Positions 1 to 64,000 of a DNA stretch of 64,000 bases are shown here, piece by piece. Under the pieces are notes generated by a model. It did no database searches. It saw only the letters and a program-made list of their open reading frames with translations, and was not told the DNA's origin. A program made the position numbers and the translations under genes. Position 1 is the stretch's first letter, and each line of letters begins with the position of its first letter. Source of the stretch: Phycisphaerae bacterium (GTDB lineage Bacteria; Planctomycetota; Phycisphaerae; UBA1845); the NCBI GenBank assembly GCA_963666835.2, contig CAXXGO010000006.1, forward strand, positions 2,571,743 through 2,635,742. The letters are read 5' to 3'.

Positions 1-349
1 GCTGGTACTCGACTGTGACCTTGACTGACCCGTTGGCCAGGTATTCGGTGGACGCGTACCGGAAGCCGCGGATTCTCGCCTGCCGCTCGTGGCCGAGTTC
101 CCTGGCGAGGTTGCGCACCGCGACGACTTCCGCGGCGCGGCGAGCCATCAACTTCGCCCGAGCCCCTTTCATCCGGGGTGGAGGTCGTCCGATCCCGGTT
201 GCCCGGACGATCTTGTGTGAAAGGGATGGTGCGGGAACAGGCTCTGAGGTTAGTGGTTTAGAAGGGGCGATCGCAGCCTTGTTGGGTGGGGACGCGCACG
301 CTGCCACGAGGGGAAGTGCGGAGAACAGCAGTAGACCTGTCCGGACCAT
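1..349 (-). CDS. LPP20-like lipoprotein, N-terminal part (gene runs off the left edge)
   Basis: My own minus-strand translation from the ATG at 349-347 gives MVRTGLLLFSALPLVAACASPPNKAAIAP...ATGIGRPPPRMKGARAKLMARRAAEVVAVRNLARELG... It has a signal peptide with a lipobox-like LVAAC and a K-x-MARRAAExxAxRNLA core typical of the LPP20 lipoprotein family. The frame stays open to base 1. It is absent from the ORF track because it is truncated. Confidence 0.5.
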   Translation of the reverse strand, partial: MVRTGLLLFSALPLVAACASPPNKAAIAPSKPLTSEPVPAPSLSHKIVRATGIGRPPPRMKGARAKLMARRAAEVVAVRNLARELGHERQARIRGFRYASTEYLANGSVKVTVEYQ

Positions 350-668
350 AATCACCTCTCCGACCGAGCACCACTGAGCCCTTTAACCAAAAGCGGACTC
401 CCTTCCACCAGAGAATTGGACAACGGATCCGGCAGAACGTTAGTTGCTTGCTGAATAAGCCGGGCGTGTTTTCGGGATGTGTTTGCCGCCGCTTCCGAGG
501 ACCGGATCCGGCGGAGGGGGCCGTCTTGCCTGAGTGGTTTGGGGCGATCTATTTTCCAGAGAGACTGTCTGAGATTCGCTACGGGTTTTTGCAGGTCGGG
601 TTGACCGGGTCGGGGAGAATGACGACAATACCCCACTTTGGTTAAGACGCGGATTGGGAGTGCCTGCC

Positions 669-905
669 ATGGGCTTAGGTCGTAAAGCGCTGAATACTAG
701 AGACAGGATGGACGCCCTTGAGACGAATGCGCGGAACCGCATTGTCAAGGACAAAGAGCGGGCGAGGCGCGACGCTCGCATGATGGCGAAGATCAAAGCG
801 GGGAGCCTTCCCTACACCACGGTGGTTATGAACTGGCTCAGCCAGAAGCTGGGCAAGAAGGCCGCGAAGATTACGCAGGAAGACATACAAGCCTTGCAGG
901 GTTAG
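669..905 (+). CDS. small basic hypothetical protein (78 aa)
   Basis: Track ORF 654..905 with the first ATG at 669: MGLGRKALNTRDRMDALETNARNRIVKDKERARRDARMMAK... I recognise no family. It lies in a divergent intergenic region next to the lipoprotein gene. Confidence 0.3.
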   Translation: MGLGRKALNTRDRMDALETNARNRIVKDKERARRDARMMAKIKAGSLPYTTVVMNWLSQKLGKKAAKITQEDIQALQG

Positions 906-1530
906 CGCGCAGCGAGATAGGAAGCGTTAGGGTTAATTGAACCGGCGGCCGGCGAGTATCGTCGGCCGTTTGCGTGCGCAGAAGGCGAACGTCCGATACG
1001 AACACCGGCTTGCGGAGGTCGAGCGACCCTAGCAAAGGGCCGCGTACGTTACCACCGTAAGGAAGATGATCTTCAGCTTTCGCCGGAAGAACCAGTAGAT
1101 TGACCAACGGTCCACGGTTTCCCCTCCAGTAGACAGTTACTACTTCTTTTAGCCGTTTTGCCGTCCAAAGGCAATAGCTGCATGGGTTGTGCCCACCTCC
1201 GGTACCGGCTTCCGCCGGAACCGGCGCCCTATAAGTCTGCCGATGAACGGCGCGTTTTTCGGGCCGGACTCTGCTGTTGCGGGCTGTTACGGATGGGGCG
1301 GCTTTGCCGGCGGAGTCGGTTCCGGCGCCCACAGGTTGCTAGCGGGCATCGTCTGGGGTTAGGCACCGAAAATGCCACGTCGTAGTGCGGGTTCTCGCCG
1401 GGCTTATAGGGCCTTGTCACCGCTGCGCAACGGACCGGATCGGCATGATTGACCGTCGAACCGGAAGGGCCAATGATGACGTAGAAGACATAGGCGAGAC
1501 GCCGTTTCAAGCTGGTGGCTCACCGGTGGA

Positions 1531-2145
1531 GTGGCGCGGTTGGGAGTTGACGACGTGAGCGCGGTTGTTCGAAAGGCTGTTTTCGACGCGGTGATTCTCG
1601 GAGTGATTGGGGCGGCTCTGGGTTTTGGAGCCAACGCGGTGCGCGGCTCGGGGGCGGTCGATATAAGCCGGAACTACTTCAAGGTTGCCGCCCGGGGTGC
1701 TGTTGCTCCGGTGAGTGCCACCACTGATTCATCACCGGTCTCCGGGAGCGGGGCGGGCAAGTCGTTGCCCGATCATCCGTATCAGGAGTTGACCTTCGAA
1801 CAGGTGTCGGAAGTCTTCCTTGATCCGCAGACGGAGATGGGAGCGAATGTGTTCATCGATGCCCGGGTATTGTCACTCTACGAGGAGGGGCATATTCCCG
1901 GAGCGTTGCACGCCGATCACTATCGTTTCTTCGACGACCACATTGATGAGGTTTTGGCCCGCGTGGAGAGTGCGGAGAAGATCATTTCCTATTGTGAGGG
2001 CGGGGATTGCGAGGACAGCATTTTCATGTGTGCCGATCTCGTCGAGTCCGGCGTTCCGTGTGATCTCGTCTACCTGTATCCGGGCGGTTGGGAGGAATGG
2101 AAGAAGAACGACATGCCTATAGCGACGGGGCGGGAAGAGAGATGA
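1531..2145 (+). CDS. membrane-anchored rhodanese-like domain protein
   Basis: An N-terminal TM helix (AVILGVIGAALGFGANAV) is followed by a rhodanese-like core: IPGALHADHY...EKIISYCEGGDCEDSIFMCADLVESG...YLYPGGWEEWKKNDMP. The GTG start at 1531 is uncertain. Confidence 0.8.
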   Translation: MARLGVDDVSAVVRKAVFDAVILGVIGAALGFGANAVRGSGAVDISRNYFKVAARGAVAPVSATTDSSPVSGSGAGKSLPDHPYQELTFEQVSEVFLDPQTEMGANVFIDARVLSLYEEGHIPGALHADHYRFFDDHIDEVLARVESAEKIISYCEGGDCEDSIFMCADLVESGVPCDLVYLYPGGWEEWKKNDMPIATGREER

Positions 2146-2771
2146 CAGACCGACCATCCTTCATTCGACGGGTAGATGAATCAGGAATCCTCTTACTGGT
2201 TCTGCGGTTGTTCCTCGGTATCTACTTCGTCCGTACGGGTATTGTAAAAGCGCTGGATCCCGTCGAGTTTCTCAAGGGAGTGCGCATGTACGGACTCCTG
2301 CCCGAATCGCCGGCGATCTATCTCAACCTCACGGCCGTGGTGCTGCCGTGGCTCGAAATCGTCTGCGGAATAGCTCTTGTTCTCGGCACGCGTATTCGGG
2401 GGGCGGCCGTGCAAATCGGGGTCATGCTGGTTGTGTTCATGCCTGCGATTTCCCTGCGGGCGATGGAGATGTTGCAGGCTAATCCGGGACTGTCGTTCTT
2501 TGATGTGCAGTTTGACTGCGGATGCGGGACCGGAGTGGAGATCATCTGGATCAAGTTGCTGAAGAACACCGGTTTGCTGGTTCTGGCTTTGCTGATACTC
2601 GTAGCCCGCTCGCGGCGTTTCTGTTTGGACCGGTGGTTTGATCGGCGGCGGGCGACGCCGCGGTATTGCCGCGGCTGCGGCTATTTGCTGCCCGCCGGGT
2701 CCGTGGATTTCTGCGATGCGTGCCGGGAGCGGTCGGCGTGCTCGGCAGGCACTCCGGACGCGGTGACTTAG
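2142..2771 (+). CDS. DoxX/MauE-family membrane protein with C-terminal zinc-ribbon tail
   Basis: The ATG at 2142 overlaps the rhodanese stop codon (ATGA). The TM-rich sequence LLLVLRLFLGIYFVRTGIVKALDPVEF...VVLPWLEIVCGIALVLG is typical of DoxX/MauE. The tail is YCRGCGYLLPAGSVDFCDACRE. Confidence 0.75.
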   Translation: MTDRPSFIRRVDESGILLLVLRLFLGIYFVRTGIVKALDPVEFLKGVRMYGLLPESPAIYLNLTAVVLPWLEIVCGIALVLGTRIRGAAVQIGVMLVVFMPAISLRAMEMLQANPGLSFFDVQFDCGCGTGVEIIWIKLLKNTGLLVLALLILVARSRRFCLDRWFDRRRATPRYCRGCGYLLPAGSVDFCDACRERSACSAGTPDAVT

Positions 2772-2985
2772 TCTCTTTGTCGCGCGTTAAGGTCGGGGCG
2801 AATCCGCACCCTGTCCCGTTCCTGCACTGCTCAAGGCAGTGGTGGGCCTGAAGATCTTCCCCCGGCCATTCGAGTAATAAATCGCTGGAAGTTCATAGAT
2901 CATATCGCTAATCTAGAGGTAGCCCAGGACGCAGAGCGGGCCAGTTTGCAGGGAGTGCGCTGCGCGTGGGGCCGGGGTTGATGAG

Positions 2986-3516
2986 ATGGGAACTGCTGTA
3001 AATGGTGAGCGCCGTGCGCTTACCTTCAACGATCTGGCCCAAGTCATGCCGGAGGTGTTTGGCCTTGCTGCCGGTCATCGCGTCGTAGGAGCATGGACTC
3101 TCGGGCAGATGTGTCGGCATCTTGCCCAGAGCTTCATCGGCTCCATGGATGGTCTGGATTTGAGCCGACATCGATTCAAGCGCTTGTTCTTTCGCCGGAG
3201 GATGCTCCGAACAGCCTTGACCAAGGGCATCCCCCCCGGATACACCGTTGATGCGCGGCTTACTCCGCCGGCCCAGGTCGACACGGGCGAGGCGGTAGTG
3301 GCCTTAGCGTGTGCCGTCAGGCGCTATCAGGATCATGACGGCGCCCTTTGCGAGCACCCGTTGTTCGGCAACCTATCGCGCGATCTCTGGGACCAGGTGC
3401 ATCGCGTGCATTGTGCTCATCATTTGAGTTTCGCTCTGCCCCTCGCGTGGAAGGAGCACGGTCAACATTGTGGCACTGGGCTGGGGCATCTTCTAAACGG
3501 CGGCGATGACGCCTAG
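2986..3516 (+). CDS. DUF1569 / DinB-like helical-bundle protein
   Basis: ATG at 2986. The segments WTLGQMCRHLAQSF...EHPLFGNLSRDLWDQVHRVHCAHHLSF resemble DUF1569/DinB-superfamily proteins that are common in Planctomycetes. Confidence 0.6.
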   Translation: MGTAVNGERRALTFNDLAQVMPEVFGLAAGHRVVGAWTLGQMCRHLAQSFIGSMDGLDLSRHRFKRLFFRRRMLRTALTKGIPPGYTVDARLTPPAQVDTGEAVVALACAVRRYQDHDGALCEHPLFGNLSRDLWDQVHRVHCAHHLSFALPLAWKEHGQHCGTGLGHLLNGGDDA

Positions 3517-3702
3517 GGCGCGACTGGAAGGGATCAGGGGCGGTCTTCTGAAGCCGCCCGCCCCGCCCATGATCGGGTGAGTTGTGAGTGAAGCTGCGCG
3601 CTGGTTGTGCCGATTGACGAGAGCCGGCGCCGGATCTATACTCCCGCGGTCGGCGCGCGCGTCGGGGTGCTTTGTAATGTTCGCTCTTGTAAGAGGTTAT
3701 GG

Positions 3703-4470
3703 ATGCAACCGTCGTCCGGGCAGTCCCGAGCCAGGCTCGTTACGGCGCCGTTTCTCATTGCGGTAGGTCTGCTTGCCGCCGCCGTTGTTCTAGCCGGGCC
3801 GGTCGCGGCGTGGAAGTCTTTCAAGCGGGTGAAGCTGGCGCTTCCACTCAAGAAGGATCTCGACGCGTTGAATGCGGAGGCGCTCGAGCCGTACCGGGTC
3901 CTCGACCGCGTCACCCTGAACTCCACCATTCTCGAAGCGCTGGGGACGGAGCGGTACATAAGTTGGCTTCTTGAAGACACGAGTGTATCCCCGAACGATC
4001 CGCTGCGCAACGCTCATCTTCTGGTGACGTACTACTCCGGCGGCGTGGATATGGTACCGCACACGCCGGACGTTTGCATGTTGGGCGCCGGGTATCAACC
4101 GGCCCAGCGGCACGAGAACATGGCGGTTCAGGTGTCGACCTTGGGCGCTGAGCTTCAGTCCGTTCCCGTGCGAGTATGCACGTTCATGCGGACGGCGGTG
4201 TTTCACAAGCAGCGGCACTCGGTAGTGTACACGTTCTTCAGTAACGGTCGTTTTGTATGCGACCGGGACCGGTTGCGGATAGTGATCAATGATCCGAGAG
4301 ACACGTACGCCTTCTTCAGCAAGGTCGAGATTAGTTTTCCGCGGGCGACCCGGACGCAGAGCGTTGACGGGGCTCGGAAGCTGTTGGAGCGGGTGTTGCC
4401 GGTGTTGATCGAAGATCACTGGCCCGACTTCGATAAGGCGGAGCTTTCCGGCGGCGACGGTCGGCGGTAG
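3703..4470 (+). CDS. EpsI-family (DUF3485, exosortase-associated) protein
   Basis: The ATG at 3703 gives a TM anchor (APFLIAVGLLAAAVVLAGPV). Motifs include LLVTYYSGGVDMVPHTPDVCMLGAGYQP and YAFFSKVEISFP, matching the EpsI pattern (H-x-P-x-x-C-x-x-G-x-G). Confidence 0.6.
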   Translation: MQPSSGQSRARLVTAPFLIAVGLLAAAVVLAGPVAAWKSFKRVKLALPLKKDLDALNAEALEPYRVLDRVTLNSTILEALGTERYISWLLEDTSVSPNDPLRNAHLLVTYYSGGVDMVPHTPDVCMLGAGYQPAQRHENMAVQVSTLGAELQSVPVRVCTFMRTAVFHKQRHSVVYTFFSNGRFVCDRDRLRIVINDPRDTYAFFSKVEISFPRATRTQSVDGARKLLERVLPVLIEDHWPDFDKAELSGGDGRR

Positions 4471-4537
4471 GGAGGCCACCTGAGATTCGGACCTCGCTTT
4501 CGATGGTCCGAACTCACCAGACAAGGGATGATCCGGT

Positions 4538-7500
4538 ATGGCCAGGAAGAAACTCAACAAGAACCTCGTCGTGGTGCTGACGCTTTTTGCGTTTGCTGCG
4601 ATTGTAGTGCTCTCCGTGTTGATGCTCAGGAGTCTGCAAAAGGGCGATCCGCAACACTTTGTGGATCTCGCCGTGAAGCACGAAGAGAAGGGGGAGTGGC
4701 GGCAAGCGGCCTTGTTCTATGGTAAGGCCTGGGAGAAGAGCCGTAATTGGGAGTACCTGGTTCTTCGTGGTGACATGCTCCTCAATGAAGGAGAGGTGGG
4801 CATGGCCTTGCGCGATTGGCGCGAGGTTCTGGTGAATAGCCCTGATATGGTGCAAGCCCACCTTCGCCAGTTGGAGATTCTGCTGGAGCTGGCGCAGCAG
4901 AGTGGGCAAATGCGATCGTGGACCGCGGTCCAAGAGGCTGCGGAGCCGTTGCTGGAACTCGAAACGGCTCAGAAACACCAGGCTTTCGCTCATTATGCGC
5001 TTGGGCTGGCGCTGATGGGCCTCGAGTCACAGGCGGCGGACAACGCCGAGCGGGGAATGCACGAGCTTCACGAGGCCGTTCGGCTGGCCCCGGAGGACGT
5101 GGAGTACGCCATCGATTTGGCAACTTACCAAGCCCAGCGCGGCAAACAGGACGCCGGCGAGCAGTTGTTCGAAGAACTGCTTCAGCGACACGCCGAGCCC
5201 GGCGCCGCAGCTTCGAAAGTCCGTACCGCATACGCCAAGTACTTAGCCGGCCAAGGTCGATCAGCGGATGCAGAGCGATACCTGAACGAGGGTGTGTCCT
5301 TCGCTCAGGGTGAGAGCGAGGTGTTGCTGGAAGCCCGAATGGCTTTGGCGGATTACCTGGCCAGGCAGTGGGCGACCACCAAGACGGGCGAGCGGACGGG
5401 GGACTCGGAGTTGCTAAGGCGGGCTGAGGAACTGCTGATGCAGTGTGTGGAAGAGAATCCGGACGAGTTCGGCCCGAGTGTGCGCCTGGCTTTGCTGTAC
5501 AAAGCCTCGCAGCGTCCGGAGAGGGTTGTGGAAGTCTGCGACCAGCGGCTTACGTTGGGATTCTCCCGCAAGGGGCTGAAATCGGGGCAGAACAAGCTTG
5601 ATGCTTTTCGGCTCATGATTATGGGGTCGGAGGCTAGTGTGGCGATGGCGCAAGACCCCGAGGTATCGCAGGACGAGGGACGCCGTGCCGAGTGGCTCGC
5701 CCGAGCGGAGAGCTATGTTGCCCAAGCCGGATCCGAATTCGTTGACCACCCCAAGGTGCTGAGCCAGTCGGGCAGAATCAAACTGGCCCGCGGCGGCGAT
5801 CGTGACGCTCTTGATGACTTCAGGCGTGCTGACGAACTCTATCAAGCTGCCGGCGTGGTCGATTGGGAGAACAAGCTGCGTCTGGCGAATCTGCATTTGG
5901 ATCTTAACGAGGCCGGAGCCGCCCGCGCGGTTCTTGAGGAGGCGCTTAATCAAGCCGGTGATCGCGTGGTTCTATCGTGTTGGATCCTCTACGCCCGAGT
6001 GCTGCTGCACAACGCCCAGCGTGGTGAGCCGATCGATGCCCAGACGGCCGGAAAGGTCGAGCGCGCGTTGGCGGTGATTGCCTCGGTGGATCCGGACCGC
6101 CCGGAACTCCGCCAGCTTCAGGCGGTGTTCCTGGAACTGCAGGGCAAGCCGGGGCAGGCCGGGATGCTCACCGAGTCCCCAACCGCCCGGGCTCTGCTCG
6201 AGGCTCGCGAGCGCGTGATTCAGGGGGACACGGACGGAGCGGTGGCGTTGCTTCAGGAGGCGCTGGTGGACGCTCCCGCCGACAATCGCCTGGTGACTGC
6301 TGCGGTTCGAGATCTGCTTCGGCTGGGTCGCGCCGGCGAGGCGGAGGCGGTGGCGAAGCGAGCCTTGGAGCTCAAGCCGGACGATGCGCAATTGCGGAAG
6401 CTTGCCGTATTTGCGTCAGAGGAAATGTCCCCGGAAGATCGCGACGCGGCGTTGCTCGACATCATCAACAGCGAAGAGGATGCTTTTCAACGATCTTGGG
6501 ATCTGATCGACTACTATTGGCGGCGCGAGGATCCGGCCGCCGCTCTGCGCTATTTCGCTGAGGCGGAGCAGCATCTTATCGAGAAGGACACCGAGCAAGC
6601 TCGCAAGAGCACGATTGCCCAACATAGAGCACTACTCAAGGCGAAGCTCTTCGTAGCCAAACAGGCGGATGATGCGGAGGCCATGGCTGCGGCTCGGGAT
6701 TCGGCCGTGAAATACAATGTTGACGGTGCCGAGGGTAAGTCCCTGGTCGGCCTATATCACATGTACCGCGACGAAGTGGAGCCCGCGATTGTTGCTCTGG
6801 CCGCGGCGGTGGAGGCCCAGCCCACCGATGCCCGGTCTCTAACCTATCTGGCGCAGTGCTATCAGAACGTGGAGAGGCTGGATGCGGCTCGAGACCTCTT
6901 CGAGCGGGCTACGCGCATGAATCCGAATGAGGCGTTGGCCCACAAGGGACTGGCGGCGATTGCCAAACAGCAAGGTGAAGAGCGGTCGTACCGCAGGCAC
7001 TTGGCCATCTGCGAGGGGCTCATTCCCGGTGACCCGTGGGTACAGGGGGAAGTGCTGGCGCGCAAGGAGCAGGACAATCCGGAGCAGGCGATTATTGATC
7101 GAGAAGCGCTTCTGGCGACGGATCCGGATAATGTCGCCAATCTGGCGCGGCTGGCTGCGTTGGCTGAGACTCTGGGAGATCAGGCCAAGGCCGATGGCTA
7201 CTATCAACGAATCCTGGACATTCGTGGCGATGAGCAAGGTGTCGTGGCGCTGGTCAGCAAGTACTTCGTTCGCACGGGGCGCCCGGAGTCGTCGCTCGAG
7301 GTGGTGAACGAGTATGTGGACTCGAAGACCACCGCTGACGAGAAGGCGGACGCCCGAATCCTGATTGCGGCGCACTACCTCGGATTGCAGGAACTCGACC
7401 TGGCCGAGACGGCTTTGTTGGAGGCGGCCGATGTGTCTCGTACCCTCGCCGTGTGCCACAGCCTGGGGGATTTCAATCTGCGGACTCTGCACCGCCCGAG

Positions 7501-9106
7501 CGAAGCCCTGCGCTGGTACGAGCAAGCGGCGGAGCTGGCGCGTCAGCAGAGTTCCCCGAAACTCTCGAAGATCCTCGGGGCGCGCATTATCTGTGTGATG
7601 CATCGGGAAGTGGACGATCTGGATGCCGCTCAGACTTACGTCGACGAGTTTCTCGCTGAATTCCCGGATGACCCGCAGGGGGCGCTTTGGGAGGGTGAAC
7701 TCCACGCTCGTCGAGGGCAGATTGATCAGGCGATCGACGCCTTCTCCCGTTATCTGGAGGCCCGTCCGAATGAACCGTACGCTCTCTTCCAGCGTGCCCA
7801 GCACTATGGAGCTATGGGGCGAACCGCCGAAGCGATTCAGGATCTCGAGGCGATCAAGAGGGTCGACCCCACGGCACTGCGTTTGGAGCCGAGGATTCTG
7901 CTGGCCCGAATGCACCGCCAGGCCGGGATGACGGACGCGTGGCTTTCAGAATTGGAGTCCATTGTGGCGGATGCTCCTGATTCCGCGCCGGCGCTCGAGG
8001 AACTCATCAGTGCTCTGATTGACGAAGGCCGGTTGGTTGACGCCGATCGGCGGGTGACTACGGAGATCAACCGCTCCGGCGACGAGACCGACTCGCGCTG
8101 GCTGTTCCTTCGCGGGCGGATTTCGCGCGATTTGGGCAAAGCGCCTGAGGCTCTGCGGGATTTCCGGCGGGGCGCCGAGCTTGCGGGTTACACTCCGGAA
8201 GCGCTTGCTAACGTGCTGGGCCTTTACATGCAGTTGGGGCAAAACGCAGAGGCCGTACGCTACTACGATCAACATGCCGGTAATACCGAGCAGACTCCCG
8301 GACTCCAATCCCATTACGCTCGGGCTCTGGCGGGCGCGGGACAGATGCCGGAAGCCGTTCGGGAGTTTCGCCGGGCGATGGGGCTGGCCGAGGCGGTTTC
8401 CGTTCAAGCGGTGGCGGCGGTGGCGGCGGATATTCGGAGTGCCTTCCCCGGGGCAGACGGTCTGCAACGGGCGATTGCCCTGTTCGAGGCGGACGTGCTG
8501 GATGGGCGAGTGGCGCGGATGAACCGTCGGATTCTGGCGCGGCTGTATGAAGCCGACGGGCGGACTGAAGCAAGCGCGGCGGAGCTGGATCGGTTGCTGT
8601 CCACGGCGACGGAAGATAAGGAGCGAGTCAGCTTGCTTATCGAGCTGGCCGAGCTGCAGCAGAACGCCGGAGATACGGCGCGCGCGGTGGAGTTGTACGA
8701 GGACGTGCTGAGGTATTCATCCGATAATTGGATTGTGCTGAACAACATTGCGTATCTGTTGGCGGATGAACTGGGGCAGACGGAGCGGGCTTTGCCGTAT
8801 GCCCGCCGTGCCGTTGCCATTGCAGATCGTCCTAACACGCTCGACACGCTCGGGTGGATCTATGTCGGTCTCGGGCAATACCCCCGCGCGGTGGCCGAGC
8901 TGAGCCGCGCTGTGCGCCTTGCGCCGAGCGATGCCCTCGCGCACTACCATCTCGGAGAGGCCTATCGTCGAAACCGACAGTTCATCGAGGCTTCCAGCGT
9001 CTTAGAGCGGGGGCGGGAGACGGCGCAGTCTATTGGAGATACCGCCCTGATCGAGTTGATAGACACTGCAGCCGACCGAGCTGCGCGCGGCGACGGCGAC
9101 GTATGA
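4538..9106 (+). CDS. very large TPR-repeat protein (1522 aa) with N-terminal membrane anchor
   Basis: ATG at 4538 with anchor LVVVLTLFAFAAIVVLSVLML. About 34-aa A/L/Y-rich TPR-like units recur throughout (e.g. LAHYHLGEAYRRNRQFIEASSVLERG). The long uninterrupted ORF shows a coding-like codon pattern. Confidence 0.85.
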   Translation: MARKKLNKNLVVVLTLFAFAAIVVLSVLMLRSLQKGDPQHFVDLAVKHEEKGEWRQAALFYGKAWEKSRNWEYLVLRGDMLLNEGEVGMALRDWREVLVNSPDMVQAHLRQLEILLELAQQSGQMRSWTAVQEAAEPLLELETAQKHQAFAHYALGLALMGLESQAADNAERGMHELHEAVRLAPEDVEYAIDLATYQAQRGKQDAGEQLFEELLQRHAEPGAAASKVRTAYAKYLAGQGRSADAERYLNEGVSFAQGESEVLLEARMALADYLARQWATTKTGERTGDSELLRRAEELLMQCVEENPDEFGPSVRLALLYKASQRPERVVEVCDQRLTLGFSRKGLKSGQNKLDAFRLMIMGSEASVAMAQDPEVSQDEGRRAEWLARAESYVAQAGSEFVDHPKVLSQSGRIKLARGGDRDALDDFRRADELYQAAGVVDWENKLRLANLHLDLNEAGAARAVLEEALNQAGDRVVLSCWILYARVLLHNAQRGEPIDAQTAGKVERALAVIASVDPDRPELRQLQAVFLELQGKPGQAGMLTESPTARALLEARERVIQGDTDGAVALLQEALVDAPADNRLVTAAVRDLLRLGRAGEAEAVAKRALELKPDDAQLRKLAVFASEEMSPEDRDAALLDIINSEEDAFQRSWDLIDYYWRREDPAAALRYFAEAEQHLIEKDTEQARKSTIAQHRALLKAKLFVAKQADDAEAMAAARDSAVKYNVDGAEGKSLVGLYHMYRDEVEPAIVALAAAVEAQPTDARSLTYLAQCYQNVERLDAARDLFERATRMNPNEALAHKGLAAIAKQQGEERSYRRHLAICEGLIPGDPWVQGEVLARKEQDNPEQAIIDREALLATDPDNVANLARLAALAETLGDQAKADGYYQRILDIRGDEQGVVALVSKYFVRTGRPESSLEVVNEYVDSKTTADEKADARILIAAHYLGLQELDLAETALLEAADVSRTLAVCHSLGDFNLRTLHRPSEALRWYEQAAELARQQSSPKLSKILGARIICVMHREVDDLDAAQTYVDEFLAEFPDDPQGALWEGELHARRGQIDQAIDAFSRYLEARPNEPYALFQRAQHYGAMGRTAEAIQDLEAIKRVDPTALRLEPRILLARMHRQAGMTDAWLSELESIVADAPDSAPALEELISALIDEGRLVDADRRVTTEINRSGDETDSRWLFLRGRISRDLGKAPEALRDFRRGAELAGYTPEALANVLGLYMQLGQNAEAVRYYDQHAGNTEQTPGLQSHYARALAGAGQMPEAVREFRRAMGLAEAVSVQAVAAVAADIRSAFPGADGLQRAIALFEADVLDGRVARMNRRILARLYEADGRTEASAAELDRLLSTATEDKERVSLLIELAELQQNAGDTARAVELYEDVLRYSSDNWIVLNNIAYLLADELGQTERALPYARRAVAIADRPNTLDTLGWIYVGLGQYPRAVAELSRAVRLAPSDALAHYHLGEAYRRNRQFIEASSVLERGRETAQSIGDTALIELIDTAADRAARGDGDV

Positions 9107-9170
9107 CGGCGGCGGGCTCGACTATCGGGGATTCGGTGGGCCAAGTGCCGTACGGTATGATGCGGTTGGC

Positions 9171-10424
9171 ATGATCTGGTTGCTGCTTCCGTTTCTGTTG
9201 GTCTGTTCCGGGGCGGTGTCCGCGTCGGAAACCGCTCTGTTCAGCCTTAGCACCCGCACACTCCAGGAATACGGTAGGTCGAGCGGCTCGCTGCGGCGGC
9301 GGGTTTTTGGACTCATGCAACGACCGCGCCGGGTCCTGATGACCATCCTGATTACTAACACGGCGGTCAATGTGGCTTTCTTCGCCGTGGGCTTCGTCGC
9401 TCTCCATGGACACCGTGAAACGGGCCCGACGGCGGAAGCGCTTGGAAGTGCGGCCGTCCTGGCCGCTGTGATCGTCTTCGGTGAGATGCTTCCGAAGGCT
9501 CTGGCGTTGAGCAATGCCCGGCGGCTGGCTCGTCCGGCCGGCGTATTCGTTGGTTTCTTGCATGTCGTTTTGAGCCCGTTGCGTTGGGCCCTGCAGTTCA
9601 TGCTGGTCGACCCGATCATCCGGTTGGTGGCCCCTCATTCTCAACCGGGCCCGGTTTCCATAGACGAACTCCAGCTCCTGCTCGAACAGTCAGCCGGAGC
9701 CGGGGTAATCAACCCCCAAGAGAACGAGATGCTGCAGGCGACGGTTGCCCTGGCCGGTGTGCGCGTTCGTGAGGTGATGACCCCGCGCGTTGACATTAGG
9801 GGTGTGGGGATCGAACAGGGCCGAGAGGCCGTGCTCGCCCTGCTGGAGCAATCCGGCCGGCGCAAGTTGCTCGTCTTTGGTGATAACCTCGATGACGTTC
9901 GGGGGATCCTGTATGCGCGCGACGTCTATCTGCAACGCACAAGCGAGATTGCCCAACTCGTCGTCCCGGTGCGTTTTGTGCCGGAACAGATCAACCTCGT
10001 CCAACTGATCCGGTATTTCCGTAGCGAGCAAGTCGAGTTTGCGGTGGTGGTAGACGAGTATGGGGGCACGTCCGGGATAGTATCGATTGAGGACATTGCG
10101 GAGCGGATTGTCGGTCCGCTGCCCGACCCGGATGCGACCCGGCCGGCGCCTACTACGGAGCGGATTGATGACAACACGTACCGAGTGTCGGGTGATCTGA
10201 GCGTGAGGTTGTGGGCGGAGCGCTTCGCGGTCGGGGAGATTGATCGGCACATCGACACGGTGGGCGGGCTGATTTTGGCCAAGCTCGGGAGATGGCCCCA
10301 AGTCGGAGAGGCGGTTCGACTGCGCAACCTGACCTTGACGGTGGAGGCGATGGATCGGTATCGGATCGACTACGTCGTGCTTCGTCGCGAAGACGATGTC
10401 GGGGGAGGCAAGACGGAATGTTGA
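9171..10424 (+). CDS. CNNM / HlyC-CorC family transporter (DUF21 + CBS pair + CorC_HlyC)
   Basis: N-terminal TM DUF21 region containing FGEMLPKALA, then a CBS pair (VREVMTPRVDI...; ...FAVVVDEYGGTSGIVSIEDI), then a C-terminal CorC_HlyC-like domain (YRVSGDLSVRLWAERF...VGGLILAKLGRWPQVGE). Confidence 0.85.
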   Translation: MIWLLLPFLLVCSGAVSASETALFSLSTRTLQEYGRSSGSLRRRVFGLMQRPRRVLMTILITNTAVNVAFFAVGFVALHGHRETGPTAEALGSAAVLAAVIVFGEMLPKALALSNARRLARPAGVFVGFLHVVLSPLRWALQFMLVDPIIRLVAPHSQPGPVSIDELQLLLEQSAGAGVINPQENEMLQATVALAGVRVREVMTPRVDIRGVGIEQGREAVLALLEQSGRRKLLVFGDNLDDVRGILYARDVYLQRTSEIAQLVVPVRFVPEQINLVQLIRYFRSEQVEFAVVVDEYGGTSGIVSIEDIAERIVGPLPDPDATRPAPTTERIDDNTYRVSGDLSVRLWAERFAVGEIDRHIDTVGGLILAKLGRWPQVGEAVRLRNLTLTVEAMDRYRIDYVVLRREDDVGGGKTEC

Positions 10425-11413
10425 TGTGGTTTCTCGCCATTGCTGTGGTCGGGCTGGGCTTGCTTTTCAGTGCGTTCTTCTCCGGGGCCGAGACGGGGAT
10501 GTATTGCGTGAACCGCGTGCGTTTACATCTCGGTACGCAACGCCGCGAGCCGGATGCCCTCCGGTTGGCCCGCGTGTTAGATGACGAGCAGGCGGCACTG
10601 TCCGTTGCGTTGCTCGGCACTAATGTGGCGAACTACGTCACCACCGCCGCGGTTGCCTTCATCCTCGCCGATCTGCTCGGCTTCGGGGAGGTCGATACCG
10701 AGCTCTACACCGTGATGGTGCTGACTCCCGTGGTCTTCGTCTTCGGCGAGGTCGTCCCCAAGAGCCTCTTTCAGATGCATGCGGATCGGTTGATGACCCT
10801 CGGGGCGAAGCCGCTGGTCGTAGTGAACGTGCTGTTTCGGGTGACGGGGTTGGTTGCCGTGCTGAAGGCCTTAGCCGGCGCGATGCACTGGCTGGTGCGG
10901 CCCTATGGCGAAGACCGCCGACCTCATCCGCCGAAGCTCCGCGTGGCTCGGCTGTTGCAGGAGGCGCTCGCCGGCCACGAGTTGGCGGTTGATCAGACCG
11001 AGCTGGTCGATCGAGTGTGCCAGCTTTCCGAGACGCCGCTGCACGCGGTAATGGTCCCGCGAAACCGGGTGAACATGATTCCGGCGGCGGCGGACCGCCG
11101 CCAGTTGGAGCGGCTCGCTCGCCGAACGCGGCACGCTCATCTCCCGGTCTTCGACACGCAGCACCGCCACGTTATCGGCATTGCCAAGGTCCGAGAGCTT
11201 CTGCGATATACCGACTGGAAGACCGTTGGAGAGCGAATTCGCCCGGTCGTGACCCTCAGCCCTCACGACACGGTTGCGGTGGCCACCAAACGCATGCAGA
11301 CCAAGGGGCAGAAGATCGCCGTGGTTGCAGATCGCGGCGGGCGGATGCTGGGTGTCGTGACACTTCAAGATCTCATCGAAGAAGTCCTCGGTGAGCTGGC
11401 GGGAAGCGATTGA
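10418..11413 (+). CDS. CNNM-family protein (DUF21 + CBS pair, no CorC_HlyC tail)
   Basis: The ATG at 10418 overlaps the upstream stop codon (ATGTTGA). MLMWFLAIAVVGLGLLFSAFFSGAETG...FGEVVPKSLF, then a CBS pair (PLHAVMVPRNRV...; KIAVVADRGGRMLGVVTLQDLIEEV). Confidence 0.8.
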   Translation: MLMWFLAIAVVGLGLLFSAFFSGAETGMYCVNRVRLHLGTQRREPDALRLARVLDDEQAALSVALLGTNVANYVTTAAVAFILADLLGFGEVDTELYTVMVLTPVVFVFGEVVPKSLFQMHADRLMTLGAKPLVVVNVLFRVTGLVAVLKALAGAMHWLVRPYGEDRRPHPPKLRVARLLQEALAGHELAVDQTELVDRVCQLSETPLHAVMVPRNRVNMIPAAADRRQLERLARRTRHAHLPVFDTQHRHVIGIAKVRELLRYTDWKTVGERIRPVVTLSPHDTVAVATKRMQTKGQKIAVVADRGGRMLGVVTLQDLIEEVLGELAGSD

Positions 11414-11685
11414 ATCCCGCCCGATAAGGGGCTACAATCAGGTGTTGCTCGAGAGGGTCGCCGGAGCGTAGGGGTTGATTCCGGTGTCATGATATTGGCT
11501 CCGTGGGGCGAGCCTGCGCGGAAGATGCCCGGGGTCTGATCGAGACCCGGCCAACAGCGGCTGGGTGCCGAGCGGGTGGCATACGCTCTGTAATGCACGG
11601 GCAGGTCCCGGTGCGTTAGGAAGACCGCAAACGCGCGGAGTGGTCCGGAGGGGCCCGCCGGGCGCGGTCGGGGGGAGTCTTCACT

Positions 11686-13236
11686 ATGATGTCGAGAACG
11701 CTATTGCGGGCTGGGTTTGCCTGTCTGACGCTGAACTTCGTTTGCGCTTTCGGAGCCGAGTCTACGGATCCATCCGGGATTCGGCGGGAAACGTCAATTC
11801 GCGCCGGAGCGGCCGGGACGATCGTCGCCATCGAGGCTCGAACACCGCAAGCATCCGCGCTGGCGGCGACCGCGCTCGCAGAATACCCGCATCCGCGCCC
11901 GCGGCTGGCGGGGTTCTCGCCGTTGGTCGCCATCACTACCTCCGACGAGGGGGACCATTTGGGGGATGACTACGAGCATGAGCTGCAGCCGTCTTATGTG
12001 GGCAGTGCGCTCAATCCGGACGTGAGCCGTCATTTCGTCATCGGCTACCTGGATACCGGATCCGATGTGAATCTGGCAGCGGGCACCGCGGCGGACACGC
12101 TTGGGCTGTTTGGCACAAGACTCGGGCCCAATTCGATTCCTATCGGCGGCGTCGGTGGACAGATCGACGCTTACCTGACAATGCCGCTTGCGTTCTTCGC
12201 GGCAGGGCTCTCGGCGATCGACGGGAGCGGGGCGCTGGATTACGGCGCCTTGGTCGGACACTCGCACGTTTCCGGATTGGCGGCTCCGGCAATCGAGTGC
12301 GGCGGCGGCGAAGCGGTAACGGCGATTGTGGGAATGCCGTTTCTGGGCTTCTACAACTCGTTCATTCGGGTGGACACGCCGCGCGAGGCCACCGTGGAGG
12401 GCGTGACCTACAAGGGCCCGGACGTGCAGATTGAAACGCCGGATCCGTATAATCCGCTTCCCGCGTCCGCGCATATGATATCCATGGATTTCGGTGGGGG
12501 GGCCGGGTACGCGATGACTGCGAACTACTATCCCGATTTCTTTGACCTTGATGGCCCGCCTCTATATCCGACGTTGTTGTCTGCCATGGCGAGTTTTCTT
12601 CCCCTTGGCGGACAGCTCTTTGAGTCTATTTGGGTGCGGGAAGGCGAACCCACGCCGGACAACCCCTCTCAGGAGATCCGCGTGATGGTCGACACGGGTG
12701 CTCAGAGTTCGATTATCAGCACCGCGGTAGCCGCCAATCTCAGTCTGCCGTTCGAGCCGGATTTTACCGTGGACGTGTGTGGAGTAGGGGGGCTGATTGA
12801 GGACATCCCCGGGTATTACATCGACTACGTGAAGATCCCCGCGTTGGGTGGAGCGCTGGAATTCTCGCGGGCGCCGTTCGTGGTAATGGACCTGCCGTCG
12901 GCGGAAGGTGGGACCCTGGCCGGAATTCTCGGGATGAACTTCTTCTGGAACCGCAACGTTACCGTTGAGCCCAACCTGATGGGGACGTCCTATTTGCACG
13001 TGTCCGACCCGATCCCGTTTGCTTACGGGGATTTCGATGCCGACCTGGACGTCGATGATGATGACGCCTCGATGTTCTTCTATTGCATGCGTGGCCCGAA
13101 CGACCTGGCGATCGGGCCCAACTGCGATCATGTCGATTCCGACGAGGACGGAGACGTCGATCTGGAGGACTACGCCCGTTTCTGGACCTGCTACAGCGGC
13201 ATGAACTTGCCGGCTGACCCGACGTGCGGGGACTGA
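11686..13236 (+). CDS. secreted protein with two retropepsin-like aspartic-protease lobes and dockerin-like C-terminal tag
   Basis: Signal peptide MMSRTLLRAGFACLTLNFVCAFGA. Lobe 1 has FVIGYLDTGSDVNL (DTG at 12052-12060) and AIVGMPFLGFYNSFIRVD. Lobe 2 has IRVMVDTGAQSSII (DTG at 12691-12699) and LAGILGMNFFWNRNVTVE. The C-terminus is DFDADLDVDDDD...C...C...DSDEDGDVDLEDYARF. Confidence 0.55.
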   Translation: MMSRTLLRAGFACLTLNFVCAFGAESTDPSGIRRETSIRAGAAGTIVAIEARTPQASALAATALAEYPHPRPRLAGFSPLVAITTSDEGDHLGDDYEHELQPSYVGSALNPDVSRHFVIGYLDTGSDVNLAAGTAADTLGLFGTRLGPNSIPIGGVGGQIDAYLTMPLAFFAAGLSAIDGSGALDYGALVGHSHVSGLAAPAIECGGGEAVTAIVGMPFLGFYNSFIRVDTPREATVEGVTYKGPDVQIETPDPYNPLPASAHMISMDFGGGAGYAMTANYYPDFFDLDGPPLYPTLLSAMASFLPLGGQLFESIWVREGEPTPDNPSQEIRVMVDTGAQSSIISTAVAANLSLPFEPDFTVDVCGVGGLIEDIPGYYIDYVKIPALGGALEFSRAPFVVMDLPSAEGGTLAGILGMNFFWNRNVTVEPNLMGTSYLHVSDPIPFAYGDFDADLDVDDDDASMFFYCMRGPNDLAIGPNCDHVDSDEDGDVDLEDYARFWTCYSGMNLPADPTCGD

Positions 13237-13589
13237 TTCGACGCCTGTTGCCGGGGCAAGCTCTGTGTGCCTTCACCCTCGGCAGCCCGTCTCAGGACGC
13301 TGTGATTCCCGCCACGGTTAACGAGGGGCTGGAACTCGAACAGCATCCGCGGCAACAGGGTGTGCCGCTTCCCAACGCCCCAGAGTGATTCAAGGGTCGC
13401 TTGCCGATGCGCGGATGTCCCGGGCAAACAGGCAGTTTGCCCAAACGGGACAACGGCTCGCTACGCTGCCCGATTGGGTCTCGTAGGCACAAGGCCTGTG
13501 ACGGGGTGTTGTCCGCCTTTCCGATCACCCGGTCACTGCAATCGACATCCGCGCCTTATCGGTCTAACATCGTGCATGGGCGCGGGCTA

Positions 13590-13830
13590 GTAACGCAGGC
13601 TTCCGACCTGCCGGTTGCTGGTTGAGATTGTGTTCTGTTTGAACGGCCAACAGGTAACGCAGGCTTCCAGCCTGCCCTGGACTTTGGCCCTTTTTGTCTA
13701 GCGCAGGCTTCCAGCCTGCCGGTGGCGGGTCGCCTTCGCGTTTTGTTTTGACGCCTAATCGAAGTAACGCAGGCTTCCAGCCTGCCCATTGTTGGTCGCG
13801 ATCGTGTTCTGTTTGAATGCCTAATAGAGG
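13590..13830. repeat. cluster of 4 REP-like hairpin repeats (family F1: GTAACGCAGGCTTCCAGCCTGCC)
   Basis: Copies lie at 13590-13612, 13654-13676, 13699-13720 and 13764-13786. The core is a GCAGGCT-TCC-AGCCTGC hairpin preceded by GTAA/CTAG. Copies 1 and 4 share a further tail of about 40 nt (..TTG.TGGT.G.GAT.GTGTTCTGTTTGAA.G.C.AA). The cluster sits directly upstream of the ATG at 13838. Confidence 0.85.
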
Positions 13831-13837
13831 GTGAGCC

Positions 13838-14458
13838 ATGGACAACGTCACCACGCTTCCGTTGGAGGACTTCTTGGATCAAGTTGCTGCGCGTGTTCCC
13901 ACGCCCGGTGGCGGCGGGGTGACGGCCGCTACGGGGGCTTTGGCCTGCGCGATGGCCCGCATGGTCGCGGCCTATTCGATGGGCAAGAAGACCTCCCCGG
14001 GAAACCGGATGCGCGTCGGGGCGCTCGGGCAACGTCTGCAGCGCGCCGATGAGCTACTGCGCGCCTTGGTGACGCAGGATGGAATCGCCTACACCAAGAT
14101 GACCGAGGCGATCAAGAATGCCGGGGAGAACCCGAAGGACAAAGAGAAGCTCGCTGCAGCCGTCATGGGGGCCATCGCCGTGCCGATGGAGATGGCCGCC
14201 TTGGTTTCAGAGATCCTCGCCATTATGAACGAGTTCAAGGGCATGGCCAACCGCTACCTGCTCAGCGACCTCGGAGTGGCCGCGGTTCTGGCGGATGCCA
14301 CGGCCCGGGCGGCCCGCTATTCCATTCAGGTCAACCTCGGGCAGCTTGAAGATGAGGACACCCGTGCAAAAGTGCGGCGGGAGATTGACGAGACCGTTGA
14401 TCATTGCTCGCGTCATCGCGCGTCGGTGGAGTCCTTTGTGCGCGGCAATCTGGAGTAG
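13838..14458 (+). CDS. cyclodeaminase/cyclohydrolase family protein (FTCD C-terminal-like)
   Basis: LEDFLDQVAARVPTPGGGGVTAATGALACAMARMVAAYSMGKK... is the hallmark N-terminal motif of the formiminotransferase-cyclodeaminase / methenyl-THF cyclohydrolase family. Confidence 0.8.
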   Translation: MDNVTTLPLEDFLDQVAARVPTPGGGGVTAATGALACAMARMVAAYSMGKKTSPGNRMRVGALGQRLQRADELLRALVTQDGIAYTKMTEAIKNAGENPKDKEKLAAAVMGAIAVPMEMAALVSEILAIMNEFKGMANRYLLSDLGVAAVLADATARAARYSIQVNLGQLEDEDTRAKVRREIDETVDHCSRHRASVESFVRGNLE

Positions 14459-14484
14459 TCGATCGCCGGCGGCCGATAGACGCG

Positions 14485-14736
14485 ATGATGGACGAACCTC
14501 CCTATCATCTGGAGATTGACGGACTCGAATCCGAGGAAACCACTCGGGCAGGGGGATCGAGCCTCCGCGGCCGGGCCTGGATCGGCATTCACTTCGACTG
14601 CTGCGGAGTCTACACCCGAATATACCGCAATCGGGCGGGAACCGCTTATCACGGGGCTTGCCCTAAGTGTGCGCGCACGGTGACCTTGCGCATAGGTCCG
14701 GATGGGACTGACGCGAGATTCTTCGTCGCGGAATGA
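14485..14736 (+). CDS. small Cys-rich hypothetical protein (83 aa)
   Basis: ATG at 14485 within track ORF 14404..14736: ...WIGIHFDCCGVYTRIYRNRAGTAYHGACPKCARTVTLRIGPDG. It may bind zinc through CC...CxxC. I recognise no family. Confidence 0.3.
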   Translation: MMDEPPYHLEIDGLESEETTRAGGSSLRGRAWIGIHFDCCGVYTRIYRNRAGTAYHGACPKCARTVTLRIGPDGTDARFFVAE

Positions 14737-14872
14737 GGGTTGTCTCGGCGAAACGCTCTTTACGCCGAAGCCGCGGCGGGCGGTGCGGGCTGGCCGGTGC
14801 GACGCGAGTGGCTACAATTCCGATCTGGTCGTGAGGCTCCTGCTGCCGAAGGTCTGTGAGGATTGATCGCCT

Positions 14873-15958
14873 GTGTTCAGTCAGATGTTGTACGGACCCG
14901 ACCTGCCCACGTGGGCTCTCTTTGCTGAGATGGCCCTTGCGGGGGCGGTTGTGATCGTGGCCGGTTCCCGTTTCACCTGTCTGGCGGATACCCTGGCGGA
15001 TCGGTTGAACCTGGGGGGCGGGTGGATCGGGTTGATCTTGCTCGCAACGGTTACCAGCCTTCCCGAGCTGGTAAGCGGTGGGACGGCCACGGCCATCGGC
15101 AACGTGGATCTGGCGGTCGGAGCCATCTTCGGGAGCTGCTGTTTCAACATTACGCTTATCTTCCTGTTGAATGCCATGAGGAAAGGCGGATCGGTTCTGC
15201 ACGGGGTGCATGCAGCGCATTCTCTTTCGAGTTCGTCCGGGTTGGCGTTGATTGCTATTGCGCTTCTGGGAATGGTAGTTGTCGAGAAGTTTTCGGCGAG
15301 CCTGGTGGTCGCGCAGCGGTGCGAACTGGCTTGGGCGGGGATCATCGTGGTTGCGTACTTGGGTTGCATGCGGCTTATCTACAGCTTCGAGCGGTCCCAA
15401 AGAGCGGTTCAGAAGGAACATAGTGAAACGCCGCGGGAGCGGGTCGGGCCCGGTTTGTATGTTCCTCTTGCCTTGACGGCTTTGATAATCGTGGCGGCTT
15501 CGTGGTGGCTCGCACAGATTGGCGATGTTCTCAGTACTCATGAGATAGAGCTGATCGGCCGGCCCTTGGGAGCGACCTTCGTCGGAGCCTGCTTCCTTGC
15601 GCTGGCTACGTCGCTTCCGGAGATTGTCACGAGCGTGGCGGCGGTGCGATTGGGGAACCTGGACTTGGCGCTGGGCAATATCTTCGGCTCGAACATGTTC
15701 AACATCTTCGTTATTCCGGTCCTGAAGGTCGTCTCCGTAGCGAAAGGAGACCAGCTTCTGTTGGCGACCGATGCGGTGAACAGTACGCAAAACGTCATCA
15801 CCGGTCTGTTGGCGATCCTGCTTAGCGCTATAGCGGTGGGCGGTTTGGCCTACCAGGGCAGACTGCGCACGATTCGCCGATACGGAATCGACTCGCTCCT
15901 CATCCTGGCCACGTATATCGGGGGAATGATCCTCCTTCTGTCCGGCCCGCAGCCGTAG
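14873..15958 (+). CDS. Na+/Ca2+ exchanger (CaCA) family membrane protein
   Basis: Two alpha-repeats are present: LLATVTSLPELVSGGTATAIGNVDLAVGAIFGSCCFNI and LALATSLPEIVTSVAAVRLGNLDLALGNIFGSNMFNI. The start is either GTG at 14873 or ATG at 14885. Confidence 0.85.
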   Translation: MFSQMLYGPDLPTWALFAEMALAGAVVIVAGSRFTCLADTLADRLNLGGGWIGLILLATVTSLPELVSGGTATAIGNVDLAVGAIFGSCCFNITLIFLLNAMRKGGSVLHGVHAAHSLSSSSGLALIAIALLGMVVVEKFSASLVVAQRCELAWAGIIVVAYLGCMRLIYSFERSQRAVQKEHSETPRERVGPGLYVPLALTALIIVAASWWLAQIGDVLSTHEIELIGRPLGATFVGACFLALATSLPEIVTSVAAVRLGNLDLALGNIFGSNMFNIFVIPVLKVVSVAKGDQLLLATDAVNSTQNVITGLLAILLSAIAVGGLAYQGRLRTIRRYGIDSLLILATYIGGMILLLSGPQP

Positions 15959-16018
15959 TTATGTGGCACGGTCGTGGCGCCAGACCTGCGACGAAGACGG
16001 ACATCGCGCAGCGGTTGC

Positions 16019-16386
16019 GGCAGGTCTCGTTCCTCGACCGTGCCCTACAATGATCGCGACTCGCTCATCACGGCTGGGTGGCCCATGTTCTATTGAGTTT
16101 CTGGAATGACAATGTTGTGGCAGAACCTTGCAGAGTAGAGTTGTTTGAACATGGGGGAGCCGATGACAATACGCGCTCGCACTCGCCGGCAGGTCTCGTT
16201 CCTCGACCGTGCCCTACAATGATCGCGACTCGCTCATCACGGCTGGGTGGCCCATGTTCTACTGAGTTACTGGAATGACAATATTGTGTCAGAACCTTGC
16301 AGAGTAGAGTTGTTTGAACATGGGGGAGCCGATGACAATACGCGCTCGCACTCGCCGGCAGGTCTCGTTCCTCGACCGTGCCCTAC
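16019..16386. repeat. tandem array of family F2: 30-nt REP-like core plus two 169-bp units
   Basis: The core GGCAGGTCTCGTTCCTCGACCGTGCCCTAC lies at 16019-16048, 16188-16217 and 16357-16386, a period of 169 bp. The intervening 139 nt is itself repeated at about 95% identity. On the minus strand the core reads GTAG + hairpin (GGCACGGTC/GACC-TGCC). Confidence 0.9.
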
Positions 16387-16393
16387 AGCCTTA

Positions 16394-16927
16394 TCACGTT
16401 TCGTTTTTGCTCAGCCATTCCCGTGCCAACCGGCGTACCGTTCGTTCGAGTTCCTTGAATCCTCCGAACTCGCCGACCTTACCGTCGGCGAATTCCTCGG
16501 CAAGAACGTCGTCGAGATGGTCGTAGGTCCAGAAGCATGCGATGAAGTCCTGGAGTCCATGCACGTTATCACCGAGTTGTACCGGTTCATTGCGGACATA
16601 CACGGGGTAGTAGACGTCCTGCATGAAGTCGCTCAACCCGTCGCGCGGTTGGGTATCCCCGGCCACAATCCGGGCGAGGTGGTGTCGCGCGATAGTCCTG
16701 ACTGCTTGGTCTCTCGAAGGTACACCGGTGCCGAGTTCTGCAAGTGCGGTTTCGAACAATGGTCCGATCGTTGACAAGATCGGGTGCCTGGTTTCAGCCA
16801 GCTCCACCAGGGAAGGGGAGTATGAGCCGCTCAGCAGAGCTTGGTCAGCGGCAGCCCGGATGTCGTCACTCAGAGCGGTGCCGATCGAGTATCGCGCGGC
16901 CAACAGTTCCAGGGATGTCGGATCCAT
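16394..16927 (-). CDS. hypothetical cytoplasmic alpha-helical protein (177 aa) bracketed by F2 repeats
   Basis: The ATG at 16927 lies inside track ORF 16394..17176, whose first 83 codons run through the repeat. MDPTSLELLAARYSIGTALSDDIRAAADQALLSGSYSPSLVELAETRHP...; I recognise no family. Confidence 0.5.
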   Translation of the reverse strand: MDPTSLELLAARYSIGTALSDDIRAAADQALLSGSYSPSLVELAETRHPILSTIGPLFETALAELGTGVPSRDQAVRTIARHHLARIVAGDTQPRDGLSDFMQDVYYPVYVRNEPVQLGDNVHGLQDFIACFWTYDHLDDVLAEEFADGKVGEFGGFKELERTVRRLAREWLSKNET

Positions 16928-17042
16928 TTGGACGCATACCTCCGCAAACCAATCACTGCAGTCGAGTATAGCAGCTAACCCCTCGGTGCAGCAAGGCGCA
17001 CGGTCGGGGCGATGCAGGCCATTCGTGGCCACGCGCACTCGC

Positions 17043-17370
17043 TGGCAGGTCTCGTTCCTCGACCGTGCCCTACGAATCATCGGGGTGGCCCATGTTCTAC
17101 TGAGTTTCTGGAATGACAATATTGTGTCAGAACCTTGCAGGGTAGGGTTGCCTGAACATGGGGGAGCCGATGACAATACGCGCTCGTACTCGCCGGCAGG
17201 TCTCGTTCCTCGACCGTGCCCTACGGGATCAGGTGCATGGTGCCCCAGGGTGGCACTCCGCGGCTGCGCCGCTCCGTTTGACCCTGGGCTTTGTTGTTGA
17301 ACGTCTTCGACGTACGTTCAGCCTTCGCACCTCCTAACATGGCAGGTCTCGTTCCTCGACCATGCCCTAC
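17043..17370. repeat. F2 repeats: cores at 17043-17072, 17195-17224, 17341-17370 with one 152-bp long unit
   Basis: The 30-nt core is the same (the third copy has one mismatch). Segment 17073-17224 is a long unit with a 17-nt deletion relative to 16050-16217. Confidence 0.85.
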
Positions 17371-17640
17371 GAATCAACCGGGTGGTCTATCGCTTGAGCG
17401 GGGGGATGTCGTGTCGGAGTTATGAGGCGGACGGGCGGCTCGGCAACGACGCTGGAAGTAAGGAAGAAAATGCACGCATCCGCGTCCGATAACGGCTCCG
17501 GATTTCGCGGGAAATCCGTCCGGGAATGCGGTATACTGAAGGGCCTTGACGAGGTGATTATCCGACGTACGCGCTGTGCGTGGACGATAGGCCTCGTCAC
17601 CGGTCGGGCGGTTTCTTGTTTTCGGAGAGGAGAGAGGACC

Positions 17641-20600
17641 ATGCGACGGTTCTGTATCGGCATTATCTTCGGGATTTCGTTTGTTCCGGTTACGCCCCTT
17701 GCGGCGCAGACCGACGCGGAGTGGACCGCCGTTGACGGAGATTACTCCGCCGCCGGGAACTGGAGCACTGCGCCGGACGTGCCCTGTAACGACGGCACCA
17801 CGTATAACGTGACAATCGCTCCGACCGGGGCCGATGTGCTCTTCGACCTGGCCGCGTGTACGGTTGACACGCTGGACCTCGGGGCCGGGACGACCTTTAC
17901 GATCAATCTCGGCAACGCGTTCACGATTGACACCGAAGCCCTCATCGGGGGCGGGGTGTTTGTGGATAGCGGATCATTCACCGCCCCGTTTGTGGATACC
18001 GGTTTCACCGGCACATCGGCGAGAGCAACGGCGGCCAGCGGGGCACAGGTTGTCATCCCGGCCACCACCTACCAAGGGACGGGAATCAGTTCCGGCGTGC
18101 TCTTCTCTGCGACTGGGGTCGGCACGCTGTTGGACCTGTCTGCGTTGACGGATATTGACTGCTATGCGAACCACGGCGGTTCGCCGACTCGCATCATCTC
18201 GGCAACGGACGGAGGCCGTATCGACCTGTCCAGCCTCGAGAGTATCCGGGGCGGCTGGGGCATGAATGACGATCGTCTCGACATTATGATGACTGGAGGC
18301 GGCAGCATTGATCTTAGGAACCTGCGTTCCGTAACGGCGGGCAACGTCCGCTTCGCAGTGGAAGACTCCACGTTTGCTCTGCCGGCGCTGACCTCGGCCG
18401 TGGGGATGAGTTTCAGTATGGCTCCCTCTTCCACGCTGGACTTGCCGGCTCTGACGACTCACTACACCGGGGGGTACGACGTTCCTCCGCTGGGCGTTGT
18501 GAATGCTGACGTCTTGGGCAGCCTCACCAGTGCGACTCTGGCGATCGGCGATCAGGGCACGTTCAACGCCCCGGTGCTGACGATGTTCAACGGCAGCACG
18601 CTGACGCTCGGTCCGGATCAGACATTGAGTGTCCCGGCGTTTGCCGAGATTGACGATTCCAGGCTCTACCTGAGCGGCGGCGTGACGTATGCGGTGGCCG
18701 CGGATGTCGTCAGCGCTACCGGAATCAGTAGCGGGACCATCTACTCGGCTGAAGGGGTTGGTACGGTGTTGGACCTCTCGGCGATGGTCAGCTTCGATGC
18801 TCTGTGGAACCACGGTGGCGTGCCGACGCGGACGATCGCCGCAAGTGATGGGGGCGTTGTTGATTTGTCGGGTCTTACGACCATGCGCGGCGGGTGGGGC
18901 ATCAACGATGATCGGTTGGATATATCAATGACCAGCGGGGGCGAGGTTGATCTTACGGCGTTGCAGTCGATAACCGGCGGCAACGTTCGTTTCGTATCGG
19001 ATGCCGGCAGCCTTACACTCCCGATGTTAACCTCGGCGGTGGGGATGGGCTTCAGCATGGTGCCAGACTCGACTCTGGAGCTTCCCGCTCTGTTGACACA
19101 TGACACCGGGGGGTACGATGTTCCGACCGGCGGTGTGGTAAACGCCGCCGATCTTCACAGCCTACTGAACGCCACTTTGGCGATCGGCGATGGCGGGACT
19201 TTCAATGCTCCGAGCCTCACTAAGTTCAACGGGAGCACGCTTACTCTCGGACCGAATCAGACCCTCAACGCGCCGCTGTTCACTGAACTCGACAACGGCA
19301 GGATCCACCTTAGCACAGGGAGCACGTTCGCCGTGGCCGCGTCTTCCTACATCGGGACCGGGGTCAGCGGCGGGGAGATCTTCTCCGCCCGCGGGGCCGG
19401 AACCGTTTTGGATCTCTCCAGCTTCATCAGTTTCAACGCCCTCTACAATCATGGCGGGGTGCCCACGCGGACGATTCTTGGCAGCGATAACGGGTCCGTC
19501 GACCTTTCGGGCCTGCAGACCCTTGAAGGCGGATGGGCATTCAATGACGACCGCCTGGACATCGTCGCCGAAGCCGGAGGAACTGTGGATATTTCGACGC
19601 TGCCGGCGGTGGCGGCCGGCCGGGTTCGGCTCAGAGCCGAGTCTGCCGGGCAGTTGCTGGCCGGGGCGATGTTGACGGTCGAGCACGTCCAGACGATCAA
19701 CACGGACGGAATCGGGAGTCTGTTGGACCTTTCGTCGGTTACCGCCATGTATGGCAGCGGAACCGGCACGGTCAACGTTTCGGGCGGGGCGACGCTTGCC
19801 GCCGACAGTCTCGAAGTGGTGGACGGGCTGGCGTTTACCCTCGCCGGGCCGAGCACATTGCGGCTGGCCGGGGCGACGACGATGACCGGCACGACGTTCA
19901 ATTACAATGGCGGGACTATCAGCGGGGACGTCATTCTGGTTGATTCCACACTGGCGAACGGCCCCGGGGGCACGGGAGCGGCTCGGTTTACTCTGCGAGG
20001 CGAATGCGCGTTCAGCGGTCACGTATCACTCGGTCAGACCGTTGTAATTCAGGGCGGCGGCTATGGTGACGCAAATGTGACAGCGGACGACGGGTTCGTT
20101 AATTCCGGTACGATTATCCTCGAGAGCATCAACGGCGGGTTGGCCTCGAAGTTGTTCGTGCAGAATGGTCAGTTGGAGAACGCCGCGGGCGGCACGATCA
20201 GCTTGTGGATTGGGACCGGTGGTAACCGGTCATTGGAAGCCGAGCTGGTGAATCGCGGCTCGATCGACATCACGACCGCCGACAATAAGGGGACCGTGAT
20301 TGGCAAGGATGGTGCCAACCACACGACATCGGGCGTTTTCACAATCAACGCGACGGAATTGGATCTGGTGCAGGTTTACGGGGACAGCTTCACCAACCTG
20401 CCCGGAGGGATCGTGGCGGGGGTCGGGGCCTTGGATGTGTCGGCCTGCGGATTGGTTAATCAGGGAATCGTCCGCCCCGGCTCGTCCGCTGGAGAGCTCG
20501 ACATTGTAGGGGATTACACCCAGACCGAGAGCGGGGTGTTGGAGATCGAGATTGGGGGACCGCTGGTGGGTGATCTGTTTGATGTACTTGACGTAAGTGG

Positions 20601-21240
20601 CACGGCCGTGCTCGCCGGAACGCTGGAGGTCGATCTAATCGGCGGGTATGTACCGGCGATCGGTGACAGCTTTCAGGTTCTCGCGGCCGGTGCGGTTAGC
20701 GGGGAGTTTGATTCGGAGATTCTGCCGGAGCTGCCGGCGGGGTCGTGTTGGGACGTCTCGTATAGCGCAACCGCCGTGACTCTGATGGTTTTGGGCTCGG
20801 CGGTTGTTGAACAACCGGTGCCTCAGACGCTCTGTGAGGGTGATCAGTTGGTCCTGGAGGTATCCGTTGACGGTAATGTGGCGGTGGACTTGCAGTGGCG
20901 CAAAGACGGCGAGGACTTGCCTGGCGAAGTGGGCGCTTCGCTGGTTGTCGACGAAGTCACCGTCGCCGACGGTGGGGTGTATGATGTGGTGGTGACCAAC
21001 ACGTGCGGAGAGGCTCTAAGTGACGTAGCCACGTTGGTCGTCAATGTTCCTCCGGTGGGTGATATCGAGGGCGATTGCGATGTCGATCTTGATGACGCGG
21101 CCGTCTTCGTCGGGTGTTTGACAGGCCCCGTTGGCGGCGTTCCGACCGGTTGCGAGGCGGCCGATTTCGACGGGGACGGAGTCGGGATCGACCTGGCGGA
21201 CTTCGCCATCTTGCAGAACGCTTTCGGGTCCGCGCCTTGA
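17641..21240 (+). CDS. large secreted repeat protein (beta-helix-like repeats, Ig-like domain, dockerin-like C-terminal tag)
   Basis: The ATG at 17641 gives signal peptide MRRFCIGIIFGISFVPVTPLAAQ. There is a 213-aa unit repeated about 2.5 times and an autotransporter-passenger-like Gly-rich region. An Ig-like segment follows (QWRKDGEDLPGEVGASLVVDEVTVADGGVYDVVVTN). The C-terminus is GDCDVDLDDAAVFVGC...C..ADFDGDGVGIDLADFAILQNAF. Confidence 0.8.
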   Translation: MRRFCIGIIFGISFVPVTPLAAQTDAEWTAVDGDYSAAGNWSTAPDVPCNDGTTYNVTIAPTGADVLFDLAACTVDTLDLGAGTTFTINLGNAFTIDTEALIGGGVFVDSGSFTAPFVDTGFTGTSARATAASGAQVVIPATTYQGTGISSGVLFSATGVGTLLDLSALTDIDCYANHGGSPTRIISATDGGRIDLSSLESIRGGWGMNDDRLDIMMTGGGSIDLRNLRSVTAGNVRFAVEDSTFALPALTSAVGMSFSMAPSSTLDLPALTTHYTGGYDVPPLGVVNADVLGSLTSATLAIGDQGTFNAPVLTMFNGSTLTLGPDQTLSVPAFAEIDDSRLYLSGGVTYAVAADVVSATGISSGTIYSAEGVGTVLDLSAMVSFDALWNHGGVPTRTIAASDGGVVDLSGLTTMRGGWGINDDRLDISMTSGGEVDLTALQSITGGNVRFVSDAGSLTLPMLTSAVGMGFSMVPDSTLELPALLTHDTGGYDVPTGGVVNAADLHSLLNATLAIGDGGTFNAPSLTKFNGSTLTLGPNQTLNAPLFTELDNGRIHLSTGSTFAVAASSYIGTGVSGGEIFSARGAGTVLDLSSFISFNALYNHGGVPTRTILGSDNGSVDLSGLQTLEGGWAFNDDRLDIVAEAGGTVDISTLPAVAAGRVRLRAESAGQLLAGAMLTVEHVQTINTDGIGSLLDLSSVTAMYGSGTGTVNVSGGATLAADSLEVVDGLAFTLAGPSTLRLAGATTMTGTTFNYNGGTISGDVILVDSTLANGPGGTGAARFTLRGECAFSGHVSLGQTVVIQGGGYGDANVTADDGFVNSGTIILESINGGLASKLFVQNGQLENAAGGTISLWIGTGGNRSLEAELVNRGSIDITTADNKGTVIGKDGANHTTSGVFTINATELDLVQVYGDSFTNLPGGIVAGVGALDVSACGLVNQGIVRPGSSAGELDIVGDYTQTESGVLEIEIGGPLVGDLFDVLDVSGTAVLAGTLEVDLIGGYVPAIGDSFQVLAAGAVSGEFDSEILPELPAGSCWDVSYSATAVTLMVLGSAVVEQPVPQTLCEGDQLVLEVSVDGNVAVDLQWRKDGEDLPGEVGASLVVDEVTVADGGVYDVVVTNTCGEALSDVATLVVNVPPVGDIEGDCDVDLDDAAVFVGCLTGPVGGVPTGCEAADFDGDGVGIDLADFAILQNAFGSAP
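18079..19650 (+). repeat. in-frame 639-bp tandem repeat (about 2.5 copies) inside the 17641..21240 CDS
   Basis: The units start at TGISSGVLFSATGVGTLLDLS (18079), TGISSGTIYSAEGVGTVLDLS (18718) and TGVSGGEIFSARGAGTVLDLS (19357). The period is 213 aa. Confidence 0.8.
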
Positions 21241-21369
21241 GCGAGGGGTTTGAACCCGTCTCTGAGGGGCTTCCCGGCTGGGGACCGTGGCGGTTTCGCT
21301 TCGTTTACAGCCGACCGGCGCTGCTTATAATGGCGGCGAATCTGGTAGGTTGTACGGAGTGAAGACGTC

Positions 21370-22110
21370 ATGGCGCTGCTCGGAGTCAATATTGATCACG
21401 TAGCCACCGTTCGCCAGGCCCGGGGGACGGATGAGCCGGACCCGGTCTGGGCGGCGATGGAAGCCCAACTCGGCGGTGCGGACGGCATCACCTTCCATCT
21501 GCGCGAGGACCGTCGGCACATCATTGACCGCGATGTGCCCCTGCTGCGCGAGACTGTCAATGTCAAGTTGAACATGGAGATGGCTATCGCCGACGAGGTC
21601 GTTGCGATAGCCGCCGATTTGAGGCCGGAGCAGTGCTCGCTCGTGCCGGAGCGCCGCGAAGAGCTGACGACCGAGGGCGGGTTGGACGTTGTTCGCCATG
21701 GGTCGCGTATTGCCAAGGTCGTTACACGGCTGCGCGGGGTCGGGATCATATTGAACGCCTTCATTGAACCGGTGGAAGAACAACTGCGTGCCTCGGCCGA
21801 CTGCGGGTTCCAGGCGGTGGAACTGTGGACCGGGGCTTACGCCAACGCGCGGACCGCTGCGCAACTGGAGAAGGCCGTTTCCGATCTGCGCTCGGCAATT
21901 GACTTGGGGCACGATCTGGGGCTCGAGGTTCACGGCGGGCACGGTCTGACCTATCGCAACATCGGCGCGGTGGCCGAAATGCCGGGGTTCAGCGAGTTCA
22001 ATATTGGACACTCGATTGTGGCGCGGTCGATCTTTGTGGGCCTTCGCGAGGCGGTTCGCGAAATGAAGCGGTTGCTGGAGTTGCACACTCCACCCCAGCC
22101 GACGTCGTAG
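21370..22110 (+). CDS. pdxJ: pyridoxine 5'-phosphate synthase
   Basis: MALLGVNIDHVATVRQARGTDEPDPVWAA...GADGITFHLREDRRHIIDRDV... is the canonical PdxJ sequence pattern. Confidence 0.92.
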   Translation: MALLGVNIDHVATVRQARGTDEPDPVWAAMEAQLGGADGITFHLREDRRHIIDRDVPLLRETVNVKLNMEMAIADEVVAIAADLRPEQCSLVPERREELTTEGGLDVVRHGSRIAKVVTRLRGVGIILNAFIEPVEEQLRASADCGFQAVELWTGAYANARTAAQLEKAVSDLRSAIDLGHDLGLEVHGGHGLTYRNIGAVAEMPGFSEFNIGHSIVARSIFVGLREAVREMKRLLELHTPPQPTS

Positions 22111-22184
22111 GGGCGGCGTAACCGGCGCGGTCAATGCCGCCGACTCCGGATGGTGACGTCCGACAGGATCTGGAGCACTCTGTT

Positions 22185-23096
22185 ATGGTTCGTTCCAATC
22201 CAGCCGCGGAGCTACGCGGTTCGATGACTGCCCTGGTTACTCCTTTTCGAGAGGGGCAGGTGGATTGGGTGTGTCTGGACCGCCTGGTGGACCGGCAGAT
22301 TGACGGCGGGATCGACGTTCTAGTGCCTTGCGGGACGACGGGGGAGACGCCGACGCTGACGAGTGCGGAGTGGGTGGAATACGTCGATCGGGTTATCACC
22401 CAGGTGGCCGGGCGATGCCAAGTCATGGTCGGTACGGGGTCGAATAGCACGGTCGTTACGGTTGACCAGACCCGCCGGGCAGCGGCGGCTGGAGCAACCG
22501 CGGCGCTGATCGTTGCGCCTTACTACAACCGTCCGACGGCCGAAGGGCTCTATCGCCATTTCGCGGAGGTAGCTGAATCGGTAGACCTGCCGATTGTCTT
22601 ATACAACGTGCCCGCGCGAACCGGCGTCGATATTCCTAATGATGTTGTCGTGCGTCTGCGCGAGAGCTTCCCACACGTTGTCGCGATCAAACATGCTACG
22701 GGCACTGTTGATGGAGTGACCGAGCTGCTTGGTCGTTGTGACATCGATGTGCTTAGCGGGGATGATACTCTGGTTTGGCCGCTTATGGCTCTAGGCGCGG
22801 TCGGGGCGATTAGTGTTGTGTCCAACCTCTCGCCCTCGCTTATGAAGTCTCTGGTAGTGGCCGCACTGCACGGGGATTGCTCTGCGGCGCTTCGGCACCA
22901 TCGCCGGGTATACGCCTTGGCCGCGGGTATCTCCGATTACGGTCCGAACCCCGTGCCGATCAAGACGGCGATGGCGTTGAACGGCTTACTTCACGAGGAG
23001 TTCCGTTTACCCCTTTGCCCGGTGACCTCGGAGGCGCGGGCAGCGATTGCGGGTCTTCTTAATCGCCTGGAACTGAGTGAGACATCTGCTTCATGA
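22185..23096 (+). CDS. dapA: 4-hydroxy-tetrahydrodipicolinate synthase
   Basis: ATG at 22185. GSMTALVTPFREGQVDWVCLDRLVDRQIDGGIDVLVPCGTTGETPTLT...IVLYNVPARTG...VAIKHATG is the DapA/DHDPS family signature. Confidence 0.9.
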   Translation: MVRSNPAAELRGSMTALVTPFREGQVDWVCLDRLVDRQIDGGIDVLVPCGTTGETPTLTSAEWVEYVDRVITQVAGRCQVMVGTGSNSTVVTVDQTRRAAAAGATAALIVAPYYNRPTAEGLYRHFAEVAESVDLPIVLYNVPARTGVDIPNDVVVRLRESFPHVVAIKHATGTVDGVTELLGRCDIDVLSGDDTLVWPLMALGAVGAISVVSNLSPSLMKSLVVAALHGDCSAALRHHRRVYALAAGISDYGPNPVPIKTAMALNGLLHEEFRLPLCPVTSEARAAIAGLLNRLELSETSAS

Positions 23097-24121
23097 ACGC
23101 CTTATCGAGTCCCATTATGGTCGATCGACCGCAACTAAATCTGCTGGAAAAGACCGCGACGCTGGGGTCATGGGGTCTGGCCGGTGCGGTCTTCTTGACG
23201 ATCGGTTGGATCGCTATGGCCCCGGACGACCCGCTGGGCGCCGTGAGTGTTCTGGCCCATCGTGGCGGTGTGCTGATGCTGGTGCAGGCGGCGGCGCTTG
23301 CTGCGGTCGCGGCGGCGGTGGCTACGGTGGTTGCCGGGCGGAGTCTGGCCGACGTTGGGACCTTCGCGGCCGCGTTGGGGTTGGCGGCGGTGTCCTTGCG
23401 CGGCGGCACTGCGGGGACGCTGTTGGTTGATTACGCCGATGTGGCTTCAGCGTACGAGCGCCGTCTGGCGTTGGGGTTCGCCGTTGAGTCGATTGGATGG
23501 TTCGCCGTGGTGCTGGGGGCAGTGGCGGTGTCGGCTTTCGTTATGCGGTGGTGTTTCCCGCCGAGTGGCGCGGATGACGGCGAGTCGTCGGATGTGCGGG
23601 CTGTGGCTGCGCGGACCATGGCAGGTTACGACGTCCCCGGTTTGGGATCAGTGTTGTTTGGAACCTCGGTTGAGCGACAGACGTCGCCGGCCGATGGCGT
23701 CCGGCATACCGCCATTACGGCTATTTTGGGCTTGCTGTGTATGGGGGTGCTGTCGTCCGGTTTGTCGAGCCGGTCTATTCAGCACGGGCAGGCGTGTTTT
23801 GTTGTGGCTGCCGGGGTATGTGCGGCCTCGTACTTCGCTCATCGTTTCGCGCCGGTTCGCTCATCGCTGTGGGGGATTCTTGCGGTGCCGGTGATTGCGG
23901 TAGCGGCATATATATGGGCGGCGGTTCTGCCGAAGGCGACAGGACTGCCTGCGCCACTACCTTCGAGCCACTTCCTTCGCGTGCTGCCGATCCAACTGAT
24001 TTCGGTTGGAACGGCGGCGGTCCTTACGATGTTCCGCTATATGTATGACCCCTCTCCGTCGGTCGGCTCGAACGAAGAACGGATGCCGGCCGGGCACACC
24101 TCACGAAGAGGGCGTCGCTGA
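23093..24121 (+). CDS. polytopic membrane protein, unknown function
   Basis: The ATG at 23093 overlaps the dapA stop codon (ATGA). It has 8 or more hydrophobic Ala/Val/Leu-rich segments. I recognise no family. Confidence 0.55.
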   Translation: MNALSSPIMVDRPQLNLLEKTATLGSWGLAGAVFLTIGWIAMAPDDPLGAVSVLAHRGGVLMLVQAAALAAVAAAVATVVAGRSLADVGTFAAALGLAAVSLRGGTAGTLLVDYADVASAYERRLALGFAVESIGWFAVVLGAVAVSAFVMRWCFPPSGADDGESSDVRAVAARTMAGYDVPGLGSVLFGTSVERQTSPADGVRHTAITAILGLLCMGVLSSGLSSRSIQHGQACFVVAAGVCAASYFAHRFAPVRSSLWGILAVPVIAVAAYIWAAVLPKATGLPAPLPSSHFLRVLPIQLISVGTAAVLTMFRYMYDPSPSVGSNEERMPAGHTSRRGRR

Positions 24122-24447
24122 TGCGCGACGTTGGCCGGTTCAGGACGGACCCCTACGGGGCACTCCGAAAGCGGATGATCCAAGAAACCGAGGTCGCCCT
24201 GGCCGTGGGGCTTCTCCACCCGTCGCGCGTTCCGCGGATTCCCACGGTGGAGGTTGGTCACGGCACGTTCCATCCGGACTTCGCCGCAGAGTTCTGGCAA
24301 GAAGCGCTGGGGTTGGACAGCTCCGAGCAGCCGGAGTCCGCTGGCCGTAAAACGCCGGATCGACCGCGGAATCAGCGTTTCAGGATGAACGACCGCTTCG
24401 GTGGTCGCCCGCTGCCGGACTGATGCTGCTTCAATGAGGTGGCTGAA

Positions 24448-24968
24448 GGGGGTGCCCCACCGCGGTGCTTGTTGCGTTGGGAGGGCCGTACCGATTCGCC
24501 GCCGGGGTGGGTGGGGGACGGATGCATCGACATACGGGGTTTTCTGTCTACTGTGATGTCTTACAGGCCGAAGGACGGGGCACTATCGCTGCATAACGCA
24601 AAGACCATGGCAGGTCTCGTTCCTCGACCGTGCCCTACGGCCCGGGTGCCCCATTCACCCCGGCGTCTGTTGCATCAGGATAGCCGCAACGATTCGCCGC
24701 CGGGGTGGGTGGGGGACGGATGGAGGTTTGAGACACGCTGGCATTCGGAGATCAGTCCCCCACCCTTCGGCCAATGAACAGTGTGTATACCGGGAATGCA
24801 TCGATATACGGGGTTTTCGGTCTACTGTGATGTCGCACAGGCCGAAGGACGGGGCACTATCGCTGCATCACGCAAAGACCATGGCAGGTCTCGTTCCTCG
24901 ACCGTGCCCTACAGGCTGTGATGTCGCACAGGCCGAAGGACGGGGTACCCTCCGAGGGATGGGCACCC
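24448..24968. repeat. composite repeat region sharing the F2 core
   Basis: A 114-nt unit is duplicated at 24525-24638 and 24799-24912 and ends in the F2 core (24609-24638, 24883-24912). A 33-nt unit CGATTCGCCGCCGGGGTGGGTGGGGGACGGATG occurs at 24492-24524 and 24690-24722. A partial third copy lies at 24916-24944. GGGTGCCCCA seeds occur at about 24449 and about 24644. Confidence 0.85.
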
Positions 24969-24984
24969 TCTTGAATAGCCCGGG

Positions 24985-25812
24985 CTAACGCTCGTGGGGA
25001 AGTGACTCGTTGAGGCTCCCGCTACGAAAACCTCGAAGATCCAGAGAAACGTACGTGAATCCGATTGCGCGGAAGCGCTCGCAGATTCGGCGGGCGTTCT
25101 CCGGTTGTGCCATGGTTGGAATGGACTCCGCCGGCACCTCTATCCGAGCAAGGTCCCCGTGATGGCGAACGCGGCATTCGCGGTTCCCCAGGTCATGAAG
25201 GAAGGACTCTGCGGCTTCGATCATGCGGAGTTTGTCCGGTGTGATCGATTCGCCGTAGGGGATTCGGCTGACCAGGCATGGGTTAGCGGGCTTGTCGTGC
25301 GTCGGCAGCCCGAGTTTCTTCGACAGTTCGCGCAGATTGCTCTTCGTGAACCCGGCCTCGGCCAGCGGGGCGCGGATGTTGTGCCGCCGATCGGCCAGCA
25401 TGCCCGGGCGGTAGTCGTCGAAGTCGTCAACGTTGGTTCCGCAAACGACAGCTCCCACCTCGCGCTTCGCGAGCATCCGCTCGATATGACCGTAGAGATT
25501 GTCCTTGCAGAGAAAGCACCGATTGGCCGGATTGCGGACGAAGGCCGGATCGTCAAGCTCGTCGGTATCGAGCATGACGTGCTCCGCCCCGAGCGTTCTC
25601 GCCAGCTTCGCGGCCTCGTGGCATTCGCCTTGGGCGCGGCTGGCACTTCGCCCGGTTACCGCGAGCACATTGTCGGGGCCGAGCGTGTCGATAGCGACCT
25701 TCAGCAGCAGGGTGGAATCGACCCCGGCACTGAAGGCCACCGCAACGTTATTCAGCTCGCGCAGGATCCGTTGCAGATGTTCGTACTTGTCTTCCAAGTC
25801 CGGTCGAGTCAT
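24985..25812 (-). CDS. larE: LarE-like ATP-dependent sulfur transferase (PP-loop ATPase)
   Basis: ATG at 25812 within track ORF 24985..26169. VAVAFSAGVDSTLLL (PP-loop), RCFLCKDNLY, DYRPGMLA, PANPCLVSRIPYGESIT and ARIEV are the LarE/TIGR00268-type pattern. Confidence 0.8.
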   Translation of the reverse strand: MTRPDLEDKYEHLQRILRELNNVAVAFSAGVDSTLLLKVAIDTLGPDNVLAVTGRSASRAQGECHEAAKLARTLGAEHVMLDTDELDDPAFVRNPANRCFLCKDNLYGHIERMLAKREVGAVVCGTNVDDFDDYRPGMLADRRHNIRAPLAEAGFTKSNLRELSKKLGLPTHDKPANPCLVSRIPYGESITPDKLRMIEAAESFLHDLGNRECRVRHHGDLARIEVPAESIPTMAQPENARRICERFRAIGFTYVSLDLRGFRSGSLNESLPHER

Positions 25813-25970
25813 GAGCTTACTCCGCCGGCGAGTATGATATCGCGGATCATACGCGGAGGCGAGCAGCTCTGCACGACGCGGTCGGCACGCCGGGAATCCG
25901 CGAACCGCCATGAACAGGCCTCCGGCCGGGCTCCGAGAACGAAGCCTGTTTTGAACCGCCTGCTTCTGCG

Positions 25971-26654
25971 TCACCCCCGCTTGCGGGGGTTCTTCAGGCC
26001 CGTGGTGAGCTTGTTGTTGACCTCCCGGAGGACCCGTGCGGGCAGGACGTCCCGGTGGGTGGAGAGGAACCGGCGAACGGCTTTGGCGTCGTGCGGGACC
26101 AGCGCCCGCAGTGCCCATGACAGGGCCTTGACCACCATATCGTCCGGATCTTCCGCGAGAAGCTCGCAAACGGCCAGCGTGCGTGGAACGTCACCGGTCC
26201 CGCCGGCCGATTTCTGGTTCGAGGGTACGGTAGATACCAGCGCCGCCCGTCGCCACCAGCGGTCTTTGGACCGAGCCCAGCGGTGGATGTGGTCGTCTTT
26301 CAAAATCTGCGCCTGCCACGCCGGTCCCGAGATGTAACCGGCGAACGTGTCCACATCGCCCCAACTATCGATGCCGCGACCCAGCTTCTCTATCACCGTT
26401 GGACGCAGGATTCCCGCCGCGTCTTCGTAGTGGAGGATCAGTGCATAGCCCATGAACCGGCACGACGGCTCATCGAGCTCCACGAGGCTAAGGGCGATCC
26501 GAATGATGTCTCGGCCCCCTGCGTTGGCCAGCTCCTTCGACACCTGCTGCCGAAACGCGTGCAGGTTTGGCGCCGTTTGGTCGGGTAGGGCGCGAAGCCG
26601 GCGGACTATGGCGGCGGAAACAGATGCAGTTTTGCGTGAGTTCCCTGAGGTCAT
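25971..26654 (-). CDS. DNA alkylation repair protein (AlkC/AlkD-like HEAT-repeat family)
   Basis: ...SWGDVDTFAGYISGPAW...HRWARSKDRWWRRAALVSTV...DDMVVKALSWALRAL... resembles the DNA alkylation repair enzyme family. Confidence 0.7.
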   Translation of the reverse strand: MTSGNSRKTASVSAAIVRRLRALPDQTAPNLHAFRQQVSKELANAGGRDIIRIALSLVELDEPSCRFMGYALILHYEDAAGILRPTVIEKLGRGIDSWGDVDTFAGYISGPAWQAQILKDDHIHRWARSKDRWWRRAALVSTVPSNQKSAGGTGDVPRTLAVCELLAEDPDDMVVKALSWALRALVPHDAKAVRRFLSTHRDVLPARVLREVNNKLTTGLKNPRKRG

Positions 26655-26778
26655 GGTTCAACGCCTTCTTGACTACCGCATGGTCCCTGATTGGTTCATC
26701 GGGGAGTATACTACTATGGAGCTGGTATTGCATGAAGACCTTGTGGGGGCCGACTCTTCGGAACTGCGTCGTGGAGGA

Positions 26779-27642
26779 CTAGCGACCATGTATGCACTCC
26801 CCGCGGGCGAGGCACTTATCCCATGCACGGCTTGCCAGAGGTTGTTCCGACAGTAGCGCCTGAAACTTGGATTCTCTTAGGACACGAATCATCCATGCGT
26901 TCTTAGCGACCACACGGTATCGTCCCGCCCACGGGTGCTTCTCGAAAGCGACTATCTTGTCGCATGATGGTGACGACTGCCAGTCAATACCTGATACCAG
27001 GACGTAGTCGTCCAAATAGGCGTACGATGGCGTGGGCATGCTCCCGGCAACGATGAACGCGCTCGACAGCGAAAACAGGATGAGAAGTGCACACGTCAAG
27101 ACCATAGCAATCGCGAGTTTGCGAAGCCAACGTCGTGCTAACAACAACGCACACAACGCAGGCGCGATGGCGAGCACGGACCACCTGAGAATGTCAGTAG
27201 CGTGCCGACACCACTTGTTCATCCGGGCGTATTGCGGCTCCACTGAACGCGAATACCATGACGGTTTGAGATCATGCCGCACGTCCTCCACCGTCAGTGT
27301 CCCGTCCTCCGAACTTAGGTCCGCGTTGCCAAGGTGCGCTTGCACGATTGAGTGCAACAGAGAGCAGCTAAATGCTCGTCCGCTCAACGGCGTACCATTT
27401 GACGACCGGAGGGCCCACAAGAAAGAAGAGATGGCGATCCCGTACAGCGCTGCAATCGCGAGCAGCTTGGCTAGTATCTTAAGCGCCTTGCTCCGAAAGA
27501 GGGTTTGGAGTCCGGTTGGGATACTGAGCAAATAGGTGGCTTCGTCCTGCGGATCGAAAGGGTGCGCGCATTCCGGACACTGCGACATGCCTTGGCCACG
27601 CAGGTCGTGATGACATTTCCGACAATACACGGTATTCGACAT
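26779..27642 (-). CDS. zinc-ribbon membrane protein (CxxC...CPEC family, outlying paralog)
   Basis: ATG at 27642: MSNTVYCRKCHHDLRGQGMSQCPECAHPFDP, followed by 4 or more TM segments. GC content is visibly lower here (about 50% in sampled 60-mers) than in neighbouring genes. Confidence 0.55.
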   Translation of the reverse strand: MSNTVYCRKCHHDLRGQGMSQCPECAHPFDPQDEATYLLSIPTGLQTLFRSKALKILAKLLAIAALYGIAISSFLWALRSSNGTPLSGRAFSCSLLHSIVQAHLGNADLSSEDGTLTVEDVRHDLKPSWYSRSVEPQYARMNKWCRHATDILRWSVLAIAPALCALLLARRWLRKLAIAMVLTCALLILFSLSSAFIVAGSMPTPSYAYLDDYVLVSGIDWQSSPSCDKIVAFEKHPWAGRYRVVAKNAWMIRVLRESKFQALLSEQPLASRAWDKCLARGECIHGR

Positions 27643-27903
27643 TCCCCATGTGTCACAGCTCTGCCCCGTGACTATACGCAACGGATGGTCCTTAATCAAG
27701 CGAGACCGGGGTCTGTCGCCCGTTTCATCGCCTCATTCGGTCACCCGGGCGCTGGCGCCTCCGGAGAGGCAACGAGTGTCTGCTCTTTCCGCGTTCTGGG
27801 TGTTGTCCCAACATGTATGAGCGGCGCGTTGCTCTATTGCGATGGTCAGCTACCTTGTGCGAACGGTAGCTGATGACGGACTGGTTGAGATTCCCCGAAA
27901 GCG

Positions 27904-29559
27904 TCAATCCCGCAAAGCCGGAGACTTCAGAATTGGGAGTTTGTCGAACTCCTCGACGTTCTTCTTGAGGTCCAACTCTTCCATCAGGATTGCCGGACAG
28001 ATAATACTATGCGGGACGCCCGCCAGGGAGTTGTATGCCTTTCTTTCACTGCCGGCCGCGAGGATTCGTTTGAGAGCCCGGGTCTCGACCGGGAGGAACT
28101 CGAGCCCGCGGACCAGCTCTTCGCGGCCATCTTCCACGAATACCCGGTAAGCGTAGATTGGCGGGCCGAGGTCTCCGTAGCCCCCCGGTTGCATCGCCGC
28201 GATCCGCAAGCCGTACTCCAGACCCTCATCGCGAGCCGCCTGAATAAGCTCCTGGCGCAACTCGTCCGGACTCATTGCGAGAGTGTCGGAGATGTAGAGA
28301 CAGCCGGTTGTCGCTTGCGCGTCACCATATCCGGCAGTGCGGCCATGCCCGGTGGTCTTGGTGATCTTCTTGGTAGGGGCTCGTCCTGCGACGAGGTTCT
28401 TGAGGATACCCTTCTCGGCGATACTCACGCGGGTAGCGGGGATTCCCTCGTCGTCGTACTTATACGCCCCAACCAGAACGGTACCTTCGTATTCCTCCGG
28501 TCCGGGATCGTCGTAAACGTGGAACGATCTCGGCAAGACGCGCAGCCCGAGCTTCTTCTCGAGACTCATATCGCCCCAACCACCTCCGCTGCCGAGTGGT
28601 ATCGGTCTGGCACACACCGCGTGGGCGAAAAGCGCCTCGAAGACCATTCCCGCGGCAATCGGCTCGAACAGAACCGGACCGGTGTACTGTTCGAGCTTGG
28701 GAGTTTTCGCCAACTGGTCCAGCTTTGCGCACATCTCATCGATGTCGGCCATAATCTTATCTGCCGAAGGAAGCTGGTCGAGTCGCTCACCGATGTAACG
28801 GAGGCTGTCGGAAAGGTGCATGCCCTCCGGAGCTTGAGTCGCTGCGCCGATCTCGAGGTATACGCCGGTATCGCTTACCAGGATCCGCGTCCCTTCGGAA
28901 TTGACCAGGTAATTCGTCGATGTGCCGGCCAACATCCGGACAACGGAATCTTGAATGTGCGGGTGCTTCTTGAACGTGGCGGAGAGTTTCTTGACAGTCT
29001 CTTCCCATTCCTTTGAGTCGAAATCCAAGTGAGCCGGCGAGTCGAAGTAGCTGACCGGGTCCGCCGGAGTGAAATCGTCCGGGCGGTCCTCGATGTTGGT
29101 GCTCTTGAGATAGGCGATCTTACGCGTAAGAGTCTCGACCGCCCGCTTGTAGTCGGCGTCCGTCATCCGCCAGATGGCGTGGCGGATGGCGACGTAATCA
29201 TCGTCCAACGGAAGCGGCACGCGCAGTCCGTAGGCTGGCGGAGCGTTCGTGTTGTCCAGCTCGTACGATCCGACCCGCACGCGCGTTGTTAGCACGCGGG
29301 TCCGGTTATCGCCGGAATCCAACAGGCCGCCAAGGGCGGCGCTGATGGAATGTGTCCAGCGGTCTTCCGCGACGTACTGCATGAAGTACGGCCGCGGCAG
29401 GTCTTCGAAGCTCAGTCGGCTCATCGAGCGGTCCATCTCGTCCACCATGGCCTCGAGAAGAACGTCGGCGGGCGGCTCGGTTGCGACTGGCCCGGCGTGG
29501 GCGGCTGCGGAGACCAATGCTGCAAGAACCAGCAATCGAGTCATGTATGCAAAAGACAT
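27904..29559 (-). CDS. TldD/PmbA-family protein, PmbA/TldE-like (no HExxxH), with signal peptide
   Basis: The ATG at 29559 gives MSFAYMTRLLVLAALVSAAAHAG. It is homologous in layout to the upstream TldD-like gene, but the metal motif position reads FEALFAHAV. The C-terminal pattern is typical of the family (YISDTLAMSP..., GLEFLPVETRALKRI). Confidence 0.75.
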   Translation of the reverse strand: MSFAYMTRLLVLAALVSAAAHAGPVATEPPADVLLEAMVDEMDRSMSRLSFEDLPRPYFMQYVAEDRWTHSISAALGGLLDSGDNRTRVLTTRVRVGSYELDNTNAPPAYGLRVPLPLDDDYVAIRHAIWRMTDADYKRAVETLTRKIAYLKSTNIEDRPDDFTPADPVSYFDSPAHLDFDSKEWEETVKKLSATFKKHPHIQDSVVRMLAGTSTNYLVNSEGTRILVSDTGVYLEIGAATQAPEGMHLSDSLRYIGERLDQLPSADKIMADIDEMCAKLDQLAKTPKLEQYTGPVLFEPIAAGMVFEALFAHAVCARPIPLGSGGGWGDMSLEKKLGLRVLPRSFHVYDDPGPEEYEGTVLVGAYKYDDEGIPATRVSIAEKGILKNLVAGRAPTKKITKTTGHGRTAGYGDAQATTGCLYISDTLAMSPDELRQELIQAARDEGLEYGLRIAAMQPGGYGDLGPPIYAYRVFVEDGREELVRGLEFLPVETRALKRILAAGSERKAYNSLAGVPHSIICPAILMEELDLKKNVEEFDKLPILKSPALRD

Positions 29560-29638
29560 TCGGGTCTGCTCCCAGGGTTTGCCGAGTTCGTTGATACTGG
29601 TCCGGCGAACGGACGGCGCCGTGCCGTCCACCTTACTG

Positions 29639-31354
29639 TTACTGCTTCTTGGCAAGGGGCGGCTCCAGGAATGGCGGGCGGCTTTGCCCCCGGGTCCGTT
29701 TCTCAATCTCGATAGTCGAGACCAGAATGCTCGGGGAGATGGCCGATACGGGGAGCCATCCCGACTCCGCCCCGCATGAGCCGTTGAACACCGCGGGATC
29801 ATCTGCAGTATGCATGATCTTCTCGAAGCTGGTCAGCGGCGTGCCGACGATGTCCGCCCCCCGGATAAGCTCGTCCGGACGTCCGTCCGCAAAGACCCGG
29901 TACACGACGATCGGGTTGACTTTGAACGACTGCGGTCCACGACGGGACGTCCGCGTAAACCCACCGGAAATGTCCTCGAAATAGAGTCCGTACGGTTTGT
30001 CCTGTCGTTGGCACTCCTCGATCAGTAGTTTGCGAAGCTCGGCAAACGTCACCTGGTCGGCCGATTCCACCACCAGATTGCCCTGGCGGGCGACCACGGC
30101 ATTGCCGGAGGAGCGCCGGCCATGCCCGTTGGACTTCGGAGCGTGCTCGATCGGCCGGCGGGACATAAGAAAGGTCTTGAGGATTCCGGACTCGACCAAC
30201 GGTACGCGAACCGCCCGTACCCCTTCGTCATCGAACAAGTAATACCCGCGAAGATCGCAATCTCCGTACTTCTTCATCGTGGGGTCGTCGTACACGTCCA
30301 GGAACTTCGGCAGGATTTGCTTGTTGATCTTCTTTCCGAAGGTCTGCCCTTCGGTGACGTCCTTCTGGCGGTGCCCCTCCATTCGATGGCCGAAGATCTC
30401 GTGAAAGAAGACCGCGCTGGCCCGGTTGGAGAGGATGGCCGGCCCGATATACGGTTCGGCCAACGGGGCCTCGCGGAGGGCGAGGACCTGATCAATCACG
30501 CTCTGGAACGCGGCCGTAATCTCTGTGTCGTTCGGCAGGCTGTCCGCGGTGGCGGCGTTGAAGTCAAATGACTGGTCGAGGTCCATTCCGTCTTCGGCCT
30601 TCGTTGTGGCAGTTATCGTGATGCGGTAACGCCGCGACGCGGTCTGCAGCCGCGTTCCTTCGCTCGACACCATGTACCTCGTCCCGGCGAAGGTGCCGAC
30701 CGTGATCTGGGAGGAATAGATGAGGGGATAATCTCTCGCTATCGCGGAGATCTTACGCAGCCGGTCCGCCCAGTTGGCGCGGTCGAAGACCGTATCAAGC
30801 GATTCTTCGTAGTGAACGTGGCTTTCTTCGCGGCTGAAATCGTCGGACTGATCCTCCTCTTCAACTTTGATGGTCAGGTCCGTTTTGATCTGTGTGAGTC
30901 GCTTGACGGCGCTTTTGAACACCCGGTCAGTGTGATACCACAGCGCGTTCCGGATAGAGTCCACATTGCCGTCCAGCGCTAACGGGATGCTTCCGCTGCC
31001 GGAAGCGTGGGATGCGCCTCCGCCGCGCAACTGATGCGTGTTGTCCAAAGTGTAGTCGCCGACCCGCAGGTCGATGTTCAGGCTGCGCTGATCGTCACGA
31101 GTGTCCCGCGTAATAGCCCCCAAAGTCGCTGCCAGCAGAGCGGTGTGCTCCTCATAAACCGTATAGCTCATAAAATACGGCCGCGTGCCATCCTCCGCGA
31201 CGAGGTTGGCCATCGCGTAGTGCAACTCGCCGGTCAGCACGCCCATCAGAGGATGTGCTGAAGCCTCGCTCTTTGCCTGGGCTGCGGCCTCGGAATAGAA
31301 CAACCCGGCGACAAGGGCGATTGCCAACACGGCCGGAACGACTTTGGATTTCAT
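29639..31354 (-). CDS. TldD-like zinc metallopeptidase with signal peptide
   Basis: Signal peptide MKSKVVPAVLAIALVAGLFYSEAAAQ. The HEIFGHRMEGHR motif is the TldD-type HExxxH. GRRSSGNAVVARQGNLVVE and FKVNPIVVYRVF are typical of the TldD/PmbA fold. Confidence 0.8.
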   Translation of the reverse strand: MKSKVVPAVLAIALVAGLFYSEAAAQAKSEASAHPLMGVLTGELHYAMANLVAEDGTRPYFMSYTVYEEHTALLAATLGAITRDTRDDQRSLNIDLRVGDYTLDNTHQLRGGGASHASGSGSIPLALDGNVDSIRNALWYHTDRVFKSAVKRLTQIKTDLTIKVEEEDQSDDFSREESHVHYEESLDTVFDRANWADRLRKISAIARDYPLIYSSQITVGTFAGTRYMVSSEGTRLQTASRRYRITITATTKAEDGMDLDQSFDFNAATADSLPNDTEITAAFQSVIDQVLALREAPLAEPYIGPAILSNRASAVFFHEIFGHRMEGHRQKDVTEGQTFGKKINKQILPKFLDVYDDPTMKKYGDCDLRGYYLFDDEGVRAVRVPLVESGILKTFLMSRRPIEHAPKSNGHGRRSSGNAVVARQGNLVVESADQVTFAELRKLLIEECQRQDKPYGLYFEDISGGFTRTSRRGPQSFKVNPIVVYRVFADGRPDELIRGADIVGTPLTSFEKIMHTADDPAVFNGSCGAESGWLPVSAISPSILVSTIEIEKRTRGQSRPPFLEPPLAKKQ

Positions 31355-31488
31355 TGAAGACCCTTTCAGTCAGGGTACCTGCCCCGCGTGAGAACCTGTT
31401 TCTGTTATCGGCCGCTGAAGGAGGGGTGTTAAGCGTTAGATCGTTCCAACCCGGCTGTTCTGCCTGGGAACCTCGCTCGACCGAACTC

Positions 31489-32496
31489 CTACGCCTCCAC
31501 CATACGGGTAACGTGCAAGGTCACGGAATCGCCCAGGGCGTCGAGGTTGTAGCCGCCCTCCAGGATGCTGATAAGCCGTCCCTCACAGTGTCGCCGGGCC
31601 GCACTCAGCACCTCATCCGTCATCCAGCCGTACGACTCCGTCTCCAAATTCAGCGGAGCAAGCGGATCGGCGCGGTGGGCGTCAAACCCTGCCGACAGTA
31701 AGACAAACTGAGGTCCGTACTTGTCGATGGCCGGGATAACCGTGCCGCTGAACGCCCGGCGATAATCGTCATCGTTAGCGCCCGGCATCATCGGTAGGTT
31801 GATCGTATACCCTTCGCCGGCGTCGCTACCCGTCTCACTGGCCACTCCGGTGCCTGGATAGACGTAATCAGGGTGGCCGTGGAGGCTGATGAACAAGACC
31901 CGCGGGTCCGCCTCGAAGGTGTGCTGCGTTCCATTCCCGTGGTGTACGTCCCAATCGAGAATCAGAACGCGGGCCAGCTCGTATCTGTCTATCAAGTGCT
32001 GGGCGGCTAGCGCGATGTTGTTGAACAGGCAGAAGCCCATCGATCGGTCGCGTTCAGCGTGGTGCCCCGGCGGGCGAACGGGGCAGAAGGCGTTGTTCAC
32101 ACGCCCCGTCATAACATCGTCAACGGCGTTGATCACCGCACCGGCGGCGAGCTTGGCGATACCGAAGCTTCCCTCGCATATCGCCGTGTCGGTAACGTCA
32201 ATGAACGGGAGGTTCACCTGGCAGGCGTGTTCTAAGCGTTCGACATACTCGTTGTCGTGGATCCTCGCCACCAGGGACATGTCTACGTCCGATGTTTCGA
32301 CCTTGCGACAGGTCTCGGTCAGGCCGCTGTGGCGGAGCACCGATTCAATCCGCACGAGCCTTTGAGGGGCCTCAGGATGGTCCGGACCGGTTATATGGTA
32401 CTGGAACCGCTCGTCCTGGGCCAAACCGGTCTTTGCCAACACATGCTCCTTACGCTTTTCGGATCCGCGAGCCAACGTCGAGTCGGCATGAGTCAC
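31489..32496 (-). CDS. histone deacetylase-family (arginase-fold) deacetylase
   Basis: FCPVRPPGHHAERDRSMGFCLFNNIALAA...VLILDWDVHHGNGTQHTF...SLHGHP...SAGFDAH are classic HDAC/AcuC motifs. The start at 32496 is a GTG. Confidence 0.85.
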   Translation of the reverse strand: MTHADSTLARGSEKRKEHVLAKTGLAQDERFQYHITGPDHPEAPQRLVRIESVLRHSGLTETCRKVETSDVDMSLVARIHDNEYVERLEHACQVNLPFIDVTDTAICEGSFGIAKLAAGAVINAVDDVMTGRVNNAFCPVRPPGHHAERDRSMGFCLFNNIALAAQHLIDRYELARVLILDWDVHHGNGTQHTFEADPRVLFISLHGHPDYVYPGTGVASETGSDAGEGYTINLPMMPGANDDDYRRAFSGTVIPAIDKYGPQFVLLSAGFDAHRADPLAPLNLETESYGWMTDEVLSAARRHCEGRLISILEGGYNLDALGDSVTLHVTRMVEA

Positions 32497-32806
32497 TCGG
32501 TGTTTATAGCAGCGTTGTGCATGCCCGGAAAGTGCTCGCCGGATCAGTTGGCTGTCTGAGTCTCTTTTCTAAGTAAGACTGGGTGGACCGCCTCCTTCGG
32601 CGGTGCGATAGCCGACGATCGTCCCCCGTGCGACACGCGTTGTTGTGTTTCCGGCGACTCGTTATCGTGTTGAGTGCCGCGCACGCGGTTGCCCGGTCGA
32701 TTGATCGGTTTCCACCGGGGTGCAACATTGGCGTCACGGGCGTTATGACCGCTTCGCAGGAGGTTTCGCCGAACATGTTGACTGTTCGTCTCAAAGCCGG
32801 GACCGG

Positions 32807-35101
32807 CTACGTTAGCGACAGGGGATCGACATCCAGGATGAGCGACTCGGCTTTCGTGCGCAACCCGTGAGTCTTGTTCAGGTGGTCTAAAACCGTCTGC
32901 ATGGCGCTGGCCGTCAATGTCCGGATCAGCAGGTCATAACGATACCGCCCGCGGAGTCGGGTGATCATGCAAGGCGTGGGTCCGAGCACGTCGGCATGCT
33001 CCAGGGATAGTGACGTAATTGCGTCATCGATTCGCCCGTGCAGGGCTTCGGCTTCTTGCCGGGCGGTGGCCTCGCGAGGGTGGGCCAGGACCACCCGCGC
33101 CAGCCGGGAATATGGAGGCAGACCCACCGCCTGCCGGCTCTTCATCTCCGCCTCGACGAAAGACTCGTAATCGTGATTAAGTGCGAAGGTCAAAGCCGGG
33201 ATAGCCGGCGACGTGGTTTGCACCACTACGGTTCCCGCCTGGTCGTGACGTCCCGCCCTCCCGGCCACCTGCGTGATTAACTGGAACAACCGCTCGTGAG
33301 CGCGGAAATCAGCACCCGTCCCCGCGGGTTCCGCGCTGATGACGCCGACGAAGGACACGCCGGGAAAGTCCAGGCCTTTGGCAATCATCTGCGTGCCCAC
33401 GACGATGTCTATTCTGTGATTCTCAACATCGCGGACGGTCTCTTCGTAGTGATTCCGACGGGTCATCGTATCGCTGTCCACGCGGGCGATGCGGGCGTGG
33501 GGGAACCGGTTGCGCAAGACATCCTCGACCTGCTGCGTGCCCAACCCGAGCTGCACCAGACGCTCGCCACACATTACGTTGGGACACTTCGTCGGCGTAG
33601 GCATGCGGTGCCGGCAATAGTGACAGATAGAGTCACCCGTGGACGTGTGAACGACCAAACCGACGTTGCAGTTTGAACAAGTGAGGCTGATCCTGCAGGA
33701 CGGGCAATACAGGCGGTTGGCGAAACCCCGCCGGTTCATGAGAATCAGCGATTGCTCACCCCGTTGCAGGGTCAGCGACAGCATTCGTTCCATCGAACGC
33801 GACACTACCACGTTCTGCTTACACTCGGCGTTCTCATCACGCATGTCGACCAGGTGTACCTTCGGCATGGGCAGCGATTTCACCCGATGGCGGATGGTTA
33901 TCCGCTCGTAGTGGTCGCGGTGAATACTGTTGTACCAGGTTTCGATCGATGGCGTGGCCGAGCCGAGAACTACCGGAATATCATGTTGCTTGCCGCGCAG
34001 GATAGCTACATCGCGCACGTTGAATCGCGGGGCTTGCAGGTTCTTGTAGCTGCTCTCCTGTTCCTCGTCGACGCAGATCAGGCCGAGGTTGGGGCAGGGG
34101 GCGAACACGGCGCTGCGCGTCCCGATGACCACGGTCTTCTCGCCGCCGGCGATTCTCTGCCAGAGCACCGACCGTTGGGCGCCGGTAAGCGCGCTGTGAT
34201 TGACCGCGACATTCTCGAAGCGCGAGGTGAGGCGTTTAACAAGCTGGGTGGTCAGGACGATTTCCGGAACGAGGAGGATGGCTTGCTTGCCGGCCGCCAC
34301 CACGCGGCGAATCGCCCGAATATATACTTCTGTCTTACCGCAGCCGCTGACTCCGAACACAAGGGTCACGGAGAAACCGCCATCGTCGATCCGCTGGTTG
34401 ATTCGCTCCAAAGCGTGGTTCTGCTCGGCGTTAAGTTCGAACGAAGGCTCGACAAGTGGTACGGGGGTATCCGGATCGTCGCGGAGCTCCTTGTGCTCCG
34501 TGATCTGCACCCAGCCGCGTTTTGCTATTGCCTGCAGAGTGGCGCGTGACGTTGCGGTGGTCTGCAACAACGAATCCAGTGGGATCGGGTGTGTGGCTGC
34601 TGCGAGAACATCGAGCACCGCTTGGCGACCCGGAGTGATCCGGGCACCGCTCGCCACGATCTCGCCGATCGCAAGGGCGAGGCGGGCGTAGCGGATGGTC
34701 TTCATTCCGCTTTGCCGCCGAACCGGCTCCGGGGTGAGCGCCTTGAGCGTCTGTCCGAGCGGACACGCGTAGTGTTGCGAGATTCGGCGTCCCAGATCGA
34801 TGAGCTTGTGGTCAAGGTAGCTGGTCGGGTCGACCACGGAAGCGATCGGTTGGAGCGTGCCTTGCCATTCCTTGCGGTCCAACCCCACCACGAATCCGCG
34901 TACGAGGCGATTGCGACGCCCGATCGGAACTTCGACCCGGTGCCCGAGCCGGATCGACTCGGTCAGGCTCGCCGGGACGGAGAACGAGTAAGTGCGATTC
35001 GTGGGTATGATCGGTGCGACCTCAACTACCATGCCTTCGAACCGTTCGCCTTCTTCGACCCACAGGAATCCGGTTTGTGGCGATGTGTTGGTTCGAGCCA
35101 T
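32807..35101 (-). CDS. priA: primosomal protein N' (replication restart helicase)
   Basis: Walker A GVSGCGKTEVY, DEEQESSYK, the Cys-rich insert CPSCRISLTCSNCNVGLVVH...CHYCRH...CPNVMCG and helicase motif VGTQMIAKGLDF are all present. Confidence 0.92.
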   Translation of the reverse strand: MARTNTSPQTGFLWVEEGERFEGMVVEVAPIIPTNRTYSFSVPASLTESIRLGHRVEVPIGRRNRLVRGFVVGLDRKEWQGTLQPIASVVDPTSYLDHKLIDLGRRISQHYACPLGQTLKALTPEPVRRQSGMKTIRYARLALAIGEIVASGARITPGRQAVLDVLAAATHPIPLDSLLQTTATSRATLQAIAKRGWVQITEHKELRDDPDTPVPLVEPSFELNAEQNHALERINQRIDDGGFSVTLVFGVSGCGKTEVYIRAIRRVVAAGKQAILLVPEIVLTTQLVKRLTSRFENVAVNHSALTGAQRSVLWQRIAGGEKTVVIGTRSAVFAPCPNLGLICVDEEQESSYKNLQAPRFNVRDVAILRGKQHDIPVVLGSATPSIETWYNSIHRDHYERITIRHRVKSLPMPKVHLVDMRDENAECKQNVVVSRSMERMLSLTLQRGEQSLILMNRRGFANRLYCPSCRISLTCSNCNVGLVVHTSTGDSICHYCRHRMPTPTKCPNVMCGERLVQLGLGTQQVEDVLRNRFPHARIARVDSDTMTRRNHYEETVRDVENHRIDIVVGTQMIAKGLDFPGVSFVGVISAEPAGTGADFRAHERLFQLITQVAGRAGRHDQAGTVVVQTTSPAIPALTFALNHDYESFVEAEMKSRQAVGLPPYSRLARVVLAHPREATARQEAEALHGRIDDAITSLSLEHADVLGPTPCMITRLRGRYRYDLLIRTLTASAMQTVLDHLNKTHGLRTKAESLILDVDPLSLT

Positions 35102-35336
35102 GACGAGAAGCCAACCTGTCTCGTACGCCGCTGGAATGGAGACGTACTCTGTCCCGATTGCGCGAAGGCGCAGCCGAGGTGCCTTTGATCATCCTTGTGG
35201 ATTATGACGCAGGCCGAGATGATTGGCCACGTCGGGCGCTTAGCCAGTGATAGAGATCCAGCCGGCGGTTCATTCCGGTCGGTGCTGGCTCGTCCGCCGA
35301 TGCGGAGGTGACTCCCGAATCCGTATCAGTGGGGAA

Positions 35337-35777
35337 TCAGTGGCAGCTCGGCGGAATGGGCCTTTCCGGATGGGGCTTCTCGCCGGGGTCCTGGTAGTTA
35401 CGGAATCCGGTGATCTGGGGCATGTCCTCCGGTTTCTCTGACGGATGCACGGAGAAATTCTCTACCCGTACGATCTCCTCGAATGGAACCGTCACTACGA
35501 ACGCGCCGACTTTGTAGTGATCGTCGACCGGCTCGCACTCGAAGACCAGGTGCGATTTGCTCTCTACGTCTGCAATCTCCCGGACTTCGTAGCTGAACCC
35601 ATCTCTCAGGTAGATGAGCGTTCGCATCTCCAACTCGGACTGGAACTTCTCGATCTCCTCATCATCGACGAAGGTCTCCGGGTCCCGATCGGGGTATCGG
35701 CGGAGCACGCACCGCCATCTCGCTTCCAACTGTTGCTGGGCGAACGCCGGACCGTGGAACCAATCATAGTTGAACAT
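35337..35777 (-). CDS. hypothetical protein (146 aa)
   Basis: ATG at 35777 (the track start at 35786 is GTG). MFNYDWFHGPAFAQQQLEARWRCVLRRYPDRDPETFVDDEEIEKF... The composition looks coding. I recognise no family. Confidence 0.45.
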   Translation of the reverse strand: MFNYDWFHGPAFAQQQLEARWRCVLRRYPDRDPETFVDDEEIEKFQSELEMRTLIYLRDGFSYEVREIADVESKSHLVFECEPVDDHYKVGAFVVTVPFEEIVRVENFSVHPSEKPEDMPQITGFRNYQDPGEKPHPERPIPPSCH

Positions 35778-35927
35778 ACGTGACACTCGCTCTGAGGACG
35801 ACGGCGTTGTCCGGTCCCTTCGGAACCGGGTCGGCGCAATCTGCGACGAAGCGACGCACCGTAGTCGTTGGCGGGGCGACCGTCAATTGGCATCGCACTC
35901 TATGTATCGGTCCGGCACGGGAGTACC

Positions 35928-36899
35928 ATGTACCTAATGGACCACTTCACAGCGAGCAAGTTCGTCAAGAAAGCCGCGATGGACATTGGTTTCGATGCCT
36001 GCGGAATTACCCGGGCTGTCCAGAGCAGGCGTGCGGGCTACCTCCGGAAGTGGCTACGCGATGGGCGAGCAGGGACAATGCAATATCTCCACCGTCACGT
36101 GGATTCGCGGGAGGATCCCACCCGGTTGCTTCCGGGCGCCAGAAGTGTGATCGTGGTCGCTTTATCATACAACCAACCTGGTCCCGGCGGGTCTGATAAT
36201 CCCGGCCTGACGGGCCGGGTGTCCAGGTACGCGTGGGGTCGAGACTACCATCGACTAGTCAAGAACAAGCTACTCGTGATTGCGGATCGGATCAGAGCCG
36301 AAATCGACAGCGCAATTGAGACGAAGGTCTGCGTCGACACCGTGCCAATCATGGAACGCGACCTGGCCGCCGAGGCGGGGGTCGGCTGGATCGGCAAGAA
36401 CACAATGGTGGTCAATCGAGAGCTCGGGAGTTTCTTCTTTCTGGGAGCGATCGTGACCACGCTGGAGCTGGTGCCGGATGATCCGCTTCCCGGCGGTTGC
36501 GGGACATGCACGGCATGCCTGGATGCCTGTCCGACGAACGCTCTTACGGCTCCCTATGAGATGGACGCGTCCCGCTGCATCAGCTATTTGACCATCGAGC
36601 ACCGCGAAACAATCCCGCCGGCACTGGCCGGGTTGATGGGGGACTGGTTGTTCGGATGTGATATCTGCCAGGACGTGTGTCCCTACAACCGGCGGCCGAT
36701 GCCGACGCGCGAGCCACGGTTTGCAGTTCGGCCACCGGGGCCGCGCCCTGAACTCGAGGAGGTTCTTTCGTGGGCCGTCGAGGACTACGAGGCGAACCTA
36801 CGCGGCAGCGCTGCGAAACGTGCCTCGTTCGAGATGTGGCAGCGGAACGCGCGAATCGCCCTGAGCAACGCGCGAGGACGAGCGTTGCCGGGCGGATGA
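35928..36899 (+). CDS. queG: tRNA epoxyqueuosine(34) reductase
   Basis: GWIGKNTMVVNRELGSFFFLG, CGTCTACLDACPTNAL, CISYLTIEHR and GCDICQDVCPYN are QueG hallmark motifs. The start is ATG at 35928 or 35937. Confidence 0.88.
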   Translation: MYLMDHFTASKFVKKAAMDIGFDACGITRAVQSRRAGYLRKWLRDGRAGTMQYLHRHVDSREDPTRLLPGARSVIVVALSYNQPGPGGSDNPGLTGRVSRYAWGRDYHRLVKNKLLVIADRIRAEIDSAIETKVCVDTVPIMERDLAAEAGVGWIGKNTMVVNRELGSFFFLGAIVTTLELVPDDPLPGGCGTCTACLDACPTNALTAPYEMDASRCISYLTIEHRETIPPALAGLMGDWLFGCDICQDVCPYNRRPMPTREPRFAVRPPGPRPELEEVLSWAVEDYEANLRGSAAKRASFEMWQRNARIALSNARGRALPGG

Positions 36900-37170
36900 G
36901 GGGATATTGCCGGGCGGTACGGCCTTGCCGCCGGTGTCACCGCGCCGCAGCGTGGGTGTTTCAGTTGAGGTGCTTAAATGCCCGTTATCCGCCCCTACGG
37001 GTTTGTCAGGGGATGGTCGAGGCTTGGTCCGGAAACCCGGAAACCGTGGTTGGCTGGCGACCCTTGTAGAGAATCCGGAGGAGTGGTAACATACGGATCT
37101 GCACGAGGATGGAGGGGGGTAGCTCCACTTGCGTGTCTTTCTGCGTACATGGGAGGGATGTGACGTGAAG

Positions 37171-37587
37171 ATGCGTGCGGCTAAACTGCCGGCTATTGTC
37201 GTTCTTGCGGTAGGAACGGCGGGTGCGTTCGCGCTGGCTCCGACTGAGTACTCGCTCGACTGGTTCACCGTTGATGGCGGTGGGCGAACGGACATGGTCG
37301 GCGGCCATTTCGAGCTGAGCGGGACTATCGGCCAGTGGGATGCCGGTACTCCGATGACGGGTAGAGGATTCACGTTGACCGGCGGGTTCTGGTTTGGGAT
37401 CACCCAGGACGACTGCAACAGCGACGGCGGAGTGAACCTCTACGACTACGAGGACCTCAGAACATGCCTCCAAGGCCCCAGTGCGGACCCCGGTCACGAT
37501 TACTGTGGCTGCTTCGATTCGGATCGGGACAAAGACATCGACCTACTTGATTTTGCCGAGTTTCAGGGTCTTTTTCAGAATCCGTAG
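37171..37587 (+). CDS. small secreted protein (GGFW-type beta domain + dockerin-like tail)
   Basis: ATG at 37171: MRAAKLPAIVVLAVGTAGAFALA, then YSLDWFTVDGGGRTDMVGGHFELSGTIGQWDAGTPMTGRGFTLTGGFWFG. The tail is DDCNSDGGVNLYDYEDLRTC...C.CFDSDRDKDIDLLDFAEFQGLF. Confidence 0.6.
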   Translation: MRAAKLPAIVVLAVGTAGAFALAPTEYSLDWFTVDGGGRTDMVGGHFELSGTIGQWDAGTPMTGRGFTLTGGFWFGITQDDCNSDGGVNLYDYEDLRTCLQGPSADPGHDYCGCFDSDRDKDIDLLDFAEFQGLFQNP

Positions 37588-37704
37588 ACCCTGCCGAGAG
37601 CAGAACTAATCCGTAGCGCGCCTGTGGGTCTCGTGAGCGGTTAGCCAAGGGGCGCGGTGCGTGCGAATTACATGCCAAGATCACACGAAAGGACACGATA
37701 GCAG

Positions 37705-39993
37705 ATGAACGCGAAGATGGTGTGGAAAGTCGTTCTGGCGTTTACGGCTCTGCCGCTTACGTATGGAGCAGTGACGGCCGAGGCAGCGCCTCCGCCGTTT
37801 ACGTACCAGGGTCAACTTAAGCTCGAGGGGACGCCCGTGAGCGGGACCGCGGATTTCCGCGCGGAGGTCTACGGGCAAGCCACCGGAGGAACGGCGCTGT
37901 GTGCGTTGAATCCCGTCTACGGGGTGGACGTACAGGACGGGCTGTTTACGATTCAGCTCCAAGGGTGCGGCGACGTCTTCTCAAACCCTCCCGTGTATCT
38001 TGAGGTTAGTGTGGCGTTCCCGGCGGGCGGGACGTTCGTGCTTCTTACTCCTCGCCAGATGGTTACACCGGCTCCGATGGCGTACTACGCGTTCGAAGCT
38101 CCCAGTAGTGGAGGAGACTCGCCGTGGACTTCGGTCGGCGACGACATCTACTACGATGACGGGCAGGTCGGGGTCGGCACGACGAGTCCATCCTATGATC
38201 TCCACGTGGTCAGCAGCGGGGCCCGGGCCGTCTCGGCTACAACGAGCAACGTCGGTGGGCGGGCGTTGTTCGGGGAAGCGACGGCCGTCACGGGGAGCAC
38301 CGCCGGGGTCGTCGGTTCGTCCCGCAGTGTGAGCGGGAAGGGAGTCTATGGACAAGCCAATGCGTCTTCCGGAGTTGTGTACGGCGTTCATGGTGAATGC
38401 AATAGTACAAGTGGGCGAGGCGTCTACGGTCAATCTCACGCGACAACGGGAACTACATACGGAGTCTACGGCTCATCCGCCGGATCGAGCGGTCGTGGCG
38501 TCTACGGTTACAACGATGGCGCCGGTTTCGGTGTCTTTGGCAAGAGCAGCTCGGGCGCGGGTGTTTGGGCCGAGAGTAGCGGGTCCTCCACTCTCTACCC
38601 TGCGCTCTATGCGTACAACTCAAACGTCGACGGCATCGGAGTGTTCTCGACAACGACCAGCACTGATGCTAACGCGGTCTTCGTGAACCGGGGTGCCGGG
38701 CCGATTATCAAAGGTTTCAGTGGGTCTTCCGGGAACGACCACATCTTCGGCGTGGATAACGACGGACACGTCGGAGTCGGTCGGGGACCGTCGTCGGCGA
38801 TTCCGCTTGATGTCCTCGGTGGCAACAACTGGGACGTGGCGGGCGGCGACGCCGATCTGCGAATCGGAGACAGCAGCTACGGAATCAAAATGGGCGTTGC
38901 GCTCAATGGGCTGGGAGCGGGAAGCGCCCGGATCTTCGCTCAGGGCGGTAACCACAAACTCACTCTTGGCTCAAATGACGAGGATGTACTTACGATCGTC
39001 GACAGCAACACGACCACAAGCGGCGACGGCTACGTCGGCATCGGCACTCCGGACCCCGAACAACGATTGCACGTCGTAGGGAAAATGAAGGTCGAGGGCG
39101 TGGGTAGTGGTACGTCCGTTTGGGTCGACAACGGCGCCACTGCGGTTTATGGAGACGGATCCAATACCGGTGTCAAAGGGGTCGGCGATACGTATGGCAT
39201 GTACGCCAGCGGCGGCACGTACGGTCTTCGCGCGTCCGGGACTTCTTACGGCGTCTACTCCAGCAGCGACGCCGGGACTGCTGTTTATGGGTACGGAACC
39301 TCCGGTACGGGCGTCTACGGCAAGAGTAATACGGACATAGGGGTGAGTGCATACGCCGGGGGAACGGGAACGAGCAACCCGGCCCTGAAGGTCGAGAACT
39401 GGAACGCCGGTGGTATTGCGGTCTTCTCGACAACAAACAGTACTGACGCCAACGCGGTGTTCGTGAACAAGGGGACCGGGGACCTGATTAAGGGGTTCAC
39501 GGGTGCTTCCGGTGGGGACCTTGTCTTCCGGGTGCAGAATGACGGGAAGACATCTGTGAGCGTGCTGCAGATCACCGGCGGGAGCGACTTGGCGGAACAG
39601 TTCGACGTCACCGAAGATGCTCAGCCGGGGATGGTTGTGGCGATCGATCCGAAGAACCCGGGAAAGCTCTGCATTGCGCGCGGAGCGTATAACCGCCGGG
39701 TGGCGGGTGTTATCAGCGGGGCCAACGACTTGGAGGTCGGCATGGTCCTGGCCGACCTGCCGGGCTCGCAGAACTCTCAGCCGATCGCTCTTTCGGGGCG
39801 TGTGTGGGTCCGCTGCGATGCCACCGACCGCGCGATTGAGCCCGGGGATATGCTCACGACCGCCGACCGTCCGGGGTACGCCATGGTGGCCGCCGACGCG
39901 CGACGCGCGTATGGCACCGTGATCGGGAAGGCCATGAGCGGGCTGGATAAGGGGGCGACCGGCATGGTTCTGGTTCTTGTCAATCTGCAGTAG
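37705..39993 (+). CDS. tail-fibre-like secreted protein (Gly-rich GVYG repeats; C-terminal Peptidase_G2/IMC-like domain)
   Basis: After the signal peptide, the N-terminal FTYQGQLKLEGTPVSGTADFRAEVY...LTPRQMVTPAPMAYYA module is typical of tail-fibre-domain proteins. There are dozens of G(R/K)GVYG/YGVYG repeats. The C-terminus GGSDLAEQFDV..QPGMVVAIDPKNPGKL...RRVAGVISG resembles the DYAEYFE-type intramolecular-chaperone autocleavage domain. Confidence 0.7.
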   Translation: MNAKMVWKVVLAFTALPLTYGAVTAEAAPPPFTYQGQLKLEGTPVSGTADFRAEVYGQATGGTALCALNPVYGVDVQDGLFTIQLQGCGDVFSNPPVYLEVSVAFPAGGTFVLLTPRQMVTPAPMAYYAFEAPSSGGDSPWTSVGDDIYYDDGQVGVGTTSPSYDLHVVSSGARAVSATTSNVGGRALFGEATAVTGSTAGVVGSSRSVSGKGVYGQANASSGVVYGVHGECNSTSGRGVYGQSHATTGTTYGVYGSSAGSSGRGVYGYNDGAGFGVFGKSSSGAGVWAESSGSSTLYPALYAYNSNVDGIGVFSTTTSTDANAVFVNRGAGPIIKGFSGSSGNDHIFGVDNDGHVGVGRGPSSAIPLDVLGGNNWDVAGGDADLRIGDSSYGIKMGVALNGLGAGSARIFAQGGNHKLTLGSNDEDVLTIVDSNTTTSGDGYVGIGTPDPEQRLHVVGKMKVEGVGSGTSVWVDNGATAVYGDGSNTGVKGVGDTYGMYASGGTYGLRASGTSYGVYSSSDAGTAVYGYGTSGTGVYGKSNTDIGVSAYAGGTGTSNPALKVENWNAGGIAVFSTTNSTDANAVFVNKGTGDLIKGFTGASGGDLVFRVQNDGKTSVSVLQITGGSDLAEQFDVTEDAQPGMVVAIDPKNPGKLCIARGAYNRRVAGVISGANDLEVGMVLADLPGSQNSQPIALSGRVWVRCDATDRAIEPGDMLTTADRPGYAMVAADARRAYGTVIGKAMSGLDKGATGMVLVLVNLQ

Positions 39994-40092
39994 TTTTTGG
40001 CTGCTGCCGAAGCGGGAGGTGAGATCATGACAAGAATCAAGATGATTCTGACCGACACGTTCAGAGTGCGGTCCACTGCAGAGTCTGAGAAT

Positions 40093-41694
40093 ATGCGAAA
40101 GCTGCTGATTTCGGCGCCGGCACTTATCTTCGGTGTCTGCCTAATGACATCAATGGTTGAGGCTGACGAGAGCCAACTAGTTGCGGGCCGGGTTTCGCTG
40201 ATGGGGACGCTTCAAGTGCAGTGGGGAGACCCGGTTCCGCTCGATGCAGACCGGACGCCACAGAAGCGGTATACCTTACAACACGAGTCGGGCCGGGTTT
40301 TCGAGTTGTTCTTCAACGACGAGAAGCTTACGGAGTTAGAGGGACGGACGCTGCGCGCCGGCGTGGCGATCACCGTGAGCGGGGAATTGGCGGAGCCGAA
40401 GGACGATTGGATCTGGGTGGACTCTGTCTCGTTTCCGATGGCCGAGGTGGAAGGTGATCGACCCCGCGGCGTGTACGGGGAGAAGGTCTATGCGACCATC
40501 GCTTGCCGCTTCGCGGATTCGACCGGCACTACGCCGCGCCCGATGAGCTTCTTCGAGGATCTGATGGGCTCTACCGGTATGAACCACTACTGGGACGAGC
40601 TGTCATACGGATACATCAGCATCGACGGTAGTACGGTCGAGGGGTGGTACAACCTCCCGCACAATCGGTCTCACTATGTGTATGATATGGATGGCGACGG
40701 TGACGTAGACGCGGACTTGGAGGCTCTGGCGATAGACTGCACAGCTGAGGCGGAGGCCGACATATACTTCCCCGACCATGACGGCATCCTGATGATGTTC
40801 AATGAGGTTCTTGATTGCTGCGCGTGGGGAGGGGGGATTACTCTTAATCTCGATGGGCAATCCAAGGGGTATCGCGCAGGGTGGTTTCCACCGGCCGGGT
40901 TCAATCGGCAGGACGTTGTTGGGCACGAGATGGGGCACTCGCTGGGCCTGCCGCACTCCTCCGGTCCGTATGGGGCGACCTACGATTCTCACTGGGATGT
41001 AATGAGCTCCGGAGGCGCTTGCCGCAATCCTCATCCGACTTACGGGTGCATCGGAATTCACACGATTTCATACCACAAGGACATGCTCGGCTGGATTGAC
41101 AGCGACCAACGGTACGAGCCGGACATGTATGTTCCCGGGACGATCCCACTTCAGCGGCTCGCGCCTCCGGTGTTCTCGGGCAATTATCTCATGGCGAAGA
41201 TTCCGATCGGCGGGTCCTCCACCCATTTCTATACCGTCGAGACGCGGCTTTTTGTGGGTTACGACGAGGAGGTCGCGGCCGAGGCCGTAGTGATGCACGA
41301 TGTCGACACTACCAGGGGCAGCCATGCGCTGGTGGTGGATCCCGACGGGAACGGCGATCCGAATGACGCAGGCGCCCAGTGGCTGCCTGGGGAGAGCTTC
41401 TACGACGCTACGAACCACATAACCATGTTCGTCGAGCGAGAAATCTCTAATGGGTTCGAGGTTTCAATCTCCCGTTCCGCCCGGAATCCCACGTATGTCG
41501 ACCCGGACAACGGCGGTTTCGAGAACGGGACATCCAGCTATCCGTGGGACACGCTTTATGAGGGCGTGGTGAGTGTCGCGCCGTCCGGAACGTTGTACGT
41601 TGCACCCGACAACTATCCTGGGACGCGGACGATCAGGAAACCGCTCACCCTGCGGCGCGATGGGAGTTCCGGGACCGTTATCATCGGTGAGTAA
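40093..41694 (+). CDS. secreted metzincin-type zinc metalloprotease (M6/InhA-like layout)
   Basis: The ATG at 40093 gives signal peptide MRKLLISAPALIFGVCLMTSMVEA. The HEMGHSLGLPH motif is HExxHxxGxxH, followed by YDSHWDVMSSG. Confidence 0.75.
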   Translation: MRKLLISAPALIFGVCLMTSMVEADESQLVAGRVSLMGTLQVQWGDPVPLDADRTPQKRYTLQHESGRVFELFFNDEKLTELEGRTLRAGVAITVSGELAEPKDDWIWVDSVSFPMAEVEGDRPRGVYGEKVYATIACRFADSTGTTPRPMSFFEDLMGSTGMNHYWDELSYGYISIDGSTVEGWYNLPHNRSHYVYDMDGDGDVDADLEALAIDCTAEAEADIYFPDHDGILMMFNEVLDCCAWGGGITLNLDGQSKGYRAGWFPPAGFNRQDVVGHEMGHSLGLPHSSGPYGATYDSHWDVMSSGGACRNPHPTYGCIGIHTISYHKDMLGWIDSDQRYEPDMYVPGTIPLQRLAPPVFSGNYLMAKIPIGGSSTHFYTVETRLFVGYDEEVAAEAVVMHDVDTTRGSHALVVDPDGNGDPNDAGAQWLPGESFYDATNHITMFVEREISNGFEVSISRSARNPTYVDPDNGGFENGTSSYPWDTLYEGVVSVAPSGTLYVAPDNYPGTRTIRKPLTLRRDGSSGTVIIGE

Positions 41695-42106
41695 CTTGGG
41701 GCGAAGATCGCCGCATTGGGCGATGATTGACCATGCCGGGCGCGCGGGCGTTTTGGGGGATTCGCGAGGCGGCATCAGTGGTTCCGCATCTTGGTCGCTA
41801 TGCTCTCCCCGCCGCGCGCCGCGGATTACCCATTTGTGCGCGCAAATCAAGCAGGGCTGGCGTTGCGGGTAGGCGTGCAGCATTACTCATTCTTGCCCAA
41901 TTACTATTGAGTTACTTTCTCAGTGTGGGTAGAAGAGCGATAGCCTGAGTGCGTTTTCCGTGGGATTACCAGCGGCCTTGAGGGGCCGAGGTGCCTTGCG
42001 ATGATAGCGGGATAGACGGCGGTGTCTGGGGCTGGGTCGCGTCGCGTCAATGTCCGTGGTAGCCGCCGGCCAGGATCTCCGGCTTGGCAACGACAGGAAG
42101 TGAGAA

Positions 42107-42490
42107 GTGTCCCAGCGTAAGTCCGGCATGTCCCCAGGGCTCGGCCTACCACCGCTTGTTGTGCGCGCGCCTTTGTCAGATGACAGAACAGCGGCACTAT
42201 CCGATGCCCAGTGGGAGGAAGTTATAGACGAGCTCAGCCTGTCGGCACGGCAGGGCGAGTTGGTGCGCCACATCTTCAACGGCAAGAAACAGTTGGCAAT
42301 TGCGGGGGAAATGGGGCTCGGCCTCGGGACGATCAAGACGTACTTCCGAAGAGTCTATCGGAAGCTCGGAGTCACGAACCGGAGCGAGCTGGTCGCCAGA
42401 GTGCTGTTTGCCCATCTGATACTGGTACGTGAGGGTGATCTCGATGGGGCGACAGCCGCCCCGACGGTTGCCGTCGATGAACGGTCTTGA
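42107..42490 (+). CDS. LuxR/GerE-type helix-turn-helix transcriptional regulator
   Basis: LSARQGELVRHIFNGKKQLAIAGEMGLGLGTIKTYFRRVYRKLGVTNRSELVARVL is the GerE HTH pattern. The start is GTG at 42107 or ATG at 42128. Confidence 0.75.
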   Translation: MSQRKSGMSPGLGLPPLVVRAPLSDDRTAALSDAQWEEVIDELSLSARQGELVRHIFNGKKQLAIAGEMGLGLGTIKTYFRRVYRKLGVTNRSELVARVLFAHLILVREGDLDGATAAPTVAVDERS

Positions 42491-42707
42491 GGACTTCTTG
42501 CTGCCCGACTCGTCCTGCGGTGCTGTCGAACGGAGACTGTTGCGGCTTCGCGAGATATTCCCCTTGCACATAGGCTGCTTCTGGTAGTCCGCCGGCGATA
42601 ACTACATGCGTCTCGATCGCGGGGGCCGTCCGGCTGTTGCCGGACGGCGTGTCTCCCGCGATGTCGACGACGTTTCTTCGGCGATTTTCTGCCGAATAAG
42701 GGCAAAA

Positions 42708-45700
42708 CTAGCGTCTGTTCTCAGGACGCGCCGGTTTTCGCGAGACGGGTTCATCGATGGGCGTCGCCTCGTCCGCCATAAGTTGCAGGAATCTGTCCGG
42801 GATGGTAATGCTCCGATCTTGGGCAAACAGGGCGATGTCATTGGCGTCGAGGATGCCGTTGCCGTCGAGATCCGCGGCTTGCGCGGCAGGCATACCGACT
42901 GTCAGAGCAATGTCATGAACGGTAGCACTCGAATGCCCGATCCCGGCCAGCTCTTGTTGCTGTGCCGGCGATAGGTTGCCTACGCCTGCCGGTTGAATCC
43001 GGTAAGCCGTTTGGTTGCCGCGCGGCTCCGCTATCAGGTTCGAGGCGTACATCAGTGTCCGGCATCCGGCTCCCGGGTCATCACCGGTCTTGAGGAAGTT
43101 GATCAGGATGCAGAGGAAGTCATTGGTGGTGACGATTCCGTCGCAATCGAAGTCGGCGTGATACGGCGGGGGAGGACCAACCAGCTCATCTTCGCACCGG
43201 GTTATCACCGGGGTCGGCCAGGTCAGGTATTGCCTGAACAGGATTGCGTAATCGGTGATGTCGACGACGTTGTTGTTGTCAGCATCTCCGCAGCGCAGTT
43301 GGTTGGCGGCCGTTAGGTCGGCTACGAATTGCCCGCCCGCCGGGCGAAGATGGACCGTACGCCGAAGCGTGTGCAGGTCGTCTTTCACGCTGAGGCAATC
43401 CCAGGTTCCGTACGGTACGTCGAGGGATGCCGAGGCAACACCGTTCTGGAACGTCAGCTCTTCTGCAAACGTGGTTTCGGAGGCGGTGCCCGGGCAGGGG
43501 ACCCCGCAACTACTCAGGACGAAGCTGAGGCAGCGCGGACATTCCCCGTTCAGCTCCGCGGCTTCCGACCGGACTATCAGGTCGAGGATGTTGTCACCCC
43601 CGACAACAACTGTCTGTTGGTGGGTCGCAGAGCTGCCTTGGGGATCGGTGGCCGTCCAGGTTAACGTGGTCGTGCCTACGGGGTATTGATCGTTCCAGCA
43701 GTCCAACCCGTCATCGCGCTCACAGGTCGCCGAACATGACCCGCAGTTGTCCTCGCAGGTAGGTTCGCCCGGGTCGACGTGAGCTCCACATTCGCCCGGG
43801 TCGGGGGTAGCCTCGACGTCGGGCGGCGAGGCAACCGTGGGAGCTTGGCAATCGTCCACGATAACCGTTTGCCGGCATGTGGTCAGGTTGCCCGAAGGAT
43901 CGGTAGCCGTCCAGGTCAAGGTGGTTGGTCCTACCGGATAGGGGTCGTCTTCGCAGTCCTCACTGTCCTCCCTGCTACAGGTTACCGTGCATGCGCAGTT
44001 GTCGGTACACGCAGCCGACCCGGGGAAGACCACCGCCTGACACTGATCCGGATCGTTGCACTGCTCGACGTCAAGTGGGCACTCGATTTCCGGATGTTGT
44101 TCGTCGCTGACCGTAACCGTCGTCGTGCATGTGGCCGTGTTGCCCGCCTCGTCGGTTGCCGTCCACGTCAATGTAGTAACCCCGACGGGATAGGATGCGC
44201 TCTGGCAGTCCTCGCCGTCGTCGCGCGAGCAGGACGTCGTGCAATTGCAGGCATCAGTGCAGGTGGGCTCCCCGGGGTCAATTGCGATTTCACACGCATC
44301 GGGATCGACCGTGGCGGGGAGAGGGTCGCTCGGGCAGGTCAGGATCGGCGGGGAGTCATCGACTATAAACGGGATCTCGTCACCCAGCAGCGGGAAGTTC
44401 TGAGTGCCCAACGAGTCTGCCAGGTGTGTTGGAGATTCGTGATCGAGATCGAAAGCAATCGAGCCGTGGCCGGTACCGGCTCCGGCCGGCTTGGTCGACA
44501 GTAATAGCGTGGCCATTGGGTTGTCAGCCGCGGAGGCGGCTTCACCCAAGGGAATAGCCACCGCGTATGCGATAGTGCCGGTGCAGCCGTCCACCGAGAC
44601 CGCCTTGAAGATCTCGGCGGAGAACGGAGACAAACCGGAGGTCGGACACGGGGAGATCCCCGGGACGGAATGATCACCCGGGGCTATGGCCAGCAGATCG
44701 AGTAAGCATGCGTCGTATTCCAGGAAGAACTGCCCACCGATCATGTCCTGTCCGTAGAGATTGCGTACGTCAATCGTGACGCACAGATCTTGCCCGGACG
44801 AAAAGCAGGTCCTTTCGTTGTGCAGATTCAGCTCCAGCAACCCGCAACTGACCGGATCGCTCGTACATACGGCGGTCTCTTCGTCGCAGAGGTCCGCCGT
44901 ACACGCGATGCCGTCGTCGCATAAGCTGATGCCGGGCGTGCAGATGCCCGCCTCGTTGCAGAACTCGTCACCATCGCAAACGAGCCCGTTAGGGCATGGC
45001 GTGCCGGCGGGTTCATAGTTGGGCAAACACTCGCCGTCGCCGTTGCAGGTGTCGGGATGATCACAGGTGGAATCGGCGGGATCACCACATGGTGTGCCCG
45101 ATGGTAACAGCACATACGTGCAGCCTTCGATTGGGTCGCACGAGTCCTCGGTACACTCGATTTCATCATCGCAGACGAGGGGGCCTTCCGAGACGCAGCC
45201 GGCTGTAGTGTCGCAGTACTCGACGCCCGTGCAGGCGTCACCGTCGTCGCACATCTCGTGAAACGGTACATGCTCTCCACATTCGTCCGTTACTTCATCA
45301 CAACTGTCGCTGGTACACTCGATTCCGTCATCGCATCGAGTGACGCCGGGCTGGCATGTTCCGGCCCCGTCACAGGTTTCGTCGCCGTCGCACCATAGAC
45401 CATTGGAGCATGGTGCTCCCAGCGGCTCGATGTTCTCGTCGCAGTTGCCGGTGCCGTCGCAGGTGTCCGGTCTGTCACATGCGCTATCGCTCGGATCACC
45501 GCATGCCGTCCCCTGCGCCACGCCGGGGTGGATGCAAACGCCGCTGTTGCAGACGTCGTCGGTACATTCATTCCCGTCTTCAGTGCAACCGGTGCCGTCC
45601 GGTTCGTGGTTTGGCAGGCACACGCCCGCTCCGTTGCAGGTGTCGGGGGTAGTGCATTCGTCGTCTGTAGGATCACCGCAAGCTGTGCCGATCTCGCGGT

Positions 45701-47642
45701 TCGGGTGGATGCACACCCCGCTGGCGCAAACGTCGTCAGTGCATTCACTTCCGTCATCGGCGCAGTCGGTGCCGTCCGGCTCGTGGTTTACGAGGCACTC
45801 GCCCGCTCCGTCGCAGGAATCCGCTGCCGTGCAGGCATTGTCGGTCGGATCTCCGCACGGGGTCCCGACCTGTTTGTTCGGGTGAGTGCATCCGCCGGCT
45901 AAGCAAATATCGTCTGTGCACTCGAAGCCGTCATCACTACAGGCGGAATCGTCCGGCATGTGATTGTCCAGGCAAGTCCCGGCACCATCGCACGTGTCCG
46001 GGGCCGTGCAATCCGTGTCCGCCGGATCGCCGCAGACCGTCCCGGCCGGGTGTGGCGGATAGACGCATAGGCCTGCGTCACACGTGTCGCCCGTGCAGGC
46101 GTTTCCGTCTTCCGGGCAGTCCTCGTCTAGGCAACATTCGGCCGCGCAACTGGCGGTGTCGGCGCAGCATACCGGCGTGGGCTCGCTGCACGGGGCAGTG
46201 CCGGGTTGGCAATAGCCGTCGACACATGTCTCGGTACCGTTGCAGAACTCCCCGTCGTCGCAGTCGACCGGCGCGGGGCACGTTACCAAAGCGCACGCCT
46301 GGCCGTCAAACCACGTGCCTCCCGCTGCGGTACAATCCGTCTCAGAAACTGCGTCCGTGCAGCCCTCTTCACATTCGTGGCAGCACGCCCCGTCGTGCAG
46401 CGGTTTGATGTTCCGCAGTAGATACTCATCCGCTGTATAGCAGGCGGTCGAGGGACAGGCTATGTTGTCCAACGCGTACCAGGCTGTTTCCGGGCTGCCC
46501 CACCCGTAGTTGATATGGTATTGAGGCGAGCCGCCGGTATCTTGCCAGCCGTCGCAGATTACCGTATGACCAGTCAAGCCGTATATCATCGGTCGGCCGG
46601 CGTCGATCTCCGCGCGGATCAAACCGAACCAGTCTTCGGCCGTGTATGCGTCGCGTTCCTCTCTGATCATCCCCGGGTCAAAGCGGAAGTGGGTTGTGAG
46701 CACTTCTGACGCCGTTGTGGTTGAGGGGTACGATTGGCATTTACCGAAGTCGGTCCTCAAGGCTACGGCGACCTCGTAACAAAGCTCCGCTACGGCGGCT
46801 TCCTGTTCGGTGGAACAACCCGCCGTGCACTCGGTTGGCATGTTGGACCAATCGTAGGGGTCAGAGAAATCTGCGGCCAGGTTACTCCCTGGCACGAGCG
46901 GGCCGCACGAGTCGTCGCCGTCCCAAGTATAGAAGCCGTCCGGGAGTGGGTAGTTGCCGACCCCGGCCGGGGGCCACTGGTGGAAGTTCAACACTTGGGC
47001 AACTGCCGTGGCTATACCGGTCAAACGTGTTCGTGCTCCGTCCCCCATGGGGCACAAGTTGTTATAGGGGGCCGTAGGATGCCACGAAGTTGTCAGCAAA
47101 GGGCCCGCCTCCGCCAGGCCCCCGTTTGCTTTCACGGCCGGGCTTTGGGCGAGGAGCTTTGGAGGTGCGGTAAGCCGGTCCCATTCCTCTCGATCGGCTC
47201 GGTTGAACAACACCGAACCGGTGGCCGGCTGTAAGGCGTCAAGGCTGCCGTAACGCTGTTGATAGCGGGCGAATCTGTTCTTAAGATCCTTACGAAGAAG
47301 CTGCGGCAGACCGTCGGTTCGACTCAGGTCGAGGTCGCCGGCGTCGGAATAGGCGTGGATTGGCGGAAGTTCCTTCAATGCCGGCACGACGACGTAGCCG
47401 TCGGGCGAAATGGAGTAGCAGCTTGCGACCCACTGTTGTCCGGTGAAGATCCGGCGGGCCTGGGTGATGCTCGGCCTCGAGCTGCCGGCCCAGGTTCCGT
47501 CTCGTTGGACCGAATCGGCAAGCCAGTTCAGGCATACGGTCTGCATTTCCTGTTCGGTGGGTACTTCGCCGCGCGCTGGTAACACCATCGTAATGGACGA
47601 GCTTAAGGCTAGGGTAAACGCAACAAGGATCGTCATTCGCAT
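42708..47642 (-). CDS. giant secreted protein: peptidase C10-like domain, Cys-rich repeats, cohesin-like region, 3 HYR domains, dockerin-like repeats
   Basis: The ATG at 47642 gives signal peptide MRMTILVAFTLALSSSITMVLPARG. The C10 core is WHPTAPYNNLCP...LTGIATAVAQVLNFHQWP...GLTGHTVICDGW...YHINYGWG. There are 59-aa CGDP.D..C...D.CDGAG.C repeats and three ...YPVG.TTLTWTATD... HYR units. The C-terminus has D.D.DG..D..D repeats. Confidence 0.85.
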   Translation of the reverse strand: MRMTILVAFTLALSSSITMVLPARGEVPTEQEMQTVCLNWLADSVQRDGTWAGSSRPSITQARRIFTGQQWVASCYSISPDGYVVVPALKELPPIHAYSDAGDLDLSRTDGLPQLLRKDLKNRFARYQQRYGSLDALQPATGSVLFNRADREEWDRLTAPPKLLAQSPAVKANGGLAEAGPLLTTSWHPTAPYNNLCPMGDGARTRLTGIATAVAQVLNFHQWPPAGVGNYPLPDGFYTWDGDDSCGPLVPGSNLAADFSDPYDWSNMPTECTAGCSTEQEAAVAELCYEVAVALRTDFGKCQSYPSTTTASEVLTTHFRFDPGMIREERDAYTAEDWFGLIRAEIDAGRPMIYGLTGHTVICDGWQDTGGSPQYHINYGWGSPETAWYALDNIACPSTACYTADEYLLRNIKPLHDGACCHECEEGCTDAVSETDCTAAGGTWFDGQACALVTCPAPVDCDDGEFCNGTETCVDGYCQPGTAPCSEPTPVCCADTASCAAECCLDEDCPEDGNACTGDTCDAGLCVYPPHPAGTVCGDPADTDCTAPDTCDGAGTCLDNHMPDDSACSDDGFECTDDICLAGGCTHPNKQVGTPCGDPTDNACTAADSCDGAGECLVNHEPDGTDCADDGSECTDDVCASGVCIHPNREIGTACGDPTDDECTTPDTCNGAGVCLPNHEPDGTGCTEDGNECTDDVCNSGVCIHPGVAQGTACGDPSDSACDRPDTCDGTGNCDENIEPLGAPCSNGLWCDGDETCDGAGTCQPGVTRCDDGIECTSDSCDEVTDECGEHVPFHEMCDDGDACTGVEYCDTTAGCVSEGPLVCDDEIECTEDSCDPIEGCTYVLLPSGTPCGDPADSTCDHPDTCNGDGECLPNYEPAGTPCPNGLVCDGDEFCNEAGICTPGISLCDDGIACTADLCDEETAVCTSDPVSCGLLELNLHNERTCFSSGQDLCVTIDVRNLYGQDMIGGQFFLEYDACLLDLLAIAPGDHSVPGISPCPTSGLSPFSAEIFKAVSVDGCTGTIAYAVAIPLGEAASAADNPMATLLLSTKPAGAGTGHGSIAFDLDHESPTHLADSLGTQNFPLLGDEIPFIVDDSPPILTCPSDPLPATVDPDACEIAIDPGEPTCTDACNCTTSCSRDDGEDCQSASYPVGVTTLTWTATDEAGNTATCTTTVTVSDEQHPEIECPLDVEQCNDPDQCQAVVFPGSAACTDNCACTVTCSREDSEDCEDDPYPVGPTTLTWTATDPSGNLTTCRQTVIVDDCQAPTVASPPDVEATPDPGECGAHVDPGEPTCEDNCGSCSATCERDDGLDCWNDQYPVGTTTLTWTATDPQGSSATHQQTVVVGGDNILDLIVRSEAAELNGECPRCLSFVLSSCGVPCPGTASETTFAEELTFQNGVASASLDVPYGTWDCLSVKDDLHTLRRTVHLRPAGGQFVADLTAANQLRCGDADNNNVVDITDYAILFRQYLTWPTPVITRCEDELVGPPPPYHADFDCDGIVTTNDFLCILINFLKTGDDPGAGCRTLMYASNLIAEPRGNQTAYRIQPAGVGNLSPAQQQELAGIGHSSATVHDIALTVGMPAAQAADLDGNGILDANDIALFAQDRSITIPDRFLQLMADEATPIDEPVSRKPARPENRR

Positions 47643-48143
47643 AGCAGGTTCCTCCGATGTTAGATGAAAACGCTGTCGTGCCGATGACAGCAGAAATCTC
47701 CGTGGCAGATGCCAGAGGCATGTGAGTAGATGTCTTCCTGGCTTCGCGACATTGAATGTCCACACTCCGGCTGTTGATAGGATTACTGACAGACCGTAAC
47801 ACAAGAATATGCCCAGTGTTTACTTGCGCACAAGAGGGCTATTGAGGTGACGTCCACTGGGATGTCATCCATACAGATGACGTCCGGGCGGCCGTCACCT
47901 GGATAGGTGAATGGGCGACTCGTCAGTTATGGCAACGGGTGGCGTGGCAATCCGCGCGGATCTTGACGGGGTGACCGAGCAGGCATCGGGCCAGGGTAGG
48001 TGGGAACGCACAGACCCCGGATACCGTCAATAGCCTGTTTGGTCGGATTGTACGTCCGATATCGTTGTGCGTAGACCTAGCCGGTCGGTCTGGTCCGGAG
48101 AGACTTTGGACAAACTGCTGTTCACCCCGGAAAGACGTAAGAA

Positions 48144-48216
48144 TGGAGCCGAGCGGGCTCGAACCGCCGACCTCCTGGTTGCAAACCAGGCGCTCTCCCA
48201 GCTGAGCTACGGCCCC
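48144..48216 (-). tRNA. tRNA-Ala: tRNA-Ala (anticodon UGC)
   Basis: The minus strand reads GGGGCCGTAGCTCAGCTGGGAGAGCGCCTGGTTTGCAACCAGGAGGTCGGCGGTTCGAGCCCGCTCGGCTCCA. It folds as a cloverleaf with anticodon loop TTTGCAA, the G3:U70 Ala identity pair and a TTCGAGC T-loop. CCA is not encoded. Confidence 0.93.
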
Positions 48217-48247
48217 GTGTACGCACGACGAAGCTGCCGCAGCCGCG

Positions 48248-48269
48248 TAGCGCAGGCATTCTGCCTGCC
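48248..48269. repeat. solitary F1-type REP-like hairpin variant (GTAGCGCAGGCATTCTGCCTGCC)
   Basis: It matches 13699-13720 except that the loop-closing pair is flipped: GCAGGC-T TCC A-GCCTGC becomes GCAGGC-A TTC T-GCCTGC. GTAG lies directly 5' of it. Confidence 0.5.
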
Positions 48270-48483
48270 GCCGGCGACCTTGACGGCCCCGCGCGTGCCA
48301 GGGGAAGCTACCATATCGGCGGGGATAAGCAAGCGTCGGGACCCACCCCGACCGGCGAGACCATGAGCGATAACGTGCCCACGCCCGGCGGGGCGACCAT
48401 TGTATAACGGCGAACAGAGATTCCGCGGCGGTGGCGGTGACTCGGGGTCGCCATGCGGGTGCGGTTCTGCAATACTGGCGATC

Positions 48484-48996
48484 ATGGCCGAGCACGTAGT
48501 CATTGACGGGAACAACCTGCTGTACGCCATGCACGAGCACGCTCCGGTGCCCGCCGTCGGTCGGGAGACCCTGGTCAAGGTTATCGAACGTTGGGCGAGG
48601 CGGGGCGACGATCGGGTCACGCTGGTGTTCGACGGCGCCGCTCCGCGCGGTGGGCTCTCGAAGCAGATGTCCTCCTCCCGAATCACCGTTCGGTTCAGCG
48701 TGCCGGTAACGGCCGACGATGTTATTGTGGACCTCGTCCAGCGCGCCGAAGACGCTCCGAGCATTCGCGTGGTGACCAGCGACACGGCCATCAGCCACGA
48801 AGCGAGGCTGAGACGCAGTCGCCACACCGACAGCGTTGCGTTCGTTAAGGAGCTGTTCGCAGGTCCAGCCGACAACGGACCTCGTTTCAAACCGGCCTCC
48901 GAACCGGCGAAGGAGAAACCCGACGAGATGTCGCCCGAAGAGGTTCGCGAGTGGCTGGACCTGTTCGGGGCCGACGGTGCTGATCGCGCGGACTAG
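48484..48996 (+). CDS. NYN/PIN-like domain protein (YacP-like)
   Basis: ATG at 48484. MAEHVVIDGNNLLYAMHE...RETLVKVIERWARRGDDRVTLVFDG...VRFSVPVTADDVIVDLV...IRVVTSDTAI is the YacP/NYN pattern. Confidence 0.7.
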   Translation: MAEHVVIDGNNLLYAMHEHAPVPAVGRETLVKVIERWARRGDDRVTLVFDGAAPRGGLSKQMSSSRITVRFSVPVTADDVIVDLVQRAEDAPSIRVVTSDTAISHEARLRRSRHTDSVAFVKELFAGPADNGPRFKPASEPAKEKPDEMSPEEVREWLDLFGADGADRAD

Positions 48997-49468
48997 CCGG
49001 GTCACCAGCCGGTCGACGAATCCGCCCAATCTGACGGAGGGCTTACCCGACCGGCGCCCGCTTCTTTTCCAACAAGGTCGTTCTCGGTGTGTTTTACCCT
49101 AACTCGGCAATCGTCCGGGTTTTGAGCTTGGTTATCCGGTGGCCGTGCTCCGCCGGATTGCCGACAAATGGCAAGGCAATGGCCCCGAGGTGAAGTCGGC
49201 GGGCGGCTGTCATGTCTTCCGGCGGTATTAGACGATTCCGGCCAAGTCATCCTCGACCGATGTTGCGGTCTTGCACGTTACGCAGGCAGCTCTTCTTGCA
49301 TCGTGGCTGAGCCGGACCGGTTTCGGTAGATACCCGACCTCGGCTACGTGGCGGGGTATGCCCAAAGGGTCCTCGGCCGGCGTGAATCGGTTGATTCGAG
49401 TTTGCGTTGGGTTGAGCGGGCTGGTGAGAGATTGATCGATGGCAAAGACGTGGGTTACGGAGGGTCCG

Positions 49469-49744
49469 ATGAACCCCGGGCGGCGCCGGGCGAGGCGGAC
49501 TCAGTTGTTCAGCGAGGTGCTCTGGCACAACGAGAGTGAAAGCACCGCGCGACGCGGCATTCTCGTCGGGGTTTCCGATACCGGGTTAGCCCTGGTCACC
49601 GATCATCGAATCGTCCCACGGCCCGGTGCGCGGATCGTGCCCGAGAAGAAACGCGCCCACCGACGTTGGGGTGAGCCGGTTGTGGTAACTCGGATCGACC
49701 GGCTTTCGGATGAGTTGGATCTGGTGGCGGCGAAGTATGCGTAG
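49469..49744 (+). CDS. small PilZ-like domain protein (tentative)
   Basis: MNPGRRRARRTQLFSEVLW...RRGILVGVSDTGLALVT has an RRxxxR motif followed about 25 aa later by a [DN]xSxxG-like motif, as in PilZ. Confidence 0.35.
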   Translation: MNPGRRRARRTQLFSEVLWHNESESTARRGILVGVSDTGLALVTDHRIVPRPGARIVPEKKRAHRRWGEPVVVTRIDRLSDELDLVAAKYA

Positions 49745-49862
49745 CCGTTGAGGAACGGCACTGACTCGGATTCTCTTCTGGTTTGCGGTGATAATGGACG
49801 CCTTCGACGCGGTGCCCGGACCCTCGCGGTGCCGCAAGCCCGATGGAGGAAGCTGGGATCGT

Positions 49863-50174
49863 ATGATGCAGTTCCGACGAGTTAGGGGGCGAGGGAAAGC
49901 GGGCCGTCGCCGGTCGAAGCGTTGGAGGACGGACAAGCCGATTGAATGGCGGATCTACCGCGGGCGGCGGATTCGCGACGGTCGAGTTATAGAGCGATCT
50001 TTAGAGGGATTAGTCCTTGCCGCCGCGGGCGATGCCCCCGCCTCGCCCGGGATGCGTTTCTTCGTCAGCGGGCCGAGTCCGATCGAGCAGCACGGATTCA
50101 AATCAGCCGTAGTCCGCCGAACCGCAATCCGGGCCGACGGACGCCGTTTGATGTTCGCCGAGATCGAGGCGTGA
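49863..50174 (+). CDS. small PilZ-like domain protein (tentative)
   Basis: GRRRSKRWRTDKPIEWRIYRGRRIRDGRVIERSLEGLVLAA shows the same RRxxxR ... xxSxxG spacing. It is tandem to the previous gene. Confidence 0.35.
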   Translation: MMQFRRVRGRGKAGRRRSKRWRTDKPIEWRIYRGRRIRDGRVIERSLEGLVLAAAGDAPASPGMRFFVSGPSPIEQHGFKSAVVRRTAIRADGRRLMFAEIEA

Positions 50175-50225
50175 CCATCATTGCAGAACGCGCGGGTGCC
50201 CCATGTCCTTTCGTGTTTAGGATGT

Positions 50226-50360
50226 GTGGCCCATGTCCTCTTGTGTCTAGAGCGTGCTGCGATTCGTCGCAGATCGTGCAACGCCAAACACGTCGGACAT
50301 GGGGGAGCCGATGACGAGCACGCGACATTGCAGCAGATCTCGTTCGTCGACCTGCATTAC
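50226..50360. repeat. diverged copy of the F2 long unit
   Basis: GTGGCCCATGTCC...(56 nt)...GGACATGGGGGAGCCGATGAC...GATCTCGTTCGTCGACCTGCATTAC has the same architecture and the same 56-nt loop length as 16078-16217. The 9-bp stem is retained through a T:A to C:G double change. Confidence 0.6.
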
Positions 50361-50479
50361 ACGGTGGGAAGTGTCCACATGATGGCATGCTGCTTTGAAA
50401 GGCGATTGTGATTCGCCGGTCACCAGGGCGATTCGTCCCCCCTTGCTGGGGAGGTTAGGCACCTGCGGTCGAAAGGGCG

Positions 50480-50908
50480 TCAGAGTGTCAAGACCGTTAT
50501 CGCAGTGTGTCCGAGAATCAGGGCCCACAGGATCACCGTGAGACGCGCGCCAAACCGCTTCACTGATCGCTCGGCGCGTGCCTCAAGCGTACCTGCTGCT
50601 GCTGCCGCCAGAAGTAGCTGCAGCGGAAAGAGAAGAAACGGACCGGTCAGCCAGTTCACTTCTACACGATCGACGGTACCGCGAATCTCGTCAACAAAGA
50701 CGTACGCAATGAACCACGGGATCGTTGCCAAAAGGAGTATGCGGAAGAACCTCCGCAGAGGCCAACGCCGCCTGGCGTATACCGCTACCTCGCGCGAAGT
50801 AAACGCTTGTCCGCACTCCGGGCAGCGCGGTTCCACAAGTCCTCGTAAGTCGTAATCGCAGTTTGGGCAACGACCCTCAGTTTGCACGGCTGAGCAGACC
50901 TCTTTCAT
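50480..50908 (-). CDS. zinc-ribbon membrane protein (array gene 1)
   Basis: ATG at 50908: MKEVCSAVQTEGRCPNCDYDLRGLVEPRCPECGQAF, followed by 3 TM segments. Confidence 0.6.
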   Translation of the reverse strand: MKEVCSAVQTEGRCPNCDYDLRGLVEPRCPECGQAFTSREVAVYARRRWPLRRFFRILLLATIPWFIAYVFVDEIRGTVDRVEVNWLTGPFLLFPLQLLLAAAAAGTLEARAERSVKRFGARLTVILWALILGHTAITVLTL

Positions 50909-51152
50909 CAAGAAACCTCGATCTCCGTGGTCGTCGGCGCTTGTGTAGTTTACGCGTCAAGCATGGCCAGGCAACTGCGGACCATGCCACCAGTCAGGTT
51001 GCTCGTAAGATACGAAAGACCCCACCACATGATGCAATCATACTACCAGACAGTTCTGGACTCCACCATTCGCACGAGCGGAGCTCCATCCTTGCTACGA
51101 AGCACGTCGCACCAGTTCAACGGAGAAGTCTATCCTTGCCCGCGAGACTGTG
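50909..51152. repeat. degenerate copy of the array intergenic element
   Basis: It retains TTGTGTAGTTTACGCGTCAAGCA (compare TGTAGTTCTTTCG..GGTCAAGCA) and GCTCCATCCTTGCTACGAAG (compare CCCCACCCTTGCTACGCAA). It lacks the GC hairpin. Confidence 0.35.
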
Positions 51153-51707
51153 TCAACCGACTCGTAGCAGACAGGAGAGAACCAGGTAGGGCAGCAAGAC
51201 GCTGAGAGACGACACACAGAACAGCTTAATCAGGTAGGGACGCGTCGGCAATGACAGACGAACCAGAGAAACCGCGTACCAGGTCGACAGCGCAACGCAT
51301 GTCGCCGGTATGCTCAACACCGCAAGTAACGCCCACGTGTCCGGTGGATTTGCCGGAATGCCAATGCATGCGGTAGGAAAGACGAGCGGCCCCATCAGGG
51401 CAAACACGCCGATATCCGGATATAGAGCAAAACAGATCAACGTCGGTCCGCAAAAGGCGAGAGCGTTGAGGACGAGTTGCACGACAGTGACTCGCCAGCG
51501 GTGGTTTCGCCAGTAGGTCGCCCAGCGGGCCGCGGGCTCATTAGACTTCGCCACCGGCGTGCCACATTCCGGGCACAATCCGTATAGACCCAGCGTTCGG
51601 AGATTGTACCCGCATTCCATGCATTGCAGATCGCGAACAATGGTCCGCCGTTTCGGAGTCTCAGGCGCGACATCAGTATTGTCCTTATCCGGCAGCATCC
51701 TTCGCAT
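51153..51707 (-). CDS. zinc-ribbon membrane protein (array gene 2)
   Basis: ATG at 51707: ...RDLQCMECGYNLRTLGLYGLCPECGTPVAKSNE, followed by 4 TM segments. Confidence 0.6.
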   Translation of the reverse strand: MRRMLPDKDNTDVAPETPKRRTIVRDLQCMECGYNLRTLGLYGLCPECGTPVAKSNEPAARWATYWRNHRWRVTVVQLVLNALAFCGPTLICFALYPDIGVFALMGPLVFPTACIGIPANPPDTWALLAVLSIPATCVALSTWYAVSLVRLSLPTRPYLIKLFCVSSLSVLLPYLVLSCLLRVG

Positions 51708-51736
51708 TTCTCCAAGGCGGTCCGAAAGGCAAGCAC

Positions 51737-51888
51737 GGGCGCCCCATCTCTTCAGGGCAGCGGGTGCCCCATCCTTCGCCCCCGGCGAAGGGTGGGGAAT
51801 GGACCCGCGTTCTCTTCTGACAAGCTCCTGCAGCCGCCCAGTGTAGTTCTTTCGGACGGGTGGCCCATCTCTTTAGAGGTGGGGAACT
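51737..51888. repeat. array intergenic element, short copy (E2)
   Basis: A half copy GGGCGCCCCATCTC lies at 51737. The full hairpin CCCCATCCTTCGCC-CCCG-GCGAAGGGTGGGG is at 51767-51797. AGTGTAGTTCTTTCG is present, and the right end AGGTGGGGAACTCTC is at about 51877-51891. Confidence 0.7.
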
Positions 51889-51910
51889 CTCACGGTCGGT
51901 GGCAGTGCAT

Positions 51911-52324
51911 CTACGTCTTCTCTCGATTGCCCAACAGTACCGGATCGAACGGCGTGCCACACTCGGGGCATCGAGGGGTAGGAAGCCCGCAAAGCGAGTA
52001 GCCACAAACCAGACAGGTAGGGCTCTCGCTCTCCTCACGATGCGAGCTTGGCACGGTGCCAACGAGCACCGCGCACACCGCGAGACACAGCACAAGCGCG
52101 GGCACCGTGAAGCCCAGTGACTGCACCAGCAGGTCCTCCCAATTGGACGGAAACTCGTACGCGAGCTGCCCCACCCGACGTTCCCGGGTCCCGACCACGA
52201 TCGCGCCCGGCGCGCCGACCACAACTACTGATAACACGAGGAGCACCTTATGTCGAACCCGTCGAAGGAGGAAGCACAGATTCAACACGAGCAAGGCCGA
52301 GGCAATAGCGAAACACCAGATCAT
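51911..52324 (-). CDS. membrane protein with C-terminal zinc ribbon (array gene 3, permuted paralog)
   Basis: ATG at 52324; the longer track ORF up to 52657 reads through the hairpin and the intron. MIWCFAIASALLVLNLCFLL... has 3 TM segments and ends CLVCGYSLCGLPTPRCPECGTPFDP. Confidence 0.5.
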   Translation of the reverse strand: MIWCFAIASALLVLNLCFLLRRVRHKVLLVLSVVVVGAPGAIVVGTRERRVGQLAYEFPSNWEDLLVQSLGFTVPALVLCLAVCAVLVGTVPSSHREESESPTCLVCGYSLCGLPTPRCPECGTPFDPVLLGNREKT

Positions 52325-52349
52325 CGCGTTGACGTCCCCACTCCGGCAC

Positions 52350-52387
52350 GGGCGCCCCATCCTTCGCCCCCGGCGAAGGGTGGGGGG
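52350..52387. repeat. array intergenic element E3, left part (hairpin), separated from its right part by the intron
   Basis: GGGCGCCCCATCCTTCGCCCCCGGCGAAGGGTGGGG, with the hairpin at 52355-52385. It matches the left ends of E2, E4 and E6. Confidence 0.75.
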
Positions 52388-52750
52388 AAAGCGCCGGTAA
52401 GCCGGTGAGGAGTAGTGGATGAGAGAGCCATACGGTGAAGGAATAGCGAACCACACCGACCCCGAGTCATACTGTGGTGTCCGCAAGGGCATGGCGGGAG
52501 CGTTGACAGGGGCACGTGCGGGCCGGCCATTGAGCCGTGAAAGCCTTTTACTCCGGAGTGCCGACGCCGTCCCCCAAGGCGGAAGGCAACACCGGAGGGC
52601 GTCGTTAACGCGAGACGCCTTTCGGACTCCGCGCGGTCTTAGAACCCGAGCACGCACGGAAACTCCTCACGCGGAACCCGGGAGATCCCGCGTTCGGCCT
52701 CGAACATGGCATCGAGGTCCGCAGTGTGAATCCATAGGAGCACGACACTG

Positions 52751-54256
52751 ATGCACGGGCGCGGGAAGTCGGACAGGCCCATAGTACCGAAGAAGACTGC
52801 GAACAACGGTGATCCCCCGGCGGGGAGGTCGTCCGCGGAGCAGTTGGAGGAAAGGGGCCTGGCCAAGGGCAACTCGATTCGACACGACAGGCACCGTACG
52901 CAGAGCCGGGATCGTCTGCAAAGCGGGTTGGATCGGGTACGACAGGCAGCGGTAAAGGATAAGGATTTACAGTTCACCACGCTTTGGCACCATGTCTATG
53001 ATGTCGCTCGCCTCCGGGAGGCGTACTTGAGCCTCAAGCATGCTTCGGCACCGGGGATGGACGGCATGACATGGGAGGCGTACGGCAGGGACCTAGAAGA
53101 ACACCTCTTGGATCTGTCGGCACGTCTACAGCGCGGAGCGTACCGAGCGAGGCCGGTCAAGCGGGTCTACATTCCGAAACCCGATGGACGGCAGAGACCA
53201 ATAGGGATTCCCGTGTTGGAAGACAAGATCGTCCAACGGGCGATGACCGATGTGCTCTCGGCTGTCTACGAGGCAGACTTCCTCGGGTTCTCCTACGGAT
53301 TTCGACCAGGACGGGACGCCCATCAGGCGTTAAGTGCCCTGACTGTCGGCATCGAGAGGAAGAAGGTGAATTGGGTGCTGGATGCAGACATTCGTGGATT
53401 CTTCGATGCCATAGACCACGATTGGCTGATCAAGTTCGTCGAGCACCGGATCGCAGACCAGCGTGTCGTGCGTCACGTGAAGAAGTGGCTGAACGCCGGC
53501 GTGCTGGAGGACGGGTGTCGAAGGGACACGGAGACGGGGACGCCGCAGGGGGGCAGTATCAGCCCGCTATTGGCGAACATCTATCTCCATTACGCCTTCG
53601 ACTTGTGGGCCCGCCAATGGCGACGGACGCAAGCTCACGGAGATGTGATTATCGTGAGATATGCGGACGACTTCGTGGTGGGATTTCAACAGCGAGAGGA
53701 TGCCGAGCGGTTTCGGGATGAGCTGACGGATCGCCTCCGGAAGTTCAAGCTGGAGCTACATGCGGACAAGACTCGTCTGATTGAGTTCGGCCGTTTTGCG
53801 TCGACCAATCGCAAGCGAGAAGGCCGCGGCAAACCGGCGACCTTCGAGTTTCTGGGTTTTCGCCACATCTGTGGCAAGACCCGGCGTGGGAGGTTCACGG
53901 TACTACGGCAGACTGTCGCGAAACGACGGCGTGCGAAGCTCAAAGCGATTAAGCAAGAGCTTCGGCGACGTATGCATGCCCCCGTCCGAGAGGTGGGCGC
54001 GTATTTGCGGGCGGTGGTTCGCGGGTACTATCAGTATTATGCGGTACCGCGGAACTACCCGGCCTTAACGGCATTTCGGGATGAGGTTGTCCGTCTTTGG
54101 CGCTGGACGCTCCGGCGTCGTAGCGAGAAGACTCGGATTACCTGGGCCCGCATGAACCGTTTGGCCAAGCAGTGGATACCTGCTCCCAAAATCCTACATC
54201 CTTACCCCGACCGACACCTGGCCGTTATGACCCAAGGCAGGAGCCCAGTGCGGTAG
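52751..54256 (+). CDS. group II intron reverse transcriptase/maturase (no endonuclease domain)
   Basis: RVYIPKPDGRQRPIGIPVLEDKIVQRAMTDVLSAVYEADFLGFSYGFRPGRDAHQAL, GTPQGGSISPLLANIYL, VRYADDFVVGF, FEFLGFRH, and maturase X-domain-like YLRAVVRGYYQYYAVPRN. The N-terminus is of the KSDRPIVPKKTANN type. There is no HNH/CxxC tail. Confidence 0.95.
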   Translation: MHGRGKSDRPIVPKKTANNGDPPAGRSSAEQLEERGLAKGNSIRHDRHRTQSRDRLQSGLDRVRQAAVKDKDLQFTTLWHHVYDVARLREAYLSLKHASAPGMDGMTWEAYGRDLEEHLLDLSARLQRGAYRARPVKRVYIPKPDGRQRPIGIPVLEDKIVQRAMTDVLSAVYEADFLGFSYGFRPGRDAHQALSALTVGIERKKVNWVLDADIRGFFDAIDHDWLIKFVEHRIADQRVVRHVKKWLNAGVLEDGCRRDTETGTPQGGSISPLLANIYLHYAFDLWARQWRRTQAHGDVIIVRYADDFVVGFQQREDAERFRDELTDRLRKFKLELHADKTRLIEFGRFASTNRKREGRGKPATFEFLGFRHICGKTRRGRFTVLRQTVAKRRRAKLKAIKQELRRRMHAPVREVGAYLRAVVRGYYQYYAVPRNYPALTAFRDEVVRLWRWTLRRRSEKTRITWARMNRLAKQWIPAPKILHPYPDRHLAVMTQGRSPVR

Positions 54257-54313
54257 TCCCGCACGCTGGGATCTGTGGAGGGGGTCCCGGGTAACCGGGA
54301 TTCCTACTCCGAC
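54241..54313 (+). ncRNA. group II intron domains V and VI
   Basis: DV is at 54241-54273: GAGCCCAGU-GCGG-loop-CCGC-AC-GCUGGGAUC, with an AGC triad and a 2-nt AC bulge as in the ai5gamma DV. DV overlaps the ORF stop codon (54254-54256). DVI is at 54277-54310 with a GUAA tetraloop and a bulged A at 54306, 7-9 nt before the inferred 3' end (..CUCCGAC). Confidence 0.7.
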
Positions 54314-54488
54314 ACTGATCCGCATTCGTTTCTGACAACCTCCTGCAGCTACCGAGTGTAGTTATTCCGCCCCGGTTTGGTCAAGCAGGTCTCCGCACGC
54401 GCGATGAACCGGTGTAGATGGGGGCCTGATTCGCCGGTAAGCGAAGCGATCCGTCTCCCACGCTCGGTGCGCGAAGAAGTGAGGCACG
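54314..54488. repeat. array intergenic element E3, right part
   Basis: ..TGATCCGCATTCGTTTCTGACAACCTCCTGCAG..GAGTGTAGTTATTCCGCCCCGGTTTGGTCAAGCAGGTCTCCGCA..GGTGTAGATGGGGGCC..GCGATCCGTCTCCCACGC..GTGAGGCACGC aligns to E2, E4 and E6. It abuts the stop codon at 54489. Confidence 0.75.
54355..54384 (-). promoter_or_regulatory. putative sigma70-like promoter inside E3 (TTGACC-N18-TACACT, minus strand)
   Basis: The minus strand reads TTGACC (54384-54379), then 18 nt, then TACACT (54360-54355). The same arrangement is conserved in E4 and E6. Confidence 0.3.
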
Positions 54489-55013
54489 CTACCAAGACAA
54501 CCTGAAGACGAACGGGCGGAACGCCAACGATTCGAAGAATGACCACACGGCCAGAAGAAACACGATCCTGATCCGCCATCGCCAATCACTGCGCATTGAC
54601 TCATAGCTAGCGAAAGTCAGTATTGCCAATGCTACGCAGATGCCAAGGCAGAGATTGCCGAAGCTGGTTGCCCCCAATCCTGGGCGCACATCGAGCACGC
54701 TGAGGAACAGCCAAACGGGGGCGAGAAGCACATCACGTGCGTGAATACGAAAACCACTGAGACCCACGAGAAGCAGTAGGGCGGGCAGGTAGAACGCGGA
54801 GGCATTGATCGGCACAATGAACAGGAGGCTCCGCCATCGCGGAGAGGCTGCCTCCGGCTCAGACGTAGAGTCGACGACGTCCGTGCCGCATTCCGGACAA
54901 CGTCCCGTCAATCGAAGTGTGCGTAGATTGTACCCACAACCAACACACGAGACATCATCGTCAACGCATTCTCTTTTTCGTTCGCCCGTATCGCCCACCG
55001 CAGAAAACCCCAC
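54489..55013 (-). CDS. zinc-ribbon membrane protein (array gene 4)
   Basis: The start is GTG at 55013 or 54998; the track ORF up to 55172 reads through the repeat. ...DDDVSCVGCGYNLRTLRLTGRCPECGTDVVDSTSE is followed by 4 TM segments. Confidence 0.55.
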   Translation of the reverse strand: MGFSAVGDTGERKRECVDDDVSCVGCGYNLRTLRLTGRCPECGTDVVDSTSEPEAASPRWRSLLFIVPINASAFYLPALLLLVGLSGFRIHARDVLLAPVWLFLSVLDVRPGLGATSFGNLCLGICVALAILTFASYESMRSDWRWRIRIVFLLAVWSFFESLAFRPFVFRLSW

Positions 55014-55017
55014 CAGC

Positions 55018-55225
55018 GGGTGCCCCGTCCTTCGCCCCCGGCGAAGGGTGGGGGATGGCCCCGCGCTGACTTCTCGACAAGCCTTCGCTGTCGCCTGTTG
55101 TAGTTCTTTCGCTCCGGTTTGGTCAAGCACGTCTCCGCATACGGGATGAACCGCTTGGGAAGGGGACTGCATTCTGCCCGAGGCGATCCGCCACCCCCCC
55201 CTTGCTGCGCAAGCATGGGGCGCCC
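55018..55225. repeat. array intergenic element, reference copy E4 (208 bp, inverted-repeat ends)
   Basis: The left end is GGGTGCCCCGTCCTTCGCC (hairpin 55023-55054). The reverse complement of the right end is GGGCGCCCCATGCTTGCGC (13/19 match). Internally it has TGTAGTTCTTTCGCTCCGGTTTGGTCAAGCACGTCTCCGCA and a second hairpin, CCCCCTTGC-TGC-GCAAG-CAT-GGGG. Confidence 0.8.
55097..55126 (-). promoter_or_regulatory. putative sigma70-like promoter inside E4 (TTGACC-N18-TACAAC, minus strand)
   Basis: The minus strand reads TTGACC (55126-55121), then 18 nt, then TACAAC (55102-55097). It lies about 45 nt upstream of the GC hairpin and about 85 nt upstream of the GTG at 55013. Confidence 0.3.
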
Positions 55226-55304
55226 ACGCGAATAGGCTCGGAGTTGGCTCCCTGCATCAACGGACTGCCAGGCGGTTCCGGGATTATCTGCCATCGTGGT
55301 GCAA

Positions 55305-55859
55305 TCAGGTAGACGGCGGAAACTCAAGTGGACAATGAGGCGGTTGTCCATCCACCGGAACATGCTTCTCCCAGGCCCCGTTGTCTTCTTCCTCCCAGTA
55401 GACGGCGCCGATGTCTGCACTCAGAAGCCACAGCCTACTATCAGTGTCCCAGTCGACGTTCCACGAGGATGTTCCGGCAGCTACCGACTCCACGTCCAAG
55501 ACAACGGCACCTGTTTCGGCGCGACAGATCAAGAACCCGACCGGTCCCGTATCATCGTGCCTTGTTGAGCCTGTCCAGACAAAATGACGGCCGTTGGGCG
55601 CCAAGGGGACTTTCCGCGGTGATCTCCAACCGGCATCTGTGACGCCTCTATCCACTTTCTCAAGACGCGCCTGCGCGAGCTTATACAAAGCGCGGTTCCT
55701 GCTGCGCTGCCTCTCCGTACACGAATACACCTGTATGCCGATCACGGCCAGGCCGATGATGTACGCGACACCTGAGACGATAGACCGCATGATCCCAGAA
55801 CCCCCTGTGTCTTCATGGTCGGTACGTCTCCACATGCCGGCGGCTGACGGGCTACTCAT
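55305..55859 (-). CDS. membrane-anchored hypothetical protein (array gene 5)
   Basis: Candidate ATG starts are at 55859, 55835 and 55790. The anchor is MRSIVSGVAYIIGLAVIGIQVY, followed by a soluble domain (...GRHFVWTGSTRHDDTGPVGFLICRAETGAVVLDVE...). I recognise no family. Confidence 0.45.
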   Translation of the reverse strand: MSSPSAAGMWRRTDHEDTGGSGIMRSIVSGVAYIIGLAVIGIQVYSCTERQRSRNRALYKLAQARLEKVDRGVTDAGWRSPRKVPLAPNGRHFVWTGSTRHDDTGPVGFLICRAETGAVVLDVESVAAGTSSWNVDWDTDSRLWLLSADIGAVYWEEEDNGAWEKHVPVDGQPPHCPLEFPPST

Positions 55860-55989
55860 CGAATCGAGTTCATCACTCGCACGGTCCTTCCGGGCTGGCG
55901 TTCCATCCGCCGCCCGCAGCGGAGAATGACGGACCCGGAGCCGAACACACGGTCCGAGTTCGCAATGAGCTTCGTCGACACGCCTTGTG

Positions 55990-56144
55990 GGCCGACGCAT
56001 ACTGTTGTACAGTTTCCTGCCGTCTTCGGCTGCACTTCCTTCACCCTGGTTTCGTCAAGTAAGTTCCCGAGAGCAGGATAAGCCGGTGTGGATGGTGGCC
56101 GGGTTTCGCCGGCTACCGTGTCGATCCGTCCCCCACCCTTGCTA
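55990..56144. repeat. array intergenic element, partial copy E5 (lacks GC hairpin)
   Basis: CTGTTGTACAGTTTCC..CTGGTTTCGTCAAGTAAGTTCCCGAGAGCAGGATAAGCCGGTGTGGATGGTGGCC..GGCTACCGTGTCGATCCGTCCCCCACCCTTGCTA aligns to the right two-thirds of E6. It overlaps the stop codon at 56142. Confidence 0.6.
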
Positions 56145-56783
56145 TAGCGAGATTCCCAAGTGCTCGCGCGATGGCGTGTCGTGCTCTTTGTGGTAACGGA
56201 TCAGTGAGGGATCGCTCTCGGCAGCTTCAGCGTATTCAGCCGGGCGAACTTTCTTGCTGCGGATATAGTACTCCGGGTATCCCGGTCGTAATCTACCGTC
56301 CTCTTGCCATTCTCGAACAACACCGTGGAGTCGTCCGCGCTGCCAGAATCGCTCGGTATAGACCTGCATTCCGTCCTCATTCCACCAGAGTTTGCACCCG
56401 TGATGGAGTCCATCGACAATATGCCTTTCCTCTGCGATTTTACCGTTCTCGTGCCACCAAATGTCCAGGCCAGTACCATTCGACATTTCGTACGTGCCGA
56501 GCAATGCGCCGTCGATACCGAACTGCCTCGCAACGCCGTGCTCCTTGCCGGTTTCGAAATGCGTCTTAAACCTGAGAATACCATTGGAGAACCAACGTCG
56601 CAGTGATCCCTGGCGGATTCCGCCGGACATCATCACCTCTTCAATGACTGCGCCCGTCTCGTCCCTGATCCGCCTCGCGATTTCCTCACCTGCGACAAAG
56701 CACGCATGCACGGTGTCGCCGTACTCATCGAGAGTGAGCAGACGCTCGTCAACACCCTCAGGTATGTCGCTCGGGTAAGCCAT
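56142..56783 (-). CDS. MORN-repeat-variant / YwqK-like protein (array gene 6)
   Basis: ATG at 56783 (the track start at 56813 is TTG). It has repeated G-x-x-x-W-x-x-N-G / HG units: GSLRRWFSNGILRFKTHFETGKEHG, GLDIWWHENGKIAEERHIVDGLHHG, KLWWNEDGMQVYTERFWQRGRLHG and VVREWQEDGRL. Confidence 0.65.
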   Translation of the reverse strand: MAYPSDIPEGVDERLLTLDEYGDTVHACFVAGEEIARRIRDETGAVIEEVMMSGGIRQGSLRRWFSNGILRFKTHFETGKEHGVARQFGIDGALLGTYEMSNGTGLDIWWHENGKIAEERHIVDGLHHGCKLWWNEDGMQVYTERFWQRGRLHGVVREWQEDGRLRPGYPEYYIRSKKVRPAEYAEAAESDPSLIRYHKEHDTPSREHLGISL

Positions 56784-56818
56784 TCTTTGCCGCGATTCTC
56801 CGACGTTGGCCAAGCTGC

Positions 56819-57184
56819 GGGTGCCCCGTCCTTCGCCCCTGGCGAAGGGTGGGGAATGGATCCGGAACCTGCTTCAGTCAGCGAATGCCAAACGTGGTCC
56901 GCCCGTACGTTGAGCAATGCGACGTTCACAGCGTGCCGATCTTGTACTGTTCCTGGTTGTAGTTGCTTCGGCCGGGTTTGGTCAAGTGAGTTTCCGCAAG
57001 CGGGATCAACCGGTGTAGATGGTGGCTGAAGTCCGCCCGTTACCGTGTCGATCCGTCCCCCACCCATTCCGGCGGGGAGTCGGCATGGCTACGGCAGCTC
57101 GGCAAACGCCGGAATGAATGGGGTACCCGCCTGGTTACCGTGTCGATCCGTCCCCCACCCTTGCTACGCAAAAGTGGGGCACCC
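56819..57184. repeat. array intergenic element, long copy E6 (366 bp, internal duplication)
   Basis: The left end is GGGTGCCCCGTCC (hairpin 56824-56854) and the right end is GTGGGGCACCC (57174-57184), with a perfect 9-nt inverted terminus. GTTACCGTGTCGATCCGTCCCCCACCC is duplicated at 57039 and 57134. The terminal hairpin is CCCCACCCTTGC-TAC-GCAAAAGTGGGG. Confidence 0.8.
56956..56985 (-). promoter_or_regulatory. putative sigma70-like promoter inside E6 (TTGACC-N18-TACAAC, minus strand)
   Basis: The minus strand reads TTGACC (56985-56980), then 18 nt, then TACAAC (56961-56956). Confidence 0.3.
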
Positions 57185-57212
57185 TCCTGTGGGTTGCCGA
57201 ATTGGTTACCGC

Positions 57213-59420
57213 CTACTTCGACTCGCCGAACTTGATCGTCGTTCCCTCCGTGGCCGAGCGGACGGCCGCGAAGCTGGCTTCGGTGACCATTTCCAACTCC
57301 GCAAACGGGATGGGCGGGGCGCCGCCTTCGGTAACGCGTTTGATGAACGTGGCCACCTCGGCCTTGTGCCCCTTCTCCTGGCGGATCTTCATCTTAGGAG
57401 CGCCGGGCCAGCCGAAGGACTCCAACTGCCGCCAATTGTCGATTACCAAAACGCGCCCCTCGCTGAAGATCTCCACGCGTTCCTTGGGATACGACTTCGG
57501 TCCGTTGGCCAGGTAATGCACGGTTCCGATGGAGCCGTCGGCGAACGTCATGTTGATCGTCATCTTGTCGTCGCGAATGCCGCCGGTTTCCGGCCCGAAC
57601 ATCACGGCGCTGGTTGACGAAATCGGGTGGCCTACCAGAAAGAGAATAAGGTCGATGAAGTGGCAGCCCTCGCCGATGATCCGGCCGCCACCGACTGCCG
57701 GATCGTGATGCCAGGAGTCCGGCGGGATGTCCCCGGCGTTGACCATCATGGTAATCGCCACCGGCTCGGCGCGGCCGGCAAGTAGCTGTTTCGCCTTGAC
57801 CGCGTGAGGAGCGAACCGCCGATTGAATCCCACCATTACAAGCTGGTCCGGATGGCGCGCGTGAGCTTCACGCACCAGCTCCAATCCTGCATGGTCGATG
57901 GCCAGTGGCTTCTCGATGAACACGTGTTTGCCGGCGTCGAGGGCTTCGGCGGCCATCGTGGCGTGCGTGTGGTGCGTCGTACTGACAAAGACCGTGCCGA
58001 CATCCGGCGACTCGATAACCGCGCGGTAGTCCGTGGCCGTCTCCGCAGCTTCGAACTTCTGCCCGGCGTGCGCGGCAGACACGCCGCCGGCACTGGCGAT
58101 CGCGTGGATGGGAATCCCGGTCTCTTTGATGGCCGGAAGAAGGACCAGCTTAGTGAAGTTGCCGGCGCCGATGACGCCGACTCCTGCGCGGCTTGGCCTG
58201 GCTGAGACGGTTGGCGCTTTCGGCCTGCGGATCACCCGGTTGGTTGGCGGGGGTTGATCCGGATAGGTCAGCACCACACCCAGCGCGCTGTTGTCATTCA
58301 GGATTATGTCGTAGGCGTCTTCGGGGCGAGCTTGTTCAATGCGTTTCGAGATCAGCGACTCGGCATCCAGTCTCTTCTGGGCTATCGCATCGAGAATCGC
58401 CTCGAAGTTCCGTGCCACCGTCCAACGAACATAGGGCAACGGGTAGTCCTGTACCCTCTGCTCGTAGGCGCTGTCGTAGCGACCCGGTCCGTACGAACAA
58501 GACACCTGGAACGACAGCTCCTTCTCATAGAAATCAGCTCGACGCAGGTTGAGGCCTATGACCCCGACGAGGACTATCCGGCCGCGCTTGCGGCACATCT
58601 CCGTGGCCTGATGAATGATCTCATCGCTTTTGGAGGAGGCCGTGATAATGACCCCGTCGACCCCGCGACCCTGGCTGAATGCCGTGGCCGCGACGACCGG
58701 GTTGGTTCCCTCGGAGACAGTCAGCGTGCGACATCCGAACTTCTCGGCGAGCTTGCACCGTTCACCGTTGACGTCGATCCCCAAGACGTTGGCACCATTA
58801 GCGCGGAGAAGCTGGGCGGCAATCAGACCCAGGAGCCCCAGCCCCACTACGACGAAATCTTCCCCTAAGGTCGGCTCCGCGAGACGGACCCCGTGCAGGG
58901 CAATCGCTCCGAGAACCGTCAGGCTGGCCTCGTCGTCCGATACTCCGTCCGGGATTCGCGCGGCCAGGGTCGCGGGCACGTGGACCATTTCCGCATGTGC
59001 GCCGTTCGAGGCCACGCGGTCCCCGATGGAGAAGCCCTGCACTCCGGCCCCGACTTCGACAACCCGTCCGACATTGCAGTAGCCCAGCGGGAGCGGCTCG
59101 TCGAGCCGGCTGAAGACCACCTCCAGCGTCGGCAGCAGACCGTCGGTCTTAACCTTCTGAAGCACCTGGCGGACTTTGTCGGGCTGGGCTCGAGCCTTGC
59201 CGATCAACCCGGCCTGGCTGAACTCGACTAAGGAGCGCTCGGTCCCGGCGGAGATCAGACTGCGTGTCGTCTGAATCAGCAGGTGCCCGGGCGACACTTT
59301 GGGACAAGGGACGTCCGCCAGCTCGATCTGCCCACTCCGAAGATGCTGCAAAACCTGTTTCACCAGCCGTTCTCCCAACAGTTGCCCGAGGTTCGGACGC
59401 TTCGTACACGTATGCGACAT
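57213..59420 (-). CDS. bi-domain oxidoreductase (N-terminal zinc-type alcohol dehydrogenase/MDR + C-terminal Gfo/Idh/MocA)
   Basis: ATG at 59420. The MDR part has PLGYCNVGRVVEVG...VVVGLGLLGLIAAQLL. The Gfo/Idh/MocA part has GVGVIGAGNFTKLVLLPAI...VFVSTTHHTHATMAAEALDAGKHVFIEKPLA. Confidence 0.85.
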   Translation of the reverse strand: MSHTCTKRPNLGQLLGERLVKQVLQHLRSGQIELADVPCPKVSPGHLLIQTTRSLISAGTERSLVEFSQAGLIGKARAQPDKVRQVLQKVKTDGLLPTLEVVFSRLDEPLPLGYCNVGRVVEVGAGVQGFSIGDRVASNGAHAEMVHVPATLAARIPDGVSDDEASLTVLGAIALHGVRLAEPTLGEDFVVVGLGLLGLIAAQLLRANGANVLGIDVNGERCKLAEKFGCRTLTVSEGTNPVVAATAFSQGRGVDGVIITASSKSDEIIHQATEMCRKRGRIVLVGVIGLNLRRADFYEKELSFQVSCSYGPGRYDSAYEQRVQDYPLPYVRWTVARNFEAILDAIAQKRLDAESLISKRIEQARPEDAYDIILNDNSALGVVLTYPDQPPPTNRVIRRPKAPTVSARPSRAGVGVIGAGNFTKLVLLPAIKETGIPIHAIASAGGVSAAHAGQKFEAAETATDYRAVIESPDVGTVFVSTTHHTHATMAAEALDAGKHVFIEKPLAIDHAGLELVREAHARHPDQLVMVGFNRRFAPHAVKAKQLLAGRAEPVAITMMVNAGDIPPDSWHHDPAVGGGRIIGEGCHFIDLILFLVGHPISSTSAVMFGPETGGIRDDKMTINMTFADGSIGTVHYLANGPKSYPKERVEIFSEGRVLVIDNWRQLESFGWPGAPKMKIRQEKGHKAEVATFIKRVTEGGAPPIPFAELEMVTEASFAAVRSATEGTTIKFGESK

Positions 59421-59890
59421 CGCAAGCGCCGTCCTGACTCGGTGCCGCCCCTATCGGGGCTCCCGTCACGCAACACCATCGTCCCCGTGGCTCGCGCCAC
59501 GGGCTAAGAAGAGCTGTCGCCCTTGCGGGCTTGCGTCATGCGCACCCGCGTTCCTGTGGCCTACGGCGAACCTGTCAACCCTGTCGGGCTGACATAACGG
59601 CGATCCTCTGGGAGGCGAGCCGGCCTGGCAATACCGAAATCGCCGTGGGCGAGCGGTGCCAGATTCTCCAAGACGCCGGGAAGCGACGCTTTAGCGTCGT
59701 TGTACTACTCAGCCGGGCTGCTTCCACCCAAGCGCGCAAACAAGGTCCGGTCGTAGTAGTATCGGAATGGCGATGCCCTCGGCAGGCGTCATTTTCGTCG
59801 CGCGCCGGCTGCGAGCAGCGTCCGTCCCGGTGTTTGCTCCGGCGGCAAGACTGCTGTTATTATCGGGCCGGTCGGTCCCGGGAATGGGGG

Positions 59891-62353
59891 ATGGCTGGTG
59901 TGTGGGCCGCAGAAGACCGATATCACCATGTGCTAACCGTGCCGACAGCTTTCCTTCTGACTGTGTGCCTGTGGGGCGCTGCCGCGGCCGTTGCGCTCGC
60001 CGCGCCGCCTGCGGCCGGCGGTGCGGTCAACGTGGCGTTGGGTAAGCCGTACGAAGTGACCCTGCCCCCATCCTACCGGTTGTGTACGGATCCGGGCGAT
60101 CTCGTTCAGCTTACCGACGGCATCAAAAGCGACGCGGACTGGCGAAGAACCAGTACAGTCGGCTGGCAAGACCCGGCTCCGCAGCCATCGATCCTGATCG
60201 ACCTGGGGAAGGTCGAGCCCATCGATGAGGTCCGGGTCCACACCGTCGGCGGGGGATTCGCCGGGGTGTTCTTTCCGCTTCAAGTCTCCGTGATGGTCAG
60301 CGATGACGGGCGTGTGTTCCACGCGGCGCGGGTGGAGAATCGCCCCGCAAAAGAGCCGGGAGGCCTGGCCGATTTCCGCAAGGTCCCGCACGTGATTCGG
60401 ATGACCAACCTGCAAACTCGCGGAAGATTTGTCCAGGTGGGTTTGGTGGCCAACCAGCGCTACCTCTTCGTTGACGAAATCGAGGTGATGCGCGGATCGC
60501 ACGACGTCGGAACCGTCCGCTTCGAGGAAGACAACAGATTCGTCCCAAACGACTGTTCGAGGGTGCTGGCGGCGGCTCGGCAATTCGATCGGGTCACGGC
60601 GGAGATCGGGCGATTCTCTGATGCGATAGACGGCGCAGATGGCGGCTTGGCATTCCGTGAGGCCGTCGACGAGCTGAAGACGCTGGCCCGGGCGACTCCG
60701 CCGCATGTCCCCTCGCGGGTTGAGCGGCTGGAGCGGCAACTTCGTTCCACGCGACTCCGTTGGCTGAACCACGACCGGGGTGACGAACTGCGGTGGTGGC
60801 AGGCCAATCCGATGGCTCAGCTTCGCCCGGGCGATGCGCTAAACGCCCCGAGTGAGCCACCGCGGGAGCTTGTCGTCGAACTGTGGCGCGGGGAGTACGA
60901 ATCCGCGGCCGTGAACGTGGCCGGCGGAGCAAGCGGGGACCGCAGTCTGATGATAGCGGTCTCGCCGCTGCGTACGCCGAGCGGAACGTACCTTCCGGCG
61001 GACGAGACGCTGACGTTCCGCCGCGCCGTATTGGTGGAGGCCCCCAATGCCGGGGTCGTCGGCGACGCGTTAGTGAAAATGGCGGATCGGATCCTCCCGC
61101 TCAAGGCGGGCAGCGCCAGCCAGTTCTGGCTCACGGTTCACAATCCCGATCTTCCGGCCGGGGAGTATCAGTTTGCCCTTCGGCTGGATGCCGGTGAGGC
61201 CGGCGGACCGCCTGGCATCACGATTCCGGGGCGGATCGTCGTGCATCCGCGGCAGATCCCCAAGGAGATCCCGCTCAAGACGATCAACTGGGCGTACCTG
61301 AGCCACCTGGGATATCCGGACAATGTTCTGCGGGCGGTAGTTGAGGATCTGCGGGATCATTACATCAACGTCTACGTGACGCCGAGTACGGAGGTTCCCG
61401 GAGCGGTGATCGGCTCCGACGGAGCCGTAAAGGTGGATTTCTCCAAGCTGGATCGGTCGCTGGATCTGTTTCCCGATGCCGACCGGTATCTCTTCTTCTG
61501 GGGTCTGACGTCTCGCAGCCTCGAGCGGTTCCGGCGGTTCGGTCCGTGGATGAGCGCAGAGTGGAAGGCCCGGATGGCCGAGTATCTTGCCGCTTGGGTA
61601 ACGCACCTGCGCGAGCAAGGGATAGGCTACGATCGGTTCGCGATGTATCCCTTCGACGAGAGTCTTTGCGATGCGTTCTTCGATCTGGCCAAGTTCATCA
61701 AGGAGACGGATCCACAGATCCAGGTGTTCGCCAACAGCGTGGGGCGCGGCGATCGCGACGTGAAGCGTTTCGCCGACTACGTGGATATCTGGTGTTTGTT
61801 GGAGACGTCGGGGAAGTCGGCTGGTGCTCGGGTGGTTCTCAAGGCTCGCGGTGGGAAGGAAAGGTGGCGTTACAACTGCGCCGGGGATGCCAAGTCGCTG
61901 TCGCCTTACGCGTATTATCGCCTGCAAGCCTGGCGGGCGTGGGCGGTTCAGGACACCGGAACGGCGTTCTGGGTTTACGCCAGCGGGCGGAGCCGCGGCT
62001 CGTGCAACGGCTGGGATGACTTCAGTTGCGGGCACGGCCGATGGTCCGTAGTGTACGATGGCGAAAATGCTCCCGTGGATGCCGCGGGCGAGGTTTATGT
62101 CCCTTCGCGACGCTGGGAGGCGTGGCGCGATGGTGTTGAAGACTACGTTTACCTTCATACACTACGAGAGCGGGTTAACGCGCTGCGGCGACGAGATCCG
62201 GCCGCGGCGTTGATTCGCGAGGCGGAGGGACTGCTGGATAGGGTCGTTCGCCGGGTGTTGGAGGACTCCGCCGATCCGGACCGGGCTTACGAGGCCCGCC
62301 GGCAGATTACCGATATGATCATCCGCCTTGATCGGGTGTTGGCAGGCCGTTGA
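59891..62353 (+). CDS. secreted discoidin (F5/8 type C)-like domain protein with DUF4091-like putative glycoside hydrolase region
   Basis: ATG at 59891 with hydrophobic leader TAFLLTVCLWGAAAAVALAAPP. The discoidin-like part is NVALGKPY...LTDGIKSD...ILIDLGKVEPIDEVRVHTVGG. The C-terminal W/Y-rich region (RWRYNCAG...YYRLQAWRAWAVQDTGTAFWVY...RRWEAWRDGVEDYVYL) resembles DUF4091. Confidence 0.6.
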   Translation: MAGVWAAEDRYHHVLTVPTAFLLTVCLWGAAAAVALAAPPAAGGAVNVALGKPYEVTLPPSYRLCTDPGDLVQLTDGIKSDADWRRTSTVGWQDPAPQPSILIDLGKVEPIDEVRVHTVGGGFAGVFFPLQVSVMVSDDGRVFHAARVENRPAKEPGGLADFRKVPHVIRMTNLQTRGRFVQVGLVANQRYLFVDEIEVMRGSHDVGTVRFEEDNRFVPNDCSRVLAAARQFDRVTAEIGRFSDAIDGADGGLAFREAVDELKTLARATPPHVPSRVERLERQLRSTRLRWLNHDRGDELRWWQANPMAQLRPGDALNAPSEPPRELVVELWRGEYESAAVNVAGGASGDRSLMIAVSPLRTPSGTYLPADETLTFRRAVLVEAPNAGVVGDALVKMADRILPLKAGSASQFWLTVHNPDLPAGEYQFALRLDAGEAGGPPGITIPGRIVVHPRQIPKEIPLKTINWAYLSHLGYPDNVLRAVVEDLRDHYINVYVTPSTEVPGAVIGSDGAVKVDFSKLDRSLDLFPDADRYLFFWGLTSRSLERFRRFGPWMSAEWKARMAEYLAAWVTHLREQGIGYDRFAMYPFDESLCDAFFDLAKFIKETDPQIQVFANSVGRGDRDVKRFADYVDIWCLLETSGKSAGARVVLKARGGKERWRYNCAGDAKSLSPYAYYRLQAWRAWAVQDTGTAFWVYASGRSRGSCNGWDDFSCGHGRWSVVYDGENAPVDAAGEVYVPSRRWEAWRDGVEDYVYLHTLRERVNALRRRDPAAALIREAEGLLDRVVRRVLEDSADPDRAYEARRQITDMIIRLDRVLAGR

Positions 62354-62510
62354 AATGGGGGGCCGGCTCCGAGCAGGTTTCCATTTACGGCGCCGGCAGA
62401 CGTCTTCGGCGAGGTGCCTGTACCCTGTTTCAACGGATTGTCAGGGGGTGCGGGGCGGAGAGTCCGGCGCGGAAGACCGGTCGTGGTACCGAGCAGGGAG
62501 ATTGCCGTAG

Positions 62511-63893
62511 ATGACACCTCAATACTCGCTAGACGTTGCGGGGCGGCTCCAGGCGTTTCTGGATGCCTTCGGCCCGGTTGGCGTTGCCGTCCTGACGTTG
62601 ATGGTGGCGGCGTGTGTTATCTACCAGTTGCTGCGCGGGTCGGGGTTGTCGTTGCTGCTGTTGTTGGTTTCGTATTCCTTCGTGTTTGTTGATGTCAACG
62701 CGGTTAACACCGGGGCCTTCTTCGTTCGGACGCTCTCGCTCGGGTTGTTGGTGCTGGGGGCCTGTCGCAGTCTGGTGATACCCGGATGGGCATTCTACGG
62801 CATGGTGGGATATGTTCTGCTCGGGGTGATCTTCTCGGCCCGGGCTCCCGATATCAGTTGGGCTCTGCAGAGTGCCGGACTTTTGGCGGTGACGATTGTG
62901 GCTCTGACTGCGGGACTGGGCCAGTACCTGGCATCTTACGCGAAGGTTGAGACGCTCTTTCGGTTGTTCGTTATAGCCGGCGTCGTTTGGACGTTGGCCA
63001 GCATCCCCGCGCTTCTTGATTTCATCGCCGGCCGGACGTTGCGTTTTGCCGGCGGTACCGGGGTGCTGGCGACAAACTACGCCGGGTCCGGAGTGATGTT
63101 CCTTCCGTTTATGTTGTGGGCTACGGTGCAGAGAGGTCACGTCTTTTGGAGGGTAGTAGGAATCGGCGGGCTGTTGATCATCCCGCTTTGCCTGTTTCTC
63201 AGCGGGACGCGAACGGCGCTGGTGGCGTCGACGCTCGCTTGTGCTCCGTTGGTTCTTCGCGGCGGAGTAAGCCGAACGGCGCGGGCCTGGATCCTCCTGG
63301 CGGTGTTGGCGGTCAGCGCGGTGTTTCTGGCGCGGCATCTCCTTCAGGGGCGAGGCCTGGGTTTTCTGACTGATCGGCTGACGTCGACGAGCCTATCCGG
63401 ACGAGAAGCCCTCTGGTCCAAGGCGTTCGGCGTGTGCAAGGAGAGCCCGCTGGTTGGTCGAGGGATTGGATCGCAGAGCGCCCTGGCGAAGGAGGCCGGG
63501 TTCGGCAATTTCCACAACGCTTACCTTTCCATCTGGTGCAATACGGGGATTCTGGGTCTTATGTTGGTGATGTCGGTTCTGTTCGGGTATCTGTGGCGGG
63601 CGTTCGCACTGATGCGCCGGGTGCGACATCCCGTGGCGATGGACGCGGCGCGCGTATCTTTGGGGTTTTTGGTTGCGTTGTGCGCGTTGGGGATCGTCGA
63701 GTCCAGCTTCGCCAGCCCGAGTAACTCGTCCATTGCCATCCTTCTGATCGGCGCCACTTTGGTGAACCGGGTCGGGAAACTAACCGAGCAGGATGAGGCC
63801 GATCATGCGGCGTGGCTGGCGGTAGTCAGGAGCAGCCAAACCGGTTCTTCTCCGAGTCCGGCGCCCGATCGTTCTGCTCCTCAGCCGGGTTGA
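62511..63893 (+). CDS. O-antigen ligase/polymerase family membrane protein (Wzy_C-like)
   Basis: It has about 10-12 TM segments, LSGTRTALVAS, and a periplasmic loop with GRGIGSQSALAKEAGFGNFHNAYLSIWCNTGILGL, typical of O-antigen ligase family proteins. Confidence 0.8.
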   Translation: MTPQYSLDVAGRLQAFLDAFGPVGVAVLTLMVAACVIYQLLRGSGLSLLLLLVSYSFVFVDVNAVNTGAFFVRTLSLGLLVLGACRSLVIPGWAFYGMVGYVLLGVIFSARAPDISWALQSAGLLAVTIVALTAGLGQYLASYAKVETLFRLFVIAGVVWTLASIPALLDFIAGRTLRFAGGTGVLATNYAGSGVMFLPFMLWATVQRGHVFWRVVGIGGLLIIPLCLFLSGTRTALVASTLACAPLVLRGGVSRTARAWILLAVLAVSAVFLARHLLQGRGLGFLTDRLTSTSLSGREALWSKAFGVCKESPLVGRGIGSQSALAKEAGFGNFHNAYLSIWCNTGILGLMLVMSVLFGYLWRAFALMRRVRHPVAMDAARVSLGFLVALCALGIVESSFASPSNSSIAILLIGATLVNRVGKLTEQDEADHAAWLAVVRSSQTGSSPSPAPDRSAPQPG

Positions 63894-64000
63894 TCGAGGA
63901 TCCGCGGACGTCTGCGCTGGTTTGCTGGGGGCTTTCCGGCGCGTCGCGTGTGTTGTTGCGTTGTCAATGCCGGGCGGGTCGTCATGCCTGGTTCCGCCAT

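Follow-up and report, generated by a model that had tools for sequence, protein, structure and literature searches.

A GTAG-tagged 30-nt hairpin repeat of Phycisphaerae, probably of the REP class, is locally amplified with a second, unrelated hairpin repeat

A 30-nt sequence recurs in the DNA of a Phycisphaerae bacterium (assembly GCA_963666835.2; positions 2,571,743-2,635,742 of the 2.67-Mb contig CAXXGO010000006.1, a stretch of 64,000 nt referred to here as the window), and the locus raises the question of whether this unit is a REP element and, if so, how it came to lie in tandem arrays. A pattern search of the window at ≤1 mismatch returned eight matches, all on the plus strand, compared to a chance expectation of 0 in 100 dinucleotide shuffles. 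The eight same-strand copies of the preliminary description were thus recovered, at 16019, 16188, 16357, 17044, 17195, 17341, 24609, and 24883; seven of its start positions were exact, and the one given as 17043 is corrected to 17044. The copies (candidate REP cores, all eight intergenic) are listed below with the strand on which GTAG is read.

16019-16048, minus strand: core copy 1; the minus strand reads GTAGGGCACGGTCGAGGAACGAGACCTGCC
16188-16217, minus strand: core copy 2, from the pattern search
16357-16386, minus strand: core copy 3, 7 nt past the ORF178 stop codon, with the GTAG orientation on the ORF178 sense strand
17044-17073, minus strand: core copy 4, from the pattern search
17195-17224, minus strand: core copy 5; a sister strain differs at the bulge base (G>A, plus strand)
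17341-17370, minus strand: core copy 6, a bulge-base variant with one mismatch (G22A)
24609-24638, minus strand: core copy 7, closing a 117-nt repeat (24522-24638)
24883-24912, minus strand: core copy 8, closing a second 117-nt repeat (24796-24912); just one of these two units exists in the sister strain

On the minus strand, an unpaired GTAG abuts a hairpin (GGCA[C]GGTC/GACCTGCC) whose 8-bp stem carries one bulge and closes a 9-nt loop; in this reading, the unit can be written as GTAGGGCACGGTC...CCTGCC. This hairpin is the MFE fold on both strands, at -10.9 and -10.8 kcal/mol as RNA on the two strands (z about -2) and -6.4 as DNA. We compared 21 full-length copies, 8 from the window and 13 from other loci (L001 to L007 and L013). 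GTAG abuts the stem in 20 of them, the remaining diverged copy having GCAG, and variation is concentrated at the unpaired bulge base, which may be any of C, T, G, and A or may be missing; the form that lacks it folds at -14.7 kcal/mol. The 9-nt loop is nearly invariant between lineages, as is the loop together with the 3' arm (GTCGAGGAACGAGACCTGCC), whereas changes in the 5' arm and bulge are not compensated. No compensatory change in the stem pairs was seen among the 21 copies, so that it is the palindromy (z about -2) that supports the hairpin. A promoter and terminator scan tied neither kind of signal to the cores. The REP architecture that had been proposed, namely, a GTAG tag, a bulged hairpin, a size of 30 nt, and an extragenic position, holds.

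The 13 further copies, each set in an unrelated flank, come from at least three other Phycisphaerae-like lineages, and the full set of 21 occupies at least 13 unrelated flanks (window, L001 to L007, and L013). The boundaries of the core are sharp, flanks being unrelated right up to GGCAGG and directly past CCCTAC. Neighboring genes have no function in common (mqnE, an M3 peptidase, a Na/Ca exchanger, a pilin-like and a thioredoxin-like protein, and others), and placement is mixed: promoter-proximal, 3'-proximal, and mid-intergenic, with several cores 0 to 14 nt past stop codons in the GTAG orientation on the sense strand. In L002, cores bracket mqnE. The one lying 15 nt upstream of the mqnE start is at the same position in L013, where the DNA is 83% identical, which indicates that the element is old and vertically retained. 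No protein from the 2.67-Mb contig of the window was among the best 120 MqnE relatives of L002; hence, more than one species carries the same 30-mer. The nearest PdxJ relatives (77 to 79% identity) carried no cores in 6.7 to 21 kb each, and synteny upstream of pdxJ is not conserved, so they offer no clean comparison of filled and empty sites; for the core at the mqnE stop codon, a clean empty site was likewise missing from the L002/L013 comparison. Scans for the core gave at least one short contig in genomes and at least six in metagenomes, none with a transposase, and no match in viral contigs.

We consider the 30-nt unit to be, with a probability of roughly 0.6, a REP of the GTAG-tagged superfamily in a genome of the Phycisphaerae (Planctomycetota). 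This superfamily is known in Planctomycetes, and Rhodopirellula baltica carries GTAG REPs (families GTAG-20 and GTAG-21) together with RAYT/TIRYT genes (PMC3733652). The core matched none of the sequence strings in the supplementary text of that study (PMC3733652); on this reading, it is a new sequence family of a well-known class, locally amplified with a second, unrelated hairpin repeat. Its spread was probably due to a Y1 HUH (RAYT-type) transposase encoded elsewhere, which would recognize the single-stranded hairpin and GTAG. As had been noted before, the window has no RAYT gene: neither the window ORFs nor the gene tables of the loci gave a PF01797-type match, and a Y1 transposase was looked for without success in the 64 kb of the window, some 17 kb of additional sequence from the sister strain, and every core-carrying locus. 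TnpB and integrase genes were likewise absent from the window and from every core locus gathered. Counting against the REP reading are the absence of a transposase from these sequences, the head-to-tail arrangement (which is rare for REPs; PMC3733652), the absence of covariation in the core, its invariant loop, and a patchy distribution. The loop points to recognition of a specific sequence, and a binding site for a host factor could account for it just as well.

The window cores cluster as 3+3+2, and the flanking DNA is reiterated along with them. The first cluster contains a regular array and, together with the second, members of another hairpin family, as follows.

16018-16387, unstranded: tandem array with a 169-bp period (TRF: 2.2 copies, 98% matches), arranged as core-139-core-139-core
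16076-16164, plus strand: family 2 hairpin element 1, GGGTGG-CCCATGTTC-[56 nt]-GAACATGGG-GGAGCCGAT, which is the long-range stem of the preliminary description
16245-16333, plus strand: family 2 hairpin element 2, in the second tandem unit
17083-17171, plus strand: family 2 hairpin element 3, within a 151-bp unit

The two 139-nt segments between cores are noncoding and 98% identical; at 24.6 kb lie a 274-bp doublet and the 117-nt repeats, each of which ends in a core. The sister strain (99.7% identical), assembled independently, has the same array, which excludes an assembly artifact. That strain has one 274-bp unit compared to two in the window, with the junction inside the core-ending repeat, and no cores were found in 17 kb adjoining the window. 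Directly oriented cores could recombine unequally or allow slippage, and either event would duplicate the DNA between them; a duplicated 139-nt segment carrying the second-family hairpin would yield core-139-core-139-core, and the doublet at 24.6 kb may have arisen likewise. Because tandem reiteration with flanking DNA has been described for REP clusters (PMC3733652), the departure from simple REPs that had been claimed for these units is not upheld. The statement that the 169-bp period moves a recurring ORF between frames is correct: 169 = 3 × 56 + 1, the frame changes from unit to unit, and the ORFs at 16078 and 16247 lie in different frames and are noncoding. A small peptide read through the core (MTIRARTRRQVSFLDRALQ) was also dismissed, as the frame of the core differs between contexts.

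The long-range stem of 9 bp, CCCATGTTC (16082-16090) and GAACATGGG (16147-16155) around 56 nt, was confirmed, and additional copies provide compensatory support for it. It is, in fact, a member of a separate, abundant, and much larger hairpin family, GGGTGSCCCA...TGGGGRA, in which covariation is strong and loops range from 2 to about 67 nt. Such hairpins also occur with no core nearby (window position 50224; L013 positions 11422 and 14123); the stem does not belong to a structured RNA of 169 nt. The whole unit folds no better than its shuffles (z = +0.49 on the plus strand and -0.64 on the minus strand), and the 87-nt stem region by itself is marginal (z = -1.73 and -0.60, respectively). Rfam contained nothing relevant over the whole window at gathering thresholds or over positions 15900-17700 even at E ≤ 10. 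Of the proposed structured unit, the stem stands and the single 169-nt RNA does not. One group II intron is present in two copies, each placed exactly at the 3' foot of a GGGTG-family hairpin, a position that may help to explain how the intron spreads. The window holds a further REP-like family, GTAR-C-GCAGGCT-TCC-AGCCTGC, and the genome, with this family and the GGGTG hairpins, is rich in short repeats. A sigma-54 promoter suspected in the 56-nt loop (TGGCAGAACCTTGCA) was discarded since its spacing is one base short and its GG is not conserved in other copies.

The exact window copies are all head to tail. The first of them has an inverted partner, and a protein-coding gene lies between the composite repeats.

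15955-15990, plus strand: degenerate REP copy in opposite orientation, GTAG, 6 nt, GGCACGGTCG-TGGCGCC-AGACCTGCG
16394-16930, minus strand: ORF178, an uncharacterized all-helical protein bracketed by composite repeats; the sister strain has a gene call for it

The TAG within the GTAG of the degenerate copy is the stop codon of the Na/Ca-exchanger gene. The partner (15965-15990) agrees with the core at 19 of 26 positions, compared to 0.17 extra matches of the loose pattern expected per window by chance, and is separated from core copy 1 by a 28-nt spacer, giving an HH-type heterodimer; as DNA, the inverted pair (15955-16052) folds at -28.8 kcal/mol (z = -4.5). Thus, the single orientation reported earlier is valid for the exact copies only. 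A TT pair of cores 173 nt apart was found in L013, so that HH and TT dimers (15955-16048 and the L013 pair) exist besides the 3+3+2 clusters. No intact inverted doublet (REPIN) was found, the sole inverted partner in the window being degenerate; a second candidate at 16995-17020 was rejected, as its only match, 9 nt exact, is at chance level. An exhaustive search found 499 remote relatives of ORF178, compared to only ORF178 itself in a word-index search, and a single-sequence AlphaFold model (pLDDT 50) was set aside. Because ORF178 has no Pfam, NCBIfam, PADLOC (defense-system), or PDB match and no cores flank its homologue in L017, we dismissed it as a partner protein and do not count it as part of the repeat family.

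Other explanations were weighed against the REP reading. The nearly invariant loop and 3' arm next to an uncompensated 5' arm and bulge, the core kept upstream of mqnE in two species, and the cores just past stop codons in sense orientation would all suit a conserved cis-acting site, either bound by a host protein or serving as a UTR RNA motif, that is under purifying selection and not at present moved by any transposase. Domesticated REPs of Escherichia coli also bind host proteins, and a cis-acting site is therefore compatible with a REP origin. However, the neighboring genes are functionally unrelated, promoter-proximal, 3'-proximal, and mid-intergenic placements occur alike, and the 3+3+2 local reiteration is odd for an operator, so we regard this as possible but rather unlikely. 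The same invariant loop, orthologous retention in a 5' leader, and placement 0 to 14 nt after stop codons also fit a broader proposal, in which the 30-mer is not just selfish but a functional, sequence-specifically recognized element common to several Phycisphaerae lineages, being either the substrate of a planctomycete-specific Y1/HUH enzyme in a persistent, vertical REP-enzyme partnership or a hairpin of UTRs whose conserved binding factor determines mRNA 3' ends or translation; we hold this to be distinctly unlikely. Under the REP reading itself, the units are probably transcribed within UTRs and would act there as RNA or DNA hairpins.

It is very doubtful that the mobile unit is a larger composite (139 nt plus core, or 61 nt plus core at 24.6 kb), i.e., a nonautonomous IS200/IS605-type PATE with a right end of hairpin plus CTAC that inserts 3' of CTAC. 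In both clusters the duplicated segment does begin after CTAC and end with hairpin plus CTAC (positions 24548-24551 are CTAC, followed by TGTGATG..., and past the core at 24912, CTAC is followed by AGGCTGTGATG...), and the 169-bp units are compatible with a composite. IS608-type elements prefer the lagging-strand template, which the G-rich strand carrying all window copies (GC skew about +0.07) would be; yet eight copies stemming from about three independent events are too few for any statistical power on strand bias. Moreover, the larger units are only local, the cores outside the window all being flanked on each side by unrelated DNA; a convincing left-end hairpin is missing, and where a tandem repeat begins and ends is inherently ambiguous. 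Site-specific recombination sites (integron attC/CALIN-like or Xer/dif-like) would be direct in orientation and imperfectly palindromic with a bulge, could bracket cassettes as window cores lie on both sides of ORF178 and L002 cores on both sides of mqnE, and would have ends only one base from ours (GCCCTAC/GTAGGGC versus RYYYAAC/GTTRRRY). An attC site, however, spans 57 to 141 nt with the architecture R''-L''...L'-R' and RYYYAAC/GTTRRRY ends, and it accompanies promoterless cassettes with intI nearby or in attC clusters, whereas the core is a single 30-nt palindrome with no second L'/L'' pair, and neither an integrase nor any other tyrosine recombinase was found in the window. Among the bracketed genes is the housekeeping mqnE, where one site is kept at an orthologous position; the ORF178 homologue elsewhere has no such sites, and two of the "cassettes" are the 98%-identical 139-nt noncoding segments, all of which makes this reading highly improbable. 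Finally, a 30-nt repeat in one orientation within each cluster recalls a CRISPR-like array or the guide-RNA scaffolds (omega-RNA or tracr-like) of an RNA-guided nuclease. CRISPR arrays combine regular repeats with unique spacers of about 30 to 40 nt and usually cas genes. The intervals here are 116 to 657 nt, two of them being 98% identical, no cas, tnpB, or iscB gene was found in the window, Rfam had no match even at E ≤ 10, and single copies are scattered over unrelated loci; such an origin is scarcely credible.

As a GTAG REP, the family is mainly a catalogue entry of modest interest and leaves the current picture of REP biology unchanged. To our knowledge, work on REPs has dealt almost entirely with Proteobacteria. 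A 30-mer that is present in several lineages, with one copy predating a species split and a copy number difference between strains at 99.7% identity, would make it practicable to ask whether, outside that group, REP-RAYT partnerships are old and passed on vertically. It would also flag intergenic regions prone to rearrangement and to misannotation, since spurious ORFs cross the repeats.

Terminator-like hairpin motifs are the targets of bacterial class C group II introns. The GGGTGSCCCA...TGGGGRA family resembles them in being GC rich and intergenic with an intron at the 3' foot, but it lacks a U-tract, has a conserved 5' GGGTG tag and a 3' GGGGRA..GAT tail, and varies in loop length from 2 to about 67 nt. 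REPINs, the inverted REP doublets that Bertels and Rainey are said to have described in 2011 as mobilized by RAYTs, have REP building blocks in common with the cores, and the inverted pair at 15955-16048 folds into a long hairpin; unlike in REPINs, the doublet with conserved spacing is not the repeated unit, as 20 of the 21 copies are singletons or directly oriented, all eight exact window copies are direct, and the one partner is degenerate. PATEs and the "REPtron-like" elements of class 3 TnpA-Y1 (Quentin et al. 2018, PMC6006769) likewise combine a one-strand hairpin with a tetranucleotide at high copy number. Class 3 Y1 transposases occur chiefly in Planctomycetes, the phylum of the core host, and such elements in Planctomycetes and Acidobacteria, but the foot reported for class 3 is CnGA (PMC6006769), compared to GTAG in the core, for which no transposase or paired left and right ends were seen. 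GTAG REPs themselves (Di Nocera, De Gregorio, and Rocco 2013, PMC3733652; E. coli REP/BIME) differ from the core in that its 9-nt loop is long and almost invariant, its exact copies here are head to tail, its only inverted partner in the window is degenerate, and the loci searched have no RAYT. Nonetheless, the core shares with them a unit of 20 to 40 nt, an unpaired terminal GTAG, a stem of 6 to 13 bp with loops of up to 9 to 15 nt, tolerance of bulges, an extragenic position mostly just downstream of ORFs, and an occurrence as singletons, HH/TT dimers, and tandem clusters, with several families per genome (PMC3733652).

A pattern search for the 30-mer GGCAGGTCTCGTTCCTCGACCGTGCCCTAC, the core, returned eight matches in the window with at most one mismatch, all on the plus strand, where shuffled sequences predicted 0. 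All eight cores are intergenic, and consecutive starts are 169, 169, 687, 151, 146, 7268, and 274 nt apart.

Core copies in the window, by start position (pattern search)
16019, 16188, and 16357, plus strand: cores 1 to 3, between the Na/Ca-exchanger gene (end 15958) and ORF178 (16394-16930, minus strand), which are convergent
17044, 17195, and 17341, plus strand: cores 4 to 6, between the divergent ORF178 and Ig/dockerin gene (start 17641)
24609 and 24883, plus strand: cores 7 and 8, between a 100-aa gene (end 24423) and a convergent NAD-synthase-like gene

The preliminary description had placed core 4 at 17043, which is corrected here to 17044; its other seven positions stand, and TRF recovered the 169-bp tandem that it reported (period 169 bp, 2.2 copies, 98% matches, 16018-16387). 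Because a sister strain that was assembled independently (ENA ERZ21869600 contig_74, here L008; 99.7% identical) shows the arrangement too, the array is not an assembly artefact. The window belongs to the chromosome of a Phycisphaerae-class planctomycete, as judged from its genes for a DUF1569 protein, an Ig/dockerin protein, PdxJ, DapA, PriA, and QueG and from the best PdxJ relatives (77-79% identity), which are named Planctomycetes, Phycisphaerae, or Phycisphaerales, one contig bearing the label Phycisphaerae_UBA1845. ORF178 encodes an all-helical member of an uncharacterised protein family; an exhaustive search found 499 remote relatives (about 175-aa proteins, best 45% identity) and a word-index search none, and neither ORF178 nor its relatives matched Pfam, NCBIfam, PADLOC, or PDB. 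Inside a 1698-aa ORF (42708-47804, minus strand), a 177-bp tandem repeat of 59 codons (45526-46056; about three copies, 76% and 63% identical to the first) probably corresponds to a domain repeated within a large secreted protein.

Read on the minus strand, the core is GTAG-GGCA(C)GGTC-GAGGAACGA-GACCTGCC, an unpaired GTAG followed by an 8-bp stem with a single bulged C and a 9-nt loop. This hairpin is the minimum free energy fold on both strands, as RNA (-10.9 and -10.8 kcal/mol, z about -2) and as DNA (-6.4 and -5.2 kcal/mol). The boundaries are sharp: in all copies, the flanks are unrelated up to GGCAGG and immediately after CCCTAC. Variation is greatest at the bulge (C, T, G, A, or deleted); core 5 differs from its sister-strain counterpart at exactly this base, and a bulge-less variant on a metagenome contig (L007, 1124-1152) has a perfect stem of -14.7 kcal/mol. 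Within a 762-aa ORF (37705-39993), GGCATGGTCCTGGCCGACCTGCC at 39739-39761 is similar to the arms of the REP stem, here around a 6-nt loop, and may be a chance sequence or a decayed intragenic REP.

The claim that all copies share one orientation holds for the exact copies but not overall, as a degenerate inverted copy, GGCACGGTCG-TGGCGCC-AGACCTGCG, lies at 15965-15990, 28 nt from core 1. It is preceded by a GTAG (15955-15958) within which the exchanger gene has its stop codon. Two extra loose matches to the core were observed, against 0.17 expected per window. Core 1 and its inverted partner, an HH heterodimer in the terms of Di Nocera et al., fold together as one extended hairpin (-28.8 kcal/mol, z = -4.5); a TT pair, with cores 173 nt apart, is present in L013.

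Altogether, 21 full-length copies with at least 13 unrelated flanks were collected; GTAG is kept in 20 of them, and 13 match the consensus exactly.

Cores outside the window
L001, MAG contig: one exact and one diverged core, 31 nt apart (genome collection scan)
L002 to L007, six metagenome contigs: eight core copies (metagenome collection scan)
L013 (GCA_029260055.1), a relative of the L002 organism with 90% identical MqnE: three further cores

In L002 and L013, whose mqnE regions are 83% identical at the DNA level, a core occupies a matching position, 15 nt ahead of the mqnE start codon (28/30 bases identical), which indicates that this insertion predates their divergence. A second L002 core overlaps the mqnE stop codon, the stop being the TAG of GTAG, and is absent in L013. 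The 2,674,492-nt contig of the window is not represented among the best 120 relatives of the L002 MqnE; thus, the window organism is a species other than that of L002, yet it carries the same 30-mer. The distribution is patchy, with 0 cores in the loci of the nearest PdxJ relatives (L009 to L012, 6.7-21 kb each).

The tandem array starts and finishes with a core (core-139-core-139-core), and across ORF178 from it is a similar core-121-core block, 88-90% identical. Two 274-bp units, each with a 117-nt repeat ending in a core, occupy the window at 24.6 kb, whereas the sister strain has a single unit there, in which the upstream half of unit 1 continues into the sequence that flanks unit 2 downstream; that strain also holds a group II intron at this site. 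Copy number therefore shifts on the time scale of strain divergence. The rearrangement junctions fall inside repeats, and on the simplest reading the arrays would have formed when directly oriented cores recombined unequally or slipped. REP clusters repeated in tandem along with their flanking DNA are already on record, and isolated head-to-tail REP dimers are otherwise rare (PMC3733652). The two strains also differ at a variable block (window 26604-27895, L008 16930-18657), which in the window encodes a 306-aa double-zinc-ribbon membrane protein (26779-27699, minus strand) and in the sister strain holds instead a plus-strand gene of 357 aa that is unrelated to it. In the contig of the sister strain (L016), a D12-class N6-adenine DNA methyltransferase gene (5864-6934, about 4.1-3.1 kb left of the window start) adjoins pyrG (CTP synthase).

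The 169-bp unit had been proposed to be one structured element; however, its whole-unit fold is no better than shuffles (z +0.49 and -0.64). The proposed 9-bp long-range stem, CCCATGTTC/GAACATGGG, is real and supported by covariation, but it belongs to a separate repeat, family 2, with the consensus GGGTG(G/C)-CCCA...stem...loop...stem'...TGGG-GGRA..(C)GAT. These hairpins are abundant, with loops of 2 to about 67 nt.

Family-2 hairpins
Window 50224-50312: same 74-nt span, unrelated 56-nt loop, compensatory T-A to C-G change
L013 11422 and 14123: 3-nt loops, G.U pair in one
Window 16076, 16245, 17083, 50194, and 24950 (minus strand): further sites
Window 24450, 24644, 51762, 51858, 55018, 56819, 57128 (minus), and 57184 (minus): distant variants
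L013 11542 (minus) and 14238 (minus): distant variants

For 13 copies, the nine leading stem pairs were aligned, with arms taken at a fixed distance from conserved anchors and longer loops replaced by TTT; a caveat is that the arms were selected by eye. All 117 cells were paired (100%), with double changes in four of the nine pairs (22 cells); the covariation score was 0.63, compared with 0.30 in shuffles (0/500 reached 0.63) and at most 0.18 in a slid register. Several pairs are G.T on the GGGTG-bearing strand and would be A.C on the opposite strand, so the structure is strand specific, as expected of an RNA or single-strand DNA element. Since family-2 elements occur without a nearby core (window 50224; L013), the two families are independent, and the 169-bp unit is a mosaic of both, made up of core, linker, family-2 element, and linker. 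Possible identities for the family-2 hairpin are a terminator-like element, a REP/TIR-like element, and a MITE.

Directly 3' of a family-2 hairpin, between GGGTGGGGG and ACTGAT, the window carries a group II intron (52363-54319; Rfam RF02005 at 52422-52646) that includes an RT ORF (52751-54256). A second copy in the sister strain (L008 13168-15123, 99.7% identical) sits at another family-2 hairpin foot, between GGGTGGGGG and ACGGATG, at a point corresponding to window 24517/24518, where the window has the empty site; the homing site appears to be TGGGGG^ACNGAT. Small membrane proteins that are paralogous and share a double zinc ribbon (CxxC...CPECG) are encoded in a row at 50480-50911, 51153-51707, 51911-52657, and 54489-55172, all on the minus strand; about 930-bp repeat units (repeats at 54346-57166) and family-2 hairpins separate them, and similar genes occur on the core-carrying contigs L002 and L006. 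A third short family, GTAR-C-GCAGGCT-TCC-AGCCTGC (GTAA/GTAG tag, 7-bp stem, 3-nt loop), occurs at 13590-13787 (four copies), 48247-48270, and L015 18484-18568 and is clustered at about 44-66-bp spacing; one copy adjoins a tRNA gene (48144-48216), and another cluster, with an inverted member, lies just outside the window in the sister strain.

The invariant loop of the core, its orthologous 5'-leader copy, and its placement near stop codons would also suit a conserved cis-acting site, either a binding site or an RNA motif, rather than a mobile repeat; however, the neighbouring genes are unrelated and the cores are reiterated locally, and we consider this reading unlikely, although a REP origin would fit it as well. 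More doubtful still is a composite miniature element of the IS200/IS605 type that would insert 3' of CTAC: each duplicated segment begins after a CTAC and finishes with hairpin plus CTAC, and every copy lies on the G-rich strand (GC skew +0.07), whereas the composites are local only and roughly three independent events provide no statistical power. Recombination cassettes bracketed by cores and CRISPR or guide-RNA arrays are likewise disfavoured.

A cognate RAYT is the defining functional criterion of REPs. In agreement with the preliminary description, no window ORF has a Y1-transposase domain; TnpB/IscB, Cas, and integrase domains were likewise not found in the window ORFs, nor were any of these four in the gene tables of the fetched loci, and no cognate RAYT was detected in about 80 kb of DNA from the window organism or in the other loci. 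We also assessed the core as a REPIN or attC site, the cores as a CRISPR, and the 169-bp unit as a single structured RNA, and none of these assignments held. Class 3 Y1 transposases are found mainly in Planctomycetes (Quentin et al., PMC6006769), and Planctomycetes are already among the hosts of the GTAG-REP super-family through R. baltica, where families GTAG-20 and GTAG-21 occur along with numerous tyrosine-transposase genes flanked by repeats (PMC3733652). The core ends GTAGGGCA and GACCTGCC were not found in the supplementary text of PMC3733652. The architecture fits that super-family, as first proposed: like its members (PMC3733652), the core is of the right size, has an unpaired GTAG abutting a 6-13-bp stem, tolerates a bulge, has a long loop as in some families, is extragenic and mostly downstream of ORFs, and occurs in dimers and clusters, with several families per genome. 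We conclude that the core represents a genuine and clearly delimited sequence family, new among the GTAG-type REPs, in a lineage that is under-sampled; it is amplified locally along with a second hairpin repeat, and its link to a RAYT is putative. Its significance is modest, the new element being the sequence family, within a GTAG-type REP class that was already known.

Follow-up and report, generated by a model that had tools for sequence, protein, structure and literature searches.

The gaps of a gene array at 50.2-57.2 kb of the analysed DNA (64,000 nucleotides from a Phycisphaerae bacterium, hereafter the window) contain inverted doublets of hairpin units with an invariant foot, and in the array copies the two units of a doublet enclose an insert of 140-200 nt. 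A IIC-like group II intron also uses these hairpin units specifically as its homing site. We think it probable that the gaps hold dispersed palindromic repeats of the REP/REPIN (BIME-like) kind, which are substrates for recombination and may also serve as portable promoters. The original prediction had proposed that one element is shared by the array gaps and had likened the arrangement to gene cassettes. The shared element is real, since the head and tail motifs of the units occur in 6/7 array gaps versus 1/28 other gaps of the window (Fisher p = 3e-5), and it is discrete, structured, and bounded by inverted repeats, as described; the cassette reading fared less well. The features are as follows, from the head of the array onwards.

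57213-59420, minus strand: oxidoreductase gene heading the array; 735 aa, fusion of ADH_zinc_N and GFO_IDH_MocA (Pfam)
57151-57184, minus strand: E6 short forward unit, 28 nt past the oxidoreductase stop; GGGTGCCCCACTTTTGC-GTA-GCAAGGGTGGGGGA
57056-57128, minus strand: E6 second forward unit, long-loop, GGGTACCCCATTCATTCCGGCG...CGCCGGAATGGGTGGGGGA, a type common elsewhere in this genome
56917-57068, minus strand: E6 central module, TTGACC-N18-TACAAC at 56958-56985; nhmmer E = 2e-41
56819-56856, plus strand: E6 hairpin-1 unit, a reverse unit when read on the gene strand; the MORN start follows after 36 nt
56142-56783, minus strand: MORN gene; 213-aa MORN_2-repeat protein, stop codon within a half-unit
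55990-56141, minus strand: E5; forward unit reduced to its 3' half (56121-56141), and central module
55305-55859, minus strand: u5; 184-aa orphan, N-terminal hydrophobic segment
55194-55225, minus strand: E4 forward unit; GGGCGCCCCATGCTTGC-GCA-GCAAGGGGGGGG
55058-55203, minus strand: E4 central module, TTGACC-N18-TACAAC at 55099-55126
55018-55055, plus strand: E4 hairpin-1 unit; the GTG start of z4 follows after 5 nt; partner in the sister-strain junction
54489-55013, minus strand: z4; 174-aa Zn-ribbon (CxxCGYNL...CPECG) membrane protein, orphan, absent from the sister strain
54314-54488, minus strand: right part of E3; decayed forward unit abutting the z4 stop, and central module
52387-54313, plus strand: group II intron of 1927 nt; insertion site GGGTGGGGG^AC, immediately 3' of hairpin 1 in E3
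52350-52386, plus strand: E3 hairpin-1 unit; the z3 start follows after 26 nt; the other junction partner
51911-52324, minus strand: z3; 137-aa membrane protein, C-terminal Zn ribbon
51737-51886, plus strand: E2; half-unit (from 51737), hairpin 1 (51762-51799), and unit variant (51858-51886), no TTGACC
51153-51707, minus strand: z2; 184-aa Zn-ribbon membrane protein
50909-51152, minus strand: E1; no intact unit; remains of two genes, the 3' part of one (172 aa) and the truncated 5' end of another (155 aa)
50480-50908, minus strand: z1; 142-aa Zn-ribbon membrane protein, other genes at this place in the sister strain
50194-50479, no strand assigned: E0; a second repeat family (GGGTGCCCCATGTCC...GGACATGGGGGAGCC), present as a diverged copy
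24450-24716, plus strand: two forward units outside the array, from the same family (24450-24518 and 24644-24716)

A repeat search of the window recovered three families: hairpin 1 (4 copies of 61 nt with 69–90% identity), a central family of 93 nt (54346, 55088, 56020, and 56947; identity 62–72%), and the CGATCCGTCCCCCACCCTTGC family. The hairpin core CCTTCGCCNNNGGCGAAGG occurs four times (51773, 52361, 55029, and 56830), always on the plus strand, with 0.06 occurrences expected by chance. The array units lie at 51762-51799, 52350-52387, 55018-55055, and 56819-56856 on the plus strand, and 55194-55225, 57056-57128, and 57151-57184 on the minus strand. A canonical GTAG-tagged REP family is also present in the window; E0 contains, besides its diverged repeat copy, a decayed GTAG-REP together with a unit-tail remnant, and the sister strain has a canonical doublet at the E0 position.

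The copies differ in preservation. The TTGACC motif, originally described as conserved, is found in E3 (TTGACC-N18-TACACT at 54357-54384 in the right part), E4, and E6, but E2 lacks the -35 half and keeps only the -10 half of the central module (51802-51867), while E5 has TTGACG-N18-TGCAGC, half-units only, and a decayed reverse unit. The right end of E2 is a unit variant oriented like hairpin 1, and not the inverse terminus that the original prediction gave for full copies. E1 had been called degenerate and indeed has no intact unit; it is in part gene remnant, both its 172-aa and its 155-aa gene being intact in the sister strain. The reported split of E3 is genuine, and the 1.9-kb interruption, left unnamed at the time, is the group II intron.

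The foot of each unit, GGGTG+CCCCATCC ... GGGTGGGG+GA, is invariant: GGGTG forms the head on the 5' side, CCCCATCC pairs with GGGTGGGG in a clamp of 8 bp that always includes a T·G wobble, and GA(CGGA) forms the tail on the 3' side. Among 19 units of equal length, the 13-nt head and the 10-nt tail do not vary at all, whereas the inner stem varies freely, with double compensatory changes at 14 of 22 pairs. The 13-bp stem proposed earlier depends for its full length on G·T/G·U wobble pairs: under DNA parameters hairpin 1 pairs over no more than its inner 8 bp, whereas under RNA parameters the entire 14-bp stem folds (-25 to -29 kcal/mol). The short forward unit of E6 folds as DNA at -11.5 kcal/mol (z = -3.8). 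The wobble in the foot pairs on one strand only, and the units contain no T-tract and match no Rfam family. A host-selected signal instead of selfish or mobile DNA, recognised in RNA or single-stranded DNA form by a conserved cellular protein, serving, for example, as a factor-dependent terminator/insulator or mRNA-stability element, and simply present at each gene boundary of the array, would account for a head, clamp, tail, and one-strand wobble that are invariant across two phyla while the rest of the stem co-varies, and for the forward units that directly follow stop codons on the gene strand; in other loci, 5/7 intron-bearing units likewise lie downstream of a co-oriented gene. We nevertheless regard this explanation as doubtful. 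Inverted doublets of fixed spacing and tandem clusters are the overwhelming arrangement of the units, and their copy number differs between near-identical strains, all of which are features of proliferating repeats. Moreover, the presence of a unit in a single one of the 28 ordinary window gaps shows that it is not a general gene-end signal, and the lack of a T-tract and of an Rfam family also speaks against this role.

All eight copies of the intron that were examined (seven besides that of the array) are inserted at GGGTGGGGG^AC(G/T)GAT after a forward unit, and comparison with another locus (L026) places an empty homing site at 24517/24518 in the window. The intron matches Rfam RF02005 (169 bits), its domain I-IV match is to the model D1D4-6, and the D5-D6 match ends at 54313. 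As in class C (IIC) introns, the RT/maturase (ORF 52751-54256; TIGR04416, 370 bits) lacks an endonuclease domain, and its best matches of solved structure are IIC RTs. The spacing between each copy and the stem-loop 5' of it is constant, and both lie on one strand, which is the habit of IIC introns (PMC1702495). However, the target is a REP-like repeat with the flank GGGTGGGGG^ACGGAT rather than a T-tract terminator, and the 5' end is GAAAGCG, not GUGYG.

Elsewhere, units usually occur as short doublets of 100-150 nt without genes. The long-loop form was found in more than 115 stretches from many Phycisphaerae and Planctomycetota MAGs and from Acidobacteriota, in some cases with tens per genome, and the short hairpin form gave six single matches in other genomes. 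The doublets are tail-to-tail in 24 cases and head-to-head in none, have a spacer of 30-49 nt in 21/24, and lack a target-site duplication in 20/23. The asymmetric doublet of the array, with a TTCGCC-type left and a TTGC-type right hairpin, also constitutes a gene-less element of ~100 nt in four other MAGs. The hairpins are not peculiar to this array but belong to a family dispersed in Planctomycetota and Acidobacteriota, with members also at 24.45-24.72 kb in the window. Searches of the window, of the sister strain, and of 1.26 Mb of unit-carrying loci revealed neither a RAYT nor any other transposase, and no cassette recombinase was found.

The sister strain (L032, 99.6% identical) lacks window positions 52387-55016, which comprise the intron, the right part of E3, and z4, although its contig stems from a metagenome assembly, where collapse across repeats is possible. 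In line with the presence/absence polymorphism anticipated in the original prediction, the strains differ here by exactly one gene and one element. The junction lies inside a hairpin, an E4-left/E3-right chimera across a 26-nt identical core, and this deletion is equally well explained by homologous recombination or by slippage over the 26-nt identical direct repeat. The distal array genes of the two strains differ as well, and a second indel lies at an 8-nt microhomology (CTCGTGCG) unrelated to the hairpins. At 24.4-24.9 kb, too, the number of repeat copies and the occupancy by the intron are not the same in the two strains, so the instability of these repeats is a general one that extends beyond the array. 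The only integrase nearby in the sister strain is a generic phage-type enzyme, encoded beside terminase genes at a tRNA, which scores 24.6 bits on the integron-integrase model (cutoff 265).

The genes themselves share little. The oxidoreductase has relatives with 59-69% identity in Phycisphaerae/Planctomycetota MAGs, and the MORN protein is identical in the sister strain, while no relatives of u5 were found beyond its own cluster. The six proteins are unrelated or have only a ribbon of ~25 aa in common, whereas the elements are 62-90% identical at the nucleotide level, a comparison indicating that the elements are younger than the genes. A tandem duplication of gene plus upstream region, with the elements as paralogous promoters or leaders rather than independent repeats, would fit the CxxCGYxL...CPECG ribbon common to 4/6 genes and the 46% identity of z2 and z4 over 74 aa. 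Two other loci (L011 and L012) also have arrays of ribbon genes, with one to three small membrane/Zn-ribbon genes directly after the orthologous oxidoreductase. In those loci, however, the gaps contain neither head nor tail motifs; the element-free gene runs indicate that the array predates the elements and run counter to the cassette reading, too. Furthermore, MORN and u5 are unrelated to the remaining genes and yet adjoin the best-preserved elements (E5 and E6 are 79% identical over 111 nt), intergenic DNA is far more alike than the proteins, and units and central module occur in other genomes away from such genes. Duplication is thus very improbable and, given the unrelated genes, the gap similarity, and the gene-free copies elsewhere, largely refuted.

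Within the 64 kb, TTGACC-N18-TACA has just three occurrences, all of them minus-strand (54357-54384, 55099-55126, and 56958-56985), and the TTGACC-N18-TACAAC of the insert is aimed at the downstream gene. The spacing from CTTGAC to AACT[AG]CA is free of indels across the aligned central modules, and the -10 hexamers are weak (TACAAC, TGCAGC). The motif is σ70-like and may act as a promoter for the orphan genes. The only insert seen elsewhere, in the unrelated MAG L040, lies between a forward and a reverse unit and faces the 3' end of a convergent gene, which indicates that the central module belongs to the repeat. A promoter-like module of fixed spacing that travels with the hairpins, in L040 as well, and not with a gene fits the portable terminator-promoter-leader module envisaged originally. 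Within ~150 kb of sequence from this species, the promoter-bearing long variant is confined to the array, where it occupies five or six consecutive gaps; such a pattern would be unusual under random transposition, requires some local process, and counts against the REP-like reading.

A rival explanation is a true gene-cassette system, in which an orphan gene plus doublet is excised and integrated at the folded hairpin by a dedicated recombinase encoded elsewhere, for instance an HuH-Y1 or tyrosine enzyme, in a reaction analogous to attC x attC but unrelated in sequence. As with integron cassettes, including CALINs, the genes are co-oriented, small, unrelated, and often orphan, with structured imperfect palindromes between them; their GC3 is atypical (0.61-0.65 versus 0.70-0.78), six of the seven consecutive gaps are filled, the long variant occurs, within the available sequence, in the array alone, and one gene plus one site, with the junction in a hairpin, is gained or lost between strains that also differ in the distal genes. 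The invasion by a stem-loop-seeking intron also has a counterpart, IIC introns at attC sites (PMC7923331). We still judge a cassette system improbable. The same hairpins occur as gene-less doublets in many genomes and in this window, and each gap has two inverted hairpins instead of a single site per cassette. There is no GTTRRRY core in R'/R'' boxes, no R''/L''/L'/R' organisation, and no IntI, in keeping with the original verdict that these are not canonical attC sites; the window encodes no integrase, and that of the sister strain is of the generic phage type. The sole deletion spans a perfect direct repeat long enough for recombination or slippage, the second indel bypasses the hairpins, E1, E2, and E5 are decayed, and a promoter seems to come with each gap, whereas a cassette usually lacks one. 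The data come closer to a dispersed repeat invasion, which the original prediction had itself set against a dedicated system.

Correia elements of Neisseria are promoter-carrying MITEs, intergenic repeats bounded by TIRs that can supply promoters, terminator-like hairpins, and RNA-processing sites; their target duplications are TA, and the copies of one genome are nearly identical. The array elements resemble them as small intergenic repeats with TIR-like bounds that may supply promoters or hairpins to neighbouring genes, but the doublets lack a duplication, are built from two autonomous hairpin units, and have variable interiors. The closer parallel is with REP/REPIN sequences, their RAYTs, and BIMEs: short imperfect extragenic palindromes of high copy number with an unpaired conserved foot, arranged as fixed inverted doublets without target duplication and in tandem mosaic clusters with other motifs, which differ in copy number between strains and for which roles at mRNA 3' ends have been proposed. 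The array units differ in that their foot is common to Planctomycetota and Acidobacteriota, the array copies contain the promoter-like insert, and no RAYT is linked to them. The GGGTG head with its invariant 8-bp clamp, in place of the GTAG/CGTC tags that define described REP classes (PMC3733652), and inner stems that are hypervariable compared with classical REPs count against the REP-like reading, as do the failure to find a transposase in the loci searched, the missing T-tract, and the weak -10 hexamers. Class 3 HuH-Y1 proteins, which are reported chiefly in Planctomycetes and Acidobacteria and are associated with high-copy "atypical secondary structures" (PMC6006769), offer a lead only.

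Under the REP-like reading, each gap would present, on the gene strand, a stop codon, a forward hairpin, the promoter-like module, a reverse hairpin, and a start codon. At the 3' end of the upstream transcript, the forward hairpin may act as a barrier or stabiliser, and the reverse hairpin may be part of the 5' leader. By analogy, the units would most likely be spread by a single-strand HuH-Y1 (RAYT-type) enzyme acting on hairpin and foot. Once in place, the repeats would serve as recombination or slippage substrates through which single genes, as observed between the two strains, are deleted or swapped, and their inserts may supply promoters to poorly conserved orphan genes.

The oxidoreductase gene at 57213–59420 (735 aa, with ADH_zinc_N and GFO_IDH_MocA domains) is followed by six small minus-strand ORFs at 50.2–57.2 kb, and the original prediction of a repeated element in the gaps of this array is confirmed by motif enrichment and by the counts of cores and modules. 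Of the seven gaps between 50175 and 57212, six have head or tail motifs, compared with one of the 28 remaining gaps of the window (Fisher p = 3e-5). The hairpin core CCTTCGCCNNNGGCGAAGG has four copies in the window, every one on the plus strand (0.06 expected), and TTGACC-N18-TACA occurs on the gene strand at 54357–54384, 55099–55126 and 56958–56985 and at no other site in the window. A repeat search returned three families, namely hairpin-1 (61 nt, 69–90% identity), a central family (93 nt, four copies, 62–72% identity, with the gap elements E5 and E6 reaching 79% over 111 nt), and CGATCCGTCCCCCACCCTTGC. The basic unit is a hairpin with an invariant foot, forward or reverse with respect to the gene strand, and its copies within the window are intergenic. 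Completeness differs among the gaps: E4 and E6 are complete, E3 shares their layout but is split, and E2, E5 and E1 are reduced.

Organization of the gap elements, read on the gene strand
Complete gap (E4, E6), step 1: stop codon
Complete gap (E4, E6), step 2: one or two forward units, GGGYRCCCCA-stem-loop-stem-GGGTGGGGGACGGATCG
Complete gap (E4, E6), step 3: conserved module of ~150 nt with CTTGACC-N18-TACAAC
Complete gap (E4, E6), step 4: reverse unit, CCCCACCCTTCGCC-NNN-GGCGAAGGAYGGGGCACCC
Complete gap (E4, E6), step 5: start codon, 5–55 nt further on
E3: layout as in E4 and E6, but with a 1.9 kb interruption
E5: half a forward unit, module (TTGACG-N18-TGCAGC) and decayed reverse unit
E2: module reduced to its -10 half
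E1: without an intact unit

The 13-bp stem originally predicted is reproduced with RNA folding parameters, which give the short units stems of 13–14 bp and −25 to −29 kcal/mol, but not with DNA folding parameters, where the G·T-containing stem base of hairpin 1, the short reverse unit, stays open. In the central module, CTTGAC and AACT[AG]CA are kept in five copies, one of them from another genome, with zero indels between the two motifs, and the simplest reading is that of a putative promoter. Under a sigma-70-type criterion (-35 and -10 hexamers spaced by 16–18 nt), TTGACC-N18-TACACT is the sole copy to pass the consensus scan (9/12), the TACAAC copies failing the rule of a T at position 6. 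Searching with a profile of the module recovered only the array copies within the window and ~86 kb of sister-strain DNA, whereas an unrelated MAG (L040) contributed a single further match (E = 4e-10), flanked by a forward unit on one side and a reverse unit on the other and directed toward a convergent gene's 3' end. The module is thus part of the repeat and not of the genes. Pattern scans of genome and metagenome contigs with TTGACCAAACCNNNNCGNANNAACTACA gave chance matches inside coding regions only (L023, L024).

The short hairpin and its flanks were found as one copy each in six MAGs (Phycisphaerae, Planctomycetota, and one Krumholzibacteriia bin). In four of these it forms the left half of a ~100-nt doublet, that is, two units inverted tail-to-tail, which carries no gene and has cccccacccttgcNNNgcaagaatggggcaccc as its right half; the same asymmetric pair also bounds E4 and E6. 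A long-loop form, GGGTGCCCCATCC-N25-55-GGGTGGGGGA, is present in more than 115 stretches among the matches listed, with tens of copies in some Phycisphaerae MAGs, and also in Acidobacteriota (Terriglobia, Terracidiphilus, Bryocella, Acidiferrales). CAYMLO01, DAOVLE01, and CP070790 are among the MAGs rich in units. The fetched loci, 1.26 Mb in total, hold 167 distinct units, a count that hinges on the regular expressions chosen, and 167/167 fold as hairpins. Their forward strand is the better fold in 161 cases, but this bias comes in large part from the conserved T·G built into the search pattern and was therefore left out as independent evidence. The 19 units that have the same length all share one and the same 13-nt head (GGGTG+CCCCATCC) and 10-nt tail (GGGTGGGG+GA), T·G wobble included, and 14 of their 22 stem pairs, AT-rich interiors among them, have compensatory double changes. 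Doublets in the fetched loci are tail-to-tail in 24 cases and head-to-head in none; the spacer measures 30–49 nt in 21/24, and a flanking direct repeat, as a target-site duplication would leave, is absent in 20/23. The same invariant foot was also seen in the Acidobacteriota MAGs L045, L058, L061, L071, L090, L091, and L094, mostly in single units, not doublets.

Such a foot could reflect a function for the host, and much of the evidence is compatible with this; we nevertheless consider it unlikely, given the doublet and tandem organization and the scarcity of units at ordinary gene ends (1/28 gaps). The reading that we prefer, that of REPIN/BIME-like doublets, draws on a shared behavior: like REP/REPIN/BIME-type repeats, the units are short, imperfect, extragenic palindromes in many copies per genome, to judge from the numbers of stretches and distinct units, and they form fixed inverted doublets without target-site duplication. 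They depart from such repeats in three respects: their foot is unusual, their interior is hypervariable, and their spread crosses phyla. Known REPs fall into GTAG- and CGTC-tagged superfamilies (PMC3733652), and the present family lies outside both, its head being GGGTG throughout instead of the unpaired 5' tetranucleotide GT[AG]G or CGTC. Two other identities were rejected: DDE-transposon-derived MITEs, where TIR-like ends are present but target duplication is absent, and intrinsic (Rho-independent) terminators, as the unit tails GGGGGACGGATCG have no T-tract and the terminator scan skipped the units. Rfam scans at gathering and E-value thresholds matched the repeats to no family, and literature searches by sequence string returned irrelevant matches only; neither source describes this family.

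No RAYT (HuH-Y1) protein was found next to the units when 3335 ORFs from the 1.26 Mb of unit-bearing loci were clustered and searched with an HuH...Y motif regular expression. All-against-all clustering of the ORFs in these loci gave recurrent clusters of the intron reverse transcriptase (RT) described below and of ordinary enzymes, with no recurrent transposase. 'Class 3' HuH-Y1 proteins are reported mainly from Planctomycetes and Acidobacteria and have atypical secondary structures in high copy at their flanks (PMC6006769); because this distribution matches that of the unit family, they provide a lead for the partner enzyme.

Other repeats also occur in the window. A canonical GTAG-tagged REP (GTAGGGCACGGTCGAGGAACGAGACCTGC) is present in eight near-identical copies on the minus strand (16020, 16189, 16358, 17045, 17196, 17342, 24610, and 24884), each adjoining a repeat of another type; this arrangement suggests that they form BIME-like mosaics and that the genome encodes a class 2 RAYT. 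A second family of ~125 nt, GGGTGGCCCATGTTC...GAACATGGGGGAGCCGATGAC, has the same logic of a GGGTG head and a CCCAT/ATGGG clamp as the main family; its copies at 16076–16200, 16245–16370, and 17083–17210 flank an ORF at 16394–16930, and a diverged copy lies at 50194–50312.

The interruption of E3 can be classified from its sequence as a group II intron that is class C-like. Domains I–IV match Rfam RF02005 at 52422–52646 (169 bits), domains V–VI match RF00029 (D5-D6, 36.9 bits) with an end at 54313, and the ORF at 52751–54256 encodes a group II RT/maturase (TIGR04416, 370 bits) without an En domain, to which IIC-type RTs are the closest among solved structures. An identical RT is found on at least nine contigs of the ENA assemblies ERZ21869600 and ERZ21869602. 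The intron measures 1927 nt (GAAAGCG...CTCCGAC), and in 8/8 copies, from seven fetched loci and the window, it occupies the site ...GGGTGGGGG^AC(G/T)GAT, immediately following the 3' arm of a forward unit and in the same orientation. Moreover, window 20.9–26.6 kb and the sister-strain locus L026 are the same locus at 99.97% identity, and the empty site GGGTGGGGG|ACGGATGC at window 24517/24518 is filled in L026. Because all copies examined have one common site and an empty/filled pair exists, we conclude that the repeat unit is the specific homing target of this intron, the E3 copy being one of many. Its boundaries were set by the filled/empty comparison; the 3' end, ...CUCCGAC, agrees with the Rfam D5-D6 match, and the 5' end (52387–52393; L025–L031) reads GAAAGCG as opposed to the usual GUGYG. 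In one locus (L028 ~3640–3650, ERZ21869602 ctg63628l), two introns stand head-to-tail with zero exon bases between them (CTCCGAC|GAAAGCG), possibly because the intron homed wrongly to its own domain VI hairpin, because a circle junction was integrated, or because the assembly is at fault.

Presence or absence of individual genes between related genomes, which the original prediction had proposed to look for, is indeed observed, as one event, in a sister strain (L032, ERZ21869600 contig_46, assembled from a metagenome). This contig matches window 64000–55017 at 99.6% and then directly 52386–51071 at 99.85%, so that 52387–55016 is missing, comprising the intron, the right part of E3, the Zn-ribbon gene z4, and the E4 hairpin. 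The hairpin at the junction is an E4-left/E3-right chimera across a 26-nt identical core, and the deletion is explained equally well by homologous recombination as by site-specific cassette loss. At the distal end of L032, two genes, an intact one of 172 aa and a membrane/Zn-ribbon one of 155 aa, precede a canonical doublet; in the same place the window has remnants of this gene pair, together with z1 and another kind of repeat. One of the breakpoints here, an 8-nt microhomology (CTCGTGCG), has no relation to the hairpins. Beyond the tRNA (window 48144–48216), L032 16429–20642 contains a prophage-like island with a phage-type tyrosine recombinase/integrase, terminase, and portal genes, which is absent from the window strain. 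Repeat copy number also differs between the two strains outside the array, at 24.4–24.9 kb, which makes the repeats general hot spots for variation within the species; the variability of the array is due partly to this and partly to ordinary illegitimate recombination. At that locus a tandem repeat of ~275 nt (unit, spacer, and GTAG-REP) is present twice in window 24440–24950 and once in L026 3583–5700, which instead carries a 54-nt duplication within the loop of the unit, and the intron.

Integron attC sites are bounded by the inverse core RYYYAAC and the core GTTRRRY, and an integron cassette consists of one such site 3' of a usually promoterless ORF. The elements, in contrast, end in GGGYGCCCC.../...GGGGCRCCC with neither GTTRRRY nor RYYYAAC at either end, and the full gaps contain two inverted units and a promoter-like module; attC identity is thus rejected on sequence, as originally argued, and the accompanying statement that the window lacks a recombinase holds among the window ORFs scanned. 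The L032 recombinase is unlikely to serve the array, since it lies beside phage terminase and portal genes at a tRNA and has only generic tyrosine-recombinase scores (24.6 bits with TIGR02249, whose cutoff is 265). One could still envisage an undescribed, non-integron cassette system, in which the doublets are recombination sites, each orphan gene moves with its own promoter-bearing doublet, and an enzyme encoded elsewhere, single-strand-specific and perhaps a class 3 HuH-Y1 protein, acts at the folded hairpin for excision and insertion. Such a system would account for six consecutive element-bearing gaps and for a near-identical strain differing by exactly one gene and element, and we keep it alive because the long, promoter-bearing variant occupies five or six successive array gaps and none in ~150 kb elsewhere of this species. 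It nonetheless seems improbable: the same doublet occurs without genes in many genomes, each gap has two hairpins, attC boxes are absent, no integron integrase was found among the window ORFs scanned or, by the TIGR02249 cutoff, in the L032 recombinase, and no hairpin is involved in the second indel. We infer that the long variant spread locally along the array by unequal exchange or gene conversion.

The genes themselves have little in common. The Zn-ribbon membrane proteins z1–z4 share only a ribbon of ~25 aa, CxxCGYxL...CPECG (45–60% identity over 22–74 aa), and the MORN_2 protein and the orphan u5 show no relation either to them or to one another. As the proteins are unrelated and the gaps are far more alike than the genes, tandem co-duplication of gene and promoter was rejected. 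A search of 5.8 billion protein clusters found no relatives of z4 or u5 outside their own clusters, and GC3 is 0.61–0.65 in the array ORFs (50480–56783) versus 0.70–0.78 in neighboring genes; the array ORFs may have been acquired or born recently, or may in part lack a function. Two relatives at the family level (L011 and L012; oxidoreductase 66–67% identical) have one to three small membrane/Zn-ribbon genes directly after the orthologous oxidoreductase, with no repeat head or tail motifs there, and the small-gene array is therefore older than the repeats. Small membrane proteins with CxxCGYxL...CPECG are found on both sides of the oxidoreductase (L011 9772 and 12913–13374; L012 9772 and 12143–13529), which hints at a functional link between the fused dehydrogenase and the ribbon proteins.

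Altogether, an old array of small, fast-evolving genes has probably been colonized by REPIN/BIME-like doublets, here as a long variant whose insert resembles a promoter; these doublets serve as substrates for recombination and give a IIC-like intron its homing site, and they could plausibly provide the array genes with 3' hairpins, promoters, and 5' hairpins. The units represent a new REP-like family, common to Planctomycetota and Acidobacteriota and belonging to neither the GTAG nor the CGTC superfamily, in which the foot is invariant and the interior free. They give a concrete DNA partner to seek for the class 3 HuH-Y1 proteins of these phyla, which are still poorly understood. They also offer a clean case of intron homing, in which a REP-like repeat is the exclusive homing site of one group II intron lineage, with filled and empty sites in near-identical strains. 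Finally, doublets with a portable promoter-like insert would mediate single-gene gain and loss in an array of orphan genes, which makes testable how dispersed repeats could wire or reshuffle young or foreign genes without dedicated integron machinery.
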